A DNA stretch of 64,000 nt, taken from a virus. The stretch lies in the IMG/VR virus record IMGVR_UViG_3300007723_000001, positions 1-64,000 of that record; one strand, 5' to 3'. A program made the position numbers and the translations under genes. The first letter of the stretch is position 1. Each line of letters starts with the position of its first letter. This document shows, in pieces, positions 1-64,000 of this stretch. The notes under the pieces are model-generated. The model had not been told where the DNA came from. It saw only the letters and a list, made by a program, of their open reading frames with translations, and searched no databases.

Positions 1-3000
1 AGAAAAGAATTGTAACTTTTCTCTTTCAGAAGTCATCTCATTAAAGAATTCTTTAGGAGTCAAAGTAAAAGGTCTAGCTTTAGATCTAAACTTATCTCTC
101 ATCTCTTGTTGAGATATATCCCAATATTTACCTTGGGGGGCTGCTAATCCTTGTAATATAGCTGGTCTATCCTCATGCAATGAAATGCTCATTATTTGAG
201 CAACATCTCTAGCTTCTAAGCCTATACCTTCAGCATAAGTTTTGGCCTTCATTTTATATTGTTTGATCTGTTCATCGTACATGTCTTTTGTACTACTGAA
301 CATACCTTTGGAAGCCTTATATATGTTCTTTAGATCGGCTTTTAACTCAGCACTAAATTGTAGTAGCCTTTCTTTTTCTGCCTTATACTCTCTTATTAAC
401 TCTCCTTTGGCAGCTCTAAAGCCGGTTGATAACTCTGCTTTTTCAGACTTAAAGTTATCATGGATTTCTTTAATGTCTTGAGAGTATACATTTTTAAGTG
501 CCTCCTGTGCTGTACCAGATCTTAAGTCTAAAGTAATAGATTCAGCAGTCTGTCTAGTCCATCTTAGGAACGGGGATATAGAACCTTTGTTACCAAAACT
601 ATCAAGGAAAGAAGAGAATGAAGTTAGTCCAGTTGTTCTTCGAAACTCTTCAGCTTCAGAAGATTTATATAGAGTCTTACCTTTAAACAGACGTTGTATG
701 TTCCCAACCATTCCATTAGAAAAAGAATTATCTTGCATAACTTGATAAGCATTCTTGTGAAGAAAAGATAATAATTCTTTCTGACTTAATTCTCCTTTAG
801 ACCTAAACTTGGACAACAATACATCTAAAGAATTAGTGACAAACTCATCAGGTAACATTCCTGTAGACTTTATCCTAGACTGTTCTATATCATAAGCATT
901 CATTAAAGGTTGCTCTGAAGTACCATAAATACCTTCGTATAACGATAACCCTGTAGCTAAATTAGACAAAGATACTCTGGTTGTGAATGGTAGTTTATTT
1001 GTAGTAGAGGGTTCGAAATCACTACTAAGAGTTTTGAAGATAGCAAAGTTTAGTCTAGATATATTATTAACTCTATCTTTAAAAACTGGACTAAAGGCAG
1101 ATCCACTTTCATATTTAACTCTAAGTTCTTCTAATTGAATTTCCCTTCTAGTTCGTAAATCATTTACATTAGCCTGATGTCCTAAATTCAGGTCTGCCAT
1201 ATTAACTTCTAATTCAGCATTCAAACCTTTACGTTCTCTTATACTGCCTTTAATCCTACTTTTATAAGTGTCAATTAGAGACGTAGTGTCATCTTTCAAT
1301 TTAGTTAGTACTGATTTTTTAGTATCTATTAATCCTTGATTGTCATAATATCCACCAATGCCTTCAGATAAAAAGAAGTCCGACATCAAAGAACTTTGCA
1401 ATTCTCTTAAAGAAATCACTGCAGTCAATCTTAAATGTTCGTCCCCTTTAGCATCAGCACTTATCTTAAAAGATTCATACTTTCTTATCTCATCATTTAT
1501 AACTCTGTTTAGTCTTAGTATTTCTTGTTCAGTTTCAGGTTGACCTCTTTTAGAAAGGAGTCTATTTATTTGAGATTTATAAAGTTCTACTGAATTACTT
1601 AAATTGACTAATCCCTTATAACCAGTCTCACTCATACCCTGAGTTAAAGCCGAACCCATAGTTTCTAGATATTTTCTATATAAAGGATCATCTTGAGTGT
1701 TATCTAAGTCAAACTTACTTAATGCCTGTGTAACAGTATTCAAAGCTTGAGCCCTTTGAGATGTATAACCCATACTATGTCTTCGCATAGCTTCTTCAGC
1801 CTGTACTATGTAACCAGGGGGTACTAACCACGAAGGAGTACTGACTTGTACTGCGCCAGGATATGAATTCTTACCAGCCAACATACTTTGAGCATTACTA
1901 GCAGAAGCAGTAGCTGCCATCAATCTAAGAACACCTGATTCACCAGCTGCCTCTTTATACCATCTTTGTAAAAGAAGCATTTCATCTTTATCTAAAGTCA
2001 CCTCATCAGTACCAGACATTCTAGCTCTCATCATCTTATCTCTAACATTAGACAATTGAGTACCAGGAGTAAAAGCACTTGCTAAGAATATAGTCTTACT
2101 TATCAATGCATCCACATAAGTACCATATTGATCCCCTAAAACTTTCAAATCAGATCCTGACAATAAATAACTATATACTTCGTTATCATAGTTAAGCTTG
2201 ACTCTTTGACCCCCTCCCTCAGATGATGGCATAAAGTCAAAGGTAGGTAAAGAAAAGGCGAAGGACTTATAATTTAATCCGTCTATAACAGGTGAAGTAG
2301 CACCGATGCCGAAAGGTTTGTCACTATCTAAACCATATAGTCTATTTACATCAATTGCCTCTTGAAGATCTAACTTATTTAAAGTACCAATAGCTCTCTC
2401 TTTAAATTCCTTAGATATTATATTCTGACTCTCTAATTCACTATATATTTCTGATAATACTTGTCTACCTGAATAAGATCTTTGTTCTAAGCCAACCCCT
2501 AATTCTTCTGAAAGAACAGTACTGGATGGATCTACAGTTAAAAGATTCTGTAATAGTTGAATATTAGTATTTAACTGTTCAGAGTTTCGATATTTATATT
2601 GTCCTAACAATGGATCAGAATCTTGCTTTTGTCTTAATTCAGCAATACTCTTCATTAATAAAACTGATGTCTCAGAAACTATTTGACCATAAGCTTTATA
2701 CTCCTTCTGTATTCTTGATAAAGCTGCACTGCCCTCTACACTATTTGAACTATATAATCCTAGAAACTTGTTTCTTGATACTTGGTTGGCAGTTCTTATA
2801 TCACTAACTGAATATATGGAAGATCTATCAAATCCAGCTCTACTGAGTTCCCCTGAAATAGATGCTACAGTCTCCCCTTCACCTACTATAGCCATAACCT
2901 TAGAAAGAGTTGTACGGAGTTCACTTAGTTTCCCTCCCTGTTCAAAAGCTTGAATATTTTGGTTAAGTGGTTTTATTAAGTGTTGAAATTCTGTCTTTGC

Positions 3001-6000
3001 AGTTAATTTAGATCCAATAGGCTCTTTACTTTGAGATGCCATTAAATGAGTAGACAATCTTACTATTGGTGAAGATTGTATTGCTCCTCTTATGGCGGCT
3101 CTTGTTAATTCTAGATATTGAATTTCTTCTACAGCTTCTGAGTCTCTACCTTCTCGTCTAGCTCTAACAGCCTTTTCTAAAACGTCCATATTATAATCAT
3201 TACGTATAGAAGCTAATAGAAGAACTATACGGTCATCTTGAAAATTAAACTCAGTAGGAACTTCTATTAATTTATTCTGATTACTTAACTGTAAAGTTAA
3301 GTCTAAAGAAGTAGCTAACATAGCTGCTTCTTTCTGATCTCTAGCATTGATATTTATATAATCTTGTCCTATTAATCCTCTACCTCCATTAGCTTCTTTG
3401 AACCGGTCAAACAGCATGAACTTTAATTCTTTCTGTATAGCTAATAAAGAATCTCCTTCACCTCTTAATGCTTTGTTTAATAATTCAGGATCAATTAATG
3501 TAGGAATGGAAGGCGTTTGATGAACACTGAAAGCGTCTTTAGCTTTCTTGATAAGGTTACCACCAAGTTCGCTAGATAAACCTAACCATACTTTCTTCTC
3601 ATAATCTGTAAGAGTCTCTACGTCTTTAGTGAATAATCCAAGTAAAGAATCTAAAGATCCATCCTTACCCACATCTTTAATTACTTTAATGGCTGAATCA
3701 CTAGATAGAAAACTAACTAAAGCTTGATTTCTATACCATACCCCTAAATCTCCCTTCATTGCAGAGTGAAAGAGAGACGCTTTTAATTCTGTTTTTATAT
3801 TGGGATTGGAAGACGAACTTATCCATGAATCTCCAAATGCAGTTAATATACCAGCCGCTAATTGTTGTGCTTTCCTTTGACCTTTACCAGTATCTACTTC
3901 ATATTTTAAATAAGCAGTACCAGTGGTTTCATTAATAGATAAATCTAATAGATTAGAAAGTAATCTTTTATCTCTTATAATTGCTGAGCCATGAGCAAAC
4001 CCTGGATAACTTTTAAAGTTAGCAGTACTAAATAGACCGAATACATCTTTCAGTTGTATATCTCCATAAGCACCACCTTTCTGATTGTTAAGTTGATGGA
4101 GTAGATAAGAGAAGAAATCTAAGTTCATACTACCATCTTGAGATTTATAGAACGCTTCAGCACCAGCCATTTTCATAGGGGCTTTAGCAAGAGTTCCTAC
4201 ACCTTCTATACGACGAGAACCACCTAACTCAAAGGCTCTATTGTATATAAATTCCCACATCAATTGATTGTTATCCGCGTTAGCCATAAGTTGTTTAGAA
4301 CTTATAACATACTCAATACTATTCTCAGCATTCCTATACCAAGTCTGTCTTTCTAAGGTGGATACATTTGGTAAATCATCTACTGTCCTAAAGTTATCAA
4401 TAACTCCTACAATAGCTGATACTTGATCCCTAGAATCCATAGAACCTTTCACAAAATAACGGCCTGAATCAGAGACTTCTATTGAAGTATTATATCTATC
4501 TGTACCTATAATACTCTTTAATAAATTAGTCTTATCTTCATTAGTAAGCCTAAGCATATCTATAGTCTCTCTTGGCATCATACCATTACTTTTATCTAAA
4601 GATCCTATATCACCCCAAACTAATATACGGTTACTGTCATGATCAAAAGTGACTATATCCTTAGCATTCACTTTTATATTACCGACACTATAATCTTCTG
4701 CCATCATAGACGCCTTTTGTCTCTTCTCTGCTCTCTCTATAAAACCACTCATAGTCCCTACTCTAGCTTTTTCATCTTCAGTAAGTGAACTGTAAGTCCT
4801 CTTACCTAATTGAATGGATCTTGCTATGGCAGTATCTGTTCCATAATATGGGTTACCAATACCAAAGTCGGTATAATCTCCTCCTAGTCTAACTAAAGCT
4901 ATTGGATTTAAATCAGCCCTAGCTCCTGTATAACCTTTTTTACCTGTAGCTATCATGTCAGCTAAGCGGGCGTTAGAAAGTAATAAGAATCTTGCTATAG
5001 AATTCTCTTTGTAAAAGTCTTCATCAGAGAACTTAAATTCATCTCTAAGTTGCTCTTTATAACGATTAATAGACTCAATTAAATCAGAAGTTAAAAAGGA
5101 TCTGAATCCTGCACCACTAGCTAAAGACACAGAAGTCATATCGTTTATATATTGATTTGTATAATCAAAGACTTTAGTTAAACTACTTATTAGCTCTTTC
5201 TTATGTTTCCTCGGTACTCTAATATTACTAACCGCTTCCTCAACAATCCTTAAATTAGAACTAGAAGCCGCAGGTATTGTTTCATAGGCTAATCTAATTT
5301 GATCTAATAATTTCTGCTGATCCACTCCATAAGAGTCAATTGAAAATTCACTTCTTCTTTCTATTAATAGATTGATTAGATCAAGTCTTCTATGATTAAC
5401 TAGACTATCTGTATAAGCTCCAATATCCCCTTTAGTTCTCAGTCTATAAGCAATCTCTTGATCCAACTCATACATTGGTCTGCTACCTAATACGTTCTTT
5501 AAACGTTGAGGGATTTGACTAGCCTTTTTACTGACATTAAACTGATACGCTAGTAAAGTATGATTAGTTAATACTCTATTATTACTATCATCCGTAGTGT
5601 AGAAAGAACTAGATTTAAGTGTATTGGTAACTTTCCTTACTATATCTAAAGATGAATAAGCTCCGGATTCTACGTAATCGTGTATCTTGTCTATATCTAA
5701 AAAGCTATTATCTTGAGGAGATTTATTACTATCCCACATATCAGCTAATTTAAGCTCTTGAGGTCTTAGAATAGATCCTTGCATCCTAGCTTCTGAAGCT
5801 TGTCTGGCTTTATTTATAATAATTGCATATAGGCTATTTCTATATTCGTCATATCTTAATAGTCCACCTACTCCAGCACTTTCACCAAAGTCAGACGTAG
5901 TAACATCTCCTACTGGGGTCTTCTTTAGACCGTACATAGACAAGCCAAAATCCTCTACTCCTTCACTAACACTTCCTCCATCAGCAACTCCCCTTATAGC

Positions 6001-9000
6001 CCCGGTTAATACATCTCCTAATGTGTCCATTGGTCCGTAAGTTAATCCTTGAGCCAAAGAATATTTGAATATTGAGAATAAGTTGTTTTGAGTGTCTAAT
6101 GATTGTTCTAAAGTATTTGTAAAAATAGATTGACTTGCTGATATACCGTATAGAGGAGTTCTAAACCAAGCTTGAGAGGAGCCATAAGTAGAGCCTTGAC
6201 TAATAGATATAAAGGGTTCCATCAAAGCAGATTTAACCTGTTTAATCATGGTATTGAGCCTGTCTTGATACATGAAATCCCTTTTCATTTGAAGAAGTCC
6301 TAGACCTATATCAGCTTGATAACTAGTAGGATCACTACCTACACCTAAATGAGTATCAAAAAGCTTTTTAATTTGTAGAATAGTTTCTTCTCTCTCAGCT
6401 CTAAGTTTTCTCGCTTCTAGAGATGATATAGGACTATTGGAACCCTTGATCTTTCTATTTAAAGAATGGAGATTTATTATACTTCCTTGTAAAGCTTTTC
6501 TTAATATATAGTCTCCATTATTAATATTAGAACCAGGCCTTAACAATAAACCTTTATTAATATCAGAGACAATATCATAACCTCCCCTCAATTGGAGCGC
6601 TTGTATACCTGCATCATTTCTACCTGGGATTAAGTGTTTTTGTTTAAATGCTTGACTAAGTTGTAGAAAATCAGCATCAGTCATATTTCTTAGAAAGTCT
6701 TCACTACTAGAGACAGAACCGCTTCTATGGCCTTTACTAAGAAATTCCAAATACTGAATACCTAAATCTCCAAGCTTTGAAACTCCAGTCCTCTCGTCAA
6801 TTGTTCTACTTAATTGGGTTAGATATTCTAAAGGATGACCTATTAAAGCTCTATAACTAGTCTCACTGCTTAATGTAGACATTACACTAATTAAATGATC
6901 AATAGGATTGAGTTTTAAGGATGCTCCTTTCTCTAAAGTAGTATTATGAAATTCGTATTCCCCAGTACTTTGATTGAGAGTCATATAATTATCCCCGAAC
7001 GGTAACCCTCTTAATGCACTATTAGAATTATTTACAAATACCGCATTTCCTATCACTTTGTTTTGGTCTATTAAATAGATGAATCCATTATCAGCCCTAC
7101 TTCTTGGATCTTGAGGATCTGTTATTTTACTCTTAGTATTCAATCCTCCATTAAGATAAGTTACCCTAAATTTCATAGTAGGACTAGAAGCTTGAACTCC
7201 ACCCGGTGTTGAGTCCATAAGATTAGCAATATTAACAGATAACTGCAACGAGGTTAGAATTCCTCCTTGTCCATATATAGGAGTATAGTCAATTAGTTTA
7301 GAGCTACCTCCTGAACTTACATCTCGATTTAATCTATCTAATCTGCTCTGTAGCTCATTTAGACCAACTCTGTTTACTCTTGATTCCCATACAGCTCTTG
7401 TTGAGTTTAAAGATGTATTAACAGCTCCGGCTTGAGTACCAGTTAGTCTACGCCATTCTTTCTCTGCATATCTGCCATACATAGACAACGCAAAGTTCTC
7501 CATATCAGCTGACATACTAAGATCGTTATCTTCTCTATTAGTAACTGAACTGGATAACAAGTTTAATCCTGCTTCAGTTGAAGTAGTCATCGAATCATCA
7601 GTAGTAAATTTAGTTGACTCTCTACCAAAGTTCGAAGAACCTGATATCAATCCTTTAAAAATCATTGATAGGTCACTTCCTATACCTCTCTCTACAGCAA
7701 ATACATTCTTAACGTGGGACATAGACTCGGTCACACCTATAATACCACCTCTAGCCATTGCTAATAATTGCTTAGTAGTTCTATTAGCGTCTGACTCATT
7801 AAGATCATTTATTCTATTAGTTAAGTCTTTGTATCTTGTTTCTCTAGAACTTAATTGATTTATTCCGCCTTCCCCTAATCCTAACTTTTCTTTTAATCTA
7901 GTATTATCAAATCCGACTGAAGCTACAAGATTATAAATACTTCCCCCATAATCTTGCAAATATCTCATTCTACCTATCTTAGATATTTGCTCATTAGTAA
8001 AGTCTGTAGGGGAAATAGATATCCCATTTTTATCAGTACTAAAGTAAGATCCTTCTGATATGGCTAATCTTCCTATTAAATAATCAATCTTGGATTCCAT
8101 AGGTTTAACCACTCTATCTCTATAGTTTCTGATATCTACTGAGACATATGCTTTACCTTCGGCCAATAAGTCAAATAATTTATCTTGTACATCTCTTCTG
8201 TAAATAATACCTCTATTAGTAAGACTATTTAAAGAAGGATCAGAAGTTCCTCTTATTCTATTTAATATAGAACTACCTACTTTGCCAGCAGGAGTTTCTA
8301 ACATTTCGTTTAATACTTGTGTAGATATTAATTTATCTTCATTATAATATCCACCAAATTCACCACTGTAGTCCCCTTTATCTCCGTAGTAAAGACTATT
8401 GTCCAACTGCAGCATCCATACCTGATTCAAGTTAGCGTATAATTCTCTTACACTTGCACCTGTATAAGGCTTAGATACATAGTCAATTAAATTTCTTAAT
8501 GCAACTCCTGTATCTCCTGCTAAACCTACCTGCCCTCCTGTAAATTCTCTTCCATCTAATCCTTCAAAGGCGAGAGATCGTGTCTGTAAAAATAAGTGGC
8601 TCTCTATAATATCTTTTTGTATTCTTGCTCTTTCATTATCAGAAGCCTGAGCAACTAAAGAGGAATAAGATTGTCTTAATCTCTTTGCTACTGAGCGAAT
8701 CTCTTGAGGATCAGTAGAAGTGGAAGAGCCAAATTTATTATTATATCTATCTAGAATCCTATTATGAAATATGTATATTTCTTCATAATTAGATCCTGCT
8801 TGGTTAGGACTATTACCTACAGGAGATGTCAAGTTAAATGAGCCTATAATACCCACTCTATCTGTAGTATATACTTTAGGGTGATACATCCCCTTATCTA
8901 CAAATCGTAATGAGAACCATGTACTCAATATCTGCTCAGTCATCACTGCTGTCTGACTACTGCTTTGGTTCCCACTCATAGCATCTTCTATTATCTCATC

Positions 9001-10200
9001 CCTCACATTCCTTAACCTTTCCATAGCTATTATATTGGGACCAAGAATAGCATTCCCTACTTTATTAATTTTATTCAGGTCAGAAGTGGGTGCAGCTAGT
9101 CTAATAGATACCTGAAATTTACCTTCTTTAATATCTTGTTTCTTAGTTCTTAATTTATTAACTAAAGTGTCTATAACTGCCTTATTCTGTAATTGGAATA
9201 AGTCGATAGTTAATGAAGAAGTAGAACTTTCTATTATTGCTATTGCTGCTCTAATACCTGGTTTAGATACATAATCCCTTGAACTTAAATATTCATCAGC
9301 AGTAGCAGCCAATCTACTCTGTAAATCCCTAGCTGATTCTTGAGGATCACTAAATACTCTATTAGACCATTTACTCCGTATCATCTCGGGATTAGTTCTT
9401 ATGAACTCACTATGAATCCTACTGACCCTAGCAGTTAAATTGTATTCATCGTCTCTAATTATCGAATTTAAAGTATAAGCACCATATTTAAGGATATTCC
9501 TTTCAGACTCATCTATTTGATTTATAGCATCTGGAGTTAAGTTTAATATACTTAAACCACCATAAAAAGATTTGCCTTGATAATCCAATGTGTCGTGTTG
9601 GAACAAATATCTATAAGTATTAGTAGCTAAATACTTCTCGTACTGCTGAGTTCTTATATCATTACTTTTACTGTAATCTTTTATTATGGGTGCCACGAAC
9701 TCATCGTTAGCCCCAAATGTTGCTGCCGATGAAAAGGAGCTATCCAAACCGGTCTGAAAGTTTCCAATAATCCTTTTTAAAGCATTAGTACCACTGTTAA
9801 CTGTAGAATATATGTCACCTGAAAAAGCTGTAAAAGCATTCCTAGCTAATGCTCTTCCTACCTCTCTATAAATATCTACATGACCTCCATAGCTATTGGT
9901 AGATGATCCAGAAGTGTATTTAACTTTGGACATTGCAGAGCCTCTTTTAAAATAATCCAATCTTTCACCTTCAGACTTTTCTCTGCCCAATCCAGAATAA
10001 ACTCTATACAGTTCTTCATTTTTACTAGCAGTGACATCATCAGTTGCGTCTCGTTCTTTGTTAAAAGCTAGATGAAAATTAGTAGCGTTCTGTAATGAAG
10101 AACTTGTGCCAAAAGTGTAGAAGCCTAAAGCCTCATAGTTCCCTTTAGCAGAATTTCCATATGAAGAAAATGGGCTATAAAAATAATCATTAAAAGGCAT
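1..10200 (-). CDS. Giant (>3400 aa, runs off the left edge) putative virion/tape-measure-like protein with tandem PLD/HKD domains and a possible diverged two-barrel RNA polymerase region
   Basis: ATG at 10200 (MPFNDYFYSPFSSYG...). Large hand-translated stretches down to position 1 show no stop, and the ORF track lists no minus-strand ORF in 1-10200, as expected for an unterminated frame. HPKVYTTD..GSFNLT lies at ~8827-8883 and HVK...GSSN...EAGL at ~7564-7716. The ORF itself is high confidence; the RNAP call is tentative. Confidence 0.85.
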   Translation of the reverse strand, partial: MPFNDYFYSPFSSYGNSAKGNYEALGFYTFGTSSSLQNATNFHLAFNKERDATDDVTASKNEELYRVYSGLGREKSEGERLDYFKRGSAMSKVKYTSGSSTNSYGGHVDIYREVGRALARNAFTAFSGDIYSTVNSGTNALKRIIGNFQTGLDSSFSSAATFGANDEFVAPIIKDYSKSNDIRTQQYEKYLATNTYRYLFQHDTLDYQGKSFYGGLSILNLTPDAINQIDESERNILKYGAYTLNSIIRDDEYNLTARVSRIHSEFIRTNPEMIRSKWSNRVFSDPQESARDLQSRLAATADEYLSSRDYVSKPGIRAAIAIIESSTSSLTIDLFQLQNKAVIDTLVNKLRTKKQDIKEGKFQVSIRLAAPTSDLNKINKVGNAILGPNIIAMERLRNVRDEIIEDAMSGNQSSSQTAVMTEQILSTWFSLRFVDKGMYHPKVYTTDRVGIIGSFNLTSPVGNSPNQAGSNYEEIYIFHNRILDRYNNKFGSSTSTDPQEIRSVAKRLRQSYSSLVAQASDNERARIQKDIIESHLFLQTRSLAFEGLDGREFTGGQVGLAGDTGVALRNLIDYVSKPYTGASVRELYANLNQVWMLQLDNSLYYGDKGDYSGEFGGYYNEDKLISTQVLNEMLETPAGKVGSSILNRIRGTSDPSLNSLTNRGIIYRRDVQDKLFDLLAEGKAYVSVDIRNYRDRVVKPMESKIDYLIGRLAISEGSYFSTDKNGISISPTDFTNEQISKIGRMRYLQDYGGSIYNLVASVGFDNTRLKEKLGLGEGGINQLSSRETRYKDLTNRINDLNESDANRTTKQLLAMARGGIIGVTESMSHVKNVFAVERGIGSDLSMIFKGLISGSSNFGRESTKFTTDDSMTTSTEAGLNLLSSSVTNREDNDLSMSADMENFALSMYGRYAEKEWRRLTGTQAGAVNTSLNSTRAVWESRVNRVGLNELQSRLDRLNRDVSSGGSSKLIDYTPIYGQGGILTSLQLSVNIANLMDSTPGGVQASSPTMKFRVTYLNGGLNTKSKITDPQDPRSRADNGFIYLIDQNKVIGNAVFVNNSNSALRGLPFGDNYMTLNQSTGEYEFHNTTLEKGASLKLNPIDHLISVMSTLSSETSYRALIGHPLEYLTQLSRTIDERTGVSKLGDLGIQYLEFLSKGHRSGSVSSSEDFLRNMTDADFLQLSQAFKQKHLIPGRNDAGIQALQLRGGYDIVSDINKGLLLRPGSNINNGDYILRKALQGSIINLHSLNRKIKGSNSPISSLEARKLRAEREETILQIKKLFDTHLGVGSDPTSYQADIGLGLLQMKRDFMYQDRLNTMIKQVKSALMEPFISISQGSTYGSSQAWFRTPLYGISASQSIFTNTLEQSLDTQNNLFSIFKYSLAQGLTYGPMDTLGDVLTGAIRGVADGGSVSEGVEDFGLSMYGLKKTPVGDVTTSDFGESAGVGGLLRYDEYRNSLYAIIINKARQASEARMQGSILRPQELKLADMWDSNKSPQDNSFLDIDKIHDYVESGAYSSLDIVRKVTNTLKSSSFYTTDDSNNRVLTNHTLLAYQFNVSKKASQIPQRLKNVLGSRPMYELDQEIAYRLRTKGDIGAYTDSLVNHRRLDLINLLIERRSEFSIDSYGVDQQKLLDQIRLAYETIPAASSSNLRIVEEAVSNIRVPRKHKKELISSLTKVFDYTNQYINDMTSVSLASGAGFRSFLTSDLIESINRYKEQLRDEFKFSDEDFYKENSIARFLLLSNARLADMIATGKKGYTGARADLNPIALVRLGGDYTDFGIGNPYYGTDTAIARSIQLGKRTYSSLTEDEKARVGTMSGFIERAEKRQKASMMAEDYSVGNIKVNAKDIVTFDHDSNRILVWGDIGSLDKSNGMMPRETIDMLRLTNEDKTNLLKSIIGTDRYNTSIEVSDSGRYFVKGSMDSRDQVSAIVGVIDNFRTVDDLPNVSTLERQTWYRNAENSIEYVISSKQLMANADNNQLMWEFIYNRAFELGGSRRIEGVGTLAKAPMKMAGAEAFYKSQDGSMNLDFFSYLLHQLNNQKGGAYGDIQLKDVFGLFSTANFKSYPGFAHGSAIIRDKRLLSNLLDLSINETTGTAYLKYEVDTGKGQRKAQQLAAGILTAFGDSWISSSSNPNIKTELKASLFHSAMKGDLGVWYRNQALVSFLSSDSAIKVIKDVGKDGSLDSLLGLFTKDVETLTDYEKKVWLGLSSELGGNLIKKAKDAFSVHQTPSIPTLIDPELLNKALRGEGDSLLAIQKELKFMLFDRFKEANGGRGLIGQDYININARDQKEAAMLATSLDLTLQLSNQNKLIEVPTEFNFQDDRIVLLLASIRNDYNMDVLEKAVRARREGRDSEAVEEIQYLELTRAAIRGAIQSSPIVRLSTHLMASQSKEPIGSKLTAKTEFQHLIKPLNQNIQAFEQGGKLSELRTTLSKVMAIVGEGETVASISGELSRAGFDRSSIYSVSDIRTANQVSRNKFLGLYSSNSVEGSAALSRIQKEYKAYGQIVSETSVLLMKSIAELRQKQDSDPLLGQYKYRNSEQLNTNIQLLQNLLTVDPSSTVLSEELGVGLEQRSYSGRQVLSEIYSELESQNIISKEFKERAIGTLNKLDLQEAIDVNRLYGLDSDKPFGIGATSPVIDGLNYKSFAFSLPTFDFMPSSEGGGQRVKLNYDNEVYSYLLSGSDLKVLGDQYGTYVDALISKTIFLASAFTPGTQLSNVRDKMMRARMSGTDEVTLDKDEMLLLQRWYKEAAGESGVLRLMAATASASNAQSMLAGKNSYPGAVQVSTPSWLVPPGYIVQAEEAMRRHSMGYTSQRAQALNTVTQALSKFDLDNTQDDPLYRKYLETMGSALTQGMSETGYKGLVNLSNSVELYKSQINRLLSKRGQPETEQEILRLNRVINDEIRKYESFKISADAKGDEHLRLTAVISLRELQSSLMSDFFLSEGIGGYYDNQGLIDTKKSVLTKLKDDTTSLIDTYKSRIKGSIRERKGLNAELEVNMADLNLGHQANVNDLRTRREIQLEELRVKYESGSAFSPVFKDRVNNISRLNFAIFKTLSSDFEPSTTNKLPFTTRVSLSNLATGLSLYEGIYGTSEQPLMNAYDIEQSRIKSTGMLPDEFVTNSLDVLLSKFRSKGELSQKELLSFLHKNAYQVMQDNSFSNGMVGNIQRLFKGKTLYKSSEAEEFRRTTGLTSFSSFLDSFGNKGSISPFLRWTRQTAESITLDLRSGTAQEALKNVYSQDIKEIHDNFKSEKAELSTGFRAAKGELIREYKAEKERLLQFSAELKADLKNIYKASKGMFSSTKDMYDEQIKQYKMKAKTYAEGIGLEARDVAQIMSISLHEDRPAILQGLAAPQGKYWDISQQEMRDKFRSKARPFTLTPKEFFNEMTSEREKLQFFS

Positions 10201-10380
10201 AAGTAAGATTATTAACTTTGTGCATTAATAGATAAGAGGAAGGGAAAGAATAGTTAAATACAAGATATATAAGATGTAAATTTATTACTATATGAAAATA
10301 TAAATTACTTTAAAACAACAACTTATTATTATTTCTTATATACTGATATATATTATAAATTTCATTCGAATATATCTTAT

Positions 10381-10812
10381 ATGCCTAATCTAAATAAAGT
10401 AATCTATCCAACCTTAACTTTACCTTCAGGTAAGAAAGTCCAATTTACAAGTGTAACCTTTTTAGATAGAAGGAGAATATTAAAAAGTTATAAGCAAGAA
10501 CAGGGATACTTAATGGAAGAAATGTTAGCAGCCTATGCCTTACATACTATAGATGGTGAACCTTTAGATACTGGATTTGGTAGTCCCCAAATAATTGAAA
10601 GATTAGATACTTGGGATTACAAAGATGTGACCTATTATTTAGAAGTATTTATGAGGACCGTTATGTTAGATGACGAAATGAGGTCTCAAGCAGAATCGGA
10701 TGCAAAAAAGATATCTTCAGGGGCTACCTCAACAAACCAAACCGTGACAGACAAAGACACGAGTGGTACTCCTTCAGGTCTTCCCAAGGGATTAACTGTC
10801 AATCGAAGTTAA
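10381..10812 (+). CDS. Putative tail assembly chaperone (gpG-like)
   Basis: Small protein with myovirus chaperone-like pattern (TLTLPSGKKV..., L..WD.KD..Y); contains slippery heptamer A AAA AAG encoding ..AKK.. Confidence 0.65.
   Translation: MPNLNKVIYPTLTLPSGKKVQFTSVTFLDRRRILKSYKQEQGYLMEEMLAAYALHTIDGEPLDTGFGSPQIIERLDTWDYKDVTYYLEVFMRTVMLDDEMRSQAESDAKKISSGATSTNQTVTDKDTSGTPSGLPKGLTVNRS
10704..10710 (+). other. Programmed -1 ribosomal frameshift site (A AAA AAG)
   Basis: X XXY YYZ heptamer in the correct phase. The -1 frame is open from 10704 to the TAA at 11390 (10704-11004 checked codon by codon), fusing into the listed 11004..11390 ORF. Confidence 0.8.
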
Positions 10813-11390
10813 GATGGGCTGCTTTTTGTAACTATAAAATATTAAGTTCGGAGAGATATAAACTTTTATTAAACAATGTATTATCAAAGAATAGTTCTTC
10901 GGAGAAAGATTCAATAAAAGGAAGTGTTTTAAATGGTACTAATATTATTCATTCTATATTAATAATAAGTAGACCTATAGTACCTATTGATTATAAAGAT
11001 ACATTGTTTGATATAGTTCAGTATAGTAAACCTATACCCTTCGAATCATTTAATAATCCTATCCCTATTGATTGGGAAGAATTGAGGGCTCATAAGGATA
11101 GTTTAATTAGAAGTATTTCAGATAATATAAGAAAGAAAGCTAATCTACAAAATTGGATTGTTATAAATACAGTAGCAAATGGTGGAGTTCCTTTGTACGA
11201 AGGAATGAACTGGCTAGACTTAGATGAGTTTTGGATGTCAGCTATCACTGATGAGGTGAATGACTACATCAGAGAACAAAATAAGAGTCAACAGCAGTCA
11301 ATGCAAAAGATTCAAGATCAAATATCTGATAAGTCTTCCCATAATCGCAGTGTATTTAACGACATACCCAAACCCAAATTTTTGTCTTAA
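10710..11390 (+). CDS. -1 frame extension (gpGT-like chaperone C-terminal part); fusion about 336 aa
   Basis: The listed ORF 11004..11390 starts at a TTG, but the frame is open 300 nt further upstream to the slippery site; C-terminus W..LD.FW...I.DEVNDY..EQ is typical of gpT-like segments. Confidence 0.7.
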   Translation, partial: DIFRGYLNKPNRDRQRHEWYSFRSSQGINCQSKLRWAAFCNYKILSSERYKLLLNNVLSKNSSSEKDSIKGSVLNGTNIIHSILIISRPIVPIDYKDTLFDIVQYSKPIPFESFNNPIPIDWEELRAHKDSLIRSISDNIRKKANLQNWIVINTVANGGVPLYEGMNWLDLDEFWMSAITDEVNDYIREQNKSQQQSMQKIQDQISDKSSHNRSVFNDIPKPKFLS

Positions 11391-11424
11391 TGTATTATAA
11401 GGAGTATCAATTCTATGATTAAGG

Positions 11425-12909
11425 ATGCAAAATAAAACTGTAATAATCCCGCCCTATTTAAGACAAAATAGGATTAATGGAGATAGTGTTGGAACTAATG
11501 CTTATGAAGGTAGCACTATCCCTAGGCCATTTCTTTCAAATAAAGAGAACTGGGTAGAAAGTGGAAATAATAAAAAGAACATAAGATTAAATAAAAAGAA
11601 GATAGGGCAATTGGGTAGGGCTACTCCTTACTCTTCCTTAGATGGGGAGACCTTTACTACTTGTGTTCAGCCCAATAGACAAAAGTTAGCTTTATGTGAT
11701 TATGCTCTAAAAGAAGAGCCTATATTCTTTGATGGAGTCCAGAAAATGACTCATTTCGTTAGAGCAAAACTAGGTGAATTCTATCATGAAGATGAAACAA
11801 TAACTGAGTTCATAAGAGCAAATACTATAAAATTAAAAAGCTGGTTATCTGAAATCACTTTTTCTCTATTATGGAGTGGAAGGGGAGACTCTGAAATAGT
11901 ATACAAAAGATGTAAATCAACTTACACGTCAAATCCATTTGAGATATGGATTGATAAGATAGTTAACTTTCATCCTCTGGATGTCTATTTTGTGTTTGAT
12001 GAATTTAATTGTTTAAGCCATGGTAAAAAGTCACCAAATAAACAATACCAATCTGGTATATGGGTCCCAGCGCCTCTATCTTTTAGAGAAACCTATGATC
12101 TAAATAAGGACTATGATGGCCATAGAGTAAGACTACCTGAAAGTAAAGTATGGCATACGGCTATCAACAGTTATGGTAATAATAGTACTGGATTAAGTCA
12201 ATTTGAATCAGGTATAAAATTCTTTTTATATAAACAACTATTCCTAGAGATGAATAGTACTGCTTTAGATAGGTATGGTAATCCCTTAATATATGCTGTA
12301 GTACCACCTGGAAATACAGATCAAGTTATAAAAGAACCAGATGGGAGTGTCAGGTATAAATCTTATCATCAAGTTGTAACTGAAATATTGGAAGATTTAG
12401 GTGGTAAGAGTTCAATAGTATTAACTCAAGTAGATAAAGATCATCCTGTTAAGTTAGATTCATTAACTACTGGTAATAACTTTAGTGGAGCTTTTGACTC
12501 GGCCATTAAATTACGTGAAGATAATATGATGATAGCAATGGGAATACCCAATCTAATACTAAAAGACAATAATAACGGATTGGGAACTGGAGGTGCTGCT
12601 GAAAGACAAATGGAAGCATTCTTATTATTAATAGATAGTATCTACGATACTGTTATGACTGATTTCATGCATGTAATAAAGTATCTAATAGAATGGAACT
12701 TTCCACCAGAAATGCATAAAGGAAAGTTTGGTGTATTTAATAGTAAGATACTAAGGGTCTCAGAACTAAATGTATTAGGAAATATAACTGATAAATTGTT
12801 AGATAAAGGAGTATTAGACACAAATGACCCTGATGACAATAATTGGATAAGAGAGACTTTTGGTATTCCTACCAGAAGATCTTTTAATCATCTAGAACAA
12901 GACCAATAG
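11425..12909 (+). CDS. Portal protein (Mu gp29/DUF935-like)
   Basis: 494 aa; G.S.SEIVY, ALDRYGNP, IAMGIP.L, G.GGAAE.Q, LIEWNF, WIRE.FGIP motifs; upstream of protease and capsid. Confidence 0.8.
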   Translation: MQNKTVIIPPYLRQNRINGDSVGTNAYEGSTIPRPFLSNKENWVESGNNKKNIRLNKKKIGQLGRATPYSSLDGETFTTCVQPNRQKLALCDYALKEEPIFFDGVQKMTHFVRAKLGEFYHEDETITEFIRANTIKLKSWLSEITFSLLWSGRGDSEIVYKRCKSTYTSNPFEIWIDKIVNFHPLDVYFVFDEFNCLSHGKKSPNKQYQSGIWVPAPLSFRETYDLNKDYDGHRVRLPESKVWHTAINSYGNNSTGLSQFESGIKFFLYKQLFLEMNSTALDRYGNPLIYAVVPPGNTDQVIKEPDGSVRYKSYHQVVTEILEDLGGKSSIVLTQVDKDHPVKLDSLTTGNNFSGAFDSAIKLREDNMMIAMGIPNLILKDNNNGLGTGGAAERQMEAFLLLIDSIYDTVMTDFMHVIKYLIEWNFPPEMHKGKFGVFNSKILRVSELNVLGNITDKLLDKGVLDTNDPDDNNWIRETFGIPTRRSFNHLEQDQ

Positions 12910-12933
12910 AATTAATAAATAACTATTAGACAA

Positions 12934-13971
12934 ATGGCTACTACTCATCATCGGGAATTAACCCCTGAAGATATTCATGAACCTTATTCTTTCAGTTATA
13001 GCAATGAAATAGAAAGGAATAAAGATACTTCTATATCTTCTAAAGATGTTAATAAATTAGCTATACAACAGAACAATAGAACAATATGGCTTTTGTTAGA
13101 CACAAAGCCGACTTGGAAACAAGTATTAACTGAAGGGTCTCCTACTTTACCTAGGGGAAATGCCGGTGGAGATTTAAAAGGTTCATATCCAAATCCTTCA
13201 GTTGTAGATGATAGTCATCAACATAGTCCCGGTATAAGTATACCCGCTTATCCTACTACATTAAGACCATCAGGGAGTGCAGGAGGTAGTCTTGACGGTA
13301 ATTATCCTAATCCCAGACTATCTAATACAGGAGTGACAGCAGGTCTCTATACAAATCCTCAAGTAGAGGTAAACTCTGAAGGAAGAATAACGAGTATAGT
13401 TTCTAATAGAATAGGAGAAGCTAACGAAGCAATAAATATAGGAGTGGGGAAAGAAGTATATGCAGAGAAGCAAGGTTCTTCCCTTTTATTTAGGACTTTA
13501 AAAGTTGAAGCTAATAGTGGATTAAATATAACACAGTCTTCTAATGAGATCGAAATAAGTAATCTTAATCTTGCTAAACTTAGTGGAGCTAACTTCTCTG
13601 GTGATATAAGTAGTCCTAATTTAAAGGTAGATGAAAAAGTAGAAACTAAGATTTTACATACACCATTACATGATGCAGGAATAGGAGGTAGTTGGACTCC
13701 TGATGTAGCTAATGGAGTTGTTCAGAAAAGGATTATATCTGGTAATACTTTTATAAATGAGATAAGAGGAGTAGAGGCAGGGATGAGATTAATTTTAATA
13801 CTAAAGCAAAATACAGTAGGAAATCATTATATTACTTTAGCAGATGAGTATAAAGTTAAAGAGGGTGAGAATAAAGTGCTAAGTCTTCCTGCAAATAGTA
13901 TAGATGTTTTAGAAGTAACAGTACTTTCTAGTAATTTCTATTTAACTCTAATTCATAGGAACTTTAAGTAA
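12934..13971 (+). CDS. Fibre-like virion protein
   Basis: Repeats GG(D/S)L.G.YPNP, GVTAG.YT...V.V...GRIT hinge, FRTL module, beta-rich C-terminal domain common in phage fibres. Confidence 0.6.
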   Translation: MATTHHRELTPEDIHEPYSFSYSNEIERNKDTSISSKDVNKLAIQQNNRTIWLLLDTKPTWKQVLTEGSPTLPRGNAGGDLKGSYPNPSVVDDSHQHSPGISIPAYPTTLRPSGSAGGSLDGNYPNPRLSNTGVTAGLYTNPQVEVNSEGRITSIVSNRIGEANEAINIGVGKEVYAEKQGSSLLFRTLKVEANSGLNITQSSNEIEISNLNLAKLSGANFSGDISSPNLKVDEKVETKILHTPLHDAGIGGSWTPDVANGVVQKRIISGNTFINEIRGVEAGMRLILILKQNTVGNHYITLADEYKVKEGENKVLSLPANSIDVLEVTVLSSNFYLTLIHRNFK

Positions 13972-13984
13972 TTGTAATTTATAG

Positions 13985-14497
13985 TTAGCCCATATAGTCA
14001 TTAGCTTTATTAATTAAAGCTTGGCTACCTAAAGCCATAAAAATGTGCTTACAATACTTTTTATTAAAGAGGTAATCGGCACATGTACAAGTAACAGAAG
14101 AAAGGTCATCTAGTTTCTGTTCATTATAATTAACGTCTATAAAGTATTCTTTATTAGAAGGCGTCACACATAAATAATTACCTGACACTTCTATTATTAA
14201 ATAACCTTGAGAGACCATTAAGGCATAATGTTTTATAAGAAATTGTTCATATAGAGACCCCCATTGGGTTCGCGATATATCAGTTTTATATGCTTTGTCT
14301 TTATAATTAAAAGTTATCCATACTTTAGGTTTCGACTTAATAGAATGATAATCTTTCCTATCATCATGTAATGAATAAATAGCGGAGGATTTTACTAAGT
14401 TACCGGTTGGTTGTACATGTATTTTAATATCTCTTATATCCTTTAATATAATTCCTGATATTGTTTCTAAAACAAGAATTTCTTCTAAATTTCTCAT
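13985..14497 (-). CDS. SWIM zinc-finger protein
   Basis: C-terminal CTCADYLFNKKYCKH (CxC-xn-CxH). Confidence 0.75.
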   Translation of the reverse strand: MRNLEEILVLETISGIILKDIRDIKIHVQPTGNLVKSSAIYSLHDDRKDYHSIKSKPKVWITFNYKDKAYKTDISRTQWGSLYEQFLIKHYALMVSQGYLIIEVSGNYLCVTPSNKEYFIDVNYNEQKLDDLSSVTCTCADYLFNKKYCKHIFMALGSQALINKANDYMG

Positions 14498-14729
14498 TAT
14501 TTATATTTACTTTTTATTTAAGATGTGTTTGATAAGAGTAATAAATTCTTAAAGAAGAAATATTTAAAGTTACTAAAATATTGACTAATAAATAGTTTGA
14601 TTAAGAAATACCGACTTTATTATATTAGATATATAGAAAGAATCAAGAATACATATATACAACTGCATTTATATTAAAGTTAGTAAATATAATGTATATA
14701 TAAATTTATACAAATCAAGTTCATTAAGT

Positions 14730-16439
14730 ATGAGCAAACCAGTATTACTAGAGAAAGATATAATATTCACACCTAGTCCTAAACTAGAAGATATCACAAA
14801 TACTTCTAAAGTTAAGACTGAGGCAGACTTAGAAAATAAGAAAGGTAGTACCATAAAAGTACCTTTAGCTATATTAGGTAGATGGCGTCATAGTTCTTAT
14901 GGTAAAGTCGAGTTCACTCAACAAGACTTTGATTATATAAAGGAAGGATTTGAAAAAGATGTGTTAGGACATACTCCATATATTACCTTAGGACATTTAG
15001 ATGAAGAGCACCACTCGACTGACTCACATAGGAAACGCGGCAATCTACTATCAATTAATCAAGAGGGAGACGTCCTCTACGGAGTATTTGACGTCAAACC
15101 TAAAGTCTATAATTGGGTAGCTGATGGTGATTATGAATATGTAAGTGGAGAATTTATTAGGGGATTCTTAGATAAGGAAGGTAAAGAAGTTGGTACAGTA
15201 TTACTAAGAGTTGCATTAACTAATAGTCCGTTCCTACCTTTTGGCAAACATAAAAATGTAGCCTTATCACTAAATAATAAATCAATTGATCTTGATAATC
15301 ATAAACTACAATTATTTAGTCTTAAAACTAATATAACTATGCAAAACCCTAAAAATAAAGTTAAGCCTGATGAGCCCCAGAACTTATCTTCTACCGTAAT
15401 TGAACCGCCTACAAAATCCCAAGAGGAAAATAATAAAGTTGAAGAAAGTCTTAAAGAAACAGAAGATGCAGATAACAAAGAAAAAGTAGAATCAAGCGAA
15501 GATAAGGGAGAGCAGTCTGATACAAAATCTAATCTAACTAGTTCAGAAGAAAAAGAACAAAAGGGGGATGAGAAAGAAGGTGAAGATGATAGTAATCAAG
15601 AATTAAGTTCTACAGAAAGCGCAGCTAGTACTGAACTAGAAAATAAAACAAAGGAAGAAGAAAAGGAAGAAGAAGAGAAAGAAGAAGAAAAGGATAAAGA
15701 ATCAGATAGTATTGATAATGAACATAAAAAAGAATTAGATAAAGAGTCTAATATAAATAATAATTTAGATGGAGGGTTAACTTCAAATCAAGAATCTACC
15801 ACACAAGAAGATATGAACGCAAAAGCTGAAGAAACTAATTCACAAAATCTCTCTCAAACAGATGCTCGTAGTCCTCAATTTAGTAATGTACTAATGAATA
15901 AGGATGGCGTGAATGTAAAAGCATTATACGAAGGCATGAGGAAATGTTTTAGTCAGAAGTATCAAAATGATTTAGCTCAAAGAGATTTAGAAATAAAAGG
16001 ACTACAAGAACAATTATTGTCTTTATCTCAAACTTTAGAGGAAACTAAAAATCGAACTGAAAAGCAACAACTTTCTATACGAGATACTCAAAGTCAAGCA
16101 GTGTCCGCTTTAGAAGGAATGTTAACCGAATACTTAGGTGGAGCTGGAGTACCACCAGCTTTAATAAGAAAGTTCAGTACCTTAAAAGATGCAATTAATT
16201 CTAGATTAGATACCGTCAAACTTTCTTTAGATAACAATACGGTAGAAGAAATTACTACTATTCAGTTATTAGCCGACATGTTAATAGAGGCAGTAAATAC
16301 AAATAACATTCCTCTACAACAATTAGGTATCAGCAAGCATATGACTAGATTAAACAATGATCCTAGTGGACGTAATGGCGCTGCTTTACAAACTATTGAA
16401 AGGAATATAGATAAAGCTAGATCATTAGGTAGAATATAA
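14730..16439 (+). CDS. Mu-like prohead protease/scaffold fusion
   Basis: N-terminal protease motifs (LGRW.H, H..E.H, YEYVSGEF, VALTNSPFL), long Glu/Lys-rich linker, C-terminal coiled coil; precedes capsid. Confidence 0.8.
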   Translation: MSKPVLLEKDIIFTPSPKLEDITNTSKVKTEADLENKKGSTIKVPLAILGRWRHSSYGKVEFTQQDFDYIKEGFEKDVLGHTPYITLGHLDEEHHSTDSHRKRGNLLSINQEGDVLYGVFDVKPKVYNWVADGDYEYVSGEFIRGFLDKEGKEVGTVLLRVALTNSPFLPFGKHKNVALSLNNKSIDLDNHKLQLFSLKTNITMQNPKNKVKPDEPQNLSSTVIEPPTKSQEENNKVEESLKETEDADNKEKVESSEDKGEQSDTKSNLTSSEEKEQKGDEKEGEDDSNQELSSTESAASTELENKTKEEEKEEEEKEEEKDKESDSIDNEHKKELDKESNINNNLDGGLTSNQESTTQEDMNAKAEETNSQNLSQTDARSPQFSNVLMNKDGVNVKALYEGMRKCFSQKYQNDLAQRDLEIKGLQEQLLSLSQTLEETKNRTEKQQLSIRDTQSQAVSALEGMLTEYLGGAGVPPALIRKFSTLKDAINSRLDTVKLSLDNNTVEEITTIQLLADMLIEAVNTNNIPLQQLGISKHMTRLNNDPSGRNGAALQTIERNIDKARSLGRI

Positions 16440-16716
16440 TTTCTATAATAATTATTAATACTTATATGAAATGATTAGAATAAGTAAGTATAAATAAGCT
16501 ATTAATAAACTTATATAATTGATTAATAACTATTCTTAAAAGTTAGTAGCTATTATTTGTCTAATACCGAGCGTATATTTTGTCACTATTTAATTAGTAT
16601 TTTTAGAATAATAATAGTAATTCTCCAAATTGATAAAGAGATATTAAACAATAGAATAATGTAGGATGTATAAACATCAGATCATTAATAATTAAAATAA
16701 ATAAAACTTTATAAAC

Positions 16717-17991
16717 ATGCCAACTCAAATTCCTAATAATACAAATTTCTCACCCTATATAAGTGGCTGGGAATCTATGGCGGATGGACTATTACCTGGT
16801 GAACCGATATACACAGAGGTAGCTAGATCTTTTGTTCCTTTAGTAGGAAGAACTGCTCTAACAGAAATATTCCCTGAAGAGGTTATTGAGCAACGTGTTG
16901 TAGTAATTCAACAATCTCAAGAAGCTACTACTACCATAATGCCTCTAGTAGATTGGGGTAAACAAGATGTAGTAACAGGGCAGACAGGTGGTACTAGTAA
17001 GTTCATGATGGTACAACCTTTAGTAATCCGTCAAACTAAATTCATTGCTCATGGTGAATTGAATACTAGATTACGTCCTGGAACCATGAATGAACAGTGG
17101 TCTCCTTCTGAGCAAATTGATAGGATCATTGAGACAATGGTTCAGGAACATGCTTTAACTTGGGATGTATACAGAGCCTTAATGTTATTAGGTGGTATTC
17201 ATTATACAGATCCACGTACTGGTGTATCAGTAGAAGTCAGTGCTCAAATACCTCCTCATAACTTCTGGTCTTACAATGTATCTGCCGGATTTATGGGAAG
17301 AAACGAAAGTTTAATGTTCAAGTCTGTATTAGATAGTAATACAACTAACTCCACCACAGCAGGAGTTCCATTCACAGATCCTAATGCCGACTTGTTAATG
17401 GCTATGAGAAGTTTTGCTAATTGGTTCAAAGTAACTAATAAATCCAGAGTTACAGCAATGTATTTATCTGCAGACTTGTCTCATATCTTAATGAATAACA
17501 ACCAAGTCAAGTTATCTCAAGGAGGTACAGTATTTGGTATGGGATCCGCTCCAATTGTACGCGACTCAGCTGATCCTATCTCTAGTAGTCAGTTTACAAT
17601 GAATGCTGAAGGTCTATCTTCTATCTCTGGTATACCCTTAAGACCTGTTGAGACTGGATTCCGAGATCCTGTAACTAACTTATATAGACCAGTATTCCCT
17701 AAGAATAAAATTGTAGCTGTAAGTGAAGTTAATTCCAACGGCGGTAATGAAGCACCAGGAAGAACACAATATTGTGTATCTGAAGAATCAGGTGGTAGAC
17801 CGGGATTATGGACTAGGACTGTAGATGAAACCCAACCTCCAGCGCCTCCAGGAATGTATATTCAAATGGGTAATGCGGGATTACCTTATCTAAAATTCCC
17901 TTATAGAGTAGCACACTTAAACGTTGCTAGTCCTCAAGCTGTGAATAATAGATTGGGTATTGTTGGTGATTACAACTTTGGAGTGATCTAA
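16717..17991 (+). CDS. Major capsid protein (HK97 fold, lambda gpE/Mu-like family)
   Basis: 424 aa after protease/scaffold; L.EIFP, P.V..G, R..ML.GGI.Y.D motifs; codon usage typical of a highly expressed gene. Confidence 0.85.
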   Translation: MPTQIPNNTNFSPYISGWESMADGLLPGEPIYTEVARSFVPLVGRTALTEIFPEEVIEQRVVVIQQSQEATTTIMPLVDWGKQDVVTGQTGGTSKFMMVQPLVIRQTKFIAHGELNTRLRPGTMNEQWSPSEQIDRIIETMVQEHALTWDVYRALMLLGGIHYTDPRTGVSVEVSAQIPPHNFWSYNVSAGFMGRNESLMFKSVLDSNTTNSTTAGVPFTDPNADLLMAMRSFANWFKVTNKSRVTAMYLSADLSHILMNNNQVKLSQGGTVFGMGSAPIVRDSADPISSSQFTMNAEGLSSISGIPLRPVETGFRDPVTNLYRPVFPKNKIVAVSEVNSNGGNEAPGRTQYCVSEESGGRPGLWTRTVDETQPPAPPGMYIQMGNAGLPYLKFPYRVAHLNVASPQAVNNRLGIVGDYNFGVI

Positions 17992-18013
17992 TATTATTAA
18001 GGATTGAGAAAAG

Positions 18014-18045
18014 GGGAGGAGTATTATTTATATAGTACTTTTCCC
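18014..18045 (+). terminator. RNA hairpin (terminator or stability element) after capsid gene
   Basis: GGGAGGAGTATTA-TTTATA-TAGTACTTTTCCC: 13-bp stem with three G-U pairs that form only on the + strand transcript; no U tail. Confidence 0.5.
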
Positions 18046-18162
18046 ACAAAATATATCTTAATAAAAATAATATAAATACATCAATTTAGTAATCACATAA
18101 TACAATTATTCTTGCTTTAGTATATATCAATATAAAATAATAGTTATTCATCAAAACTTATC

Positions 18163-19662
18163 ATGCCAAGCTTAGGATATGGCTTAATGAACTCCGCCCA
18201 AGTTTTATGGGGGGCCAGAAAGCCAGGAACAATAAAAACTTATGTAACCTCTGGTGTAATTGAATCTCCTAGAGTATTTCTTCATAATGCTACTACTCTA
18301 GCTGCAGCTATGGCTAGTGGTAATGACTGGGCTACTCAAACCCAACAAGCTCTTACAGATGCTCATATTATATCTTTTGTAGGTGGAGCTATAGAATTTG
18401 ACGGCAAGAGATTTACATTAGATACAGGGCCTGCTCCTGCTGATGGAGGTATAAATAATGTAGGTAATAGTAATATTGACTTAGATCTACTGTCTGATTA
18501 TCTATGTGTAGGTGAACCTTGTCCAGAGTATGTATTAGCTGCTGTACCTAGATATGACGAGCCAGCTAGTCAAGCTGAAGCAGAAGCTATGGGAGTTAAT
18601 TACTTTATAACCATGACTTCTCAAGGAGAATTTGAAGCAACCTTCTTCACCAGCTCTTCTTGTAACTTCTCTGCTTGTAAATATGGTAGCTTCTATGCTT
18701 TAGAACAAGCCGTAAGAAATGGTTGTGCAAGCTGTGAAGATGCTCAAGCTTACTACGATTGTGTAGGCGAAAGGGATTGCCCAACTCTAATGTTATGTAT
18801 AAGAGGTGTAGCATTCGTCTTAGCCGAAGTCTGTGATATGTCTAACTGCTGTAATCCAGCTCAAAACTTAAACAGATGTCAATTTGAACAACTTATAGCT
18901 ACTTATGGTGGTTTACCTAGTATCAGATTAAGACCTATCACTACGGCTGATACTGGAACTCCTCCCGATCCTGGTGTGACTGATGAAGGGGTTTATACTT
19001 TAAACGAATTCTTTGGTTCTACTACAAATACTCAACCTTTCACTGGAGATACCGTAACAGGAGGAAGTAACTCTTCATTCCGCAACGGTGTCGGAATAGA
19101 TTATGGAAATGGTAATGGTCCTGGGTCTGAACTTTGGAGAATACAAAGTATTGAGTTTTATCCTTCTTCTAACTTAGCTACAGGATGTGAGCAAGGTAAG
19201 AGCTTAATGTATCCCTCTAGTATGTCTGAAGTTAGGGACTTTGTTAATATACTAACTGCCCCTCTAGGTACTGATCCTTGTAATCCAACATGTGGACATG
19301 GTTGGAGCGAAGCTGATATTCGTATAATAGCAAGAGAGTACGAAATGCCATGTTGTGATACTCCTCCAACTCAACAAGGAGATCAACCTGAATTAAGGAG
19401 AATGATTACTAAACAGCAAACGGGAGCAGCAGGTCCAAGTTGGTTAGGTAGAATTAATCCATTGTACAAACAGTCTAGAGGTGCTTCACTAAGACTACCT
19501 TACCGTCCTAGTGCTTCTGCATTACATTGGTATGCGGATCCTGTCTCACTAGTAAGGTTTAGAATCAGTGATATAGATCCAGATGATGATCCCCTCACCA
19601 CACCTAACGTAGTAATTGATACTACTTCTGTAACTTATCAGGTTAGGCATTTAATCGGTTAA
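18163..19662 (+). CDS. Cys-rich structural protein, possibly capsid decoration or minor capsid
   Basis: Directly after MCP with similar codon bias; many Cys clusters; no recognised family. Confidence 0.45.
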   Translation: MPSLGYGLMNSAQVLWGARKPGTIKTYVTSGVIESPRVFLHNATTLAAAMASGNDWATQTQQALTDAHIISFVGGAIEFDGKRFTLDTGPAPADGGINNVGNSNIDLDLLSDYLCVGEPCPEYVLAAVPRYDEPASQAEAEAMGVNYFITMTSQGEFEATFFTSSSCNFSACKYGSFYALEQAVRNGCASCEDAQAYYDCVGERDCPTLMLCIRGVAFVLAEVCDMSNCCNPAQNLNRCQFEQLIATYGGLPSIRLRPITTADTGTPPDPGVTDEGVYTLNEFFGSTTNTQPFTGDTVTGGSNSSFRNGVGIDYGNGNGPGSELWRIQSIEFYPSSNLATGCEQGKSLMYPSSMSEVRDFVNILTAPLGTDPCNPTCGHGWSEADIRIIAREYEMPCCDTPPTQQGDQPELRRMITKQQTGAAGPSWLGRINPLYKQSRGASLRLPYRPSASALHWYADPVSLVRFRISDIDPDDDPLTTPNVVIDTTSVTYQVRHLIG

Positions 19663-19706
19663 GATTAAACATTGTAGAACAAGATAAAATACAGATACCA
19701 ATATTG

Positions 19707-19744
19707 ATGTGTAGACTAACTAAGTCTACACATTTTTATGTTTT
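19707..19744 (+). terminator. Rho-independent terminator
   Basis: ATGTGTAGACT-AACTA-AGTCTACACAT perfect 11-bp stem followed by TTTTATGTTTT. Confidence 0.8.
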
Positions 19745-19827
19745 AAGGACATAATGATTTGATAAAAAGTATATTATTAATATGTATAGAATAATATAAA
19801 GTAAATTAACTATATAAAAGCCTAGAT

Positions 19828-20478
19828 ATGAGAAGAATTAGTATAAAAGCTAGAGCACCATTTAAATATAAATATAACGGAGAGATTAAGGAAATGACTG
19901 CAGGTCAAGAAATATTCTTTAATCTCAATATACCTGAACAATATAAAGAACTTCAATATATATTAGGGCCTAATTTTAGTCACAAACAATTTATATATTG
20001 TGATAGAAGTACTGCTAAGAAATATGTTGAAAATGTAGAAGGAGATAACTTTTATTATGAATCCTATAATCTAGATGAAATAAAACCACCAGAGCCTTTA
20101 GAAGAAAATCCTTTCGCTAAGAATAGCCAGGTTGTATATTCTACTATTGATGAAGATAAAGATAGTAATAAAGATAATAAAACGATAGAAGCTAGTAATG
20201 TACCAAAGAAGTCAAAACCTTTAGGAGAAGAAATAGAAGAGGCTCAACTTAAAAAACAGGAGACTGAGCAAATGTCTGCTGATGAGTTAAGAGAAGTACT
20301 GACTTTAAACGAGGAGAAAGAAAACGTTAGTACTGAGGAATTGATGGAAATAAGAAGGGAGGAATTAAATAAGACTAAATGGGAAAAAGTAAAAGACATT
20401 GCAGAGAATGATTATGATATAACTTATACTAATAAAGTTAATACTATAGAAGCTATATTAGCTATTGAGTTTAAATAA
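19828..20478 (+). CDS. Hypothetical protein with shared N-terminal module and small C-terminal helical (HeH/Rho-N-like) domain
   Basis: N-terminus resembles those of the 26009 and 63783 ORFs; C-terminus EL....W..VK.IA...I....K...IEAIL. Confidence 0.5.
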   Translation: MRRISIKARAPFKYKYNGEIKEMTAGQEIFFNLNIPEQYKELQYILGPNFSHKQFIYCDRSTAKKYVENVEGDNFYYESYNLDEIKPPEPLEENPFAKNSQVVYSTIDEDKDSNKDNKTIEASNVPKKSKPLGEEIEEAQLKKQETEQMSADELREVLTLNEEKENVSTEELMEIRREELNKTKWEKVKDIAENDYDITYTNKVNTIEAILAIEFK

Positions 20479-20502
20479 ATACTAGGGCTTATCTTTGTTC
20501 AT

Positions 20503-20565
20503 TTTAAATAGATATATGATAACGAGTTGATATTTACTATAACGGTTGCCATATATCTATTTAAA
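20503..20565. repeat. Inverted repeat (16-bp arms), possible terminator or regulatory hairpin
   Basis: TTTAAATAGATATATG ...31 nt... CATATATCTATTTAAA, perfect arms, intergenic. Confidence 0.6.
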
Positions 20566-20633
20566 TAATAACAATAATGTAATTTATAGTAAAGGCTTTA
20601 TACAAATATAAATAAATAAAAATTAAATATTAA

Positions 20634-22469
20634 ATGGTTGATTTAAGTAAGAATGAGTTCATCATAAATAGAGTAATAAATGATAACTTTACTGAAAGAG
20701 TAAGAAGGTCTTGCTTTATTATTGATAGTAATTCTTTAAAGGATGAAGAGATAATAGATATTGCTCTAAAGGATATATATCCTAGGATAATGTTTAGGAT
20801 TGCTTTTGTAAAAGATAAAGCTAATAATCCTATATTTAAAGGGATAGGAGAAAACTTTGACTATAATGATACTTACTTAAACGTCTTAAAAGTTATTACT
20901 AAAGAACCTTTTGGTAGTGCTTTTCTTAGTATAGCAGCTTTACTCTGTAGTGCTCATATCATAAGAAATATACCTCTAAATTCTGATATAAAATTATTGG
21001 ATTTAGCTAAACAAATAGAGGATAGAGCTATAGAAGACTTGGAAGTTATGATAGGAACTTTAGCGGAAGATCCTCAAGTCATTCAACAAATTATCAGACC
21101 TACAGGCTCTATTGGTAGTGAAGGACAAGGTTCAGTAACTACTGATCCTGCTTTTTATTTTGCCCCTTCCATTAATAAAGAAACTGTACCTCCGGAAGTA
21201 TTTGATTATATTAAAGAATCAGCTTTATTAGAAGATGTTGATATAGAACCTAACATTAAAGTTCCTAGTAACAAAATAGCTTTCTGTTGGTTTTATATTA
21301 CAAGTGTATTAAAGAATGGATATCAAGAAGGTGTTGTTTTAATAAAAGATGGACAGTCAATTGAAAGCTTAATAGAAGACCTAGCAGGTAATATTAATGA
21401 AGCGGCTATTAGTCTACAAAGTCCGCTTATTGCATCTCCTAATAGAGGTGAACTAAGAACCATAACAGCTAAATATACAGAAGACGAATTATATCCTGAA
21501 TTAACTATTAACAAAGTTAATTCTAAAAAAGAAGTTTCATTTTATTTAACTACAAGGATTCATAGTTTAAGAATAACTTCAAGACTCCTTTCTCCTATAT
21601 CTAATAGAGAAATAATTTGTATAAATATATATTCTTTAGATAAAGACTTATTTATTAATAACAGTCCTAGCACTGAAGATTTATTAAGTTATAGGAGTAT
21701 AGCAAATAGAGGAATTGATGGAGTTATTTATGGTATAAAGCCTTATTACAAAGCTATGAGCAGTATTGGTCCTCATTCTTTATTAGTAGATATTGAGAAG
21801 GGTAATGTAAATATCTCATCTGTAATTAAGTCTCCTAATGACGATGACGATGAGAATGATTCAAATATAGTAGATAAAAGTTTAGACGAAATTGACACTG
21901 AGACTATAGATACATTCTTCTTCAGATTACAAGAAGGAGTACAGTCTTTGTCAGGGCAACTTAAAGTGAGAGTAAGTACAGCTCCTATCTCACCAAATAT
22001 TAATGAATGGATTATCCCTATTAATACTCTTAATGCTGATCAAATAGCCTTTCAGTTCTTAAATTCTTTTTATATTAATAAGCTCCATAATCAGGTATTA
22101 GGTAGTATGAGTAGTACTAGTAGTGTACAAATGGTTAGCTTTATTCAAACAGAAGAGGAGATAAGAATTATAGTTGATATATTGGAAGTACCTAAAGGAT
22201 TGGAGATAGCTATTGGGAATCCTTTAAGACCTATAACCACTTATAAAAATGGGCCTAGAAGTATAAATATAAAAGCTAGATTAGATTTTGTAAATTATGC
22301 TAGAAATACTGGTCCTGATAGTGGAAATAGTAATATGAGAGTAGGTTCAGCTGTTGCATCTAGTCCTTCTCCTGGTTTAAGTAAAGTTAATAGAATAATA
22401 GAGAATCTAAAATATCCTTGCGGTAAGCCTATACAATATAGAGATACAAATAACCGTAACTGTAAGTAA
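20634..22469 (+). CDS. Putative head-tail adaptor (helical N-terminus) with large C-terminal extension
   Basis: Position after head genes; N-terminal ~150 aa has a connector-like helical pattern (D..I..I...., IAALL.SA, A..IE..A...LE). Confidence 0.4.
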   Translation: MVDLSKNEFIINRVINDNFTERVRRSCFIIDSNSLKDEEIIDIALKDIYPRIMFRIAFVKDKANNPIFKGIGENFDYNDTYLNVLKVITKEPFGSAFLSIAALLCSAHIIRNIPLNSDIKLLDLAKQIEDRAIEDLEVMIGTLAEDPQVIQQIIRPTGSIGSEGQGSVTTDPAFYFAPSINKETVPPEVFDYIKESALLEDVDIEPNIKVPSNKIAFCWFYITSVLKNGYQEGVVLIKDGQSIESLIEDLAGNINEAAISLQSPLIASPNRGELRTITAKYTEDELYPELTINKVNSKKEVSFYLTTRIHSLRITSRLLSPISNREIICINIYSLDKDLFINNSPSTEDLLSYRSIANRGIDGVIYGIKPYYKAMSSIGPHSLLVDIEKGNVNISSVIKSPNDDDDENDSNIVDKSLDEIDTETIDTFFFRLQEGVQSLSGQLKVRVSTAPISPNINEWIIPINTLNADQIAFQFLNSFYINKLHNQVLGSMSSTSSVQMVSFIQTEEEIRIIVDILEVPKGLEIAIGNPLRPITTYKNGPRSINIKARLDFVNYARNTGPDSGNSNMRVGSAVASSPSPGLSKVNRIIENLKYPCGKPIQYRDTNNRNCK

Positions 22470-22478
22470 TTCAACCAT

Positions 22479-23234
22479 ATGATTGGAACATTTCCAGTAG
22501 GCCCTCCTTTACCATCACTACCATATCTCTGTGAATACTTTTTTAGATTAATTGGTAATCATCCATTAATAGCTAATCCAGTAGTAAGACATCCATTAAC
22601 TGACGAAAGAGTTTATATAGAAAGATATAAGTTATATAACGGTATAGAAACTGAAGAAGGTTTAGCTTGTTCAATATTCCCACATTCAACCCCTACTGAT
22701 GGATTGTCTTTACCTAAACCTGCTGAAGTCTCTACGTCTGCTCTATTTGGTAGTGGAGATGATCCTACATTAGGAGTAACAGTAGAAGATGTAATTTACC
22801 ATATAGGTATAAAGTTACATTATGCATGTAATATAAAAGGTAACCTTCATCCTTCTGATCCTTTTAGGACTTTACCAGTAGATGCTGCTATTCATCCTTC
22901 TCACGAATTAAAATATGATATAGGTACAAAAGTTGTACCAGTAAATATAAATCCTGGGATTTATATAATAGGTGAATATATGGAGTTAATACGACTTGCT
23001 ATACATGATAGAAATAATGCAGATGTAAAAAGATTAATGGATGTTCCATATCATCCTAAAAGAGTAGAAGTATTATATTTCAATTTAAAGACAGCTCCTT
23101 GGGAAAAAGATAGATCAGTCTATTTTCATGAAGGAGAAATACTTATAAGAATTGATGATAAAGTATCTAAAGGTTGGAGGTCTAGGTTTAATAAACCAGC
23201 TACTTGTACTACTCTTACTATTGAAAGATCTTAA
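22479..23234 (+). CDS. Putative neck/tail-completion protein
   Basis: Synteny and alpha/beta pattern only. Confidence 0.35.
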   Translation: MIGTFPVGPPLPSLPYLCEYFFRLIGNHPLIANPVVRHPLTDERVYIERYKLYNGIETEEGLACSIFPHSTPTDGLSLPKPAEVSTSALFGSGDDPTLGVTVEDVIYHIGIKLHYACNIKGNLHPSDPFRTLPVDAAIHPSHELKYDIGTKVVPVNINPGIYIIGEYMELIRLAIHDRNNADVKRLMDVPYHPKRVEVLYFNLKTAPWEKDRSVYFHEGEILIRIDDKVSKGWRSRFNKPATCTTLTIERS

Positions 23235-24609
23235 CAGGACTATTATCTTTGAATCCACTTATATGACAAAGATTATTCCCCAACAATATAATATGTTCTA
23301 AATTAGATTTTCTCAAAGTAGCTCCTGCTAAAAATATTAGCTTATTTACTCTCAACAATACATCATTGATTACTTTATTTCTTGTTATTAAGAAAGTTAA
23401 ATCTTGCTGAGGAAAATTTAACGAAGATTTAGGGCTAGATAATTCATCAAACTTAGTAGATGAAATAGCGTTACCTACTATAGAAGGATGACTTATAATA
23501 AAAGCTCTATTTAATAATAAACAAGCTATCGAGATTAATAACATATTATAACCTCCGGGAGGTGTTAAGTATTCTAGAATAAATGAACTAGTAATACTAA
23601 GATTTGATTTAGAGTTACTATCAATGTTTTGATAAAAGGCTGTAGCTAATATATCTAAGTCTGTAGATCTAGATAGATTAGGATCATATAGAAATTGTTT
23701 CCGTAGGTTAATGATTTCATTATATACTCCAGGCCAATTGGTAGATAAAGATTGATGAAGTAGATGATAACTTAACTCTTCCCTTTCATCATACATCCTA
23801 TCTAATCCAGCATTAACAATAATCCTGGCTATCCTAGATAGAATTGTATATGCTTTATATTCATTGGTACCTTCAGACGGTTGTAAGGGTACTTCATAAT
23901 TATTGTTAAACTGCCCAAAGTACCATTTTACTAAATCAGGAATCCATTTAGTAAAGAACTTTAAATTCCTAATTGTATCAGATGTTATTTCTTCAGAAAG
24001 AAACAATTGTTCTGGGAAGTTATATACTTCGAAGTCATACCTTTCTTCTAAATTAGAAGAAGTAGCTAATATATTGTCAAAGTTATTATTCCAATTATTT
24101 AATTTAAAGTCCCCGTAAGAATCAAAATTAACTTTAGAAAATCGATTAAATAAAAGACTAATAGTTTTATAAGCTAGTTCAGAAAAACTAATATATGTTA
24201 AGTCTATATTATTAAGATCCAAAGAAAGATAACCTAAAGAACCATAATATCCCAACCATATAGATTTATGAGATAATGAAAGTTCTTCTACTTTAGAAAA
24301 GTTCAAACTAGGACGTTCATTGTTGAGTAACAACAATCTACTCTTGAAATGATCTGTCAGTTTAGTATTATCTAAATTCTCTATAGTATTAGTAAATATT
24401 AAATAAGATAGTTGACTTTCTATAACTAAATTGACGTACTCAATGCAAGGCTCTAATTCTTTTAATTTAATTTCTATCTGAGAGTGAAAGTCTTTTATTC
24501 TTCTTGATGATTCTATAGGACAATAGTTAACTACAATAATCTGTCTCTTTTCTAACTCATTAGTAATATTATAAGGAGGCTCTATCAAATGTGCAGTATA
24601 TTTTATCAT
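23218..24609 (-). CDS. Hypothetical protein
   Basis: 463-aa ORF, translationally coupled to the upstream ORF. Confidence 0.6.
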   Translation of the reverse strand: MIKYTAHLIEPPYNITNELEKRQIIVVNYCPIESSRRIKDFHSQIEIKLKELEPCIEYVNLVIESQLSYLIFTNTIENLDNTKLTDHFKSRLLLLNNERPSLNFSKVEELSLSHKSIWLGYYGSLGYLSLDLNNIDLTYISFSELAYKTISLLFNRFSKVNFDSYGDFKLNNWNNNFDNILATSSNLEERYDFEVYNFPEQLFLSEEITSDTIRNLKFFTKWIPDLVKWYFGQFNNNYEVPLQPSEGTNEYKAYTILSRIARIIVNAGLDRMYDEREELSYHLLHQSLSTNWPGVYNEIINLRKQFLYDPNLSRSTDLDILATAFYQNIDSNSKSNLSITSSFILEYLTPPGGYNMLLISIACLLLNRAFIISHPSIVGNAISSTKFDELSSPKSSLNFPQQDLTFLITRNKVINDVLLRVNKLIFLAGATLRKSNLEHIILLGNNLCHISGFKDNSPVKIFQ

Positions 24610-25265
24610 TAACCTAATAAATGAAAGTCGTAGTCGTTCTTTAGCCTTATTAAACTTTCAATACTTTTATTAGAAAACTTAAATCGATTACACAGAGATG
24701 AAATAACTATAGAATTATCATTGCTAACTATGAAATTATAAATATCCATATAACCTTGATTCCAATTCACAGCCTTAGCAAATCTTGTAAACATATCATA
24801 AAATGAATAGTCTCTAATGTCAAATAAATCCTCTTCAGTATCATATAAAACTTTTAATGCTTTATTAACTCTATATATATTGTTATAGTTATCTTCTACT
24901 TCGGAAAGAATATTGATAATAATCTGGCTTAATGAATATCCTAAAGTATTCGCTGTTAGTTCAAGATGCTTAACTAAAGAAGGTATATTTTGAATTTGTA
25001 TATATCCTAATTTACTTGTATATACATAAGTAATTAAACTTAAAGGTAATCTATATTTATAACTTACTAAAGGTAGTGAAAGATAAGTTGTAGGAATATA
25101 AGAATCAATTAGTTCAATAGTAGGAAATAATAAAGATAGAAAGTCTACCATATAATTATCTCCTGATTGAGAAGCTACTATAGACTCTAATGTATCTATA
25201 TAATTACTAACATTAAAGTCACTAAAATTAGTAGAGCTAGTTTTTCTTACACTATAAGCTTTCAT
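24609..25265 (-). CDS. Hypothetical protein
   Basis: 218-aa ORF overlapping its neighbours by 1-4 nt. Confidence 0.6.
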   Translation of the reverse strand: MKAYSVRKTSSTNFSDFNVSNYIDTLESIVASQSGDNYMVDFLSLLFPTIELIDSYIPTTYLSLPLVSYKYRLPLSLITYVYTSKLGYIQIQNIPSLVKHLELTANTLGYSLSQIIINILSEVEDNYNNIYRVNKALKVLYDTEEDLFDIRDYSFYDMFTRFAKAVNWNQGYMDIYNFIVSNDNSIVISSLCNRFKFSNKSIESLIRLKNDYDFHLLG

Positions 25266-25867
25266 ATCCTTGACAATAGTTCATCTATTTTATCTTTGAG
25301 TAAGTAAGATCTTATTTTCATCAATTTATTCAATTTATAAATATCTTCCTTCTTATGAATTCTAAGTCTATAAAGATTTCTATCTCTATATGTCTTAGCG
25401 TTAATATCTAATCTTTCTACAAGAGCTATATAACAATTATTAATTATAGTTTTTCTAGTTGAGCAGATGTCTAAATAATATTCTTGATGATTAGTTTTAT
25501 TCCAACCATTTGTATAAATAACTTTAGCTTTAGCGTCTAAAATACCAGACAAATAGTTAATCAACAATGGAAGATCAATATTTCTAATATCTTTATTTTC
25601 TAATTGAAGAAAAGAATCTAGTCTAAGTTTACTATGACTTCTAATTTTGCTAGCTTGAATCCTAATCAATCCCGGTTTATATCCTTCTGTCATAAAAGAG
25701 TTCTTAGCCAAAGAACTAATTATAGAGTATATATTACTAGTTAATTGACCATCATTTGAAGTTATAGTAACTCTAGTACTATTCCATCTACCTATAATGT
25801 CTATGACTCCTAAAAGCCAGTATTCTAATTCATTATCACTAAGAGTAATTTGTTTAGCTAATACCAT
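25262..25867 (-). CDS. Free-standing LAGLIDADG-family endonuclease-like protein (degenerate)
   Basis: Two LAGLIDADG-like helices, YWLLGVIDIIG and YLSGILDAKA, plus C-terminal YRLRI..K.D. Confidence 0.65.
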   Translation of the reverse strand: MVLAKQITLSDNELEYWLLGVIDIIGRWNSTRVTITSNDGQLTSNIYSIISSLAKNSFMTEGYKPGLIRIQASKIRSHSKLRLDSFLQLENKDIRNIDLPLLINYLSGILDAKAKVIYTNGWNKTNHQEYYLDICSTRKTIINNCYIALVERLDINAKTYRDRNLYRLRIHKKEDIYKLNKLMKIRSYLLKDKIDELLSRI

Positions 25868-26008
25868 CAGTACCTAATTAATAAAATTTATAAGTAAATA
25901 TTAAGAAGGAGTACAAGTGATAAATCGTTTCACTTTTCAACCCATACACCAAGTTAATATATATCTGTATATAAGTATGTATAACATTAAAAGTCGTTAG
26001 TAAATATT

Positions 26009-28297
26009 ATGGTAAGAGTTCGTATATTAAAACCATTTAGATATATATATAAAGACAAAGACTTAATACTAAGTGGTATTTACACCTTAAACTTAAGCAA
26101 GAAAGAGGAAGCAGATGAATATGCTTGGATTGCATCAGATAATTTCCCCTATAAAAACTTTATATCTTTAGAGTTCATAGATTCAGGCTGTCAAAATCCC
26201 TATCCTCCTGGTCAACCTTCTCCTACACCTACGCCTACACCAACACCACCAGGACAGCCTTCACCATTTCCTATTCCTCCAATGCCTCCAATTAATCCTC
26301 AACCTACACCTGGTCCCGGTCAATCAACTCCATCTTTTATAGATATAAGACAAAGTGCTCCTTTAAACCCTTATCAAGGGTATATATATTATGACATAAC
26401 CAAGGCTCTAATAAGAATATGGACAGGTCAGAATTGGATAGATCTTCCTAATAATACCAACGGTGGAGGTGGTGGAGGGAGTAACGTATTTGATGTTGTT
26501 CCTCCTTTATTTGGAGATATAACTACAAATGGTGTTACTAATGAAACTAATATATCTCCTGGCACTATTGTCAATAAAGATATATCAGAAGGGGCAGAAA
26601 TATCTTTGTCTAAACTAGCTAAAAATCCTTTAGATAGAATCAATCATATTGGTATACAAACTGCTTCTACTATAGTGGATTTTGATGCCCAAGTTAAGAG
26701 AAACAGATTAGACCAATTTAGGTCTCCAATGTCTTCTATTTCTATGGCCGGTAATAGAATAGTAGAATTAGGAGAACCCTGTGAAGACTCTGATGCAGCC
26801 TCAAAAGGTTATGTAGATGCTGTTAGTCAAAACATAAGTTTCTGCGATTTAGTAGGTCCTTCATGTGATATTGATATGAAGGGCTTTAGGTTCACTAATG
26901 TAGGGAACCCCATAGCTAGTTCTGATGCTGTAAATAAATCTTATATAGACAATCTTATAAGCAATTCTTCTGTAAAAGATCCAGTAAGATTAGTATCTAC
27001 AGAAAACATTAATACTTTATCAGGACTAAATCACACTATCGATGGTGTATCCATAACTAATAATAATAGAGTATTGTTAGTAGGTCAAAGTGACCCTAGA
27101 CAGAATGGTATTTATATAACTTCATCCTCAGTCTGGTCACGTACTTTAGATGCCGATAGTGGAAATGAGTTACCGCCTGGGACCACCGTATTTGCTAGAG
27201 AAGGTAAATTTTATAGTGGAACTGGATGGATATTAATGTCTTCAGGGTCTCAAACTGTATTAGGAGTAACTGCTCTTAACTTTAAACAATTCACAGGTAT
27301 AACTTCTGATATAGCTGGTAGAGGATTGTATTTGGAGTCTAATGTTGTACATGTAGGAGGTAAAACAGGAGAAATAATAGTAGAAGAAGATTCTATTGGA
27401 ATAGATCCTATGTGGAGTGGTTCTTCTGCCATAACTACTGTTGGAAAAATCACCAGCGGCTCTTGGGCAGCTTCACCAATACCTATAGCTTATGGAGGTA
27501 CCGGTGGCAGTAGTCCTGCAATGGCCAGATCAAATTTGAGTGCTGCCTCCTCAGGTATTAACTCTGACATTACTGCTTTAACTGGTTTGACCTCTCCGAT
27601 ACCTATATCTTCAGGAGGGACTGGAGCTTGTACTGCTGCTGATGCAAGAAGGAATCTAGAAGTATGTCATTGTAATCAAGGTGTAGCTACAGGCATAACT
27701 CAATTACCAGCCTTTATTGGACCTTTAACAGTCCAACAAGGTGGTACTGGAAGTACTAATGCAAATACTGCAAGGTACAATTTATCAGCTGCTAAGTCAG
27801 GAGATAACTATGACATTATAAGCTTGAATAGTCTAACAACACCTTTATCAATTCAACAAGGTGGAACAGGTGCTACTAATAGTACTGATGCTAGAACTAA
27901 TTTAGGAGCTGTAGGCAGTGGCGCTAACCTTGGTGGAGGTTCTCAATTGTTCAGTAGTATAACGGGTACTGACCCTACAATGAACTTTAGAACTTTAACT
28001 GAAGGTACCGCTATAGGTGTAACTCAAACAGCAAACGAAGTAGAAATAGCAGTAGATCCTACTCAAATAGATATCACCCAAACTATGGGAACGTTACCTA
28101 TAAATAGAGGCGGTACTGGTGCAACTACAGCAGCTCAAGCAATGACCAATCTTGGAGCAATATCTAGTGTAACAGGTTCTCCTGGTATTAATGTAACTAG
28201 AGCTGGTTCTGGAGTAACCGTAGCACCGGCCTTAGTAGCAGGTAATAATATAACTTTGACAGTCGTTGGTAATACTATAGTTATTAGTTCACCTTAA
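26009..28297 (+). CDS. Long fibre protein (tail or head fibre)
   Basis: Shared N-terminal module, PT/PG-rich hinge, DA.(S/N)K.Y(V/I)D repeats, TIDGV...RVLL.GQ....NGIY domain, five P(I/L)..GGTG....A..NL repeats. Confidence 0.8.
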   Translation: MVRVRILKPFRYIYKDKDLILSGIYTLNLSKKEEADEYAWIASDNFPYKNFISLEFIDSGCQNPYPPGQPSPTPTPTPTPPGQPSPFPIPPMPPINPQPTPGPGQSTPSFIDIRQSAPLNPYQGYIYYDITKALIRIWTGQNWIDLPNNTNGGGGGGSNVFDVVPPLFGDITTNGVTNETNISPGTIVNKDISEGAEISLSKLAKNPLDRINHIGIQTASTIVDFDAQVKRNRLDQFRSPMSSISMAGNRIVELGEPCEDSDAASKGYVDAVSQNISFCDLVGPSCDIDMKGFRFTNVGNPIASSDAVNKSYIDNLISNSSVKDPVRLVSTENINTLSGLNHTIDGVSITNNNRVLLVGQSDPRQNGIYITSSSVWSRTLDADSGNELPPGTTVFAREGKFYSGTGWILMSSGSQTVLGVTALNFKQFTGITSDIAGRGLYLESNVVHVGGKTGEIIVEEDSIGIDPMWSGSSAITTVGKITSGSWAASPIPIAYGGTGGSSPAMARSNLSAASSGINSDITALTGLTSPIPISSGGTGACTAADARRNLEVCHCNQGVATGITQLPAFIGPLTVQQGGTGSTNANTARYNLSAAKSGDNYDIISLNSLTTPLSIQQGGTGATNSTDARTNLGAVGSGANLGGGSQLFSSITGTDPTMNFRTLTEGTAIGVTQTANEVEIAVDPTQIDITQTMGTLPINRGGTGATTAAQAMTNLGAISSVTGSPGINVTRAGSGVTVAPALVAGNNITLTVVGNTIVISSP

Positions 28298-28332
28298 TAA
28301 TTCAATTAATTAATACTAAAGATTGTAAAATA

Positions 28333-28386
28333 TAAATCAATAAATATAGAAGTTTACAAAATGAACTTCTATATTTTATTGATTTA
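28333..28386. terminator. Long AT-rich inverted repeat, likely terminator
   Basis: TAAATCAATAAATATAGAAGTT / AACTTCTATATTTTATTGATTTA, ~22-bp stem with one bulge, between fibre and hub genes. Confidence 0.6.
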
Positions 28387-28433
28387 ATATTAAGACTATA
28401 CTTATATGACAATCCTGAATCGTGTATTAATTA

Positions 28434-30536
28434 ATGAAACATTATACTACTAATTGTTCAGTACCAGCAGTGGCTATCACATATGCAGGTGCTTTATCCT
28501 CTTATCAGCCAATCGTATTTACTAGTCAGTTAGGGTTTGAAGACACTGGTAATTTAAAAAGTCCAGATGGTTCAGTAATTCAAAAAGCTGCAAGTAATGA
28601 TTCTAATTTAAATCTACCTACTGATTCTTTTAAAGGTAGAAAATTACGTTGGGTAATTAATTACATGCAAATAAACCTTGTAAGAGACTGGCCAACTTCT
28701 ATGGCTAATATAGTTCTAATTCCTAATGTTCCGGATAAAGAATGTCCTATACCACAACTTCCTTATTTAGGAAATATAAGAGGAGGTAATAATCCTTATT
28801 TAATGTCTGATGATGAAATAAGAATATACATGGGATACTTATCTTCAGCAGTAGCTCCTATAACAAGAGATATGCTAGATGAACATCCTATAGATTTATG
28901 CCCTCAATATACAGAAGACTCTAGTGTAGGTTTTCAATGTACTCCTTATTTTCATACACCTCCAGGATTTAAACAAACTCCTTCCAAACCTTTATGTCCA
29001 GTGTTCTGGGGATTTATAGATAATATAAACTTTCAAGCTGACGAGAGTTCCGGTTATAAATTAGTAATTCAATGTAGAGATAGAACTAGAGTATTTGCTG
29101 ACACAAAAATAATAGCAGTGCCATCTCTTCAAGGTAGATTAGTAGATACCTCTGATAATAGTTGGTTTGGATCAAAAGATAAATCAGGATTAGCTTCAGG
29201 AAGAAGAGAAGATATTTTAATTCAAGTAGCTAGAGCTTCTGTAGGTTCTCTTTTTGAGGGTTCTAATACAAGTAGGGTACAAAATAAAAGACCTCCTTGG
29301 AAACCTATAATAGGTGGAGGTAATATTGAAGACAATCTGTACTCACCAACTTGGAGTAATGAAAAGCTATCTCCTAGGGCTTTAGGTGTACAGCTATTTA
29401 CAGCATATGAAGGAGATGGATTAAGTCACCTAGTAAAAAATAGTCCTTTAGAAGATATGGCAACTTGGGTGAGAGAAGCTACACATAAAGTCATGTTACC
29501 CCATAGTGAACCTAGATTTCATATGTGGATTATGAGACCGCCTTTAACCAAAGCTAGTGGACAAGCGGTATTCCAAGTATTGGGCAAATCCCCCATGGAA
29601 ATAGTTCAATTCTTAGCAACTACTGAGGAGTTACCTACTGACTTCTTTTGCTCTCATGTAAACGGTGACTTTATGTTTGCACCTAGGATATTAGATATAA
29701 GTGGATTCTACGATCCTAATAGATTTTATAGAACTTACTTTTTTAAAGATTATCCTGGTGATGATAAACCTGCACCAAATCAAGTGATAAAGAGTATGAG
29801 AGTAGTAACTTCTACCTTAGGAACTTTTAATAGATATGCTGTTTTAGATAGTGAAACAGAAGGGGCCTTCTCTGCTTTTATTGATAACTTAAGAGTTACA
29901 CTCGATGTATTACCTTGGACACTTGATGGTACTAAAGGAAGTTACGGGGGTATTTTTGATGAAACAATGGGTAGAGCTGTTTATCCTCCTTCTAGAAATC
30001 AGATTGCTTATGACGGAAATTTAAGTAGTTATGGGCCTAAAGACTTTCAAAGGATAGGTGGTGCTTTAATTGTAGCTATCAGTTTAGCTAGACAATGGTC
30101 TAGAGAATTACATGGTATACAATTAACAATTATTGGAGATCCCACCTTCTTTCCATCCGAAGGGATAAGAGTTTATAATACAGTACTACATGATTTTGGT
30201 ACTAGCGTTAACCCTGGAACTCCAGAAAGTTCAAGTCTTTTCAATGAAACTATGAACAGTCTTGAAAATCTTAAGGAGGATTCCCAAAGTATATCTGAAT
30301 TAACTGGCACCTATTCTCCCCAAGAACAAGATAAGGCTATGAAATCTTTTGGTACACAAGAAGCAGCTAAAACAACTGAGTATGCAAATCAAGCTTTAAG
30401 GAGTCATACTGTAGAAACTAACAAATCTAACATGGTGTTACCTACTTATAAAGTAGTAGCAGTTAGACATACCTTCCAATCTAGGGGTAGGGATCCTGGA
30501 TTTACAACAACCTTAGAAGCAAATAGTGATTATTAA
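28434..30536 (+). CDS. Baseplate hub protein (T4 gp27/Mu gp44/P2 gpD-like)
   Basis: IRIYMGY, VFWGFID.I, L.IQCRD, LTIIGDP, Y.V..VRH.F...GF.TTL motifs; precedes spike. Confidence 0.75.
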   Translation: MKHYTTNCSVPAVAITYAGALSSYQPIVFTSQLGFEDTGNLKSPDGSVIQKAASNDSNLNLPTDSFKGRKLRWVINYMQINLVRDWPTSMANIVLIPNVPDKECPIPQLPYLGNIRGGNNPYLMSDDEIRIYMGYLSSAVAPITRDMLDEHPIDLCPQYTEDSSVGFQCTPYFHTPPGFKQTPSKPLCPVFWGFIDNINFQADESSGYKLVIQCRDRTRVFADTKIIAVPSLQGRLVDTSDNSWFGSKDKSGLASGRREDILIQVARASVGSLFEGSNTSRVQNKRPPWKPIIGGGNIEDNLYSPTWSNEKLSPRALGVQLFTAYEGDGLSHLVKNSPLEDMATWVREATHKVMLPHSEPRFHMWIMRPPLTKASGQAVFQVLGKSPMEIVQFLATTEELPTDFFCSHVNGDFMFAPRILDISGFYDPNRFYRTYFFKDYPGDDKPAPNQVIKSMRVVTSTLGTFNRYAVLDSETEGAFSAFIDNLRVTLDVLPWTLDGTKGSYGGIFDETMGRAVYPPSRNQIAYDGNLSSYGPKDFQRIGGALIVAISLARQWSRELHGIQLTIIGDPTFFPSEGIRVYNTVLHDFGTSVNPGTPESSSLFNETMNSLENLKEDSQSISELTGTYSPQEQDKAMKSFGTQEAAKTTEYANQALRSHTVETNKSNMVLPTYKVVAVRHTFQSRGRDPGFTTTLEANSDY

Positions 30537-30553
30537 GAATATAAAGAAAGAAT

Positions 30554-33388
30554 ATGTTAAATGACAATAGTCCTAGAAAAGGTATACATGCTAGTAATTA
30601 TAAGAAAGCAAATTATGCAGTACACAGTAACTTTCTAATAAATGAAGGGGTCATAGTAAAAACATTTGGACAAGAAGCTCATGATCATCTAACTACTACC
30701 TACCAGGTTCGATTGGTAGATACAGGTCATATCATCTCTTGTAGGTCTTTATCACCTTATGCAAGCTTTGATGGTTGTGGGGTAATATATCCTTTAGAAG
30801 AAGGAGATCCAGTTCTAATAGCCTATAAAGATGGGCTCATGCAGAATGGTATAATATTAGGCTGTCCTTATCATGAAGGAGATTATGAGAAGTTTTGTGT
30901 AAGAGGTCAAGGACTTAAACCTTTAGAAGTTGATGAAGAGGGATTACAGCCTAGAGAGGCAAATCAACCTTCTATACATCCTAATAGAATAGCCCAGCCA
31001 GATAGTTATTTCTTTACTATGGGAGGTAAAGACCATATAGAACCTTTTCATGATCCAGCTATTGCTCCTATAGATGTAAAGGAAAGGTCTCGTAAAAGAT
31101 CTCAACCCTCTTCTATAGAATTTAAAAATAGATTAGGCGATTGTGTTCAATGGTCTAGTGGAGATCAAATATTAGTATCTAATAGTGATGTAATAATTCT
31201 GGCAAATTCGGGTGGTAGAGATAAATGTAGGAGGTATCAGGAGTTAGAAGAATACTATACTATGATGGCGGATGAATTGGAAAAGTATGTGGGAAAGTCT
31301 TCCAATACTGATCCTCTAAGTCGTGAGAATTCTATTAACGAAGAAACACTACAAAATGCAATAAAAGGTATAACGGGAGGTATTAAAGATATAACTGATG
31401 GTACCACTTTAATTGATGATACTAATCGGACAAACACTCTTCTACAAAATAGTTTTAATCAAAATGTTCCCACGGCATTTAGAGATTTCAATGAAGCATT
31501 CAGAACTTCATTAGAAAGAATATCAACTCCTGACGAGTTTATAGAAAGAGAGGTTATTAGATCAGGTGATACAGTAGCAAGTAAAAGATTATTACCTTAT
31601 GTAGAGGGAGAACAAAATATAGATTCACTTCAATGGGCTCCCTTAATCGAATACCATATACCTCAATTGAGAAAACTAGCGGAGAGTTCAGGACAATTAG
31701 CTAAAGTCTGTTTGGAACAAGCTGCTCAGTTAAGGAATATTGTTGAGATGAGTAGTAACGCTATGAATAGTAGTAACAATACTCAATGTACTATTAATAG
31801 TGATGAAAGCATAATAGATAAAGCAAAAGCTTTGTCAGGACAAGAACCCTGTAAAAAGGGAGATATCATACATTTTAGTTTCAGCAAATGGAAAGCTAAT
31901 GAATCTAATTTAGTAAGAGTAGATGGACAGCTGGTACAACCAGCTCTTAAAGAAGCTTATCTAAAGATGAAAGAAGCTGCCCGTAAAGATAACATAGAAA
32001 TGAGAATAGTCTCTGGCTATAGAGGCTCTAATTATAACAATAGAACTTGTGACTCTTTATCAGAAGAAAGGTTAAAAGAGGTGGCACCTGCTACACATTC
32101 AGAACATATAACTGGGTATGCCGTTGATATATTAGGTACTGGTACAGTTACTGGTTCTATTGTTCCAGATTATTCAGGCACTCCGAATGAATTAAAAGGA
32201 GTTTGGAAATGGATGCATAACAATGTTACTAAATATGGTTTTGAAATCTCATTTGGACATAACAATAAACAGGGTGTAGCGTATGAGCCTTGGCATATTA
32301 GATATATAGGTAAAGATCTACCAACTGAGTTAGCTACTATGTTTGCTCTAACTAGAAAGGGTAACAGCACGAACTCAGAAGAAGCAATATTAAGTGACTG
32401 CAAAGAGCCTAGTAATTCAGTTCAACAGGTATCTGATATAGGAAGCCTATCAAGAGGGGATTTAGATTTAGATCAAATAGTTAATGAATTAAAAATCCAC
32501 AGCATTGCGGTAGTAATAACAGCTAAAGGATCTAAAGATTCAAAGATATTAGTCAGTAGTAAAGGAAAAGAACCACCTACTAGTGCTGCATCTGTAATTA
32601 AGTTAGCAATAGCAAGTACAGTCATAAACGAGTTAATAATTGATGAACTTAATAAAGGTGTATTAGATCCAGCCTCTAATTTATTGAGAGTAGTTAGAGG
32701 AGTAGTGGGATATAGAGAGAACTTTTCAGTTGGTAGTTCTTTAACCATATCTAAACTTTGTCAGATGATGCTTGAAGAAAGTAGTAATACTGCTACCAAT
32801 GTATTAGTTCATTATTTAGGTGGCCCTGGTAATTCAGGTATTAATCCTAAAATAAAAAGTATTGGATATAATTGTACTAAATTTAACAGATATCTAAATT
32901 TACCAGGTTATTATGATGGTTCATTACAGAGCTTTCCTAGTTATAAACCAAACTGTAATGATAGTTCTTTCAATATATCTAGTGCTTACGATTCAGCTAT
33001 AGCTATGTCTAGATTGGTATCTTCTCCTAAATTCAATAAAGAGTTAAATCAAAGTATGTCTTCTAAATTACAATCATTTGTAACTAATTCAGTATTAACT
33101 CCCCTAACTCAAAGTCCTAGACCTTGGGGGAACACTAATTTAGCAGGTTATAAAACTTTGTATTCCAAATGGGGTTTTAATAGTCGTGCTAGTAATAATT
33201 CGGCTGTGTTTGACATACACAATAATTATTGTACTATTACTGTCTTTGATGATTCAGCAAAATCAGAAGGTAGGACTAATGCTGTATCAGGTTCGGTGCT
33301 AGGTGGTAACGCCTGGATTAAAGTTAATAAAGCTACTGAAATGGTGGTATCAGGATTAGACAAATTATTAGGATCTAATAACCAATAA
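30554..33388 (+). CDS. Baseplate spike (gp5/gpV-like OB fold) fused to M15B (VanY-like) peptidase and beta-lactamase/PBP-like serine hydrolase
   Basis: N-terminal G.I....Y.VRL..., PLEEGDPVLIAY.DG....IILG; SGYR, SEHITGYAVD, EPWH; ASVIK, SSNTATN, KWG. Confidence 0.8.
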   Translation: MLNDNSPRKGIHASNYKKANYAVHSNFLINEGVIVKTFGQEAHDHLTTTYQVRLVDTGHIISCRSLSPYASFDGCGVIYPLEEGDPVLIAYKDGLMQNGIILGCPYHEGDYEKFCVRGQGLKPLEVDEEGLQPREANQPSIHPNRIAQPDSYFFTMGGKDHIEPFHDPAIAPIDVKERSRKRSQPSSIEFKNRLGDCVQWSSGDQILVSNSDVIILANSGGRDKCRRYQELEEYYTMMADELEKYVGKSSNTDPLSRENSINEETLQNAIKGITGGIKDITDGTTLIDDTNRTNTLLQNSFNQNVPTAFRDFNEAFRTSLERISTPDEFIEREVIRSGDTVASKRLLPYVEGEQNIDSLQWAPLIEYHIPQLRKLAESSGQLAKVCLEQAAQLRNIVEMSSNAMNSSNNTQCTINSDESIIDKAKALSGQEPCKKGDIIHFSFSKWKANESNLVRVDGQLVQPALKEAYLKMKEAARKDNIEMRIVSGYRGSNYNNRTCDSLSEERLKEVAPATHSEHITGYAVDILGTGTVTGSIVPDYSGTPNELKGVWKWMHNNVTKYGFEISFGHNNKQGVAYEPWHIRYIGKDLPTELATMFALTRKGNSTNSEEAILSDCKEPSNSVQQVSDIGSLSRGDLDLDQIVNELKIHSIAVVITAKGSKDSKILVSSKGKEPPTSAASVIKLAIASTVINELIIDELNKGVLDPASNLLRVVRGVVGYRENFSVGSSLTISKLCQMMLEESSNTATNVLVHYLGGPGNSGINPKIKSIGYNCTKFNRYLNLPGYYDGSLQSFPSYKPNCNDSSFNISSAYDSAIAMSRLVSSPKFNKELNQSMSSKLQSFVTNSVLTPLTQSPRPWGNTNLAGYKTLYSKWGFNSRASNNSAVFDIHNNYCTITVFDDSAKSEGRTNAVSGSVLGGNAWIKVNKATEMVVSGLDKLLGSNNQ

Positions 33389-33413
33389 ATCAATATATAT
33401 AATAGTATGAAAT

Positions 33414-33887
33414 ATGAAGTATGAACCTCTATTAGTCATTCATGAATCTATTACAGAGTATGAACAATTATTGGACCATATAAAAGATCCTTACAGTACT
33501 GGAGGGTATCATTGTTTCATTCGTATTGATGGGCACATTATTTATATGGCTCCATCTAATAGAACTATACGCGCTTCTTATCCCTCTTCTTTCAATAAAG
33601 AATCTATAAATAATAGTGTAGATCCTTTCTCTTATCATGTATGTCTAGAGACGCCTTTAAATACCCCTTATACAAGTCTTAGTCATAGTGGGTATACGAT
33701 TCATCAATATACTTCTTTAGGGTACATTTATACGCGATTAGATGTAAAACCCGATAGAGTAGTATTGCATAAAGATATAGATTTGTCTGGAGAAGTTATG
33801 GATCCAAGAAGTTTTGACTTTAGAAAGTTTTGGGAATCATTACCTTTAGATAATAGAAATATAAAATTAATAGATCTGGGATTTTAG
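33414..33887 (+). CDS. N-acetylmuramoyl-L-alanine amidase (Amidase_2-like)
   Basis: VIHES, YH..I..DG, SYHVCLETP, SGYT..QY.SL, HKDID, DPRSFD. Confidence 0.8.
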   Translation: MKYEPLLVIHESITEYEQLLDHIKDPYSTGGYHCFIRIDGHIIYMAPSNRTIRASYPSSFNKESINNSVDPFSYHVCLETPLNTPYTSLSHSGYTIHQYTSLGYIYTRLDVKPDRVVLHKDIDLSGEVMDPRSFDFRKFWESLPLDNRNIKLIDLGF

Positions 33888-33904
33888 TATTTATGAATTA
33901 AGTT

Positions 33905-35203
33905 ATGAGTTATAGAGATAATATAGAAAGATATAGAAGGTTAGCTTCTAATCCTAGAGTAAGGGCGATGTTAGATACTATAGCTCACTGGGAAACCTCT
34001 AATTATAGAGGTAATCCTAGTATGCAATATAGAACGATATTTGGTGGCTCTACTGTTTCTGATTTGAGTAGACATCCTAGTAATAGACCAGCAGGTAGAT
34101 ATCAAATACAAAGAACTACTTATAATGATGCGGTAAGAGAGCTAGGGATATCTGACTTCCAACCAGAAACACAGGATTTAATAGCTATATGGTTAATGGA
34201 TTGTAGAGGTTCTTTAGACCATTTGTTGAATGGAGACTTAAGGTCAGCCATTCTAGGTAATGGTAAAGCAACCCCTTGTGGTAAATCAGGTCTAGGTTGG
34301 GAATGGGCAGTTTTGCCAGGAAATAACTACGGTCAGACTAGTGAGACTCTAAGTAGTGTTAGAAAGGTATATGAATCTTATTTAGGTTCAGGTAGTTCAT
34401 CCCCTATTAATGAAAATAATACAACTTCAGAAGCCGATTCAAATAATAATAATAATGATTCATCTATTAATCAAATATCTACTTCTAATCAAGTAAGTTT
34501 AGAAACTAATTTGTTAGGTCAAATGGCTAGTGGTGTTAAAGTGTTAGGATTTAGCTTCGATCCTGATAAATGTAATTGGAGAAAGGATACAAACTCCAAT
34601 ATTAGAAAGATAAAAGTTTATCCTAATTGCAAGATTAGTATAGTATCTGGAGGTAATGTAGCTACTTCTATAGCAGCTGTTTCTAGTGGTAATGCTATAT
34701 TAAGTAATTCTACTAATAATAAATCCTCTTCACCTACTATAGGTAATCCTTCTGCAACAGGTGGTAAATTGAATTTCATCTGTCCTGTGCAGTCTCCAAG
34801 AATGTCCTTGACTGGTAGATTTGGAGATCCTAGAAGCGGCGGTAAAAGAAGACATAAAGGCATAGATCTTTCAACTGTAGGAGGTTCAGGTAAGGGCTCT
34901 CCTTTACTAGCTCCCAAAGACGGTAAAGTAATTCGTAGAGATTATCAAGAATGCGGGGCAGGACATTGGATAAGAATAGATCATGGAGAAGGGGTCCAAA
35001 CTGTATTTATGCATATTCATGCTGGAACTCTAACTGTAGATGAAGGTCAAACAGTTAGACAAGGACAAATCTTAGGCTATGAAGGAGCAAGTGGTTTAAC
35101 GTGTTGGGAGGGTGGAGGTACTCACCTTCATTTTGAAATATATATAAATGGTAGTGCAGTCAATCCTTTACCTTATGTTTGCAAACAATGTAAAGTCTGT
35201 TAG
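33905..35203 (+). CDS. Lambda R-like lysozyme/transglycosylase plus M23 peptidase
   Basis: AMLDTIAHWE, AGRYQ, DFQPETQD, WAVLPG..YGQ; HKGID and HLH. Confidence 0.85.
   Translation: MSYRDNIERYRRLASNPRVRAMLDTIAHWETSNYRGNPSMQYRTIFGGSTVSDLSRHPSNRPAGRYQIQRTTYNDAVRELGISDFQPETQDLIAIWLMDCRGSLDHLLNGDLRSAILGNGKATPCGKSGLGWEWAVLPGNNYGQTSETLSSVRKVYESYLGSGSSSPINENNTTSEADSNNNNNDSSINQISTSNQVSLETNLLGQMASGVKVLGFSFDPDKCNWRKDTNSNIRKIKVYPNCKISIVSGGNVATSIAAVSSGNAILSNSTNNKSSSPTIGNPSATGGKLNFICPVQSPRMSLTGRFGDPRSGGKRRHKGIDLSTVGGSGKGSPLLAPKDGKVIRRDYQECGAGHWIRIDHGEGVQTVFMHIHAGTLTVDEGQTVRQGQILGYEGASGLTCWEGGGTHLHFEIYINGSAVNPLPYVCKQCKVC
34551..34629 (+). repeat. Direct repeat copy 1 (79 nt, 75/79 identical to 35951-36029)
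   Basis: Encodes FSFDPDKCNWRKDTNSNIRKIKVYPNC; the four differences are synonymous. Confidence 0.95.
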
Positions 35204-35220
35204 TTAAATGTATAAATTAA

Positions 35221-36645
35221 ATGAGTATTACTAATGTAGAAGAATTATTTAGAACAAGAGAATCAATAGGGGCATTAGTTATTGGACACGCAGAAGGTAA
35301 TATTGATATAAATGGAAATCCTACAGAAGCTTATTATGGTCATGAGGATCCAGGAAATAAGAAAATGAATTGGGGTTGGTGTAGTGACCAAGGTAAAGGA
35401 GGTGGAACTGTAGAAGGAGCAGATAAATTCTGTTTTGAATATACTATGCGTTACTTAGGTAAATCTAGAGAAACCATGAGAGAAAATGGTTTCGATTTAA
35501 TTAGAGACTTTGAGTTATTAATTAATACTATCGATTTAAGAAACCAAGCTGCTCCTGCTCATTATGTCAGATGGTTAGCTGAATATAGATGGTTGAAAGA
35601 AAATACTACCGGTATGAGTCAACATGAATTGATTGCAGCAGCAAGAGCTAATTCTTTCGTTATTAATGGTAGAAATACAGCAACTGGTCTTCACAAATTT
35701 TGTACTGGGCCTTCAGACGGTAAAGGTCATAAAGGTAATAGATATAACATAACTTATTGGGGATGTGTTTATAGAGATCAACTTAGGAGGTCAGAGGCTA
35801 TTAACAGAATGCTAACTAAACATAAAGATAAATTAAGTGGCATGGTTTTGGATTCAACTAGTAGTACTGTTAATAACAATAGTAGTTCTGTTGCTAGTGA
35901 GGCACAGAATCAACTAGGTTTAATGTCAGCTGGGGTCAAAATAGGAAACTTTAGTTTTGATCCTGATAAATGTAATTGGAGAAAGGATACGAACTCTAAT
36001 ATTAGAAAGATAAAAGTTTATCCTAATTGTTCTATATCCTTAGTAAACTCTTCTAATCTTAGTAGCTCTTCAAGCGTATTATCTTCAGGTAATTCTATAC
36101 TAAATAGCAATTCATCAAATAATGGAGAATCCAATATTCAACTAGAGAGCGTGGATATGAGCAATTTACCAAATGCTAAAAATAAAACTATATCAACTCC
36201 TATAGGTTATACCGATCCTATGCCTTGGCCCACTACTGTTCTAACTAGTAGGTTCAATCCTAGAAGAAATGGTAGATGGCATCCGGGTACAGATCTATCA
36301 GGTGGCGGGGCGGGTAAAGACATAGTAGCTTCTAAGGATGGGATAGTAGTAACTTCTCTTACTTCTGGTCATAACGGTGGATTCGGTCTATATGTTACTG
36401 TATTACATCCTGACTCTTTATATACTGGTTACCATCATCTTCATCCAAGTACAATAGTAGTTAAAAAAGGACAAAGAGTTAAACAAGGTGAAAAATTAGG
36501 TGGTATGGGTACTACTGGATTTAGTACAGGACCTCATCTACATTTTGAATTAAGAACTACAATAAGTCCTAATGATCGATCTGCTCCAGCCAATACTCAC
36601 TACAATCCTGAGAAGTACGTTAAAGCTAAATGGAGTAAAGCTTAA
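35221..36645 (+). CDS. Putative lysozyme-like domain (IGHAEG..YYGH.DPGN) plus M23 peptidase
   Basis: N-terminal motif resembling a cyanobacterial conserved domain; HPGTD and HLH M23 motifs. Confidence 0.75.
   Translation: MSITNVEELFRTRESIGALVIGHAEGNIDINGNPTEAYYGHEDPGNKKMNWGWCSDQGKGGGTVEGADKFCFEYTMRYLGKSRETMRENGFDLIRDFELLINTIDLRNQAAPAHYVRWLAEYRWLKENTTGMSQHELIAAARANSFVINGRNTATGLHKFCTGPSDGKGHKGNRYNITYWGCVYRDQLRRSEAINRMLTKHKDKLSGMVLDSTSSTVNNNSSSVASEAQNQLGLMSAGVKIGNFSFDPDKCNWRKDTNSNIRKIKVYPNCSISLVNSSNLSSSSSVLSSGNSILNSNSSNNGESNIQLESVDMSNLPNAKNKTISTPIGYTDPMPWPTTVLTSRFNPRRNGRWHPGTDLSGGGAGKDIVASKDGIVVTSLTSGHNGGFGLYVTVLHPDSLYTGYHHLHPSTIVVKKGQRVKQGEKLGGMGTTGFSTGPHLHFELRTTISPNDRSAPANTHYNPEKYVKAKWSKA
35951..36029 (+). 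repeat. Direct repeat copy 2
   Basis: See 34551-34629. Confidence 0.95.
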
Positions 36646-37043
36646 CTTTCTAATATAGAATCTAACCAATTAGAAATACTTCTTTTATCTTTACCTACTA
36701 TAGTTTCATTTGTATTAGGATCGTTCAAAGCTTTGACTAATACTTCTAAAATAGTCTGTTGGTATATTGGATTGCTCCTCTCTATTAAATCTAATATATT
36801 ACTTGAAAATAGTTCTATCATTTTATATCTCTTATTTATTAAAGAGCATATTATTATCTTATGGAAGTAAGACAGTTCTAGATAATCATAGACTATTTGA
36901 GTAAGTGAAGATTTAAAAGTATCACCTAATATTTTGTACTGCTCTAAAGTTATACTCCTGAAATCTATAGAATATATGCTTTTGAGTTGGTATATGATAA
37001 ATCTTAACCTCTTTGCTATATCCAATATATTAATAACGTCCAT
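36642..37043 (-). CDS. Hypothetical protein
   Basis: 133-aa helical ORF at the end of the minus-strand operon. Confidence 0.5.
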   Translation of the reverse strand: MDVINILDIAKRLRFIIYQLKSIYSIDFRSITLEQYKILGDTFKSSLTQIVYDYLELSYFHKIIICSLINKRYKMIELFSSNILDLIERSNPIYQQTILEVLVKALNDPNTNETIVGKDKRSISNWLDSILES

Positions 37044-37057
37044 ATCTATAAATATAT

Positions 37058-37486
37058 CTAGAATAAAAAATGATCAGGTAGAAATATATTTAGAGTCTTC
37101 TTTATAACTTCAATGTTAAATTCCTTGCCTCTATCACTAAGTGAATGTAGTTGTAGTCTAATTATTTCTTTGTTGTTAGTTGTACAAAATAATATAACTA
37201 ATAATCTAACTAACTCTGGATTATTGGAATGTAGATAATAGCTTAACTCTACTATCAAATCTTGGTTAGTAAGAGTACTTATTGAATTACAATTAATAAT
37301 TGACTTAAGCAAAAGAAGTAGTTTCTCTTCCTTTACATTAGAATAAACTAACCATTCGTAAAATACTTCTTGTTCTAAAGAATTTGTCTTTATGTATGTA
37401 GAAATATAGTATATTAATTTATTTAATAAAGTTTTATTAGATATATCTATAATACTCAAAGTACCTAATAGTACTCTTAAGTTCAT
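37058..37486 (-). CDS. Hypothetical protein
   Basis: 142-aa Leu-rich helical ORF. Confidence 0.5.
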   Translation of the reverse strand: MNLRVLLGTLSIIDISNKTLLNKLIYYISTYIKTNSLEQEVFYEWLVYSNVKEEKLLLLLKSIINCNSISTLTNQDLIVELSYYLHSNNPELVRLLVILFCTTNNKEIIRLQLHSLSDRGKEFNIEVIKKTLNIFLPDHFLF

Positions 37487-37509
37487 ACAAGTAAATATTA
37501 AAGTATTGT

Positions 37510-40362
37510 TTAGTACGTAACAAACTTTATATCTTTTATACTAGGTCTTTGTAGTATATTATTAGTATTTAATATAATCTTTATAGTCACCCATTCTCTT
37601 AATATGGTTATGTTGTCCTCAGTCAATTCTTTGTATGGGACTGACTCCGTTAGATTATGTAAATAAAACTTAGAAGAATCTTCTTCATCAATTAATAACT
37701 TTTCCCACTCCTGACCTTTATTAGACGAAATAAATATTTCTATTGAAGATCCCTCTGGTTGAAGATAACTTAACCATAAGTCTACATTTGTATATGGACT
37801 ACCAATGTCAAATGTTTTACTTATCCAATTCCCAGACGGTAGATAATTAGTAACTATAAAATAACTTGTGTCTAGATTAACTAAGGATAAAGGATAATTC
37901 AGTTTATAACTTACTTTTATAGAACTTGCTTCATTGAATTCACTATCTAAGTTCTCATACTCACTATCTATTACTAACATATTACTAAAATCACCCTTGT
38001 CACCTATCCATTCTAAATGATCATGAATTCTTATAAAGGGTTCAATAGATTGTAAATTAATAGTCAATATATTATCTGTATATAAGGTAGTGCCTAAGTT
38101 GAGTTTTATATTTAAATCCTTATCAGATATGGTTTCCCAAACTCCTCGGCTGTTTCTACGCATTAAGTTACCTAAAGTATAATCTTGTCCATTACTATCA
38201 CTATTGCTATTACACTTGAACTTCATAGATGAAGCATTAAAATAACAGATATTTATGGAGTAAAAATTAGGATCCAATACCACCATAGGATTTAAATCTA
38301 TATCTATGTAAGTATTGGAAGTTATACTGTTAAATGATTTATACCCAAATGCTAAATAGTCATTAAGAGTCGGAATAGAATTATTAGATCTAGTAATAGT
38401 TATAACTATAAAAGTTAAAGGATCATTTGTAGTATCCTTTATAACTTCTTCTATAGATATAGAAATATTCTTTATTACTTTAGATTCCTCTATCTTAATA
38501 ATTTGACTAAGAGTATTTGTATAATCATTGTCTATGAATAAAGAATTTTTATAAGTACTTATAGGTAAATTAAATGACTTTTTTATATCTCCATCAACTT
38601 CTATAAATAAGTCATTAGATACATCATATTTTGTACTTCCAGGTAAATCGAATTTAACTATAGAAGTGTTATCTTTAGGAATAAGTGAACTATCTTGTTC
38701 ACTGCTTCTAGATCCATATAAGGTACTAAAGTTATTTATATATTCGTTTGCAACAGCAAACAAAAACTCTGAATCATTATTAAATACAAATAATAGGATA
38801 TCATTTGTAAACCTATTAGGCTTACCTAAAGTTATATAAATAGTGGACTCTGTAGGATCAAGATTAATACTATTATTCCCTTTAGCTATATCTATTGACT
38901 CAAAGGTCAATTCTGGGGAAGATACTACTTCTTTATTATGTACAGAGGATATAAGTTTACTACCTTTTGTATAACTTATATCAGCTGAATTTACTTTTAT
39001 ATATTCATTTATAGTTTGAAGAGTAATTGCATTATCAGACTCTATATAAGATACAGAATACAAAGGATGATTGATGTCCGAGTATTGGGAGAGGATAGAA
39101 GAAGCTTTCTTATCTATTAAGTTAGTCTCGACCTTAGCAATTAATTGTTTATCTAACTCTAACTGAAGTAATCTTTTCTCTAAAGCTTCTAACCGCATAA
39201 CAGCTTGAGTTAGTTCTACATTTGTGATAGCTCTGTAAGAATCCTCATTGTCTATTATAATTTCATACAATGTGGGATTCTGGGATAAGTCTTTTCTTAT
39301 ATTTACTGTTGCTAGTAATAAATGATTAACCCCTGTCTGACTTAATCCTAAATAAAGAGAAGTGTTAGATAAATTAATATTCTTATCTTGATTATTATCT
39401 TTCCAAATGTAAATCTGATTCTGTTGAGGATCTGTATCACTATAGTAAAAAGAATCAACAATTACATTAGAACCTTTTAAAGTTTCAATCAATGAGTAAT
39501 CTTTAAGAGGATATACAGAAGAATCAACTTTTCTTATCTCAATAAGACCAATGGAATTAATTAATACCATATACTTACCTTCATTCACAAAGTATTCTTC
39601 AATAGGTAGAGGTAATGGGTTTTCTATAACTATTCTTTTACCATCTATATAGCAAACACCTGATTGTAATGTAATAGTCTTATTATTAGTAGATGTTACT
39701 TTTAACCCTTTATTTATAAAGTCTCCAGACTCCTCAAAAAAGTATCTCTCAACGTAAGGTGTAATAGAAGGTAAGGTGTAATTCTGGTTAGTAGTTAGAT
39801 TTGATTTAGAATCAATATAAAGAATATCTACAGTCCTAGAAGATTGTACATTAATTAAAGCTATAGGGAAACCATCGATATACTCTTCTTTGTTAGTTTG
39901 ATCTCCTACTAAACTTAGGTCACCTGATACCTTTTGCTTTATCATTCCATAAGATCCAAATATCGGACCCCCTTGTATAGGGTTTCTATATTCGTCATTT
40001 ATATATTCAAGCTCTTTGTGTTTAGTATTAATCTTCAACCAATATAAACCTTCTTCTACAGGTAAAGGTAGAGTCTTATTCTGAATATCAATTACCTCAG
40101 ATAGATTATTAAGATTAATATATATAGTGCCTTTAGAAATATAAAGATGTGTATTATTTATAACTACTACTTTTAATCCTTCAACTACTGAATAATAAGA
40201 AAATAAAAACTTATATGGACTATTGGCAATATAATTTATTAAATATTGAGTATCCAATAGTTCAGTAAGCTGAAGTCTTTTTCCAGATCTATATAATACT
40301 TTTACCCAATCATTTCCTTCTTTCCATCTAGTCAGAGTAATAACCTTTTCTTTCTTGTTCAT
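37510..40362 (-). CDS. DUF4815-like virion/baseplate protein (diverged paralog of 40434..44675)
   Basis: W.KVLYRSGKRLQ.TEL...Q; R.FEESGDF...G; G.CYIDG.RI. Confidence 0.65.
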   Translation of the reverse strand: MNKKEKVITLTRWKEGNDWVKVLYRSGKRLQLTELLDTQYLINYIANSPYKFLFSYYSVVEGLKVVVINNTHLYISKGTIYINLNNLSEVIDIQNKTLPLPVEEGLYWLKINTKHKELEYINDEYRNPIQGGPIFGSYGMIKQKVSGDLSLVGDQTNKEEYIDGFPIALINVQSSRTVDILYIDSKSNLTTNQNYTLPSITPYVERYFFEESGDFINKGLKVTSTNNKTITLQSGVCYIDGKRIVIENPLPLPIEEYFVNEGKYMVLINSIGLIEIRKVDSSVYPLKDYSLIETLKGSNVIVDSFYYSDTDPQQNQIYIWKDNNQDKNINLSNTSLYLGLSQTGVNHLLLATVNIRKDLSQNPTLYEIIIDNEDSYRAITNVELTQAVMRLEALEKRLLQLELDKQLIAKVETNLIDKKASSILSQYSDINHPLYSVSYIESDNAITLQTINEYIKVNSADISYTKGSKLISSVHNKEVVSSPELTFESIDIAKGNNSINLDPTESTIYITLGKPNRFTNDILLFVFNNDSEFLFAVANEYINNFSTLYGSRSSEQDSSLIPKDNTSIVKFDLPGSTKYDVSNDLFIEVDGDIKKSFNLPISTYKNSLFIDNDYTNTLSQIIKIEESKVIKNISISIEEVIKDTTNDPLTFIVITITRSNNSIPTLNDYLAFGYKSFNSITSNTYIDIDLNPMVVLDPNFYSINICYFNASSMKFKCNSNSDSNGQDYTLGNLMRRNSRGVWETISDKDLNIKLNLGTTLYTDNILTINLQSIEPFIRIHDHLEWIGDKGDFSNMLVIDSEYENLDSEFNEASSIKVSYKLNYPLSLVNLDTSYFIVTNYLPSGNWISKTFDIGSPYTNVDLWLSYLQPEGSSIEIFISSNKGQEWEKLLIDEEDSSKFYLHNLTESVPYKELTEDNITILREWVTIKIILNTNNILQRPSIKDIKFVTY

Positions 40363-40433
40363 TATTAAATTTAAGATTTAAGTCTATTATTTATATAAAA
40401 ACATTCAATGTATATAAATAATCTAACGTAATA

Positions 40434-43400
40434 CTAATTGATATTCGAGGTACTAACTCTTATATTTCTCACAAAAGGAGTTAATACTCTTGAAGATGAA
40501 ATTAGTGCAAATCTTATAACTAAGTTATTACTATTAAAAGATCTACCAGGTATAAAAGAAGCTAAATATTCGTTAGTATTTAATAAGTTATTAGACAGTA
40601 ATAACTCGGTATCGTCAAAGTTACTCCAACTTCTACCATCATCAGTACTAACTGATAGACTTACTGAGGCCTTATTAGGGATAAACGCTTCATAGTACAC
40701 AAAGACTTTATCTATATCTTTATTAAATTTGAAATCTTTAACTATGAGTATACCAGTAGTACTATTTGTATAAATAGTTATTGATGAACTTTCTATATCA
40801 AGTAGTGGAGAGATTCTTCTACTATTAGTCGATAGTATAGCTCTGAGATTTAATGTAGATGCATCATGATCTAAACAATTTACTTTATTTGGTAAAATGT
40901 CCTTCCAGCTATTATTTAAATTAGTCGAATACTGATAAGTTATAGAAGTACCTTTAGGTAATATATCCCTACAATTAATACAAAACTTGTTTATAAAGGC
41001 TATCCCATCTTGTATACCATAATTCCCTAAAGAGACTATAGAACTAAAAGAAGTAAAGGATGCAATGTTATGTTCATAAGTTAAAGTAGACTTTTCATCT
41101 TCTATAATGTTATATCCATTAGGAGAGTAAAAAAGACTACCCTTATATAAAGGTTGGTTACCAATAGTATAACCGTTATTAAGATCTGGTTCCCCTAAGG
41201 TAGCAGTAAATATCTCATATCTATCAGATAGAGAATTAAGAGATAATGAATATGAAGAGCCACTATCTAATAATATTGGCATATCATATTCAAATTTAGA
41301 AGGTTCAATTGCCCTTAAATCTGATTTATAGTCTTCACATTTACCAATACCTAAAGTCTGATTACCAGGACCAAAAGAGTTAGTATCTTTAATTAATAAT
41401 TCTAAAGGATATTGATAATCTAAATTTCTTAAATATATATTAGTAGATAATAGTAGACAATCTACAGGTAAATTAAACAGCTGAGATAAGCTACTATATT
41501 CTTGATTAATATATAAAGTATTACTCGTATTTAATATACTAGTTCCTGTAGAGTTAGAAGAATTCATTACTTGACTATCTATATCCTGTGCCAACGGTTG
41601 GGAAGAAGTTGGTAAATAATTTGATGATACATCATTAATACTAGAAGAATTAGCTATTTGATTAAGTAATGTACTATGAATTCTAAGAGAAGCACTAGCA
41701 TAAGATTTAGTACCAATTATTTCTAGTAAATGTGTACCTACATTCATTGGTTTATCTAATTGTATAGATATTAATATTTCTCCCATTTTATTAGATCTAA
41801 TACCATCTGGAGAAATACTTGCATCATTAAGAATCCTAAAATAAGACATTTCTTCGCCATCTAAAAAGATAGTGTTATGTCTATCGTTAGGTCTTATGCC
41901 CCATACATAAATTAGTATTTCTTTATTAACTTGAGTTTCTAATAAGTCGAAACATATTTGTATTTCAGTATCTTCCAAAACAGTCCCATATAAAGTAGAA
42001 TTACTAAACTCATCGTAAAGTCTAATCAGATCTTTAGTGACATCTGCCGATAGAACTGTGTTATCTCCTAGTTGATTGCTATTACATGGATTAATCTTAT
42101 TATCTATATACTTAGATACTCTGACATCTCTTGGATATACTTTAATACTTCCTCTTATATAATTTGAATTAGCTGATAATGCTTCATTTATTAAAGGTGT
42201 AATTAGTCTATATCCAGTTGCTCTGAGTTGGCGTACTAATGATTCTTCTATATAGGGTAATGTAACAAAACTATTCCTATCTCCAATATAAGAATATTTA
42301 TGTAGTACTCCACCACTTTCATATTTAAGACTTAGTTCTTTTATAGACGTAGAAGTAGTATGACTATTATTAAGAGGAGTCCAAGATACTGTAGAGTCCG
42401 TCTTATTTAAATCTCCAATACAATTGAAAGACGATAAGTTGTATACAAGTGAAGGATCTTTATTGTCTTTAATCAACGTAATCTGATCCTCTAAATTAGA
42501 TATATCCACCTCTAATTCTCTTATCCTTTCTTCTAGATTTCTAAGTTCTTTAACTGTAAATCTTTTATTTTTTATTGGTAAAATCTCAACTCTATCGGCA
42601 TATATATAAATATATGCTAAAGGTAAGTAGTCTTGAGATATTAATGGAATTATAGGGTTCTCAGAACTGGAACTTAATTGATAGTTTATAGAAGTGTCAG
42701 TATCAATAAATATAACTCCAGCTCTTGCTAAGGAATAAGAGTAATCAACATCAAATGAATATCCTTTGGCAGGTCTTCTACCACCTGGTAAGAAACTAAT
42801 AGAGTTTTTAGTTTTATCGAATTTATAGTCTTCATTCTCTATTAATGGTTGGGTATATAAAAAGCTTACAAAATAGGTCGTACCAATATCAGGCTCATCT
42901 CCCCCAGGTGCCCAAGATATGTATTGTTGATCAATTAAGTTAAAGTCTAATCCTTGTACATAAACTTTATCTCCCTGTCGGACTTCTAATATCTCATATA
43001 TTGAATCATCTTCTAAATAATCTTCATCTTCTTGGCCTCTTATCATAGGATGATCTAATACTCTTAACTCTGCCACTACTTGAATGACTTCGTGAGCTAA
43101 CTTTTTACCTAATGTATAGTCAAGCTTAGAATGACTATTCAATATCTTACTATTCTTATCTATTAAAAGGCCTCCACTTACTTCTGTAGACACTAATAAG
43201 TTTCTTTCAGAAACAGAGGTAGTAGATAAAGATAAGGATGTATTAGATAGTTTGTTAACTGAAATATTACTTTTTATTAAAGCTCTAATTATAGAAGGGC
43301 TAATAGTAAGTTTAGTAGAAGAGTCCATAGAATATGCTTCTAATGAAACATTATTAGAAACTAAAGCGTTGGACATAATTCCATTAATAAACTCAGTTAA

Positions 43401-44675
43401 TATATCGCTTATAGAGTTAATATTTAAGTTATCGTTGATGATTAATTTATATATAACTTTAATTAACTTACTCTCAAATATAACTGGCGATAAAGTTAAT
43501 TCTATGGAAGCAGAGTTATCTTTTATCTGTTGTACAGATATAGATGTAGGAATTGATATTGTTCTATTGGTAACCGCCGTATCTTCCTGAAACGTAAATC
43601 TGGCTGATATGACCTTATTAGTCTCTATATTTCTAGGGATGTTCAATATAGTATTACTCAACTTCTCGACTCTATAACCTTTTATATAAGCTACTCCAGG
43701 AGATACGTTGAATACTTCCTTCCCCTGTATATTTTGTATAGAATCTAAAGTAATACTAGAATCAATAATGTTATCTTCTTTATCTTCAACCAATAAATAT
43801 AAGTTGCTAACATCCCTTTCTCTTTCATTTATAGATTCTCTGATAGAATCAATCCTAGCTAAATTAAAAGGAGTAGGTGAGGCAGCACTATCAGTCAATG
43901 CTTGAGTTAAATCTCTCCTCAAGCTGTCAAGAGAAGATTGAGTAGAGCCTAATTGACTTCTAAGTATAGATAAATTATCTAAGTCTTCCTGTATATTTTG
44001 TTGAAGAGAATTAGTTTTATTAGGTGACGATGATAAGGAGCTTTCAGTTATTGTCTTTATATGGCTAACATTAAATCCCTGAACTAGAAAATTACCATTT
44101 CTCTCATAGATATAAGAAGCCAATATATCCTGTACCAAATATATTGGATTTATTTCTTTCTGTATAATTTGTCCATCAATAACTTTACCGATAGCGTAGG
44201 CCTCTTCATCATTAATAACTAAATCAGGTGTCCAGACTAACCTTGCAGCCCCCTCAAGACCATATAAAGAAGAACCTTTAATAGGATCTCTTAAGTTAGG
44301 ATCATCAAGCTCTGTAATTATTGTTTCATTTATCTTAACTCCTATTACAAAAGTGCCTATATTCAAAATCTCAAATGACTTAGCAGGTATATTAAATACA
44401 AATCCTTCTACATAAAAATTACCTTGAGTGACCTGTATTTCAATAGCCTCTTCATCAATATACTTTTGTATAATCTTCAATCCCTTTAGTCTAGAAGCTT
44501 CTCCAAACAGAATGTCTAATATCTCTTTAGTATTACCTTGTATAAGACTTTGTATCTCTATTAATTCAGATGACTGTATAGGTCTTCCAGAAACAGGTAA
44601 TATCTTCGACCAGTTACTATCAGGACTGTATCTATCTGTATATAAAGGATTGTTCTTATAAGAATTTATTTTCAT
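40434..44675 (-). CDS. DUF4815-like large virion/baseplate protein
   Basis: Y.DRY.P...W..IL...GRPIQ..EL.EIQS; YERNGNF.V.GF; SPG.AYIKGY; TVKELR.LE.RI. Confidence 0.75.
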   Translation of the reverse strand: MKINSYKNNPLYTDRYSPDSNWSKILPVSGRPIQSSELIEIQSLIQGNTKEILDILFGEASRLKGLKIIQKYIDEEAIEIQVTQGNFYVEGFVFNIPAKSFEILNIGTFVIGVKINETIITELDDPNLRDPIKGSSLYGLEGAARLVWTPDLVINDEEAYAIGKVIDGQIIQKEINPIYLVQDILASYIYERNGNFLVQGFNVSHIKTITESSLSSSPNKTNSLQQNIQEDLDNLSILRSQLGSTQSSLDSLRRDLTQALTDSAASPTPFNLARIDSIRESINERERDVSNLYLLVEDKEDNIIDSSITLDSIQNIQGKEVFNVSPGVAYIKGYRVEKLSNTILNIPRNIETNKVISARFTFQEDTAVTNRTISIPTSISVQQIKDNSASIELTLSPVIFESKLIKVIYKLIINDNLNINSISDILTEFINGIMSNALVSNNVSLEAYSMDSSTKLTISPSIIRALIKSNISVNKLSNTSLSLSTTSVSERNLLVSTEVSGGLLIDKNSKILNSHSKLDYTLGKKLAHEVIQVVAELRVLDHPMIRGQEDEDYLEDDSIYEILEVRQGDKVYVQGLDFNLIDQQYISWAPGGDEPDIGTTYFVSFLYTQPLIENEDYKFDKTKNSISFLPGGRRPAKGYSFDVDYSYSLARAGVIFIDTDTSINYQLSSSSENPIIPLISQDYLPLAYIYIYADRVEILPIKNKRFTVKELRNLEERIRELEVDISNLEDQITLIKDNKDPSLVYNLSSFNCIGDLNKTDSTVSWTPLNNSHTTSTSIKELSLKYESGGVLHKYSYIGDRNSFVTLPYIEESLVRQLRATGYRLITPLINEALSANSNYIRGSIKVYPRDVRVSKYIDNKINPCNSNQLGDNTVLSADVTKDLIRLYDEFSNSTLYGTVLEDTEIQICFDLLETQVNKEILIYVWGIRPNDRHNTIFLDGEEMSYFRILNDASISPDGIRSNKMGEILISIQLDKPMNVGTHLLEIIGTKSYASASLRIHSTLLNQIANSSSINDVSSNYLPTSSQPLAQDIDSQVMNSSNSTGTSILNTSNTLYINQEYSSLSQLFNLPVDCLLLSTNIYLRNLDYQYPLELLIKDTNSFGPGNQTLGIGKCEDYKSDLRAIEPSKFEYDMPILLDSGSSYSLSLNSLSDRYEIFTATLGEPDLNNGYTIGNQPLYKGSLFYSPNGYNIIEDEKSTLTYEHNIASFTSFSSIVSLGNYGIQDGIAFINKFCINCRDILPKGTSITYQYSTNLNNSWKDILPNKVNCLDHDASTLNLRAILSTNSRRISPLLDIESSSITIYTNSTTGILIVKDFKFNKDIDKVFVYYEAFIPNKASVSLSVSTDDGRSWSNFDDTELLLSNNLLNTNEYLASFIPGRSFNSNNLVIRFALISSSRVLTPFVRNIRVSTSNIN

Positions 44676-44760
44676 TTAGCGAAGGTATTATTATATAGAC
44701 TATTAATTAATAAATTATAAGGTTTAATAAATTATTAAATATAATTTAATAGAATATCAA

Positions 44761-45321
44761 TTATACCTTCATCATAATTTCTATTAAAGGAAATCCTTTT
44801 TCTAATCTATATATAGGACTACAAAAAGTAATGAAATGAGTATATCCCCAGCTTTCAATATCACTTGGGAAAAAAGTTAACTGATTAAGATTTACATAAT
44901 CCTTAAAGATTATCTCAGAGTTAAAAGCAATAACTCTAAAAGTCTCAGTATTAAAATCAGAAGGTACTATATTAACAGCTACATAAATATGAGAAGGTGA
45001 AGGCACAGGTACTCCTTCTATATATTGAATTTCTTCTGGTTGAAATAGATTCCAATTTTTACCTTTATATATCAATTCACCACAAGAACTTTCATTAGCT
45101 AACAATAATCTTTCTACTCTTTTAATTATTATGGGTTCTGGAGGGATATTAGAAATACTAGGTAAAGGTGATGGAACTAAATCTCTGTTTTCACTAGACC
45201 AGGGTGTAGGCTTACCTAGTATTATTACTGGATTAGATATACCTTCTATGAACTTTATAGCCCTATAAAGTAAATGGGATTGAGTAATTGTTGAGTAACT
45301 AAGAAATTTATATTTATCCAT
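44761..45321 (-). CDS. Baseplate wedge subunit (T4 gp8-like)
   Basis: LGKPTPWS.E....P.P, HIYV......F.....FR.IA, PIYR motifs. Confidence 0.6.
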   Translation of the reverse strand: MDKYKFLSYSTITQSHLLYRAIKFIEGISNPVIILGKPTPWSSENRDLVPSPLPSISNIPPEPIIIKRVERLLLANESSCGELIYKGKNWNLFQPEEIQYIEGVPVPSPSHIYVAVNIVPSDFNTETFRVIAFNSEIIFKDYVNLNQLTFFPSDIESWGYTHFITFCSPIYRLEKGFPLIEIMMKV

Positions 45322-45384
45322 TTTAAAGTTAGGCTTTTGTCTTTTTTATTAAAGTTCATATTTATCAATTATTATTTTGATTGA

Positions 45385-46536
45385 TTATAAAGATTTATTT
45401 ATATCCTCTAATATTTCTTGGCTAGTTAATCCTATAGAAAATAATGAATTCTGTCTAGGGCCGTCATAAAGAGTTGCCAGTACTCCTGTATAATAATGGC
45501 CATTAGATGCTTTGAATCCACTCTTCAATAAAGGATATCTTCCACTTCGACTATCTAATTCTAAATGATCATTTATAGGTAAAGCTGATATAGAGATATT
45601 AAATCCAGTACATAATACAATACCATCACATTCTTTTATCAGATTAGACAAGTTGTATGTTCTATCATATTCTTTTACTATTGTATATCCATCTTTAATA
45701 GACTGTAACTCTTCATTAATATTAGGAGTAATGGAAGGACCCCAAGCCTTAACTTTCTCTAAATAATCTATCTGATGTTTTGGGTCTATAGTCAACTGTC
45801 TATAAAAGTCACTGAAACAACTTTTAGCTTGCCAATCTTTATATGTTGGTATAGGGTATTGTTGTACTTTGATTGTTTTATCTCTAACTACCCAATAAAC
45901 GTAGTTACCTTTATCCACTAAGTATTTAGTGTATTCTGCTCCAGCTTGACCTCCTCCACAAACTAATATAACTTTCCCAACTGGTGGTTCCTTTAATATT
46001 TGCTGATATCCCAATAGTTTTACATTAACTTGTGAATTATTTACCCAAGGAGGTACTATCCTTTTATAACCTGGACCAGAAGCTATAACTATTCTATTTC
46101 CAGCTATTACTTTATTAGATGATAGTCTAACTTGGTTATATTTTATTTCTATAACTCTATCCTCTTGTAAAGTAAAATTGTTATTGCCTAATATATAAAC
46201 TTTATATAAGTAATTGATATAGGAATAAAAAACATCTCTTGATACATAATGATTACATTCTTCGTAATCTCTATAGGTTTTGTAATCTTCATATATAGAT
46301 ATATATCTGTTAAGAGAATAAGTATTTCTAATATCTTTACTACATAGAGATACTAGGTCAAATGAAGTAGGACTTCTCATATCCATACTATTTATTAGCT
46401 GAAGACTACTCCATGTTTGTAACGGATTTGGATCAATGCCAATTACTCTATATCCCGCATCTAAAAGCCTTAAAGCTACTCCTAATCCTCGAGGCCCTAA
46501 TCCTATTATTATTACAGTAAGATCTGATGGTTTCAT
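45385..46536 (-). CDS. FAD/NAD(P)H-dependent flavoprotein, lysine/ornithine N-monooxygenase-like (IucD/PvdA/SidA fold)
   Basis: IIGLGPRG FAD motif, MRSP, IVIASG, VCGGGQAGAE NAD(P) motif, VLCTGF, YYTG. Confidence 0.75.
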   Translation of the reverse strand: MKPSDLTVIIIGLGPRGLGVALRLLDAGYRVIGIDPNPLQTWSSLQLINSMDMRSPTSFDLVSLCSKDIRNTYSLNRYISIYEDYKTYRDYEECNHYVSRDVFYSYINYLYKVYILGNNNFTLQEDRVIEIKYNQVRLSSNKVIAGNRIVIASGPGYKRIVPPWVNNSQVNVKLLGYQQILKEPPVGKVILVCGGGQAGAEYTKYLVDKGNYVYWVVRDKTIKVQQYPIPTYKDWQAKSCFSDFYRQLTIDPKHQIDYLEKVKAWGPSITPNINEELQSIKDGYTIVKEYDRTYNLSNLIKECDGIVLCTGFNISISALPINDHLELDSRSGRYPLLKSGFKASNGHYYTGVLATLYDGPRQNSLFSIGLTSQEILEDINKSL

Positions 46537-46592
46537 AATATATTTAGTTAATTAATTTTATTAATAGTCAAATAGATCAGGACTTATAATTC

Positions 46593-49500
46593 TTAACTAA
46601 CAAATCCATATCTGGGTCTTACTGTTATTACTTTATACGTCTCAAAGGGTAATAGCATATCTACGGAATATACAGTCTTATCGTAAGACAAACTGAGATT
46701 ACCTTCATTATCAACATTTATATAAAGCTGGGAAGATGTAGCATAATCAAGAGTTAATTCATACACAGTACTTCTATTGTAATCATATACCCCACAACAT
46801 GGGATTATTGCTTTATAGCTAGGGATATAATTAGAAGTTCTAATTTGTATGTCTCCTTCTATATTGCCATCGTCCTCTATTAAATCATAGCAACCCTCAA
46901 ATTGAAGTCTTGATCTATAAAAATGGTTAACACCTAAAGACTTAACTTCCATAACATATTCGTCTATAGAAGGAGTAACAGGATAATTAGTATGTATATC
47001 TATCACCGGACTAGTTGCATAGTAATTGTCTGATATCCAACTATCCTGAGGATCAGGTATAAATCTTAAGTCTTTATAGTAGTTATAAGTAAAATAAGAA
47101 TCAGTAGAAGTTATATTAGGCTCTGTGACTATACTATCAATACCAAACAAAGTAATAGTGTCTACTATAGCTTCTGATACATTTGCTTCTCTTAACATAT
47201 AAGCTTTTATTCTTTCTTTATAGTCATAGTCAGTTTCACCATCCCATCTAAATAAAGAATAATCTGATCCATAAAAATCAATTTCCCTATTTTTAGATGT
47301 AGTTAGATTATTAGCATCTAAAGATCTATTAAACCCTACATACCAATTAGCTAAACTTTTAGAAGTAGTGATTAATAGTTTCCCTAAGTTGCCTTTTGGA
47401 GATATTGCTTTTTCATTAAACCATCCAAATTTAGTTGGCATTAAGTCACTGACTTTTTGGTAAACAAATCTTCTTGACATTAATAATGTCTCTACGTCCG
47501 GCCAACAGTCAATATTAAATAATGAATTATTAAATAAAGATTCATTAAGACAAAAAGAAGAAATTGCTGATGTAAAAACTCTTGTGTCAATATTATTGTT
47601 GATATGTTGATGAATAATATTAGTATATTTATTAACTAATAATATAGACGGAACGTAGTAAGAAATATTCTTTACCGTGTTGTCATAATTAAAAGATAAG
47701 TCTGACAGCAATCTTTGTGTTATAAATATATGGCTAAGAGAACTATGTAAAGGTAGCTGATCCTTTATTTTATTAATAAAGAAAGGAACAGTACTCCTAG
47801 TATCTTCTACTAGCAATTGTAGATAATCAAACCGCTTAGCTACTATATCATCTCTACTATAAGTAGTAATCAAATTACCTTTGCTATCAGTAATTTCTAT
47901 ATTAGGATCAGTATGTAAATACTTAGAATATGTTTTAAATGTTTCTAATATTGATTCTATAGCTTCAGATTTATTCAACTCTTTACTCAACCAAAGACCA
48001 TAAAGCAGCGATTCGTAAGAATAATCTACATCATCTAAATTGTCAACAAATAATCTTTCCTTATGAGAAAATAGAGAGTAGTTAATACCTTCATAAATAT
48101 CAGCTCCTGTATCAAGATATTTATAATCTCTGAATAAATCGTAGGTTCTCAATAAACTTAAACACACTGTCACGTTGGTAGAGGTTTCATAAATGTCTAT
48201 AGGTAAAGACTCTCTATATACTGTTGAATGGTTCCACCCTTTTCTAACTAAAGACAGTTTGGGATTATATTCGTTTATAAGATAAGAAGCAAGAGTTTCA
48301 ATTGTGTCATTATATCTTACATTATTAAAGACTTTATAGTAAGTATTATAGGCTAACAATAGCCATGCAATAGCTCTATTGTCTACAAGTCTAAAAGCAA
48401 ACTCATTATCCAGTACAGGTTCAAAGCAATCATCAGGACAAATAAGAGAATTGTTTAGTATAAATGAATTATTGAATATATTACAAGGAGCTTCAAAAAG
48501 ATTATTCATGAAACAATCCTGTATACGCTCTTGTTGAAGTTGATCATCATATATATCTTCATAAGTTATATATGAATATAGATGTAAAGGAATACTACCT
48601 GCTCTAGGAGAGGCTCCTTCTATATCTAATAATTGTGATAACCTATCTAGGTTATACATAACAATAAGCTCTAATTGAGGATCAAGATAGTAACCAATAG
48701 AATTATCCTCACATTCCTTACTATCTTTATAACCACTAAGTATTATATTTATTAAAGATATTGATAACTCTTCTAAATTAACATATTGATCAATGGGATT
48801 TAGATTTAATGCAGAACCACCATATGTTCTTAGTAAGGTTAATCCTGATGGTGTTTCTCCATAACGTATAGCTATTATCTGTTCATCTAAATAAGATATT
48901 GCTTTTAATATAACTACTTTTATACCTTTAGGAACTAAACCTTCATGTGTATAAGATCCATCGGATCTTAACGGTATATTCTCATATATAATGCTTATTT
49001 CAGAACCGTAATGAGGAATATATCCAATATCTAATACATAAGCTACCTCACTATTTCCAGCTCCTTTTACGAAACACTCTTTACCGCTTGGTGTGAATCT
49101 ACATAATTGATCGTAATCATCTTTATACGGTTTATAACAAATATCACAATCAGTATTACTAATAAATTCGTTATTAGTTAATGTAGCAATATACTCATTG
49201 TAGTAGTCAGTAATAACAAAGTTAGCTAGTATTCTTTCTTCAACTATGGGAGTTCTATAACAAAGAGAATAGCCTGAATCGGTAGGATAATATGGTTCGG
49301 AATATATAAGAGTTTTATCAACAAAAACACCAGGTTCAAATACTCCTTCTTCAAAAGGCTTAATACCGTAACTATAATGATTTATATATTTATAGTAGAC
49401 AGATGGTTCATCTAAACATTTCACTTCAGTACATCCAAAGAATCTATCATTAACAATATAATCGTCATCAAATAACGGAGTTCTACAGTTTGACTCTATG

Positions 49501-50408
49501 CATGACTGAACATCAATTAAAAACTTAGTTCCCTCTTGATCATAAACAATCTGAGGGTAAGTATTATTTTCTTCAATACAAAATATATGATCTAGCTTAA
49601 AACTATTAGTCGAATTGTCTAAATGAGTAGCAAAGATAGGTAAAAGATTATACATACAATCTGTATAACAATCCGATTCTGCACACGTTTCCTTCAAATA
49701 AGTGATACAAGTATTATGATAAAGTCCATCTTCAAAAACTCCATATTCATATACAGAATCACAACACACTACATAATCTAGAGAATCGGAAAAGCTATAA
49801 TTACAATCCTCAAATACATTGTCTTCAAAAGCTCTTTCATAAAGTTTTATTGTAGCTGATTGAGCCTCAATAGAATAACCTTTACATAGCCTATTACCTA
49901 CAATATGTTGATAACTTTGTAAATTTGATATATGGTTAGATTCCTGCCTTTCTGTGTAATTTGGTATTTCTACACAGTCAGTATCTTTGTAAGTCTTTTC
50001 TATATAAAGTTCTTTTTCAAAAAGTCCATCTTCAAATACTTCTGGTTCAAAGCATTTAAATCTTTCTTTAAGAACTTCAATTTCACATACATTGTTGAAG
50101 TCTTCATAACAACCTAGAAAACAATCTAAGAAAGCTCTCTTTAATCTATCATCTTTCACAAACACTTTACTCCATATACCATTGCCTTCAAAACAATCTT
50201 CGAAGCAATCAATATATATTCCATTATCTTCTAATAAAGCATTAATAACTCTACCTCCTATTCTATTAACTGGACCAAATTGTCGTCCTTCTTCAAAAGT
50301 AAAAGTTATACCTTTGTTATTTATTGAAGGTATTAAGAATTCCTTATTAGAACCTTCTAATGTAGATAGTTCAAGGACTTGGTTATAACAATCTTTTACA
50401 GGTAACAT
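46593..50408 (-). CDS. Large baseplate wedge protein (gpI/gp7-like C-terminus) with FE-repeat N-terminus and central helical-toroid-like region
   Basis: Follows baseplate J; ID.YG....L.R..GETD..Y..RI motif; repeated (C/V)FExG(V/L)FE. Confidence 0.6.
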   Translation of the reverse strand: MLPVKDCYNQVLELSTLEGSNKEFLIPSINNKGITFTFEEGRQFGPVNRIGGRVINALLEDNGIYIDCFEDCFEGNGIWSKVFVKDDRLKRAFLDCFLGCYEDFNNVCEIEVLKERFKCFEPEVFEDGLFEKELYIEKTYKDTDCVEIPNYTERQESNHISNLQSYQHIVGNRLCKGYSIEAQSATIKLYERAFEDNVFEDCNYSFSDSLDYVVCCDSVYEYGVFEDGLYHNTCITYLKETCAESDCYTDCMYNLLPIFATHLDNSTNSFKLDHIFCIEENNTYPQIVYDQEGTKFLIDVQSCIESNCRTPLFDDDYIVNDRFFGCTEVKCLDEPSVYYKYINHYSYGIKPFEEGVFEPGVFVDKTLIYSEPYYPTDSGYSLCYRTPIVEERILANFVITDYYNEYIATLTNNEFISNTDCDICYKPYKDDYDQLCRFTPSGKECFVKGAGNSEVAYVLDIGYIPHYGSEISIIYENIPLRSDGSYTHEGLVPKGIKVVILKAISYLDEQIIAIRYGETPSGLTLLRTYGGSALNLNPIDQYVNLEELSISLINIILSGYKDSKECEDNSIGYYLDPQLELIVMYNLDRLSQLLDIEGASPRAGSIPLHLYSYITYEDIYDDQLQQERIQDCFMNNLFEAPCNIFNNSFILNNSLICPDDCFEPVLDNEFAFRLVDNRAIAWLLLAYNTYYKVFNNVRYNDTIETLASYLINEYNPKLSLVRKGWNHSTVYRESLPIDIYETSTNVTVCLSLLRTYDLFRDYKYLDTGADIYEGINYSLFSHKERLFVDNLDDVDYSYESLLYGLWLSKELNKSEAIESILETFKTYSKYLHTDPNIEITDSKGNLITTYSRDDIVAKRFDYLQLLVEDTRSTVPFFINKIKDQLPLHSSLSHIFITQRLLSDLSFNYDNTVKNISYYVPSILLVNKYTNIIHQHINNNIDTRVFTSAISSFCLNESLFNNSLFNIDCWPDVETLLMSRRFVYQKVSDLMPTKFGWFNEKAISPKGNLGKLLITTSKSLANWYVGFNRSLDANNLTTSKNREIDFYGSDYSLFRWDGETDYDYKERIKAYMLREANVSEAIVDTITLFGIDSIVTEPNITSTDSYFTYNYYKDLRFIPDPQDSWISDNYYATSPVIDIHTNYPVTPSIDEYVMEVKSLGVNHFYRSRLQFEGCYDLIEDDGNIEGDIQIRTSNYIPSYKAIIPCCGVYDYNRSTVYELTLDYATSSQLYINVDNEGNLSLSYDKTVYSVDMLLPFETYKVITVRPRYGFVS

Positions 50409-50440
50409 CTAAATGTATAAATTATATGAGTATAAAGTTA

Positions 50441-51511
50441 TTAATAACTATTAAAGGTAAATTGTATATCTTCTATAACTATTAATTCTGAGTTATTAGG
50501 TACAATGTCTGCCACAGGTTCTATCAATCTAATAGACTTTACTCTGTCAAGAGTTGATAGAGAAGAAACTATAGTATCTCTATAAAGAGGCTTATTAATA
50601 GAAAGCGAGTTATTAAGACTACTAATTATATCCTTTGCTTGGGATTGAATAAAAGCAACGGCATCTACAGTAGTTATATCTACCACTAACCTAATAATTA
50701 CTGACCTTATCCTAATAGGTCTAATAAGAAAAGCAACACCTGCCGCTTTAACCCTATTTATTGTATTAGATAAACCTTCTATAAATTGGCTATCTGAAGA
50801 ATCAATATAAATAGTGAAGTAACCCGTAATAGGAGTATGTTCTTGAATATACATTCTTCTACTACCATACCTAGATCTATTAATAGCATTAACAATTGCT
50901 GACTTAGTTCCTGTCTCCGTACCTCTTAATCTAGCTATTATCCTAGCCCTAAAATCTTCATCTGTTTCTCTACCTGCTCCATTTTCTAAACCACCTACGG
51001 TATTCAATGTCAAAGAGTCTCTATATCTACCAATAGTAAAAGAATGTGAAGGAAGAGTTGAAGCATACAATTTAGTACCGGCAGGTAAATTGCTTTCAGA
51101 AGAGTTAGATAGTCCCTCTATCAAAATAGATTTCTCCACATTATCTGATATCTTTATAGTACTAACAGTTCTAAATTGTAGGGATTGATTAGGAGCAGAT
51201 AGTACTAGTCCTTGTGGTATTATAACTTCTTTACCCTTTACTAAAACATATCCTCTACTTACATCTCCATTACTTCTAATTAACCCATAGTCTAAAGCTT
51301 TAGCGTCAAGATAATCACCAGTAGCTGTTAATATATAAAAACTTTGAAATACAGTATTTAATCTAACATCTTGCTCAGTTATTGCGGAAGCTATAGCACG
51401 AAATATAGCGTATATATTTGTATAAGGATTAAAACCAGCTAAAGATGAGCCTACTGAAACAAGAGTAGTCCTAAAGTATTCTATTACTTCTTCTAATGAT
51501 CTTATTTTCAT
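50441..51511 (-). CDS. Baseplate J-like protein (P2 gpJ/Mu gp47)
   Basis: TATGDYLD....GL.R, G...ETDEDFRARI, GT..AI, K.AGV. Confidence 0.9.
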   Translation of the reverse strand: MKIRSLEEVIEYFRTTLVSVGSSLAGFNPYTNIYAIFRAIASAITEQDVRLNTVFQSFYILTATGDYLDAKALDYGLIRSNGDVSRGYVLVKGKEVIIPQGLVLSAPNQSLQFRTVSTIKISDNVEKSILIEGLSNSSESNLPAGTKLYASTLPSHSFTIGRYRDSLTLNTVGGLENGAGRETDEDFRARIIARLRGTETGTKSAIVNAINRSRYGSRRMYIQEHTPITGYFTIYIDSSDSQFIEGLSNTINRVKAAGVAFLIRPIRIRSVIIRLVVDITTVDAVAFIQSQAKDIISSLNNSLSINKPLYRDTIVSSLSTLDRVKSIRLIEPVADIVPNNSELIVIEDIQFTFNSY

Positions 51512-51516
51512 TTATA

Positions 51517-51990
51517 TTATGTAGGAGTTAGATTATTTATATCATCAAAGTTTACAATAGTGGAAACCTCATAAGTGAGTCCACTAATAGAATAATGAAT
51601 ATAAATATCAACAGAACTAGGACCGGTCAAAGCTAATCTAACACTATTAATCTTCACGTCATTAGGAGCATTAGATAAAGCTCTCTTAATATGATTATTC
51701 CCTCTACTTAACCAGTCATAAGTAACAGGTTCAGAAAGTTCTAAGTAGATAGCATTCCCATAAGGTAAATCTTTAATCCTTGATCCATATAAATCAATAA
51801 TCCAAGCTTTTATATAGGTAATAGGAGTCTTTAGAACTCTTGCTAGTAATTTATAAGAAGCTCTATTAGGATCATCTTCTACTAGATCTAGAACTTGATT
51901 AGACCTTACATTTCTATTTGAAATATCTTCTTCTAAATCAATAGGTTGTATTGCCAAATCTCCTTCATATAAAAGTAAATCAGTAGCCAT
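51517..51990 (-). CDS. gp25/gpW/Mu gp46-like baseplate sheath initiator
   Basis: DL....GDL, L.R.L.TP, YG..., I..AL; adjacent to gpJ. Confidence 0.7.
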   Translation of the reverse strand: MATDLLLYEGDLAIQPIDLEEDISNRNVRSNQVLDLVEDDPNRASYKLLARVLKTPITYIKAWIIDLYGSRIKDLPYGNAIYLELSEPVTYDWLSRGNNHIKRALSNAPNDVKINSVRLALTGPSSVDIYIHYSISGLTYEVSTIVNFDDINNLTPT

Positions 51991-52011
51991 AAATATAAAT
52001 TTTATTATTAG

Positions 52012-52383
52012 TTATGTTATTACCAAAGGTTGATATATAGAATGAGGAACTCCTATTATTAACCTTTTAGAGTCTTCTAAGATACCATATAATCTAGAAG
52101 TATAATGAGTGCCGTCCTTCAAAGTTAACCCAACTTTAATAGTATAAAACCCTTTATTAACGTCCCCTCTCCATTTAACAACTAACTCTCTAGCATTTAA
52201 TAGAGTCTCTCGTCTCCATAAAACTACTTCACAATACTTACAGTCATATTGAGCAGTGGAAGGGTTCCTGTTACTATAAACAATAGATGTAGTTAATTTT
52301 CCCTTTTTACCCGTGTCATTCCTTATTAAAAAAGCTATACCTCTATCAATAACTTTTGGTGCACTTATAAAGTTTTTTATCAT
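52012..52383 (-). CDS. Hypothetical protein
   Basis: 123-aa ORF in baseplate operon. Confidence 0.55.
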   Translation of the reverse strand: MIKNFISAPKVIDRGIAFLIRNDTGKKGKLTTSIVYSNRNPSTAQYDCKYCEVVLWRRETLLNARELVVKWRGDVNKGFYTIKVGLTLKDGTHYTSRLYGILEDSKRLIIGVPHSIYQPLVIT

Positions 52384-52412
52384 AAAGAGTTAAGAAATTA
52401 TTGATAATGCTT

Positions 52413-52964
52413 CTATTTAACTAGATAGGCATCTAAGGGATTTATAGTATAATAAAACCCTATGTCAGATATATTAAATTGTCTTATAACATTATTCTCA
52501 TCAATCAATCTTAATTTACTACAAGGACCTGATACTAAAGCCATACCTAATTTGGCTAGGTTATCCCAATCCACTACAGTGAAGTTCAATACAGTTGGGG
52601 TATAAATATCATCTCCATAATGTGGCTTTAGTTGAGTACCGTCCCTCATAAGAAAGAATTGTCTAATTTGTACTTGTATAGTATCTTTTGTCATTACTTG
52701 TAGCTTACCCTTATAGTTAAAAACTAAATAGCCACCTTCTATAAAATCTATAACCCTCACTGTAGAGTCTAAAGCATTACTTTTAGGTATAGGAAGACAC
52801 AGATCCTTAGGGTAATTTATTTCTAGTTTTCTTAACTTATATAATGTTTCTTTATCCTCTAATTTATCTATCACCTCTTCAGGCATTTCTCTTATAAGAT
52901 TTAAAGTCTGAGCTAATCTAGGTAACTGTTCTAATAAAGCAGCTATCTTTGTTCTCTCTTCCAT
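52413..52964 (-). CDS. Hypothetical protein
   Basis: 183-aa ORF overlapping the upstream gene. Confidence 0.55.
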   Translation of the reverse strand: MEERTKIAALLEQLPRLAQTLNLIREMPEEVIDKLEDKETLYKLRKLEINYPKDLCLPIPKSNALDSTVRVIDFIEGGYLVFNYKGKLQVMTKDTIQVQIRQFFLMRDGTQLKPHYGDDIYTPTVLNFTVVDWDNLAKLGMALVSGPCSKLRLIDENNVIRQFNISDIGFYYTINPLDAYLVK

Positions 52965-55900
52965 AACATTCTTTGAGATGTAATTTCTATAGTATTAATA
53001 GATTCTAATCCTTTACTATACCATCTATTACTATCCTTTATAGACAATGCAGAACCGTTGATTTTTATTTCCTCTACATTATTGAGAATAAGACTTCCAT
53101 CTCTTGTAGTCATTCTTAATTGTTTTACATTAGATAGAGAAGATATAAAATCAATTAATCTAATTTCACATTGTGCATCTTGGGTCTGAAGTATACCAAT
53201 AAGTTCTATAGGAGACACCCTGCCTGCTGTTTTTATATTACCTGAAGAATCCTCACGTAACTCTCTACCAGCTACAGGTATTACATTACCGAGAGAGCTC
53301 CAAGATCCATCCTGCTCTGTTTGAGCTTGTCTTATATCTTCAAAATTAATTAGATTGCCTGTTCTATCAAAAACAGCTCTCAATGCTTGGTCAACTCTAG
53401 TGACTTCAATTCCATCTGCATTTCTAATAGAATCTAGAATAGAGGTAAGAGGAACTATTTCGCCACTCTCTGTCTGTCCAAGTATCTTGTCCGGATCAGG
53501 TGAGTCGTTAGTTTCGTAAGCTATTATGTCGTTACTAGAATATCTTCTACTAGTAGAATTACCACAATCATTTATTGATGAAACTATTAAACTTCCATCA
53601 CTATTCATTTCTAAAGCTGTAATATTAGGATCAGAAAGGTCCAGTCTCCCTATAGATTCTAAGATGACACCTCTTACATTTCCTATTAAAGAATTCCAAG
53701 TACCCTCATTTATATTTGGATTATCTTCATAGTCAATATCTTCTATAGACGGGTCTTCTTGCTCATTAGGATTTAAAAGCTGACCTACTATGTCTTTAAC
53801 AGGAGCCTTCGGTTGATAATTAAATGGATCTGATGCTATACCAATAATATCTCCAACCCTATTAACAATATCTAAGCATCCTAGAATTGATGTCATTTGA
53901 GTAAGTATGGGTACGTCATTCTCATTCATCATAGATAGTAATTCAGGTATTGTCCCTAATGCCTCAACAGTACCCATAATTGCAGAAGCATTATTTACCA
54001 GACCTTGAATTCTACCTATACTTCCTTCCCCTAATATATTATCTACTATAGAAGATAAGCTTCCATTAGTTATAAGATCAGCTACATTACCAGATTGAAT
54101 GCTTTCTAATAGTGGCTGTATATTATCTAAAATAGGTAAACCTATAGAATCCCCTAAGGTGTAAAGTAATTGTGAAGATATATTTTCTATACCATCACCA
54201 CTAATAATACCTGAAGCTATGGTTTTAGCTATATTGACAATGCTATTGTCTCCTATAGGTAGAGATTGTATCGCAGAAAATATGGAGTCAGTATCGCCCT
54301 CTAATAGTCCAGCTATATCCGAGGGAATATATTTACTTATTTCAGGTAATAAATTATCAGCTAAAGTTAAAATAGCATCTTCTATATTAGGAGTATCAGA
54401 CATTAAACTACAACCAACATCTACTAAAGAAGATAATCCGGGGACTCCACTATCTCCTTGCCTTAGTTTCTCTATGACTGATACTGCAGAATTACCTAAC
54501 CCTATTAAAGTAGATAAATTAGTAATCTGACTAGTTATATTATCTAAACCTTGGTTAATCTGTTCAGTACATTCATCTGATTCTAATGCTGATAAGTCTC
54601 TTAAACTCCTTTCCCATATAGAAGATCTTGATTCATCTACAGGTATCTCAATTGGCATATCAACATCTGTACCAATAGCCCCTAATAATATTGATGTTTC
54701 TTCGAATGACTCTCTAACAATATTCATTAAGGATGATGGTACTCCTCTCTGAGTTAGAATAGATTCAAAATCAGAGTTATGAGGATTTAAGGTAGTAGCT
54801 CCCTCCTCACCTTGCATTACTATATCGGTTATTGAAGAGGCTTCAGTTACAGTTAATCCTTTATTATTTAGAGAATTAAGTAAAGCAGATCTTGATACTC
54901 TAGCTAATAAACCAAATCTACCTTTATCATTTTCATTAGTTATATTGTCTAAAGGATCTTGATCTTCAGTACTAGCCGACTGTTCTAAATCTTCTATATC
55001 ATCTGGTTCTTCTTCATCTGGATCTCTATAAGCAGGACCTATGTATACCCCAGGCATATAAGAAATAATATTATCTCTTGACATGCGTCCTTCGATACCT
55101 GATGTAGTAGTTTGTTGTTGACTTAACGTGGATGATTGTTCAGAAAGAGATATTCTATTGCTATATTCAGAATTAAAAGCAGTAGAAACTTGGTTCGGAT
55201 TTTCTTCTGATTGCTCTCTTTCTAATTCCCTTGAAAGATTACTTGAACCTCTTCTCTCTAAAGAATCTAATATATCATTCTCATGAATATTAAGATCATC
55301 TTCATCAGTTCTTTCTCTACGATTCTCCCTTTTGTACTGAGGTGGTATACAACTTTCTAAATCTTCATCTCCAAAAGAAGTTAGTCTTTCAGGAAAGTGT
55401 AAAAGTGATAAGAATTCCGGCAACTCTAAGTTAGGTAATAATTGATCTACTATACTCATGACATTAGCAAAGTCTCCTAAAAATCCTCCTAGAAAACTTA
55501 TACCTCCCATATAAGTAGTTGCCGGGCTACCTATATTACCTATCTGTGTATATAGGCCGTGTAGTACATTACCAGCTTGACTAAAGTTTATAGATTTACC
55601 AGTGTTATCAATAAGACTCATAGCCCTAGGAGTTACAGTTGCAACACTATTACTAGAAGTAGTAACTTGATTCCTTCCCACTATACCTACTTGTTCTGTA
55701 GATACTAGACTAGAACCTTGAGGAGAAAGACTTAGAACATTCTGTGCAGATGGACTAGTGGATGAAGCTCCAGATAAATTAGATATAAATCCAGATAGGA
55801 AAGAAGGAGACTCAATAGAACCATTAGACGTAGTCGCTCCTACAGATAAAGTCATAGTATTACCTACTCTATGAGTAGATATATTTTCTACAAACTCTTC

Positions 55901-56800
55901 TTTATCAGTAGTATGGACTTCTTCTCTTTGAGATTCGGTATGACCAATAGCCCTTGCGAACTGTTGACTTTGACTAGAGTAGTTACTATACCTAGAGCTT
56001 CTATCTTCATGAGATTCAGTAGAAACGTTTATACTCTTTTCAGTGACCCCTATATGTCTACGACTATTAATGACATTAGAACCAGTTGTAACATTATTAA
56101 CTTCAGATTCACTATTGTTAATCTCTGTTCTATTGCTGTAAATAGTAGAATGATTTAATAGAATTGGAGCAATGTTACTAACGGGACCTAAAGAACTAGT
56201 AACTATGGAACCAGAAGAACCAATTCGTATTCCGGCTCCACGATCCATAATACTAATAGCACCTTGTCTTTCAGCTGATTCAATAAACATTTCAGCACCA
56301 CGTCTGGAGAGGTCAATAGTTCTTCTTAAAACATCTGTAACTGATTCTCCATCAATAGTATCTTTTATATTTTTATTATTAGCATTATCGTTACTAAGAG
56401 AGGATACTTGTTCTACTTTGTCAGTAGTTCTATTAGTTAGATTATAAGTGGTTTGCTGTAGTTGATCATTACTTTGAATTAATGGTTGGTTTCCCAACAC
56501 TTCCCTAACAGCAAATAGATTACCAAAGTCTTGTTTATTAGAACGAATAGAAGGTTGACCTAAAGAAAGACCTTCACTATCACTCTTATTATCAATAAAA
56601 CTTTGAGATAAGGTATTAACATCTACAGTGCTGTTAGATAGACCTATTTGTACTGCTTTTTTAGTATTATTAATAATTGATGAGAAAGCCTCATAATGCT
56701 TTTTCACATAAGGTTCTCCTAGATTCGGAGTACTAGTAGTTCCAAAAGTATATCCTTCTGGCATTTCTCCTTTAGACAAAGATTCTATAATAGGATTCAT
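52943..56800 (-). CDS. Large acidic protein with putative gp5-type beta-helix region (spike-related)
   Basis: aa ~175-430 are S/T/N/V-rich short strands with VG turns; followed by acidic linker and Gly/Leu helical repeats; directly upstream of gp25/gpJ genes. Confidence 0.45.
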   Translation of the reverse strand: MNPIIESLSKGEMPEGYTFGTTSTPNLGEPYVKKHYEAFSSIINNTKKAVQIGLSNSTVDVNTLSQSFIDNKSDSEGLSLGQPSIRSNKQDFGNLFAVREVLGNQPLIQSNDQLQQTTYNLTNRTTDKVEQVSSLSNDNANNKNIKDTIDGESVTDVLRRTIDLSRRGAEMFIESAERQGAISIMDRGAGIRIGSSGSIVTSSLGPVSNIAPILLNHSTIYSNRTEINNSESEVNNVTTGSNVINSRRHIGVTEKSINVSTESHEDRSSRYSNYSSQSQQFARAIGHTESQREEVHTTDKEEFVENISTHRVGNTMTLSVGATTSNGSIESPSFLSGFISNLSGASSTSPSAQNVLSLSPQGSSLVSTEQVGIVGRNQVTTSSNSVATVTPRAMSLIDNTGKSINFSQAGNVLHGLYTQIGNIGSPATTYMGGISFLGGFLGDFANVMSIVDQLLPNLELPEFLSLLHFPERLTSFGDEDLESCIPPQYKRENRRERTDEDDLNIHENDILDSLERRGSSNLSRELEREQSEENPNQVSTAFNSEYSNRISLSEQSSTLSQQQTTTSGIEGRMSRDNIISYMPGVYIGPAYRDPDEEEPDDIEDLEQSASTEDQDPLDNITNENDKGRFGLLARVSRSALLNSLNNKGLTVTEASSITDIVMQGEEGATTLNPHNSDFESILTQRGVPSSLMNIVRESFEETSILLGAIGTDVDMPIEIPVDESRSSIWERSLRDLSALESDECTEQINQGLDNITSQITNLSTLIGLGNSAVSVIEKLRQGDSGVPGLSSLVDVGCSLMSDTPNIEDAILTLADNLLPEISKYIPSDIAGLLEGDTDSIFSAIQSLPIGDNSIVNIAKTIASGIISGDGIENISSQLLYTLGDSIGLPILDNIQPLLESIQSGNVADLITNGSLSSIVDNILGEGSIGRIQGLVNNASAIMGTVEALGTIPELLSMMNENDVPILTQMTSILGCLDIVNRVGDIIGIASDPFNYQPKAPVKDIVGQLLNPNEQEDPSIEDIDYEDNPNINEGTWNSLIGNVRGVILESIGRLDLSDPNITALEMNSDGSLIVSSINDCGNSTSRRYSSNDIIAYETNDSPDPDKILGQTESGEIVPLTSILDSIRNADGIEVTRVDQALRAVFDRTGNLINFEDIRQAQTEQDGSWSSLGNVIPVAGRELREDSSGNIKTAGRVSPIELIGILQTQDAQCEIRLIDFISSLSNVKQLRMTTRDGSLILNNVEEIKINGSALSIKDSNRWYSKGLESINTIEITSQRMLWKREQR

Positions 56801-57014
56801 CTATTTAATAATTTCATAAATACTAGTCATATATTCCTTATAATATAGAACATTAGAATAAACTATATTTTCATGTACTTAAGGATAGATATACAAAATG
56901 ATTTGATTAGCAATACTTACTAAAAATAAATACTTATAAGGCACTATTTGTTTTACGTATTAATAAGTATTAAAAGATATAAATTATAAACTAATTCAAT
57001 ATTAATTAAGTCAT

Positions 57015-60000
57015 ATGAACATGCCAATACCCCGCGTTCAGTTTATTGAACAAAATGAGGGGTTTTCACCAGTTAGACCTACAGTTACTAATAGAATAGG
57101 AATCATTGGTCCTTTCAGTAGAGGACCTGCCAATAGACTGAGATTAATATCAGGCTATACTGATTTCGCAAATACTTATGGTTCAGATGGAGCAATAGGC
57201 TCATTAGCGTTTCAATCAGCTTGGGATCAAGGAGCCCGAGACTTTGGCTGTCTAAGAATATTAGGTAGAGGTAAATCAGCCGTAGGTAAAATAGATTTCA
57301 GTGGCTACTCTTCTAAAAAGAACGATATGATCTTTTTAATGAAGTTTATAGGGCCCGCTACTAAAAGATCTGAAAGAGCTTTAAGGTCTAACATAATGAC
57401 CAGTGGGGATTTTACTGATGGTAATAGTGGTAGATTTTGGTTTAAGGTTGATAAGGTCGATGATGATGATTTTATATATATAAGATATGTATTTATTGCT
57501 GATGGTCAAGAAGGACTTATAAATTGGAATCCTGTTACTAGAGATCCGAACAGTATAGCTTTAGACTCAACTTTCCCTTCAACTTTAGCTAATAAAGTTT
57601 TAGCAGAAGCATCACAACAAAGTTCTATATCTACATCTGTACTTCAAATAGTAGGTGCAGAGAAACGGAATTTTGCGAATGGTTGTCTTGAATTACCTAA
57701 ACCCGGTGAAGCCTGTACAGCAGCAATAGTGCAAGGATGGAGAGTTATAGTAGAAGCTGGTTCTATGCGTTGGACATATCATATAGACAACGCAGGTCAA
57801 AATATAAGATTTGATGCATCTAATAGTGGCTATATAGGTACTATTCCTATCACAGTCCCAGGTACAACTCAAGGTAATGATTCTTACAACACTGCCATAT
57901 GGGGTCAAGAGATCACTATAACTACTACAGGAGTAACAAATAGTAAAGATGCAGTCTTAGCAACAGCTACTACTTCGGGAGTTATATACCCTTCAGTATT
58001 TCATGTAGAAGATTATTTTGTAGTAAATAAATCTGATACAGGGGTACCCTTTGCTGTTGATAAAGGAGTATTCTTAACGTTTGATACCTTAAATACTGGA
58101 GATGGTGTTGATCTATCTCCTGGAGATATATGGTCAGTAAGAATATTGAGTAAAGAATATACTATACCTATTCATGAAGAAGCTGTCCCTAGTCAAGTAG
58201 TAACAGCATTTGCATCAGTAATGTCTGGAGAAGATCCTGTGGGTGAAATAAAAAGAAATGAAACTGATACAGGATTATTATTTGAGTTAGAACCAGAATG
58301 GGTAGGTATAGAAGGTAATAACTGGAATTACTATTTAGATCTTGCTGAGCCAGATGGTGAAGTAGTATGCGAAGGATCCTTCTTTAGTGGTGAAAGATAC
58401 ATACAAGTCCCTATAAGATTTGCGACTTATATACAAGAGGGGGCTCAAGTAACCACATTAGAAAAGCCTGGCATATACGGTGTATATAATATATCTAATC
58501 CTTTCGATCCTTTATCTCCTACGTCCAATCCTAATAAGCCAGTAATTTCTTCTAATACAAAAGTTGTAAGAGTAGAAGCACCAATAACTGGTGGGGGTAT
58601 GGCAGTAATATGGTTAGATAAACCTATAGAAATGGACTTTGATAGTATAGCGGTATTTCACTTTGCTAATCCATTAGGATTATCTATGACGCATTACACT
58701 CAACATCAAGCTACATTTATGCAGGGAGGTGAAGATCCACCTAGAAGAGCCACTAGAACTCTCTATACTTTAGGTGGGGTTGGTTTAATACAATTGTTTG
58801 CTAACAGTGAGGGGCAATGGGGTAATCAATTGAGGATAGGTGTGTACCCCGAAAGCAGTAGGACTATAAGAATTACTATAAGGGATCTAGATTCTGATAA
58901 TTACGATCCACCATTACAAGATGAAGTATTTGTAATCTCTTTAGATCAAACAGATGATAATGGAGTTCTAACTCAACTAAATGCTTCTAAATTTATTAGA
59001 GGTATATTCATTCCTAAGGCTAGAAACCCATCGTTCAATATAAAGTACTTAACGATGAGTCCTATGAGATTAGCTCCTTCTGATCAGAATATAATTGACC
59101 CTGAAGATCCAGCCTATCCCGATAACTACGGTCCTGAATATATGTCTAGTTTTTCTTTAGAAGACGGATATGATGGACCTCCACTAAATGCAGAGGATTA
59201 CATCTCGGGTTTAAATTTGATAAAAGATGAACCCATACATATGATTACCACTCCCGGCTTATATAATAGTAGGGAAGTAAAAGCTCAGATGTTAGCACAG
59301 GCAAAGTCAGCTACGGAGATAGAAGGTATGAGAATAGCTATCTTAAATGCTAGACCTGGATTAACTCCCGAAGCTTCTCATAATGAAACTTTCGGATTTG
59401 ATTCTCCACATGGTGTAATGGTAGCTGGTTGGGGAACATATATGGGAAGAGTAGGTGCGCCTAGAGGAGGTCAAAGTCCTGATGCCTATCTAGCAGGAAA
59501 ATTAGCAGCTACTCCTTACTTTATAGGACCTAATGCTAAGACTAGTGCAGGAGCTGTATTTGGAGTTGCGGAATTAGATACTATGCCTCATTCTAGTAAA
59601 GGTAAATTGCAAAGGTTTACTGATGCCAGATTGGAAGTTTTACATTTAGATAGAATACTTAATAGATTTAGCTTCTTAAATGGTAGGACCTTATCTACTG
59701 ATACTCAATGGGATAAAGTTAGTTACAGAAGAACCTTTAATGTTATAAGGACTGACTTGTCTAAAGTAATGTATCCTTATTTGAGCGAACCAAATACTCC
59801 TAGAAATCATACGAGAATGGCCTCAGCTATAGATGCCTACATGAGTCAAAGGAAAAGGAATGGTCAAATAAGTAGTGCCACTAATGCCTCTGTAAATAGT
59901 CCTAATCCAGCATCTGGTCTTGTTGAAATAAGAGTTAGTATCATTCCTATTTATGCTATGGATTATATAGATATCTACTTAATAAGAGATGATATAGGCT

Positions 60001-60023
60001 CACCCACTAGACCTTTAGTTTAG
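57015..60023 (+). CDS. Tail sheath protein (enlarged, 1002 aa)
   Basis: P.V.F.E, IIG.F.RGP, F...YG, G.WGN.L.I, DGYDG, PG.Y, GRTLS....W..V..RR, YL.EPN, P..A.DYI. Confidence 0.92.
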   Translation: MNMPIPRVQFIEQNEGFSPVRPTVTNRIGIIGPFSRGPANRLRLISGYTDFANTYGSDGAIGSLAFQSAWDQGARDFGCLRILGRGKSAVGKIDFSGYSSKKNDMIFLMKFIGPATKRSERALRSNIMTSGDFTDGNSGRFWFKVDKVDDDDFIYIRYVFIADGQEGLINWNPVTRDPNSIALDSTFPSTLANKVLAEASQQSSISTSVLQIVGAEKRNFANGCLELPKPGEACTAAIVQGWRVIVEAGSMRWTYHIDNAGQNIRFDASNSGYIGTIPITVPGTTQGNDSYNTAIWGQEITITTTGVTNSKDAVLATATTSGVIYPSVFHVEDYFVVNKSDTGVPFAVDKGVFLTFDTLNTGDGVDLSPGDIWSVRILSKEYTIPIHEEAVPSQVVTAFASVMSGEDPVGEIKRNETDTGLLFELEPEWVGIEGNNWNYYLDLAEPDGEVVCEGSFFSGERYIQVPIRFATYIQEGAQVTTLEKPGIYGVYNISNPFDPLSPTSNPNKPVISSNTKVVRVEAPITGGGMAVIWLDKPIEMDFDSIAVFHFANPLGLSMTHYTQHQATFMQGGEDPPRRATRTLYTLGGVGLIQLFANSEGQWGNQLRIGVYPESSRTIRITIRDLDSDNYDPPLQDEVFVISLDQTDDNGVLTQLNASKFIRGIFIPKARNPSFNIKYLTMSPMRLAPSDQNIIDPEDPAYPDNYGPEYMSSFSLEDGYDGPPLNAEDYISGLNLIKDEPIHMITTPGLYNSREVKAQMLAQAKSATEIEGMRIAILNARPGLTPEASHNETFGFDSPHGVMVAGWGTYMGRVGAPRGGQSPDAYLAGKLAATPYFIGPNAKTSAGAVFGVAELDTMPHSSKGKLQRFTDARLEVLHLDRILNRFSFLNGRTLSTDTQWDKVSYRRTFNVIRTDLSKVMYPYLSEPNTPRNHTRMASAIDAYMSQRKRNGQISSATNASVNSPNPASGLVEIRVSIIPIYAMDYIDIYLIRDDIGSPTRPLV

Positions 60024-60089
60024 AGAATTAATATATTGAAAGTTAGTAATGAAATACACACTCGCATTCACATTATCCTTGAGCTAACT

Positions 60090-60734
60090 ATGCCTTTTGA
60101 TTATTATACTTGGGTTAACGATAATTCTACTAATGAAAATACATGGTTTGGTGTATTTCAATCTTTAACTTTGTATATTAAAAATCCTAAAGAAATCCAT
60201 TTAGATTCTGTACAAACAAGTTCTACTACATTAAGCAATAAAGGTCGAATAGAATGGGTGTTAGAAACAGGAATGGTATATATGGGTTTTGTTGAAAGAA
60301 GCTTTGGAGTCTCTTGTATTAGAAAAGATATTTACCCTACTAAAGGTCCTAGATTTCAAATATCCTTTGATACAGCATTCACTCCTGATATCTTAATAAG
60401 CCCTACACTACAAGAAGTTAATGAAGACTCCTTAATTATTAGTTCTAATAAAAAGGATAGATTCAATAAACTAAGTTTTGAAGAACACTTCCTTTCTAAT
60501 TCCTTAGAATCTAACCTCTATAAACATCTTGACAATAACTCTAGAATTAAAGAGACAGGTAGGTATGATTTACTAAATGCTAAAGTAGATTGTTTATCTT
60601 TAGGATTAATGCCAGGTAGACGCGTAGCTGCTATCCGTTGGGAAGGAGTAGCAGAAGGAGTATGTTATCAAACAGAACCAATTCAAAAGTTCATTAGGAG
60701 TGAACAATCCAACAGTAAAATAACTACTAAATAG
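60090..60734 (+). CDS. Tail tube paralog 1 (likely start ATG 60090)
   Basis: FDYYTWV, WFGVFQSLTL, WVLETGM, FQISFD, GRYD, WEGVAEG shared with the 60858 ORF. Confidence 0.7.
   Translation: MPFDYYTWVNDNSTNENTWFGVFQSLTLYIKNPKEIHLDSVQTSSTTLSNKGRIEWVLETGMVYMGFVERSFGVSCIRKDIYPTKGPRFQISFDTAFTPDILISPTLQEVNEDSLIISSNKKDRFNKLSFEEHFLSNSLESNLYKHLDNNSRIKETGRYDLLNAKVDCLSLGLMPGRRVAAIRWEGVAEGVCYQTEPIQKFIRSEQSNSKITTK
60593..60677 (+). repeat. 85-nt repeat shared with 61451-61535 (79/85 identical)
   Basis: Direct comparison of the tube paralog 3' regions. Confidence 0.9.
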
Positions 60735-60857
60735 ATTTGGATTATTAATATCTAAATAACAAACAATTTATAGATTACATTGATTTTTGTATTTTAAGAG
60801 ATGATAAAAGTTCGTCTATTTAATCAATTAAAAAAATTATCAACAGTTTAATTAATT

Positions 60858-61679
60858 ATGCCTTTTGAAGTACCTGAACATCAAGATTCGTTATATTGTT
60901 CACCAGTTAATAATACTGGCTTAGACCCATTACAAGGTTTTGACTTCTTTGTATGGGTTCAAGATGTTTGTACTGGTAAAGTAGCGTGGTTTGGTTTATT
61001 CCAATCCCTAACTCTTTCTATAAGAGATGCTACTGAAACATATCTAGAACTAGGGCAAAGGATACCAATACATCTAAATGGTGAAATTCAAATAGCCTGG
61101 GTACTGGAACAAGGAATGGTCGACATGGGCTTTATTGAAAGAACCTTTGGAGTCTCTTGTATTAGAAGAGATATGTATATTACTAGAGGTCCTAGATTCC
61201 AAATATCCTTTGACGCACATGCCGCTGAATTGGAACAAGCAGCTGAGTATACTGCAGATGGTGTATTAGATAGAACTCAAGGAGACGCAACGGGTACTGG
61301 GTCAGGAGAACAAGGTGCAGGTTATAGATGGGGTGCAGATGAATATTTTACTTGGGATAGAGGAGAGTATGCTTCTTATGGAGATTCTGATAAACCTGCA
61401 AGACCAAGAGCTACTGGTAGATACGATGTATTAAGAGCTAAAGTTGACTCTTTATCTCTAGGATTAATGCCCGGTAGACGTGTAGCTGCTATCCGTTGGG
61501 AAGGGGTAGCAGAAGGGATATGTTATCAAACAGAAACAGTCCAGAGGTTTAAGAAAGAAAGACAAAACAAAAATGCTTCTGCTGGTGGATTTATTACTGG
61601 TAGTAACGGGGAGATTATAGGAACCCCTAGAGGCTCGGCTCCTTCACAAGCCAATAATGGGAACTTTGTATGGCAATAA
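60858..61679 (+). CDS. Major tail tube protein
   Basis: Follows sheath; G.FQSLT..I..ATE.Y.ELG...P..L.GEI.I pattern of myovirus tubes; highly expressed codon usage. Confidence 0.8.
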   Translation: MPFEVPEHQDSLYCSPVNNTGLDPLQGFDFFVWVQDVCTGKVAWFGLFQSLTLSIRDATETYLELGQRIPIHLNGEIQIAWVLEQGMVDMGFIERTFGVSCIRRDMYITRGPRFQISFDAHAAELEQAAEYTADGVLDRTQGDATGTGSGEQGAGYRWGADEYFTWDRGEYASYGDSDKPARPRATGRYDVLRAKVDSLSLGLMPGRRVAAIRWEGVAEGICYQTETVQRFKKERQNKNASAGGFITGSNGEIIGTPRGSAPSQANNGNFVWQ

Positions 61680-61731
61680 AATTTCCATAATAAATATATA
61701 AATTTAAATACATTTTCTTTTAGCTCATTTA

Positions 61732-62286
61732 TTGTATATTAATTATTACGTACATATAATGAGCTATTTTAATATTCATATGAATAAACCATCTAATACC
61801 AACAATTATGATTTCGTAGTGTGGGAAGATAATCAAGATCAGATTAGACGATTCGGCTTCTTTGAAACCTTAGTCTTATCTGTAAGTGAAGTTAATGAGA
61901 ATGTTCATCCTGATAAGTTAGTTATTAATTGGGTACTAGAAAAAGGCATGATGGCTACAGATAAAGTTAAAGAGATATTGGATCTAGAAGAATTAGAATT
62001 AAATGAAAGTATTCTGGTAGAAGACCCAAATGAAATAAATTTTCAAATATCATTTGATTGTATAGATAATATATTAAAACCTGGTAATAAAGTTTTAAAA
62101 GGAAATCCAGGAAGATACGACATCATAGATTGTAGTATAAAATCTATGATTATACACAATGAGATAAGTGATAAATCCTTAAGGATAAAGGAAATAAAAG
62201 GCAGTTCTACTCAATATCTATTTACTGAAGGTAAAGATATTTCTTACATATTGAATCCTAGTAAGGTTAACGAACGTTACAATTAA
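61732..62286 (+). CDS. Tail tube paralog 3 (diverged; true start probably 61759 or 61780)
   Basis: YDFVVW, FG.F..L.LS, WVLEKGM, FQISFD, GRYD. Confidence 0.6.
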   Translation: MYINYYVHIMSYFNIHMNKPSNTNNYDFVVWEDNQDQIRRFGFFETLVLSVSEVNENVHPDKLVINWVLEKGMMATDKVKEILDLEELELNESILVEDPNEINFQISFDCIDNILKPGNKVLKGNPGRYDIIDCSIKSMIIHNEISDKSLRIKEIKGSSTQYLFTEGKDISYILNPSKVNERYN

Positions 62287-62341
62287 TTCAATAAATATTG
62301 ATAATCATATTATTCTTAGTAATCCACTCAAAGATATATAT

Positions 62342-62782
62342 ATGACTACTACAGTTTCAGTTCCAAAACCCCCGATAGTAGTAAGAGCCCAACAAGACAA
62401 TCCTATATTGCTATGGGTTCAAGTAAAATCTGACATAAAACTTCTAGGAGAATGTAAACGGCTAAATATATACGCTGAGAGTAAAAAGGAAACTAATGTT
62501 ATTGATATAGAAGTTAATGTCTTTAATATAGAATCAGATTGTAGACCATGGATAGAAGACAAAATATTAAAAGAGGGTCTCAAGTTTGAAATGTCTTTCA
62601 GTCCCTATCTTATATCTAATGAGGAGAAAGATAGAAATGTGGGTAGATACGATTTATTAAACTGTTCTATAGACTCACAAGTAGAAATATTTAAAGCAAT
62701 GAGTTGGGATTGTAAAGCGGAAGGTTTATGTTATCAAACTGAAAGTATGAATAGCTTTATGGATAGCCTAAGTTATTCTTAA
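62342..62782 (+). CDS. Tail tube paralog 4 (highly diverged)
   Basis: LWVQ, FEMSF, GRYDLLN, W..KAEGLCYQTE. Confidence 0.55.
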   Translation: MTTTVSVPKPPIVVRAQQDNPILLWVQVKSDIKLLGECKRLNIYAESKKETNVIDIEVNVFNIESDCRPWIEDKILKEGLKFEMSFSPYLISNEEKDRNVGRYDLLNCSIDSQVEIFKAMSWDCKAEGLCYQTESMNSFMDSLSYS

Positions 62783-62788
62783 TGCTAA

Positions 62789-63133
62789 TCAACTATAAAC
62801 TTCTTCATACTTAGACCACCAATAATCCAAATTATCATATTCTTTATGCGATTTCCTTCCAGACCAATTAGGAATAGTCATGATATTGTTTAGTATAAAA
62901 TCTTGACTAACTCCTGCTTTATTTAATACGGCGGCAGCGTAAGGTATTGGTACTATACACTCTTGAGGAATAACTTTATAAGGTTAGAAATCTAGTGTTT
63001 TAGAATCAACACATAAGTACTTATAGTTAGGATAGGAATTATTTGGATTTATAGTATTAGATCCAAATATGTCAGGACAAGTGTCAACATCCCTTGGATA
63101 GACTTTATTATGTGTATATATCTCTCTAAACAT
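62789..63133 (-). pseudogene. Paralog of 63143..63643 interrupted by an in-frame TAA (62984-62986)
   Basis: AGGAG RBS plus ATG 63133; MFREIY..CPDI..YKYLCVD..TLDF*..VP.P.AA.VL...G.S.DFI..NI..DNL aligns with the neighbour across the stop. Confidence 0.75.
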
Positions 63134-63142
63134 TATTATCTC

Positions 63143-63643
63143 CTACGTTAGTTTGTCAATAGAAACTTTAGTCTGTTTATTACCTGCATTGAGACACATA
63201 GCCCAAAATAGTTCTAAATTATCTAAGTCTTCTGTAATATAAAAATCTTGAGAATTAATATTTTCCTCATAGGCTGATCTCAAAATATTCCTTTTAATAA
63301 AGTCTATAGAAAGTCCTTTATTATGTAAAACACAAGCAGCCAACGGTCTAGGTATAAATTGCATGTAGCTCTGATTACCTACAACTATAACATCATAAGT
63401 AATTGGATCAATAAGTAAATATTTATTTGCTGTTGCTTTGCTATTAACTTGATATTTTATATCGTCATGATTAAGAAGCGGGTGTATATCAGGACTATTC
63501 TCTAGAATAGCTTTATTATAATAGTCATCATAGTGCTCCCATACCTTATATCCTATAAACAGGTAGCCTCTCCTAACTACAGTGAAACTGTTATACCTTT
63601 GCGGTTCACGGTAATATTCCATTTCTACAGAATACTTCTTCAT
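63143..63643 (-). CDS. Hypothetical protein
   Basis: 166 aa with a strong AAGGAG RBS. Confidence 0.7.
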   Translation of the reverse strand: MKKYSVEMEYYREPQRYNSFTVVRRGYLFIGYKVWEHYDDYYNKAILENSPDIHPLLNHDDIKYQVNSKATANKYLLIDPITYDVIVVGNQSYMQFIPRPLAACVLHNKGLSIDFIKRNILRSAYEENINSQDFYITEDLDNLELFWAMCLNAGNKQTKVSIDKLT

Positions 63644-63782
63644 AATTCATTCTCCTTCTTCACGGTAAGTGCCATACACTTTTTTTATAATAATCAATAA
63701 AGTATGAATAGATAAAATTATAAGAATAGTTAATAAGATAAGCAGACAATAAATATAACAATCATCAATTAAATATTCATAA

Positions 63783-64000
63783 ATGAATCGTATAGCAGTA
63801 AAAATCCTAAAGTCCTTTCGTCACATTTATGGCAATAAGGATGTTCATTTAAAAGCAGGAGGAGTTTATTACTTAGATGTAGAGAAGCCAGAGGATAGAG
63901 ATGAGCTCATCTATATGATGAGTGGATCATTTCCTTACAGATTCTTCATATCAATTGAGATGAGTCCTCAATTGATGCAGATTCTGGCTGTATCTAAATT
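63783..64000 (+). CDS. Truncated ORF beginning with the shared N-terminal module (likely a virion or fibre protein)
   Basis: MNRIAVKILKSFRHIYGNKDVHLKAGGVYYLDVEKPEDRDELIYMMSGSFPYRFFISIE..., open to the window end; not in the ORF track. Confidence 0.75.
   Translation, partial: MNRIAVKILKSFRHIYGNKDVHLKAGGVYYLDVEKPEDRDELIYMMSGSFPYRFFISIEMSPQLMQILAVSK

What the first reader, a model, noticed from the sequence alone, without database searches (positions are those of the whole stretch)
1..10200. Hidden >3400-aa giant protein: candidate injected PLD plus RNA polymerase (tape-measure-like) machine
Seen: a minus-strand frame from ATG 10200 running off the left edge, absent from the ORF track. After two HKD domains, motifs appear in the order of a two-barrel RNAP. 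ALVRLGGDYTDFGI (aa ~1768-1781) resembles beta GYNFEDSI. GGSRRIEGVGTLAKAP (aa ~1993-2008, ~220 aa later) resembles GDK..GRHGNKG. These are followed by KDVFGLFSTANF (cf. DIVLNP), HLM..SKEPIGSK (cf. HL...QQPLGGK) and MLAGKNSYPGAVQVSTPSWLVPPGYIVQ (aa ~2773-2800, cf. beta' LLGKRVDYSGRSVI.P...L....VG.P). Established: crAss-like phages package giant single-chain two-barrel RNAPs, and Thermus phage P23-45 has a tape-measure-fused virion RNAP. Inference: this is an analogous ejected transcription protein in a Mu-like-head myovirus, additionally fused to a PLD module. The motif matches are weak and by eye, and no DxDGD was seen in the window.
Basis: partly seen in the sequence, partly recalled or inferred. 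Interest (0 to 1): 0.92.

Follow-up and report, generated by a model that had tools for sequence, protein, structure and literature searches.

The report
Giant phage PLD–RNA polymerase-like protein
The left end of this phage contig encodes the first 3,400 residues of a cysteine-free giant protein that joins a phospholipase-D-type enzyme to what is probably a very divergent cell-type RNA polymerase, in a cyanophage group described in print as having no polymerase of its own.

Summary
Window 1-10200 (minus strand) is one open frame of 3,400 codons, cut by the end of the contig, not by a stop. It belongs to a family of at least 41 clusters of 3,200-5,400-residue proteins that includes the 3,560-residue "hypothetical" ORF of Ma-LMM01-type Microcystis phages.

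Both HKD motifs are invariant in the family. Its prediction of an R..P motif followed by D.DGD downstream is met in homologues: 40 of 42 carry G-D-[FYWL]-D-G-D. In the window's own gene that part lies beyond the cut.

The family is almost cysteine-free, and the gene sits beside the portal gene.

Verdict: probably a PLD-fused single-chain two-barrel polymerase. It is likely virion-borne, but that is unproven. The "tape-measure-like" label is not supported. This scan has noted the same family before on other DNA.

The parts
1..10200 (-). N-terminal 3,400 codons of the giant gene. The start is ATG at 10200 and the 3' part is lost at the contig end. By comparison with full-length relatives of 4,676-4,794 aa, about 1,300 codons are missing.
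8731..9018 (-). First PLD lobe (aa 395-490), matching Pfam PLDc_2. It contains HKD motif 1, with H440, K442, D447 and N456 (nt 8827-8883).
   Evidence: E 9.3e-6, 26.0 bits, cut-off 27; H/K/N present in 36 of 42 homologues; the 6 without it lack the N-terminus
7624..7716 (-). HKD motif 2 (aa 829-859): H829, K831 ... G-S-S-N857. The Asp position is hydrophobic across the family.
   Evidence: H/K/N present in 39 of 42; no Pfam hit on this lobe alone
5491..5520 (-). Strongly conserved motif SQIPQRLKNV (aa 1561-1570) between the PLD part and the polymerase-like part. Its role is unknown.
   Evidence: Q/R/K columns conserved in 40 of 42
4858..4899 (-). Motif L-x-Q-L-x-G-x-Y-S-D (aa 1768-1781). D1778 is near-invariant and is the candidate equivalent of the beta/Rpb2 Mg-binding Asp.
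   Evidence: G84, D88, N93, P94 of the fragment at 90% or more. The equivalence to Rpb2 D837 is inferred.
4177..4224 (-). Motif G-G-x-R-R-x-E...L-x-K (aa 1993-2008). R1997 and K2006 are invariant and are predicted to flank the loop of a beta-hairpin. They are the candidate basic pair of the beta-like barrel.
   Evidence: R307, L314, K316 invariant in 43 and 22 sequences; strands 307-310 and 315-321 of the model
3988..4050 (-). Motif N-P-S-N-x-K-S-Y-x-x-x-H-G (aa 2051-2071). K2063 and H2070 are invariant.
2977..3048 (-). Motif S-Q-S-K-x-P-x-G-x-K...E-x-Q-H-L (aa 2385-2408). S2389 and K2392 are invariant. The structural alignment to Rpb2 ends here, at about residue 1103 of the chain.
1801..1884 (-). 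Motif G-x-R-x-Q-x-x-x-G-x-K-x-x-x-x-G-x-x-x-T-x-A-A-S-F-L-V-P (aa 2773-2800). The assignment is unproven. A non-significant hhalign pairing puts it with the beta C-terminus instead.
1..1623 (-). Variable region (aa 2860-3400) with no detectable similarity even to the closest relatives. It corresponds to the 550-700-residue spacer that precedes the R-x-x-P...GDFDGD block in full-length homologues.
   Evidence: BLAST alignments stop at aa 2859 and 2949; no relatives found
11425..12909 (+). Portal gene (Mu type), transcribed divergently from the giant gene. Included as context.

Best explanation
The ORF is the front 70% of a roughly 4,700-residue multi-enzyme protein of a contractile-tailed, Ma-LMM01-related phage.

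Its parts are as follows.
- Residues 300-860 form a two-lobed PLD-superfamily phosphodiesterase with a complete His/Lys/Asn catalytic set. Its substrate is unknown and could be phospholipid or nucleic acid.
- From about residue 1700 the chain is a very divergent single-chain 'two-barrel' nucleotide polymerase of the cellular RNA polymerase type.
- The beta-like barrel (D1778, R1997, K2006 and the following conserved blocks) lies in the window.
- The beta'-like barrel, with R-x-x-P and the Mg-binding G-D-F-D-G-D loop, comes after a variable spacer. In this record it is lost beyond the contig end.

What is shown: the family, the conserved residues and their order, a weak fold match of the beta-like part, the near-absence of cysteine, and the gene's place beside the portal gene.

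What is inferred: the protein is packaged in the head, leaves through the tail unfolded with the DNA, and transcribes phage genes in the host independently of the host enzyme. The PLD head and a hydrophobic C-terminal segment (seen in homologues) would act at the envelope or on host nucleic acid.
For: Family:
- 41 representative clusters at E<=1e-3, 34 of them at E<=1e-30, nearly all 3,200-5,400 aa.
- Cultured members are cyanophages only: 10 records, of which 8 Microcystis phages, 1 'Cyanophage' and 1 Microcoleus phage.
- PHROG 31006 matches at E 2.1e-33.

Catalytic set:
- D-[FYWL]-D-G-D stands in one alignment column in 40 of 42 homologues. The 2 without it are short entries of 2,381 and 1,869 aa.
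- R, P, G and D-x-D-G-D are invariant in 22 of 22 typed segments.
- R1997, K2006, K2063 and H2070 are invariant, and D1778 is conserved at 90% or more, in 43 sequences that are otherwise 20-42% identical.
- These residues come in the order D...basic pair...R.P...DxDxD. That is the eight-residue signature given for all two-barrel polymerases in PMC2919709 (passages read).

Fold:
- The AlphaFold2 model of aa 1691-2825 has mean pLDDT 70.5.
- 43 of the 49 Foldseek PDB rows shown are chains of about 1,050-1,140 residues in bacterial or plastid RNA polymerase entries, at E 0.05-0.36.
- Three viral 'DNA-directed RNA polymerase' rows appear in BFVD at E 0.18-0.52.

Sequence:
- hhalign of the family loop region against 81 beta' segments pairs N-P-I-S..L-G-D-F-D-G-D with H-P-L-V..N-A-D-F-D-G-D (P 6.6e-4, 19 columns).
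- 0 of 150 column-shuffled templates reached that score.

PLD:
-.
- The Ma-LMM01 orthologue is named 'PLD phosphodiesterase domain-containing protein' in BFVD and matches the model at E 3.2e-29.

Delivery:
- There are 0 Cys in the 3,400 residues and 3 Cys in 168,465 residues of 45 family proteins. The 16 other large ORFs of the window have 133 Cys in 12,175 residues.
- The gene is divergent from the portal gene inside the structural module.
- Precedents are P23-45 gp96 and the crAss-like gp66, both found through a DFDGD/DFDxD motif with no other detectable similarity (PMC10770324, passages; bioRxiv 10.1101/2020.03.07.982082, abstract).
Against: - No sequence method reaches a known polymerase. 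Pfam finds nothing on the window protein, on P0002 and P0003, or on 12 homologues.
- PF00623 and PF00562 find nothing in six frames of this contig, of the complete MaMV-DL02 genome or of the Microcoleus phage record, while 14 of 14 control genomes hit.
- PDB profile searches gave 0 hits or only spurious ones, with none of 46 a polymerase.
- hhalign against single E. coli beta and beta' sequences gave nothing significant.
- The model of the beta'-like region (P0004 aa 880-2079, mean pLDDT 69.4) has pLDDT under 50 at both the R-x-x-P and the DFDGD segments. It hits only helical proteins.
- The spacing R-x-x-P differs by one residue from the canonical R-x-P.
- The catalytic loop is not present in this window's DNA.
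- No virion proteomics exists for the group, and the MaMV-DH01 paper says so.
[quoted passage not shown] That argues against a need for a phage polymerase.
Confidence: 0.62

Rival explanations
1. It is a giant PLD-headed internal or ejection protein that is not a polymerase. The conserved acidic DFDGD loop and basic residues would serve another metal-dependent or structural role, such as a nuclease, a channel former or a DNA-binding scaffold. The weak hits to RNA polymerase subunits would then be chance matches of common beta-rich sub-structures.
For: - All sequence-profile tests against polymerases failed.
- The structural scores are in the range the tools call 'middling'.
- The beta'-like region was modelled as mostly helical.
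- The only family recognised by curated models is PLD.
Against: - The exact hexapeptide G-D-F-D-G-D is invariant among proteins 20% identical to each other.
- It is preceded by an invariant Arg/Pro pair. Further upstream comes a conserved Asp and then an invariant basic pair on a predicted hairpin. The order is that of two-barrel polymerases.
- 43 of 49 Foldseek rows are the same polymerase subunit, which is not what chance hits look like.
- The same situation, a motif with no detectable similarity, held for P23-45 gp96 before its activity was shown.
Confidence: 0.2
2. It is a two-barrel polymerase but not a virion protein. It would be made after infection and act as a non-virion middle or late RNA polymerase (like P23-45 gp64 or YonO), or as an RNA-dependent or primer-extending enzyme (like QDE-1).
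For: - No proteomic evidence of packaging exists.
- In Ma-LMM01 the early genes are reported to carry host sigma-70-type promoters. An injected enzyme is therefore not obviously needed for the first transcripts.
- Host transcription stays unchanged while phage reads rise to 33%, which a separate phage enzyme for later genes could explain.
Against: - Non-virion phage polymerases are not 3,500-5,400 residues long, cysteine-free or fused to a PLD enzyme and a hydrophobic C-terminal segment (the comparison with known non-virion enzymes is from recall).
- The gene lies in the head/portal block.
- Near-total cysteine exclusion (3 in 168,465 residues) suggests passage outside the cytoplasm. This is an inference.
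Confidence: 0.13
3. It is the tail tape measure protein, with enzymatic domains attached as in P23-45 gp96.
For: - Its size.
- Long helical stretches in both models.
- A hydrophobic segment near the C-terminus of homologues.
- Weak BFVD rows named tape measure, at E 0.1-0.6 and TM about 0.06.
Against: - The gene is beside the portal gene, about 40 kb from the sheath, tube and baseplate genes.
- A 1,285-residue ORF (52943-56800) directly upstream of the baseplate genes is a better candidate (inference).
- MaMV-DH01 has a 260-nm tail (abstract). Its 3,560-residue orthologue would measure about twice that at about 0.15 nm per residue (rule recalled, not from a call).
Confidence: 0.04

Closest known systems
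Giant ORF of Microcystis phages Ma-LMM01 / MaMV (e.g. MaMV-DL02 '99L', 3,560 aa; PHROG 31006; BFVD entry A0A7J4 'PLD phosphodiesterase domain-containing protein'), and the partial ORF of Microcoleus phage My-WqHQDG
   Same: A true homologue along the whole length:
- BLAST E 5e-29 and 3e-24 over aa 303-1460 and 1702-2914.
- Foldseek E 3.2e-29.
- The same HKD pair, the same beta-like motifs and the R-x-x-P...GDFDGD block.
   Different: - Only 21-23% identical.
- The window's lineage (with P0002 and P0003) is about 1,100 residues longer and from a 33% G+C phage.
- The cultured phages' records call it hypothetical.
- Their papers state that no RNA polymerase is encoded (PMC9927357, passage).
Thermus phage P23-45 gp96: virion two-barrel RNA polymerase fused to the tape measure protein (PMC10770324)
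   Same: - A giant (5,002 aa) phage protein whose polymerase nature was first seen only through a conserved DFDGD.
- It has no other detectable similarity to known polymerases.
- It is a single chain with both barrels and is fused to other functional modules (passages).
   Different: - In gp96 the polymerase is N-terminal (DFDGD at 779) and is followed by tape-measure, membrane and metallopeptidase parts.
- Here the polymerase-like core is central and C-terminal, preceded by a PLD enzyme.
- The phage is a myovirus and the gene is in the head module.
- No sequence or fold match to gp96 appeared in any list.
crAss-like phage phi14:2 gp66 virion RNA polymerase (bioRxiv 10.1101/2020.03.07.982082, abstract only)
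   Same: A large virion-packaged single-chain protein with a DFDxD motif, which acts as the early-gene polymerase (abstract).
   Different: - Podovirus-like phages of Bacteroidetes.
- About half the size (recalled), with no PLD module.
- No similarity was detected here.
Coliphage N4 virion RNA polymerase (about 3,500 aa; PMC13434306 and PMC13492108, abstracts only)
   Same: A giant protein of similar size that is encapsidated and expelled into the host, where it transcribes early genes (abstracts). It is the closest analogue in working principle.
   Different: Its polymerase domain is of the unrelated T7-like, right-hand type (recalled), not two-barrel.
Cellular RNA polymerase beta/Rpb2 and beta'/Rpb1; YonO and QDE-1 single-chain two-barrel enzymes (PMC2919709)
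   Same: - The order and kind of the eight signature residues.
- The fold of aa 1691-2398 aligns to Rpb2 ~793-1103.
- A local hhalign match at the catalytic loop.
   Different: - No Pfam-level similarity.
- R-x-x-P instead of R-x-P.
- A spacer of 550-700 residues inside the beta'-like part.
- Nothing was detected outside the core.

Membership tests
Two-barrel (double-psi beta-barrel) RNA polymerases | Mg-binding D-x-D-x-D loop of the beta'-like barrel | not testable with these tools
   For this window's gene, the contig ends at least about 230 residues before the expected position. No closer fragment was found. For the family the feature is met: 40 of 42 homologues carry D-[FYWL]-D-G-D in one column, and it is invariant in 22 of 22 segments.
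Two-barrel (double-psi beta-barrel) RNA polymerases | Invariant Arg-x-Pro upstream of the loop (Rpb1 R446/P448; PMC2919709) | tested here: inconclusive
   Homologues have an invariant R and P 57-61 residues before the loop, but spaced R-x-x-P. The motif is not in the window.
Two-barrel (double-psi beta-barrel) RNA polymerases | Two invariant basic residues of the beta-like barrel (Rpb2 K979/K987; R738/K743 in QDE-1) | tested here: met
   R1997 and K2006 are invariant in 43 and 22 aligned sequences. They lie on two strands flanking a loop in the model. They are 9 residues apart, against 8 in Rpb2 and 5 in QDE-1. The residue-level equivalence is inferred from order and from the alignment ranges.
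Two-barrel (double-psi beta-barrel) RNA polymerases | Acidic residue of the beta-like barrel (Rpb2 D837) | tested here: inconclusive
   D1778 is conserved in 90% or more of sequences and lies 219 residues before R1997. No residue-level structural alignment was available to confirm the equivalence.
Two-barrel (double-psi beta-barrel) RNA polymerases | Beta-like barrel fold | tested here: inconclusive
Two-barrel (double-psi beta-barrel) RNA polymerases | Beta'-like barrel fold | tested here: inconclusive
   In the model of P0004 aa 880-2079, pLDDT is under 50 at residues 475-489 and 532-551, the motif segments. No polymerase appears among the Foldseek or VIA rows.
Two-barrel (double-psi beta-barrel) RNA polymerases | Match to curated sequence models (Pfam RNA_pol_Rpb2_6 PF00562, RNA_pol_Rpb1_2 PF00623) | tested here: not met
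   with 14 of 14 control genomes positive. The same is true in print of P23-45 gp96, so this bars Pfam-family membership, not the superfamily.
Two-barrel (double-psi beta-barrel) RNA polymerases | Templated RNA synthesis | not testable with these tools
   Needs biochemistry.
PLD superfamily (HKD phosphodiesterases) | Two H-x-K...G-S-x-N motifs in one chain | tested here: met
   H440/K442/D447/N456 and H829/K831/N857. H/K/N are invariant in 36 and 39 of 42 homologues, and the rest lack that part of the chain. The Asp of the second motif is not conserved.
PLD superfamily (HKD phosphodiesterases) | Match to the curated model (Pfam PLDc_2 / PLDc) | tested here: inconclusive
   26.0 bits against a cut-off of 27, E 9.3e-6, on aa 395-490. 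3 of 12 homologues match PLDc_2 and 1 matches PLDc at E<=0.01. NCBIfam, PADLOC and PDB phmmer find nothing.
PLD superfamily (HKD phosphodiesterases) | Two-lobed PLD fold; branch (nuclease or lipase) | not tested
Virion-packaged, ejected RNA polymerases (N4 vRNAP, crAss gp66, P23-45 gp96) | Protein present in the virion and delivered to the host | not testable with these tools
   Only indirect signs are available: the gene in the head/portal block, cysteine exclusion and giant size.
Tail tape measure proteins | Gene between the tail tube/chaperone genes and the baseplate genes; length proportional to the tail | tested here: not met
   The gene is next to the portal, and the sheath, tube-like and baseplate genes lie at 50-62 kb. 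The length argument rests on a recalled rule and on a relative's tail length.

The most novel reading that the evidence does not exclude
Ma-LMM01-type and related contractile-tailed cyanophages, this one included, carry in the capsid and inject a cysteine-free protein of 3,500-5,400 residues. It would be at once a PLD phosphodiesterase, a membrane-inserting conduit and a single-chain two-barrel RNA polymerase. That would make a third, independent lineage of ejected two-barrel polymerases, and the first in myoviruses. It would explain how these phages run a three-stage programme without touching host transcription.
Probability: 0.4. Interest if true: 0.85.

Novelty: new variant of a known kind. 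Interest (0 to 1): 0.72.

Why it matters
Single-chain two-barrel RNA polymerases delivered by virions are known from only two phage groups, crAss-like phages and P23-45-like phages. Both were found through the same bare DFDGD clue.

A third lineage would widen the picture of how phages start transcription and of how far the cellular polymerase fold can diverge. It would be fused to a PLD enzyme and present in at least 41 sequence clusters, including the model phages of the bloom-forming, toxic cyanobacterium Microcystis.

It would also correct statements in print that Ma-LMM01/MaMV phages encode no RNA polymerase and rely wholly on the host enzyme (PMC9927357 and PMC5780444, passages read). 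Because Ma-LMM01 and the MaMV strains are in culture, it would give a direct experimental handle.

I found no paper that links this protein family to a polymerase in four full-text searches. Subscription journals and supplements were not searchable.

Tried and rejected
- Extending the gene. The window starts at contig base 1. The search for related loci in viral contigs found nothing. A search for shorter fragments sharing aa 2860-3400 found nothing.
- Sequence links to known polymerases all failed. These were Pfam; PF00623 and PF00562 in six frames; PDB profiles (0 hits; 46 hits, all vitamin D receptor, Fab chains and one prenyl synthase); and hhalign of the full-length family alignment or its segments against single E. 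coli beta and beta' (best P 0.057). Only the loop-region profile against 81 beta' segments gave a local match.
- VIA wide search with model 1 returned only helical-hairpin matches to residues 812-866.
- Model 2 gave only helical matches.
- ESM Atlas gave no usable hit for window aa 1691-2400.
- For the PLD region, NCBIfam, PADLOC and PDB phmmer gave nothing, so the nuclease-or-lipase question stays open.
- Complex prediction with three segments of P0002 (beta-like, loop region, candidate first half of the beta' barrel) plus Mg returned 'no answer', score 0.00. The partner's own fold was uncertain. This is no evidence either way.
- I first took P0004 (2,490 aa, starting at the polymerase-like core) as proof that the core is a separable unit. 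I rejected this when its 74%-identical relative P0033 (4,047 aa) proved to have the PLD part. P0004 is probably a cut or split gene call.
- The MAFFT alignments A1 and A3 stretch the window fragment's last residues onto the C-terminal block. The apparent 'G1138 D1139 D1141' conservation is that artefact and was ignored.
- Supplementary tables of PMC5780444 (expression class of the Ma-LMM01 orthologue) and of PMC9927357 could not be seen and may bear on timing.


Full report
**Observation.** The ORF listing gives one minus-strand frame, 1..10200, of 3,400 codons. It starts with ATG and is open at its 3' end; the translation has no stop. The window is bases 1-64000 of a 72,277-base virus record estimated 47% complete. 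The gene is therefore cut by the end of the assembly. G+C is 34% across the gene, so a chance open frame of this length is excluded. No D.D.D string occurs in the 3,400 residues.

**Surroundings.** The gene is transcribed divergently from a Mu-type portal gene (11425-12909; PF06074, E 4.5e-18). That gene is followed by a major head protein (phrog_30785, E 8.5e-108) and by proteins with VanY, beta-lactamase-like and M23 peptidase domains. Further on come a baseplate wedge protein and a tail sheath (phrog_30392, E 1.5e-128). The last 8 kb of the contig hold fibre-like proteins. This is the structural module of a contractile-tailed phage. Neither Pfam RNA_pol_Rpb1_2 nor RNA_pol_Rpb2_6 matches the contig in any frame.

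**Family.**
- Curated libraries say little about the whole protein. Pfam gives nothing credible. PHROG 31006, a 3,562-position profile of unknown function, matches aa 303-681 at E 2.1e-33.
- tblastn of aa 1401-3400 against 50,697 phage records finds 10 records, all cyanophages. Eight are Microcystis phages of the Ma-LMM01/MaMV group (genus Fukuivirus), one is 'Cyanophage MaMV-DH01' and one is Microcoleus phage My-WqHQDG.
- In MaMV-DL02 the match lies in a 10,683-base CDS annotated 'hypothetical protein'.
- The word-indexed protein search gives two full-length relatives, P0002 (4,794 aa, 38% identity) and P0003 (4,676 aa, 33%).
- A profile of window aa 1691-2860 with the matching parts of these two, run against 1.84 billion representatives, gives 41 proteins at E<=1e-3 and 34 at E<=1e-30. 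Nearly all are 3,200-5,400 residues long.
- BLAST shows that the window protein aligns with P0002 over aa 26-2859 and with P0003 over aa 26-2949. P0002 and P0003 align with each other again over their last 1,500 residues, after a non-alignable spacer.
- The window therefore holds the conserved N-terminal and central parts and most of the spacer. It lacks the conserved C-terminal third.

- In P0002, P0003, the MaMV ORF, the Microcoleus phage ORF and P0004, a G-D-F-D-G-D string stands about 60 residues after R-[SPA]-x-P.
- In the 43-row alignment, 40 of 42 homologues have D-[FYWL]-D-G-D in the same column. The two without it are entries of 2,381 and 1,869 residues that end around it.
- In an alignment of 22 typed 120-residue segments, R, P, G and D-x-D-G-D are the only invariant columns.
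These are G1774/D1778/N1783/P1784, R1997/L2004/K2006, N2061/K2063/S2064/H2070, S2389/S2391/K2392/E2404/Q2406 and G2782.
- Ruprich-Robert and Thuriaux (PMC2919709, passages read) define all two-barrel polymerases by eight residues. These are one Asp and two basic residues of the Rpb2-like barrel, then Arg-x-Pro and D-x-D-x-D of the Rpb1-like barrel.
- The family offers a conserved candidate for each, in that order. One deviation is R-x-x-P for R-x-P.

**Structure, model 1.**
- AlphaFold2 on window aa 1691-2825 with 21 full-length homologues gave mean pLDDT 70.5 and pTM 0.55. R1997 and K2006 fall on two strands that flank a short loop.
- Foldseek against the PDB gave no hit at E<=1e-3. However, 43 of the 49 rows shown are chains of about 1,050-1,140 residues in bacterial or plastid RNA polymerase entries, at E 0.05-0.36 and with about 300-440 columns.
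- These scores are below the tool's bar of 8.
- The wide VIA search was swamped by a helical hairpin.
- BFVD gave the Ma-LMM01 protein at E 3.2e-29, named there 'PLD phosphodiesterase domain-containing protein', and three weak viral RNA polymerase rows.

**Structure, model 2.** The second model covers P0004 aa 880-2079, spanning the candidate first half of the beta'-like barrel, the spacer, the DFDGD loop and 660 residues beyond. It had mean pLDDT 69.4, but under 50 at both motif segments. It matched only helical proteins. The beta'-like fold is therefore untested rather than refuted.

**Sequence tests against known polymerases.** All but one failed. The failures were Pfam on 15 family members in all, six-frame Pfam searches of the complete MaMV-DL02 genome and the Microcoleus phage record, and PDB profile searches. 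hhalign against single E. coli subunits also failed. The exception is hhalign of the family's loop region (42 rows) against 81 proteobacterial beta' segments. It pairs N-P-I-S-x-L-T-x-x-L-G-D-F-D-G-D with H-P-L-V-C-A-A-x-N-A-D-F-D-G-D (probability 27%, P 6.6e-4, 19 columns). None of 150 column-shuffled templates reached that score (best 24.0 against 27.2; reversed 21.0). The P23-45 paper reports the same situation for gp96, a conserved DFDGD and no other detectable similarity, before activity and structure were shown.

**PLD part.** Pfam PLDc_2 matches aa 395-490 at E 9.3e-6, one bit under the curated cut-off. 3 of 12 homologues match PLDc_2 and 1 matches PLDc. The His, Lys and Asn of motif 1 are present in 36 of 42 homologues, and those of motif 2 in 39 of 42. 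The remainder lack that part of the chain. The Asp of motif 2 is replaced by a hydrophobic residue throughout. I could not decide between a nuclease and a lipase.

**Signs of delivery.** The window protein has no cysteine. The 45 family proteins together have 3 Cys in 168,465 residues, whereas 16 other large ORFs of the window have 133 in 12,175. Homologues have one or two hydrophobic 19-residue stretches some 200-300 residues before the C-terminus, and the window part has none. Together with the gene's position by the portal gene and its size, this fits a protein that is packaged and leaves the particle unfolded through the tail. This is inference; no virion proteome of the group is available.

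**Against the transcription role.** The Ma-LMM01 transcriptome paper finds sigma-70-like promoters before early, middle and late genes and no phage-specific motif. The same paper stresses that host transcription is unchanged while phage reads reach 33%. It leaves the control of the three classes unexplained.

**What it is not.** It is unlikely to be the tape measure, for three reasons: the gene's position, a better candidate ORF at 52943-56800, and a length mismatch with the 260-nm tail of a relative. P0004 is not evidence for a free-standing core.

**Novelty.** The family is in the databases as hypothetical or PLD-domain proteins. The isolate papers say that these phages lack an RNA polymerase. 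Four full-text searches found no paper tying the family to a polymerase. This scan has reported the same family at least seven times on other genomes, with the same reading and the same gaps. I used those notes as leads only. Relative to known systems it is a new variant of the virion-borne single-chain two-barrel polymerase. It has a new lineage, a new host phage type and a new fusion partner (PLD). The polymerase activity is still to be shown, and in this window the catalytic half is missing.

**Verdict.**
- The probability that the protein is a two-barrel-type polymerase fused to a PLD enzyme is about 0.75.
- The probability that it is also virion-delivered is about 0.55.
- Confidence in the combined best explanation is 0.62.

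Noticed in passing
window 30554-33388 (+): One 944-residue protein combines a baseplate-like N-terminus (phrog_30576), a VanY D-Ala-D-Ala carboxypeptidase domain (E 2.5e-23) and a beta-lactamase-family domain (E 1.6e-12). This is an unusual pairing for a virion-module cell-wall enzyme.
   Followed up: no
window 33905-35203 and 35221-36645 (+): Two adjacent proteins each end in an M23 peptidase domain.
   Followed up: no
window 37510-40362 and 40434-44675 (-): Neighbouring large ORFs of 950 and 1,413 aa both match phrog_877, of unknown function. They look like paralogues.
   Followed up: no
window 46593-50408 (-): A 1,271-residue ORF has 37 cysteines (2.9%). This contrasts with the cysteine-free giant protein in the same genome. 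It has only a weak tail-protein PHROG hit.
   Followed up: no
window 52943-56800 (-): A 1,285-residue ORF without any PHROG hit lies directly upstream of the baseplate genes. It is a candidate tape measure protein, from position only.
   Followed up: partly
window 60036-60734 and 60858-61679 (+): Two copies of phrog_34837 follow right after the sheath gene. They are probably duplicated tail-tube-like genes.
   Followed up: no
window 23218-25867 (-), around 24-26 kb: G+C falls to 0.257, and three minus-strand ORFs sit inside an otherwise plus-strand block. This is possibly an inserted cassette.
   Followed up: no
window aa 1813-1836 (nt 4693-4764) and aa 2761-2792 (nt 1825-1920) of the giant ORF: hhalign gave non-significant pairings with the E. 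coli beta' bridge-helix region (776-799) and with the beta C-terminal QQPLGGK block (1243-1277). They give alternative motif assignments that a structure could settle.
   Followed up: partly
homologues P0002, P0003, P0009, P0028 (off window): One or two hydrophobic 19-residue segments lie 200-300 residues before the C-terminus of full-length family members. They are possible membrane segments.
   Followed up: partly
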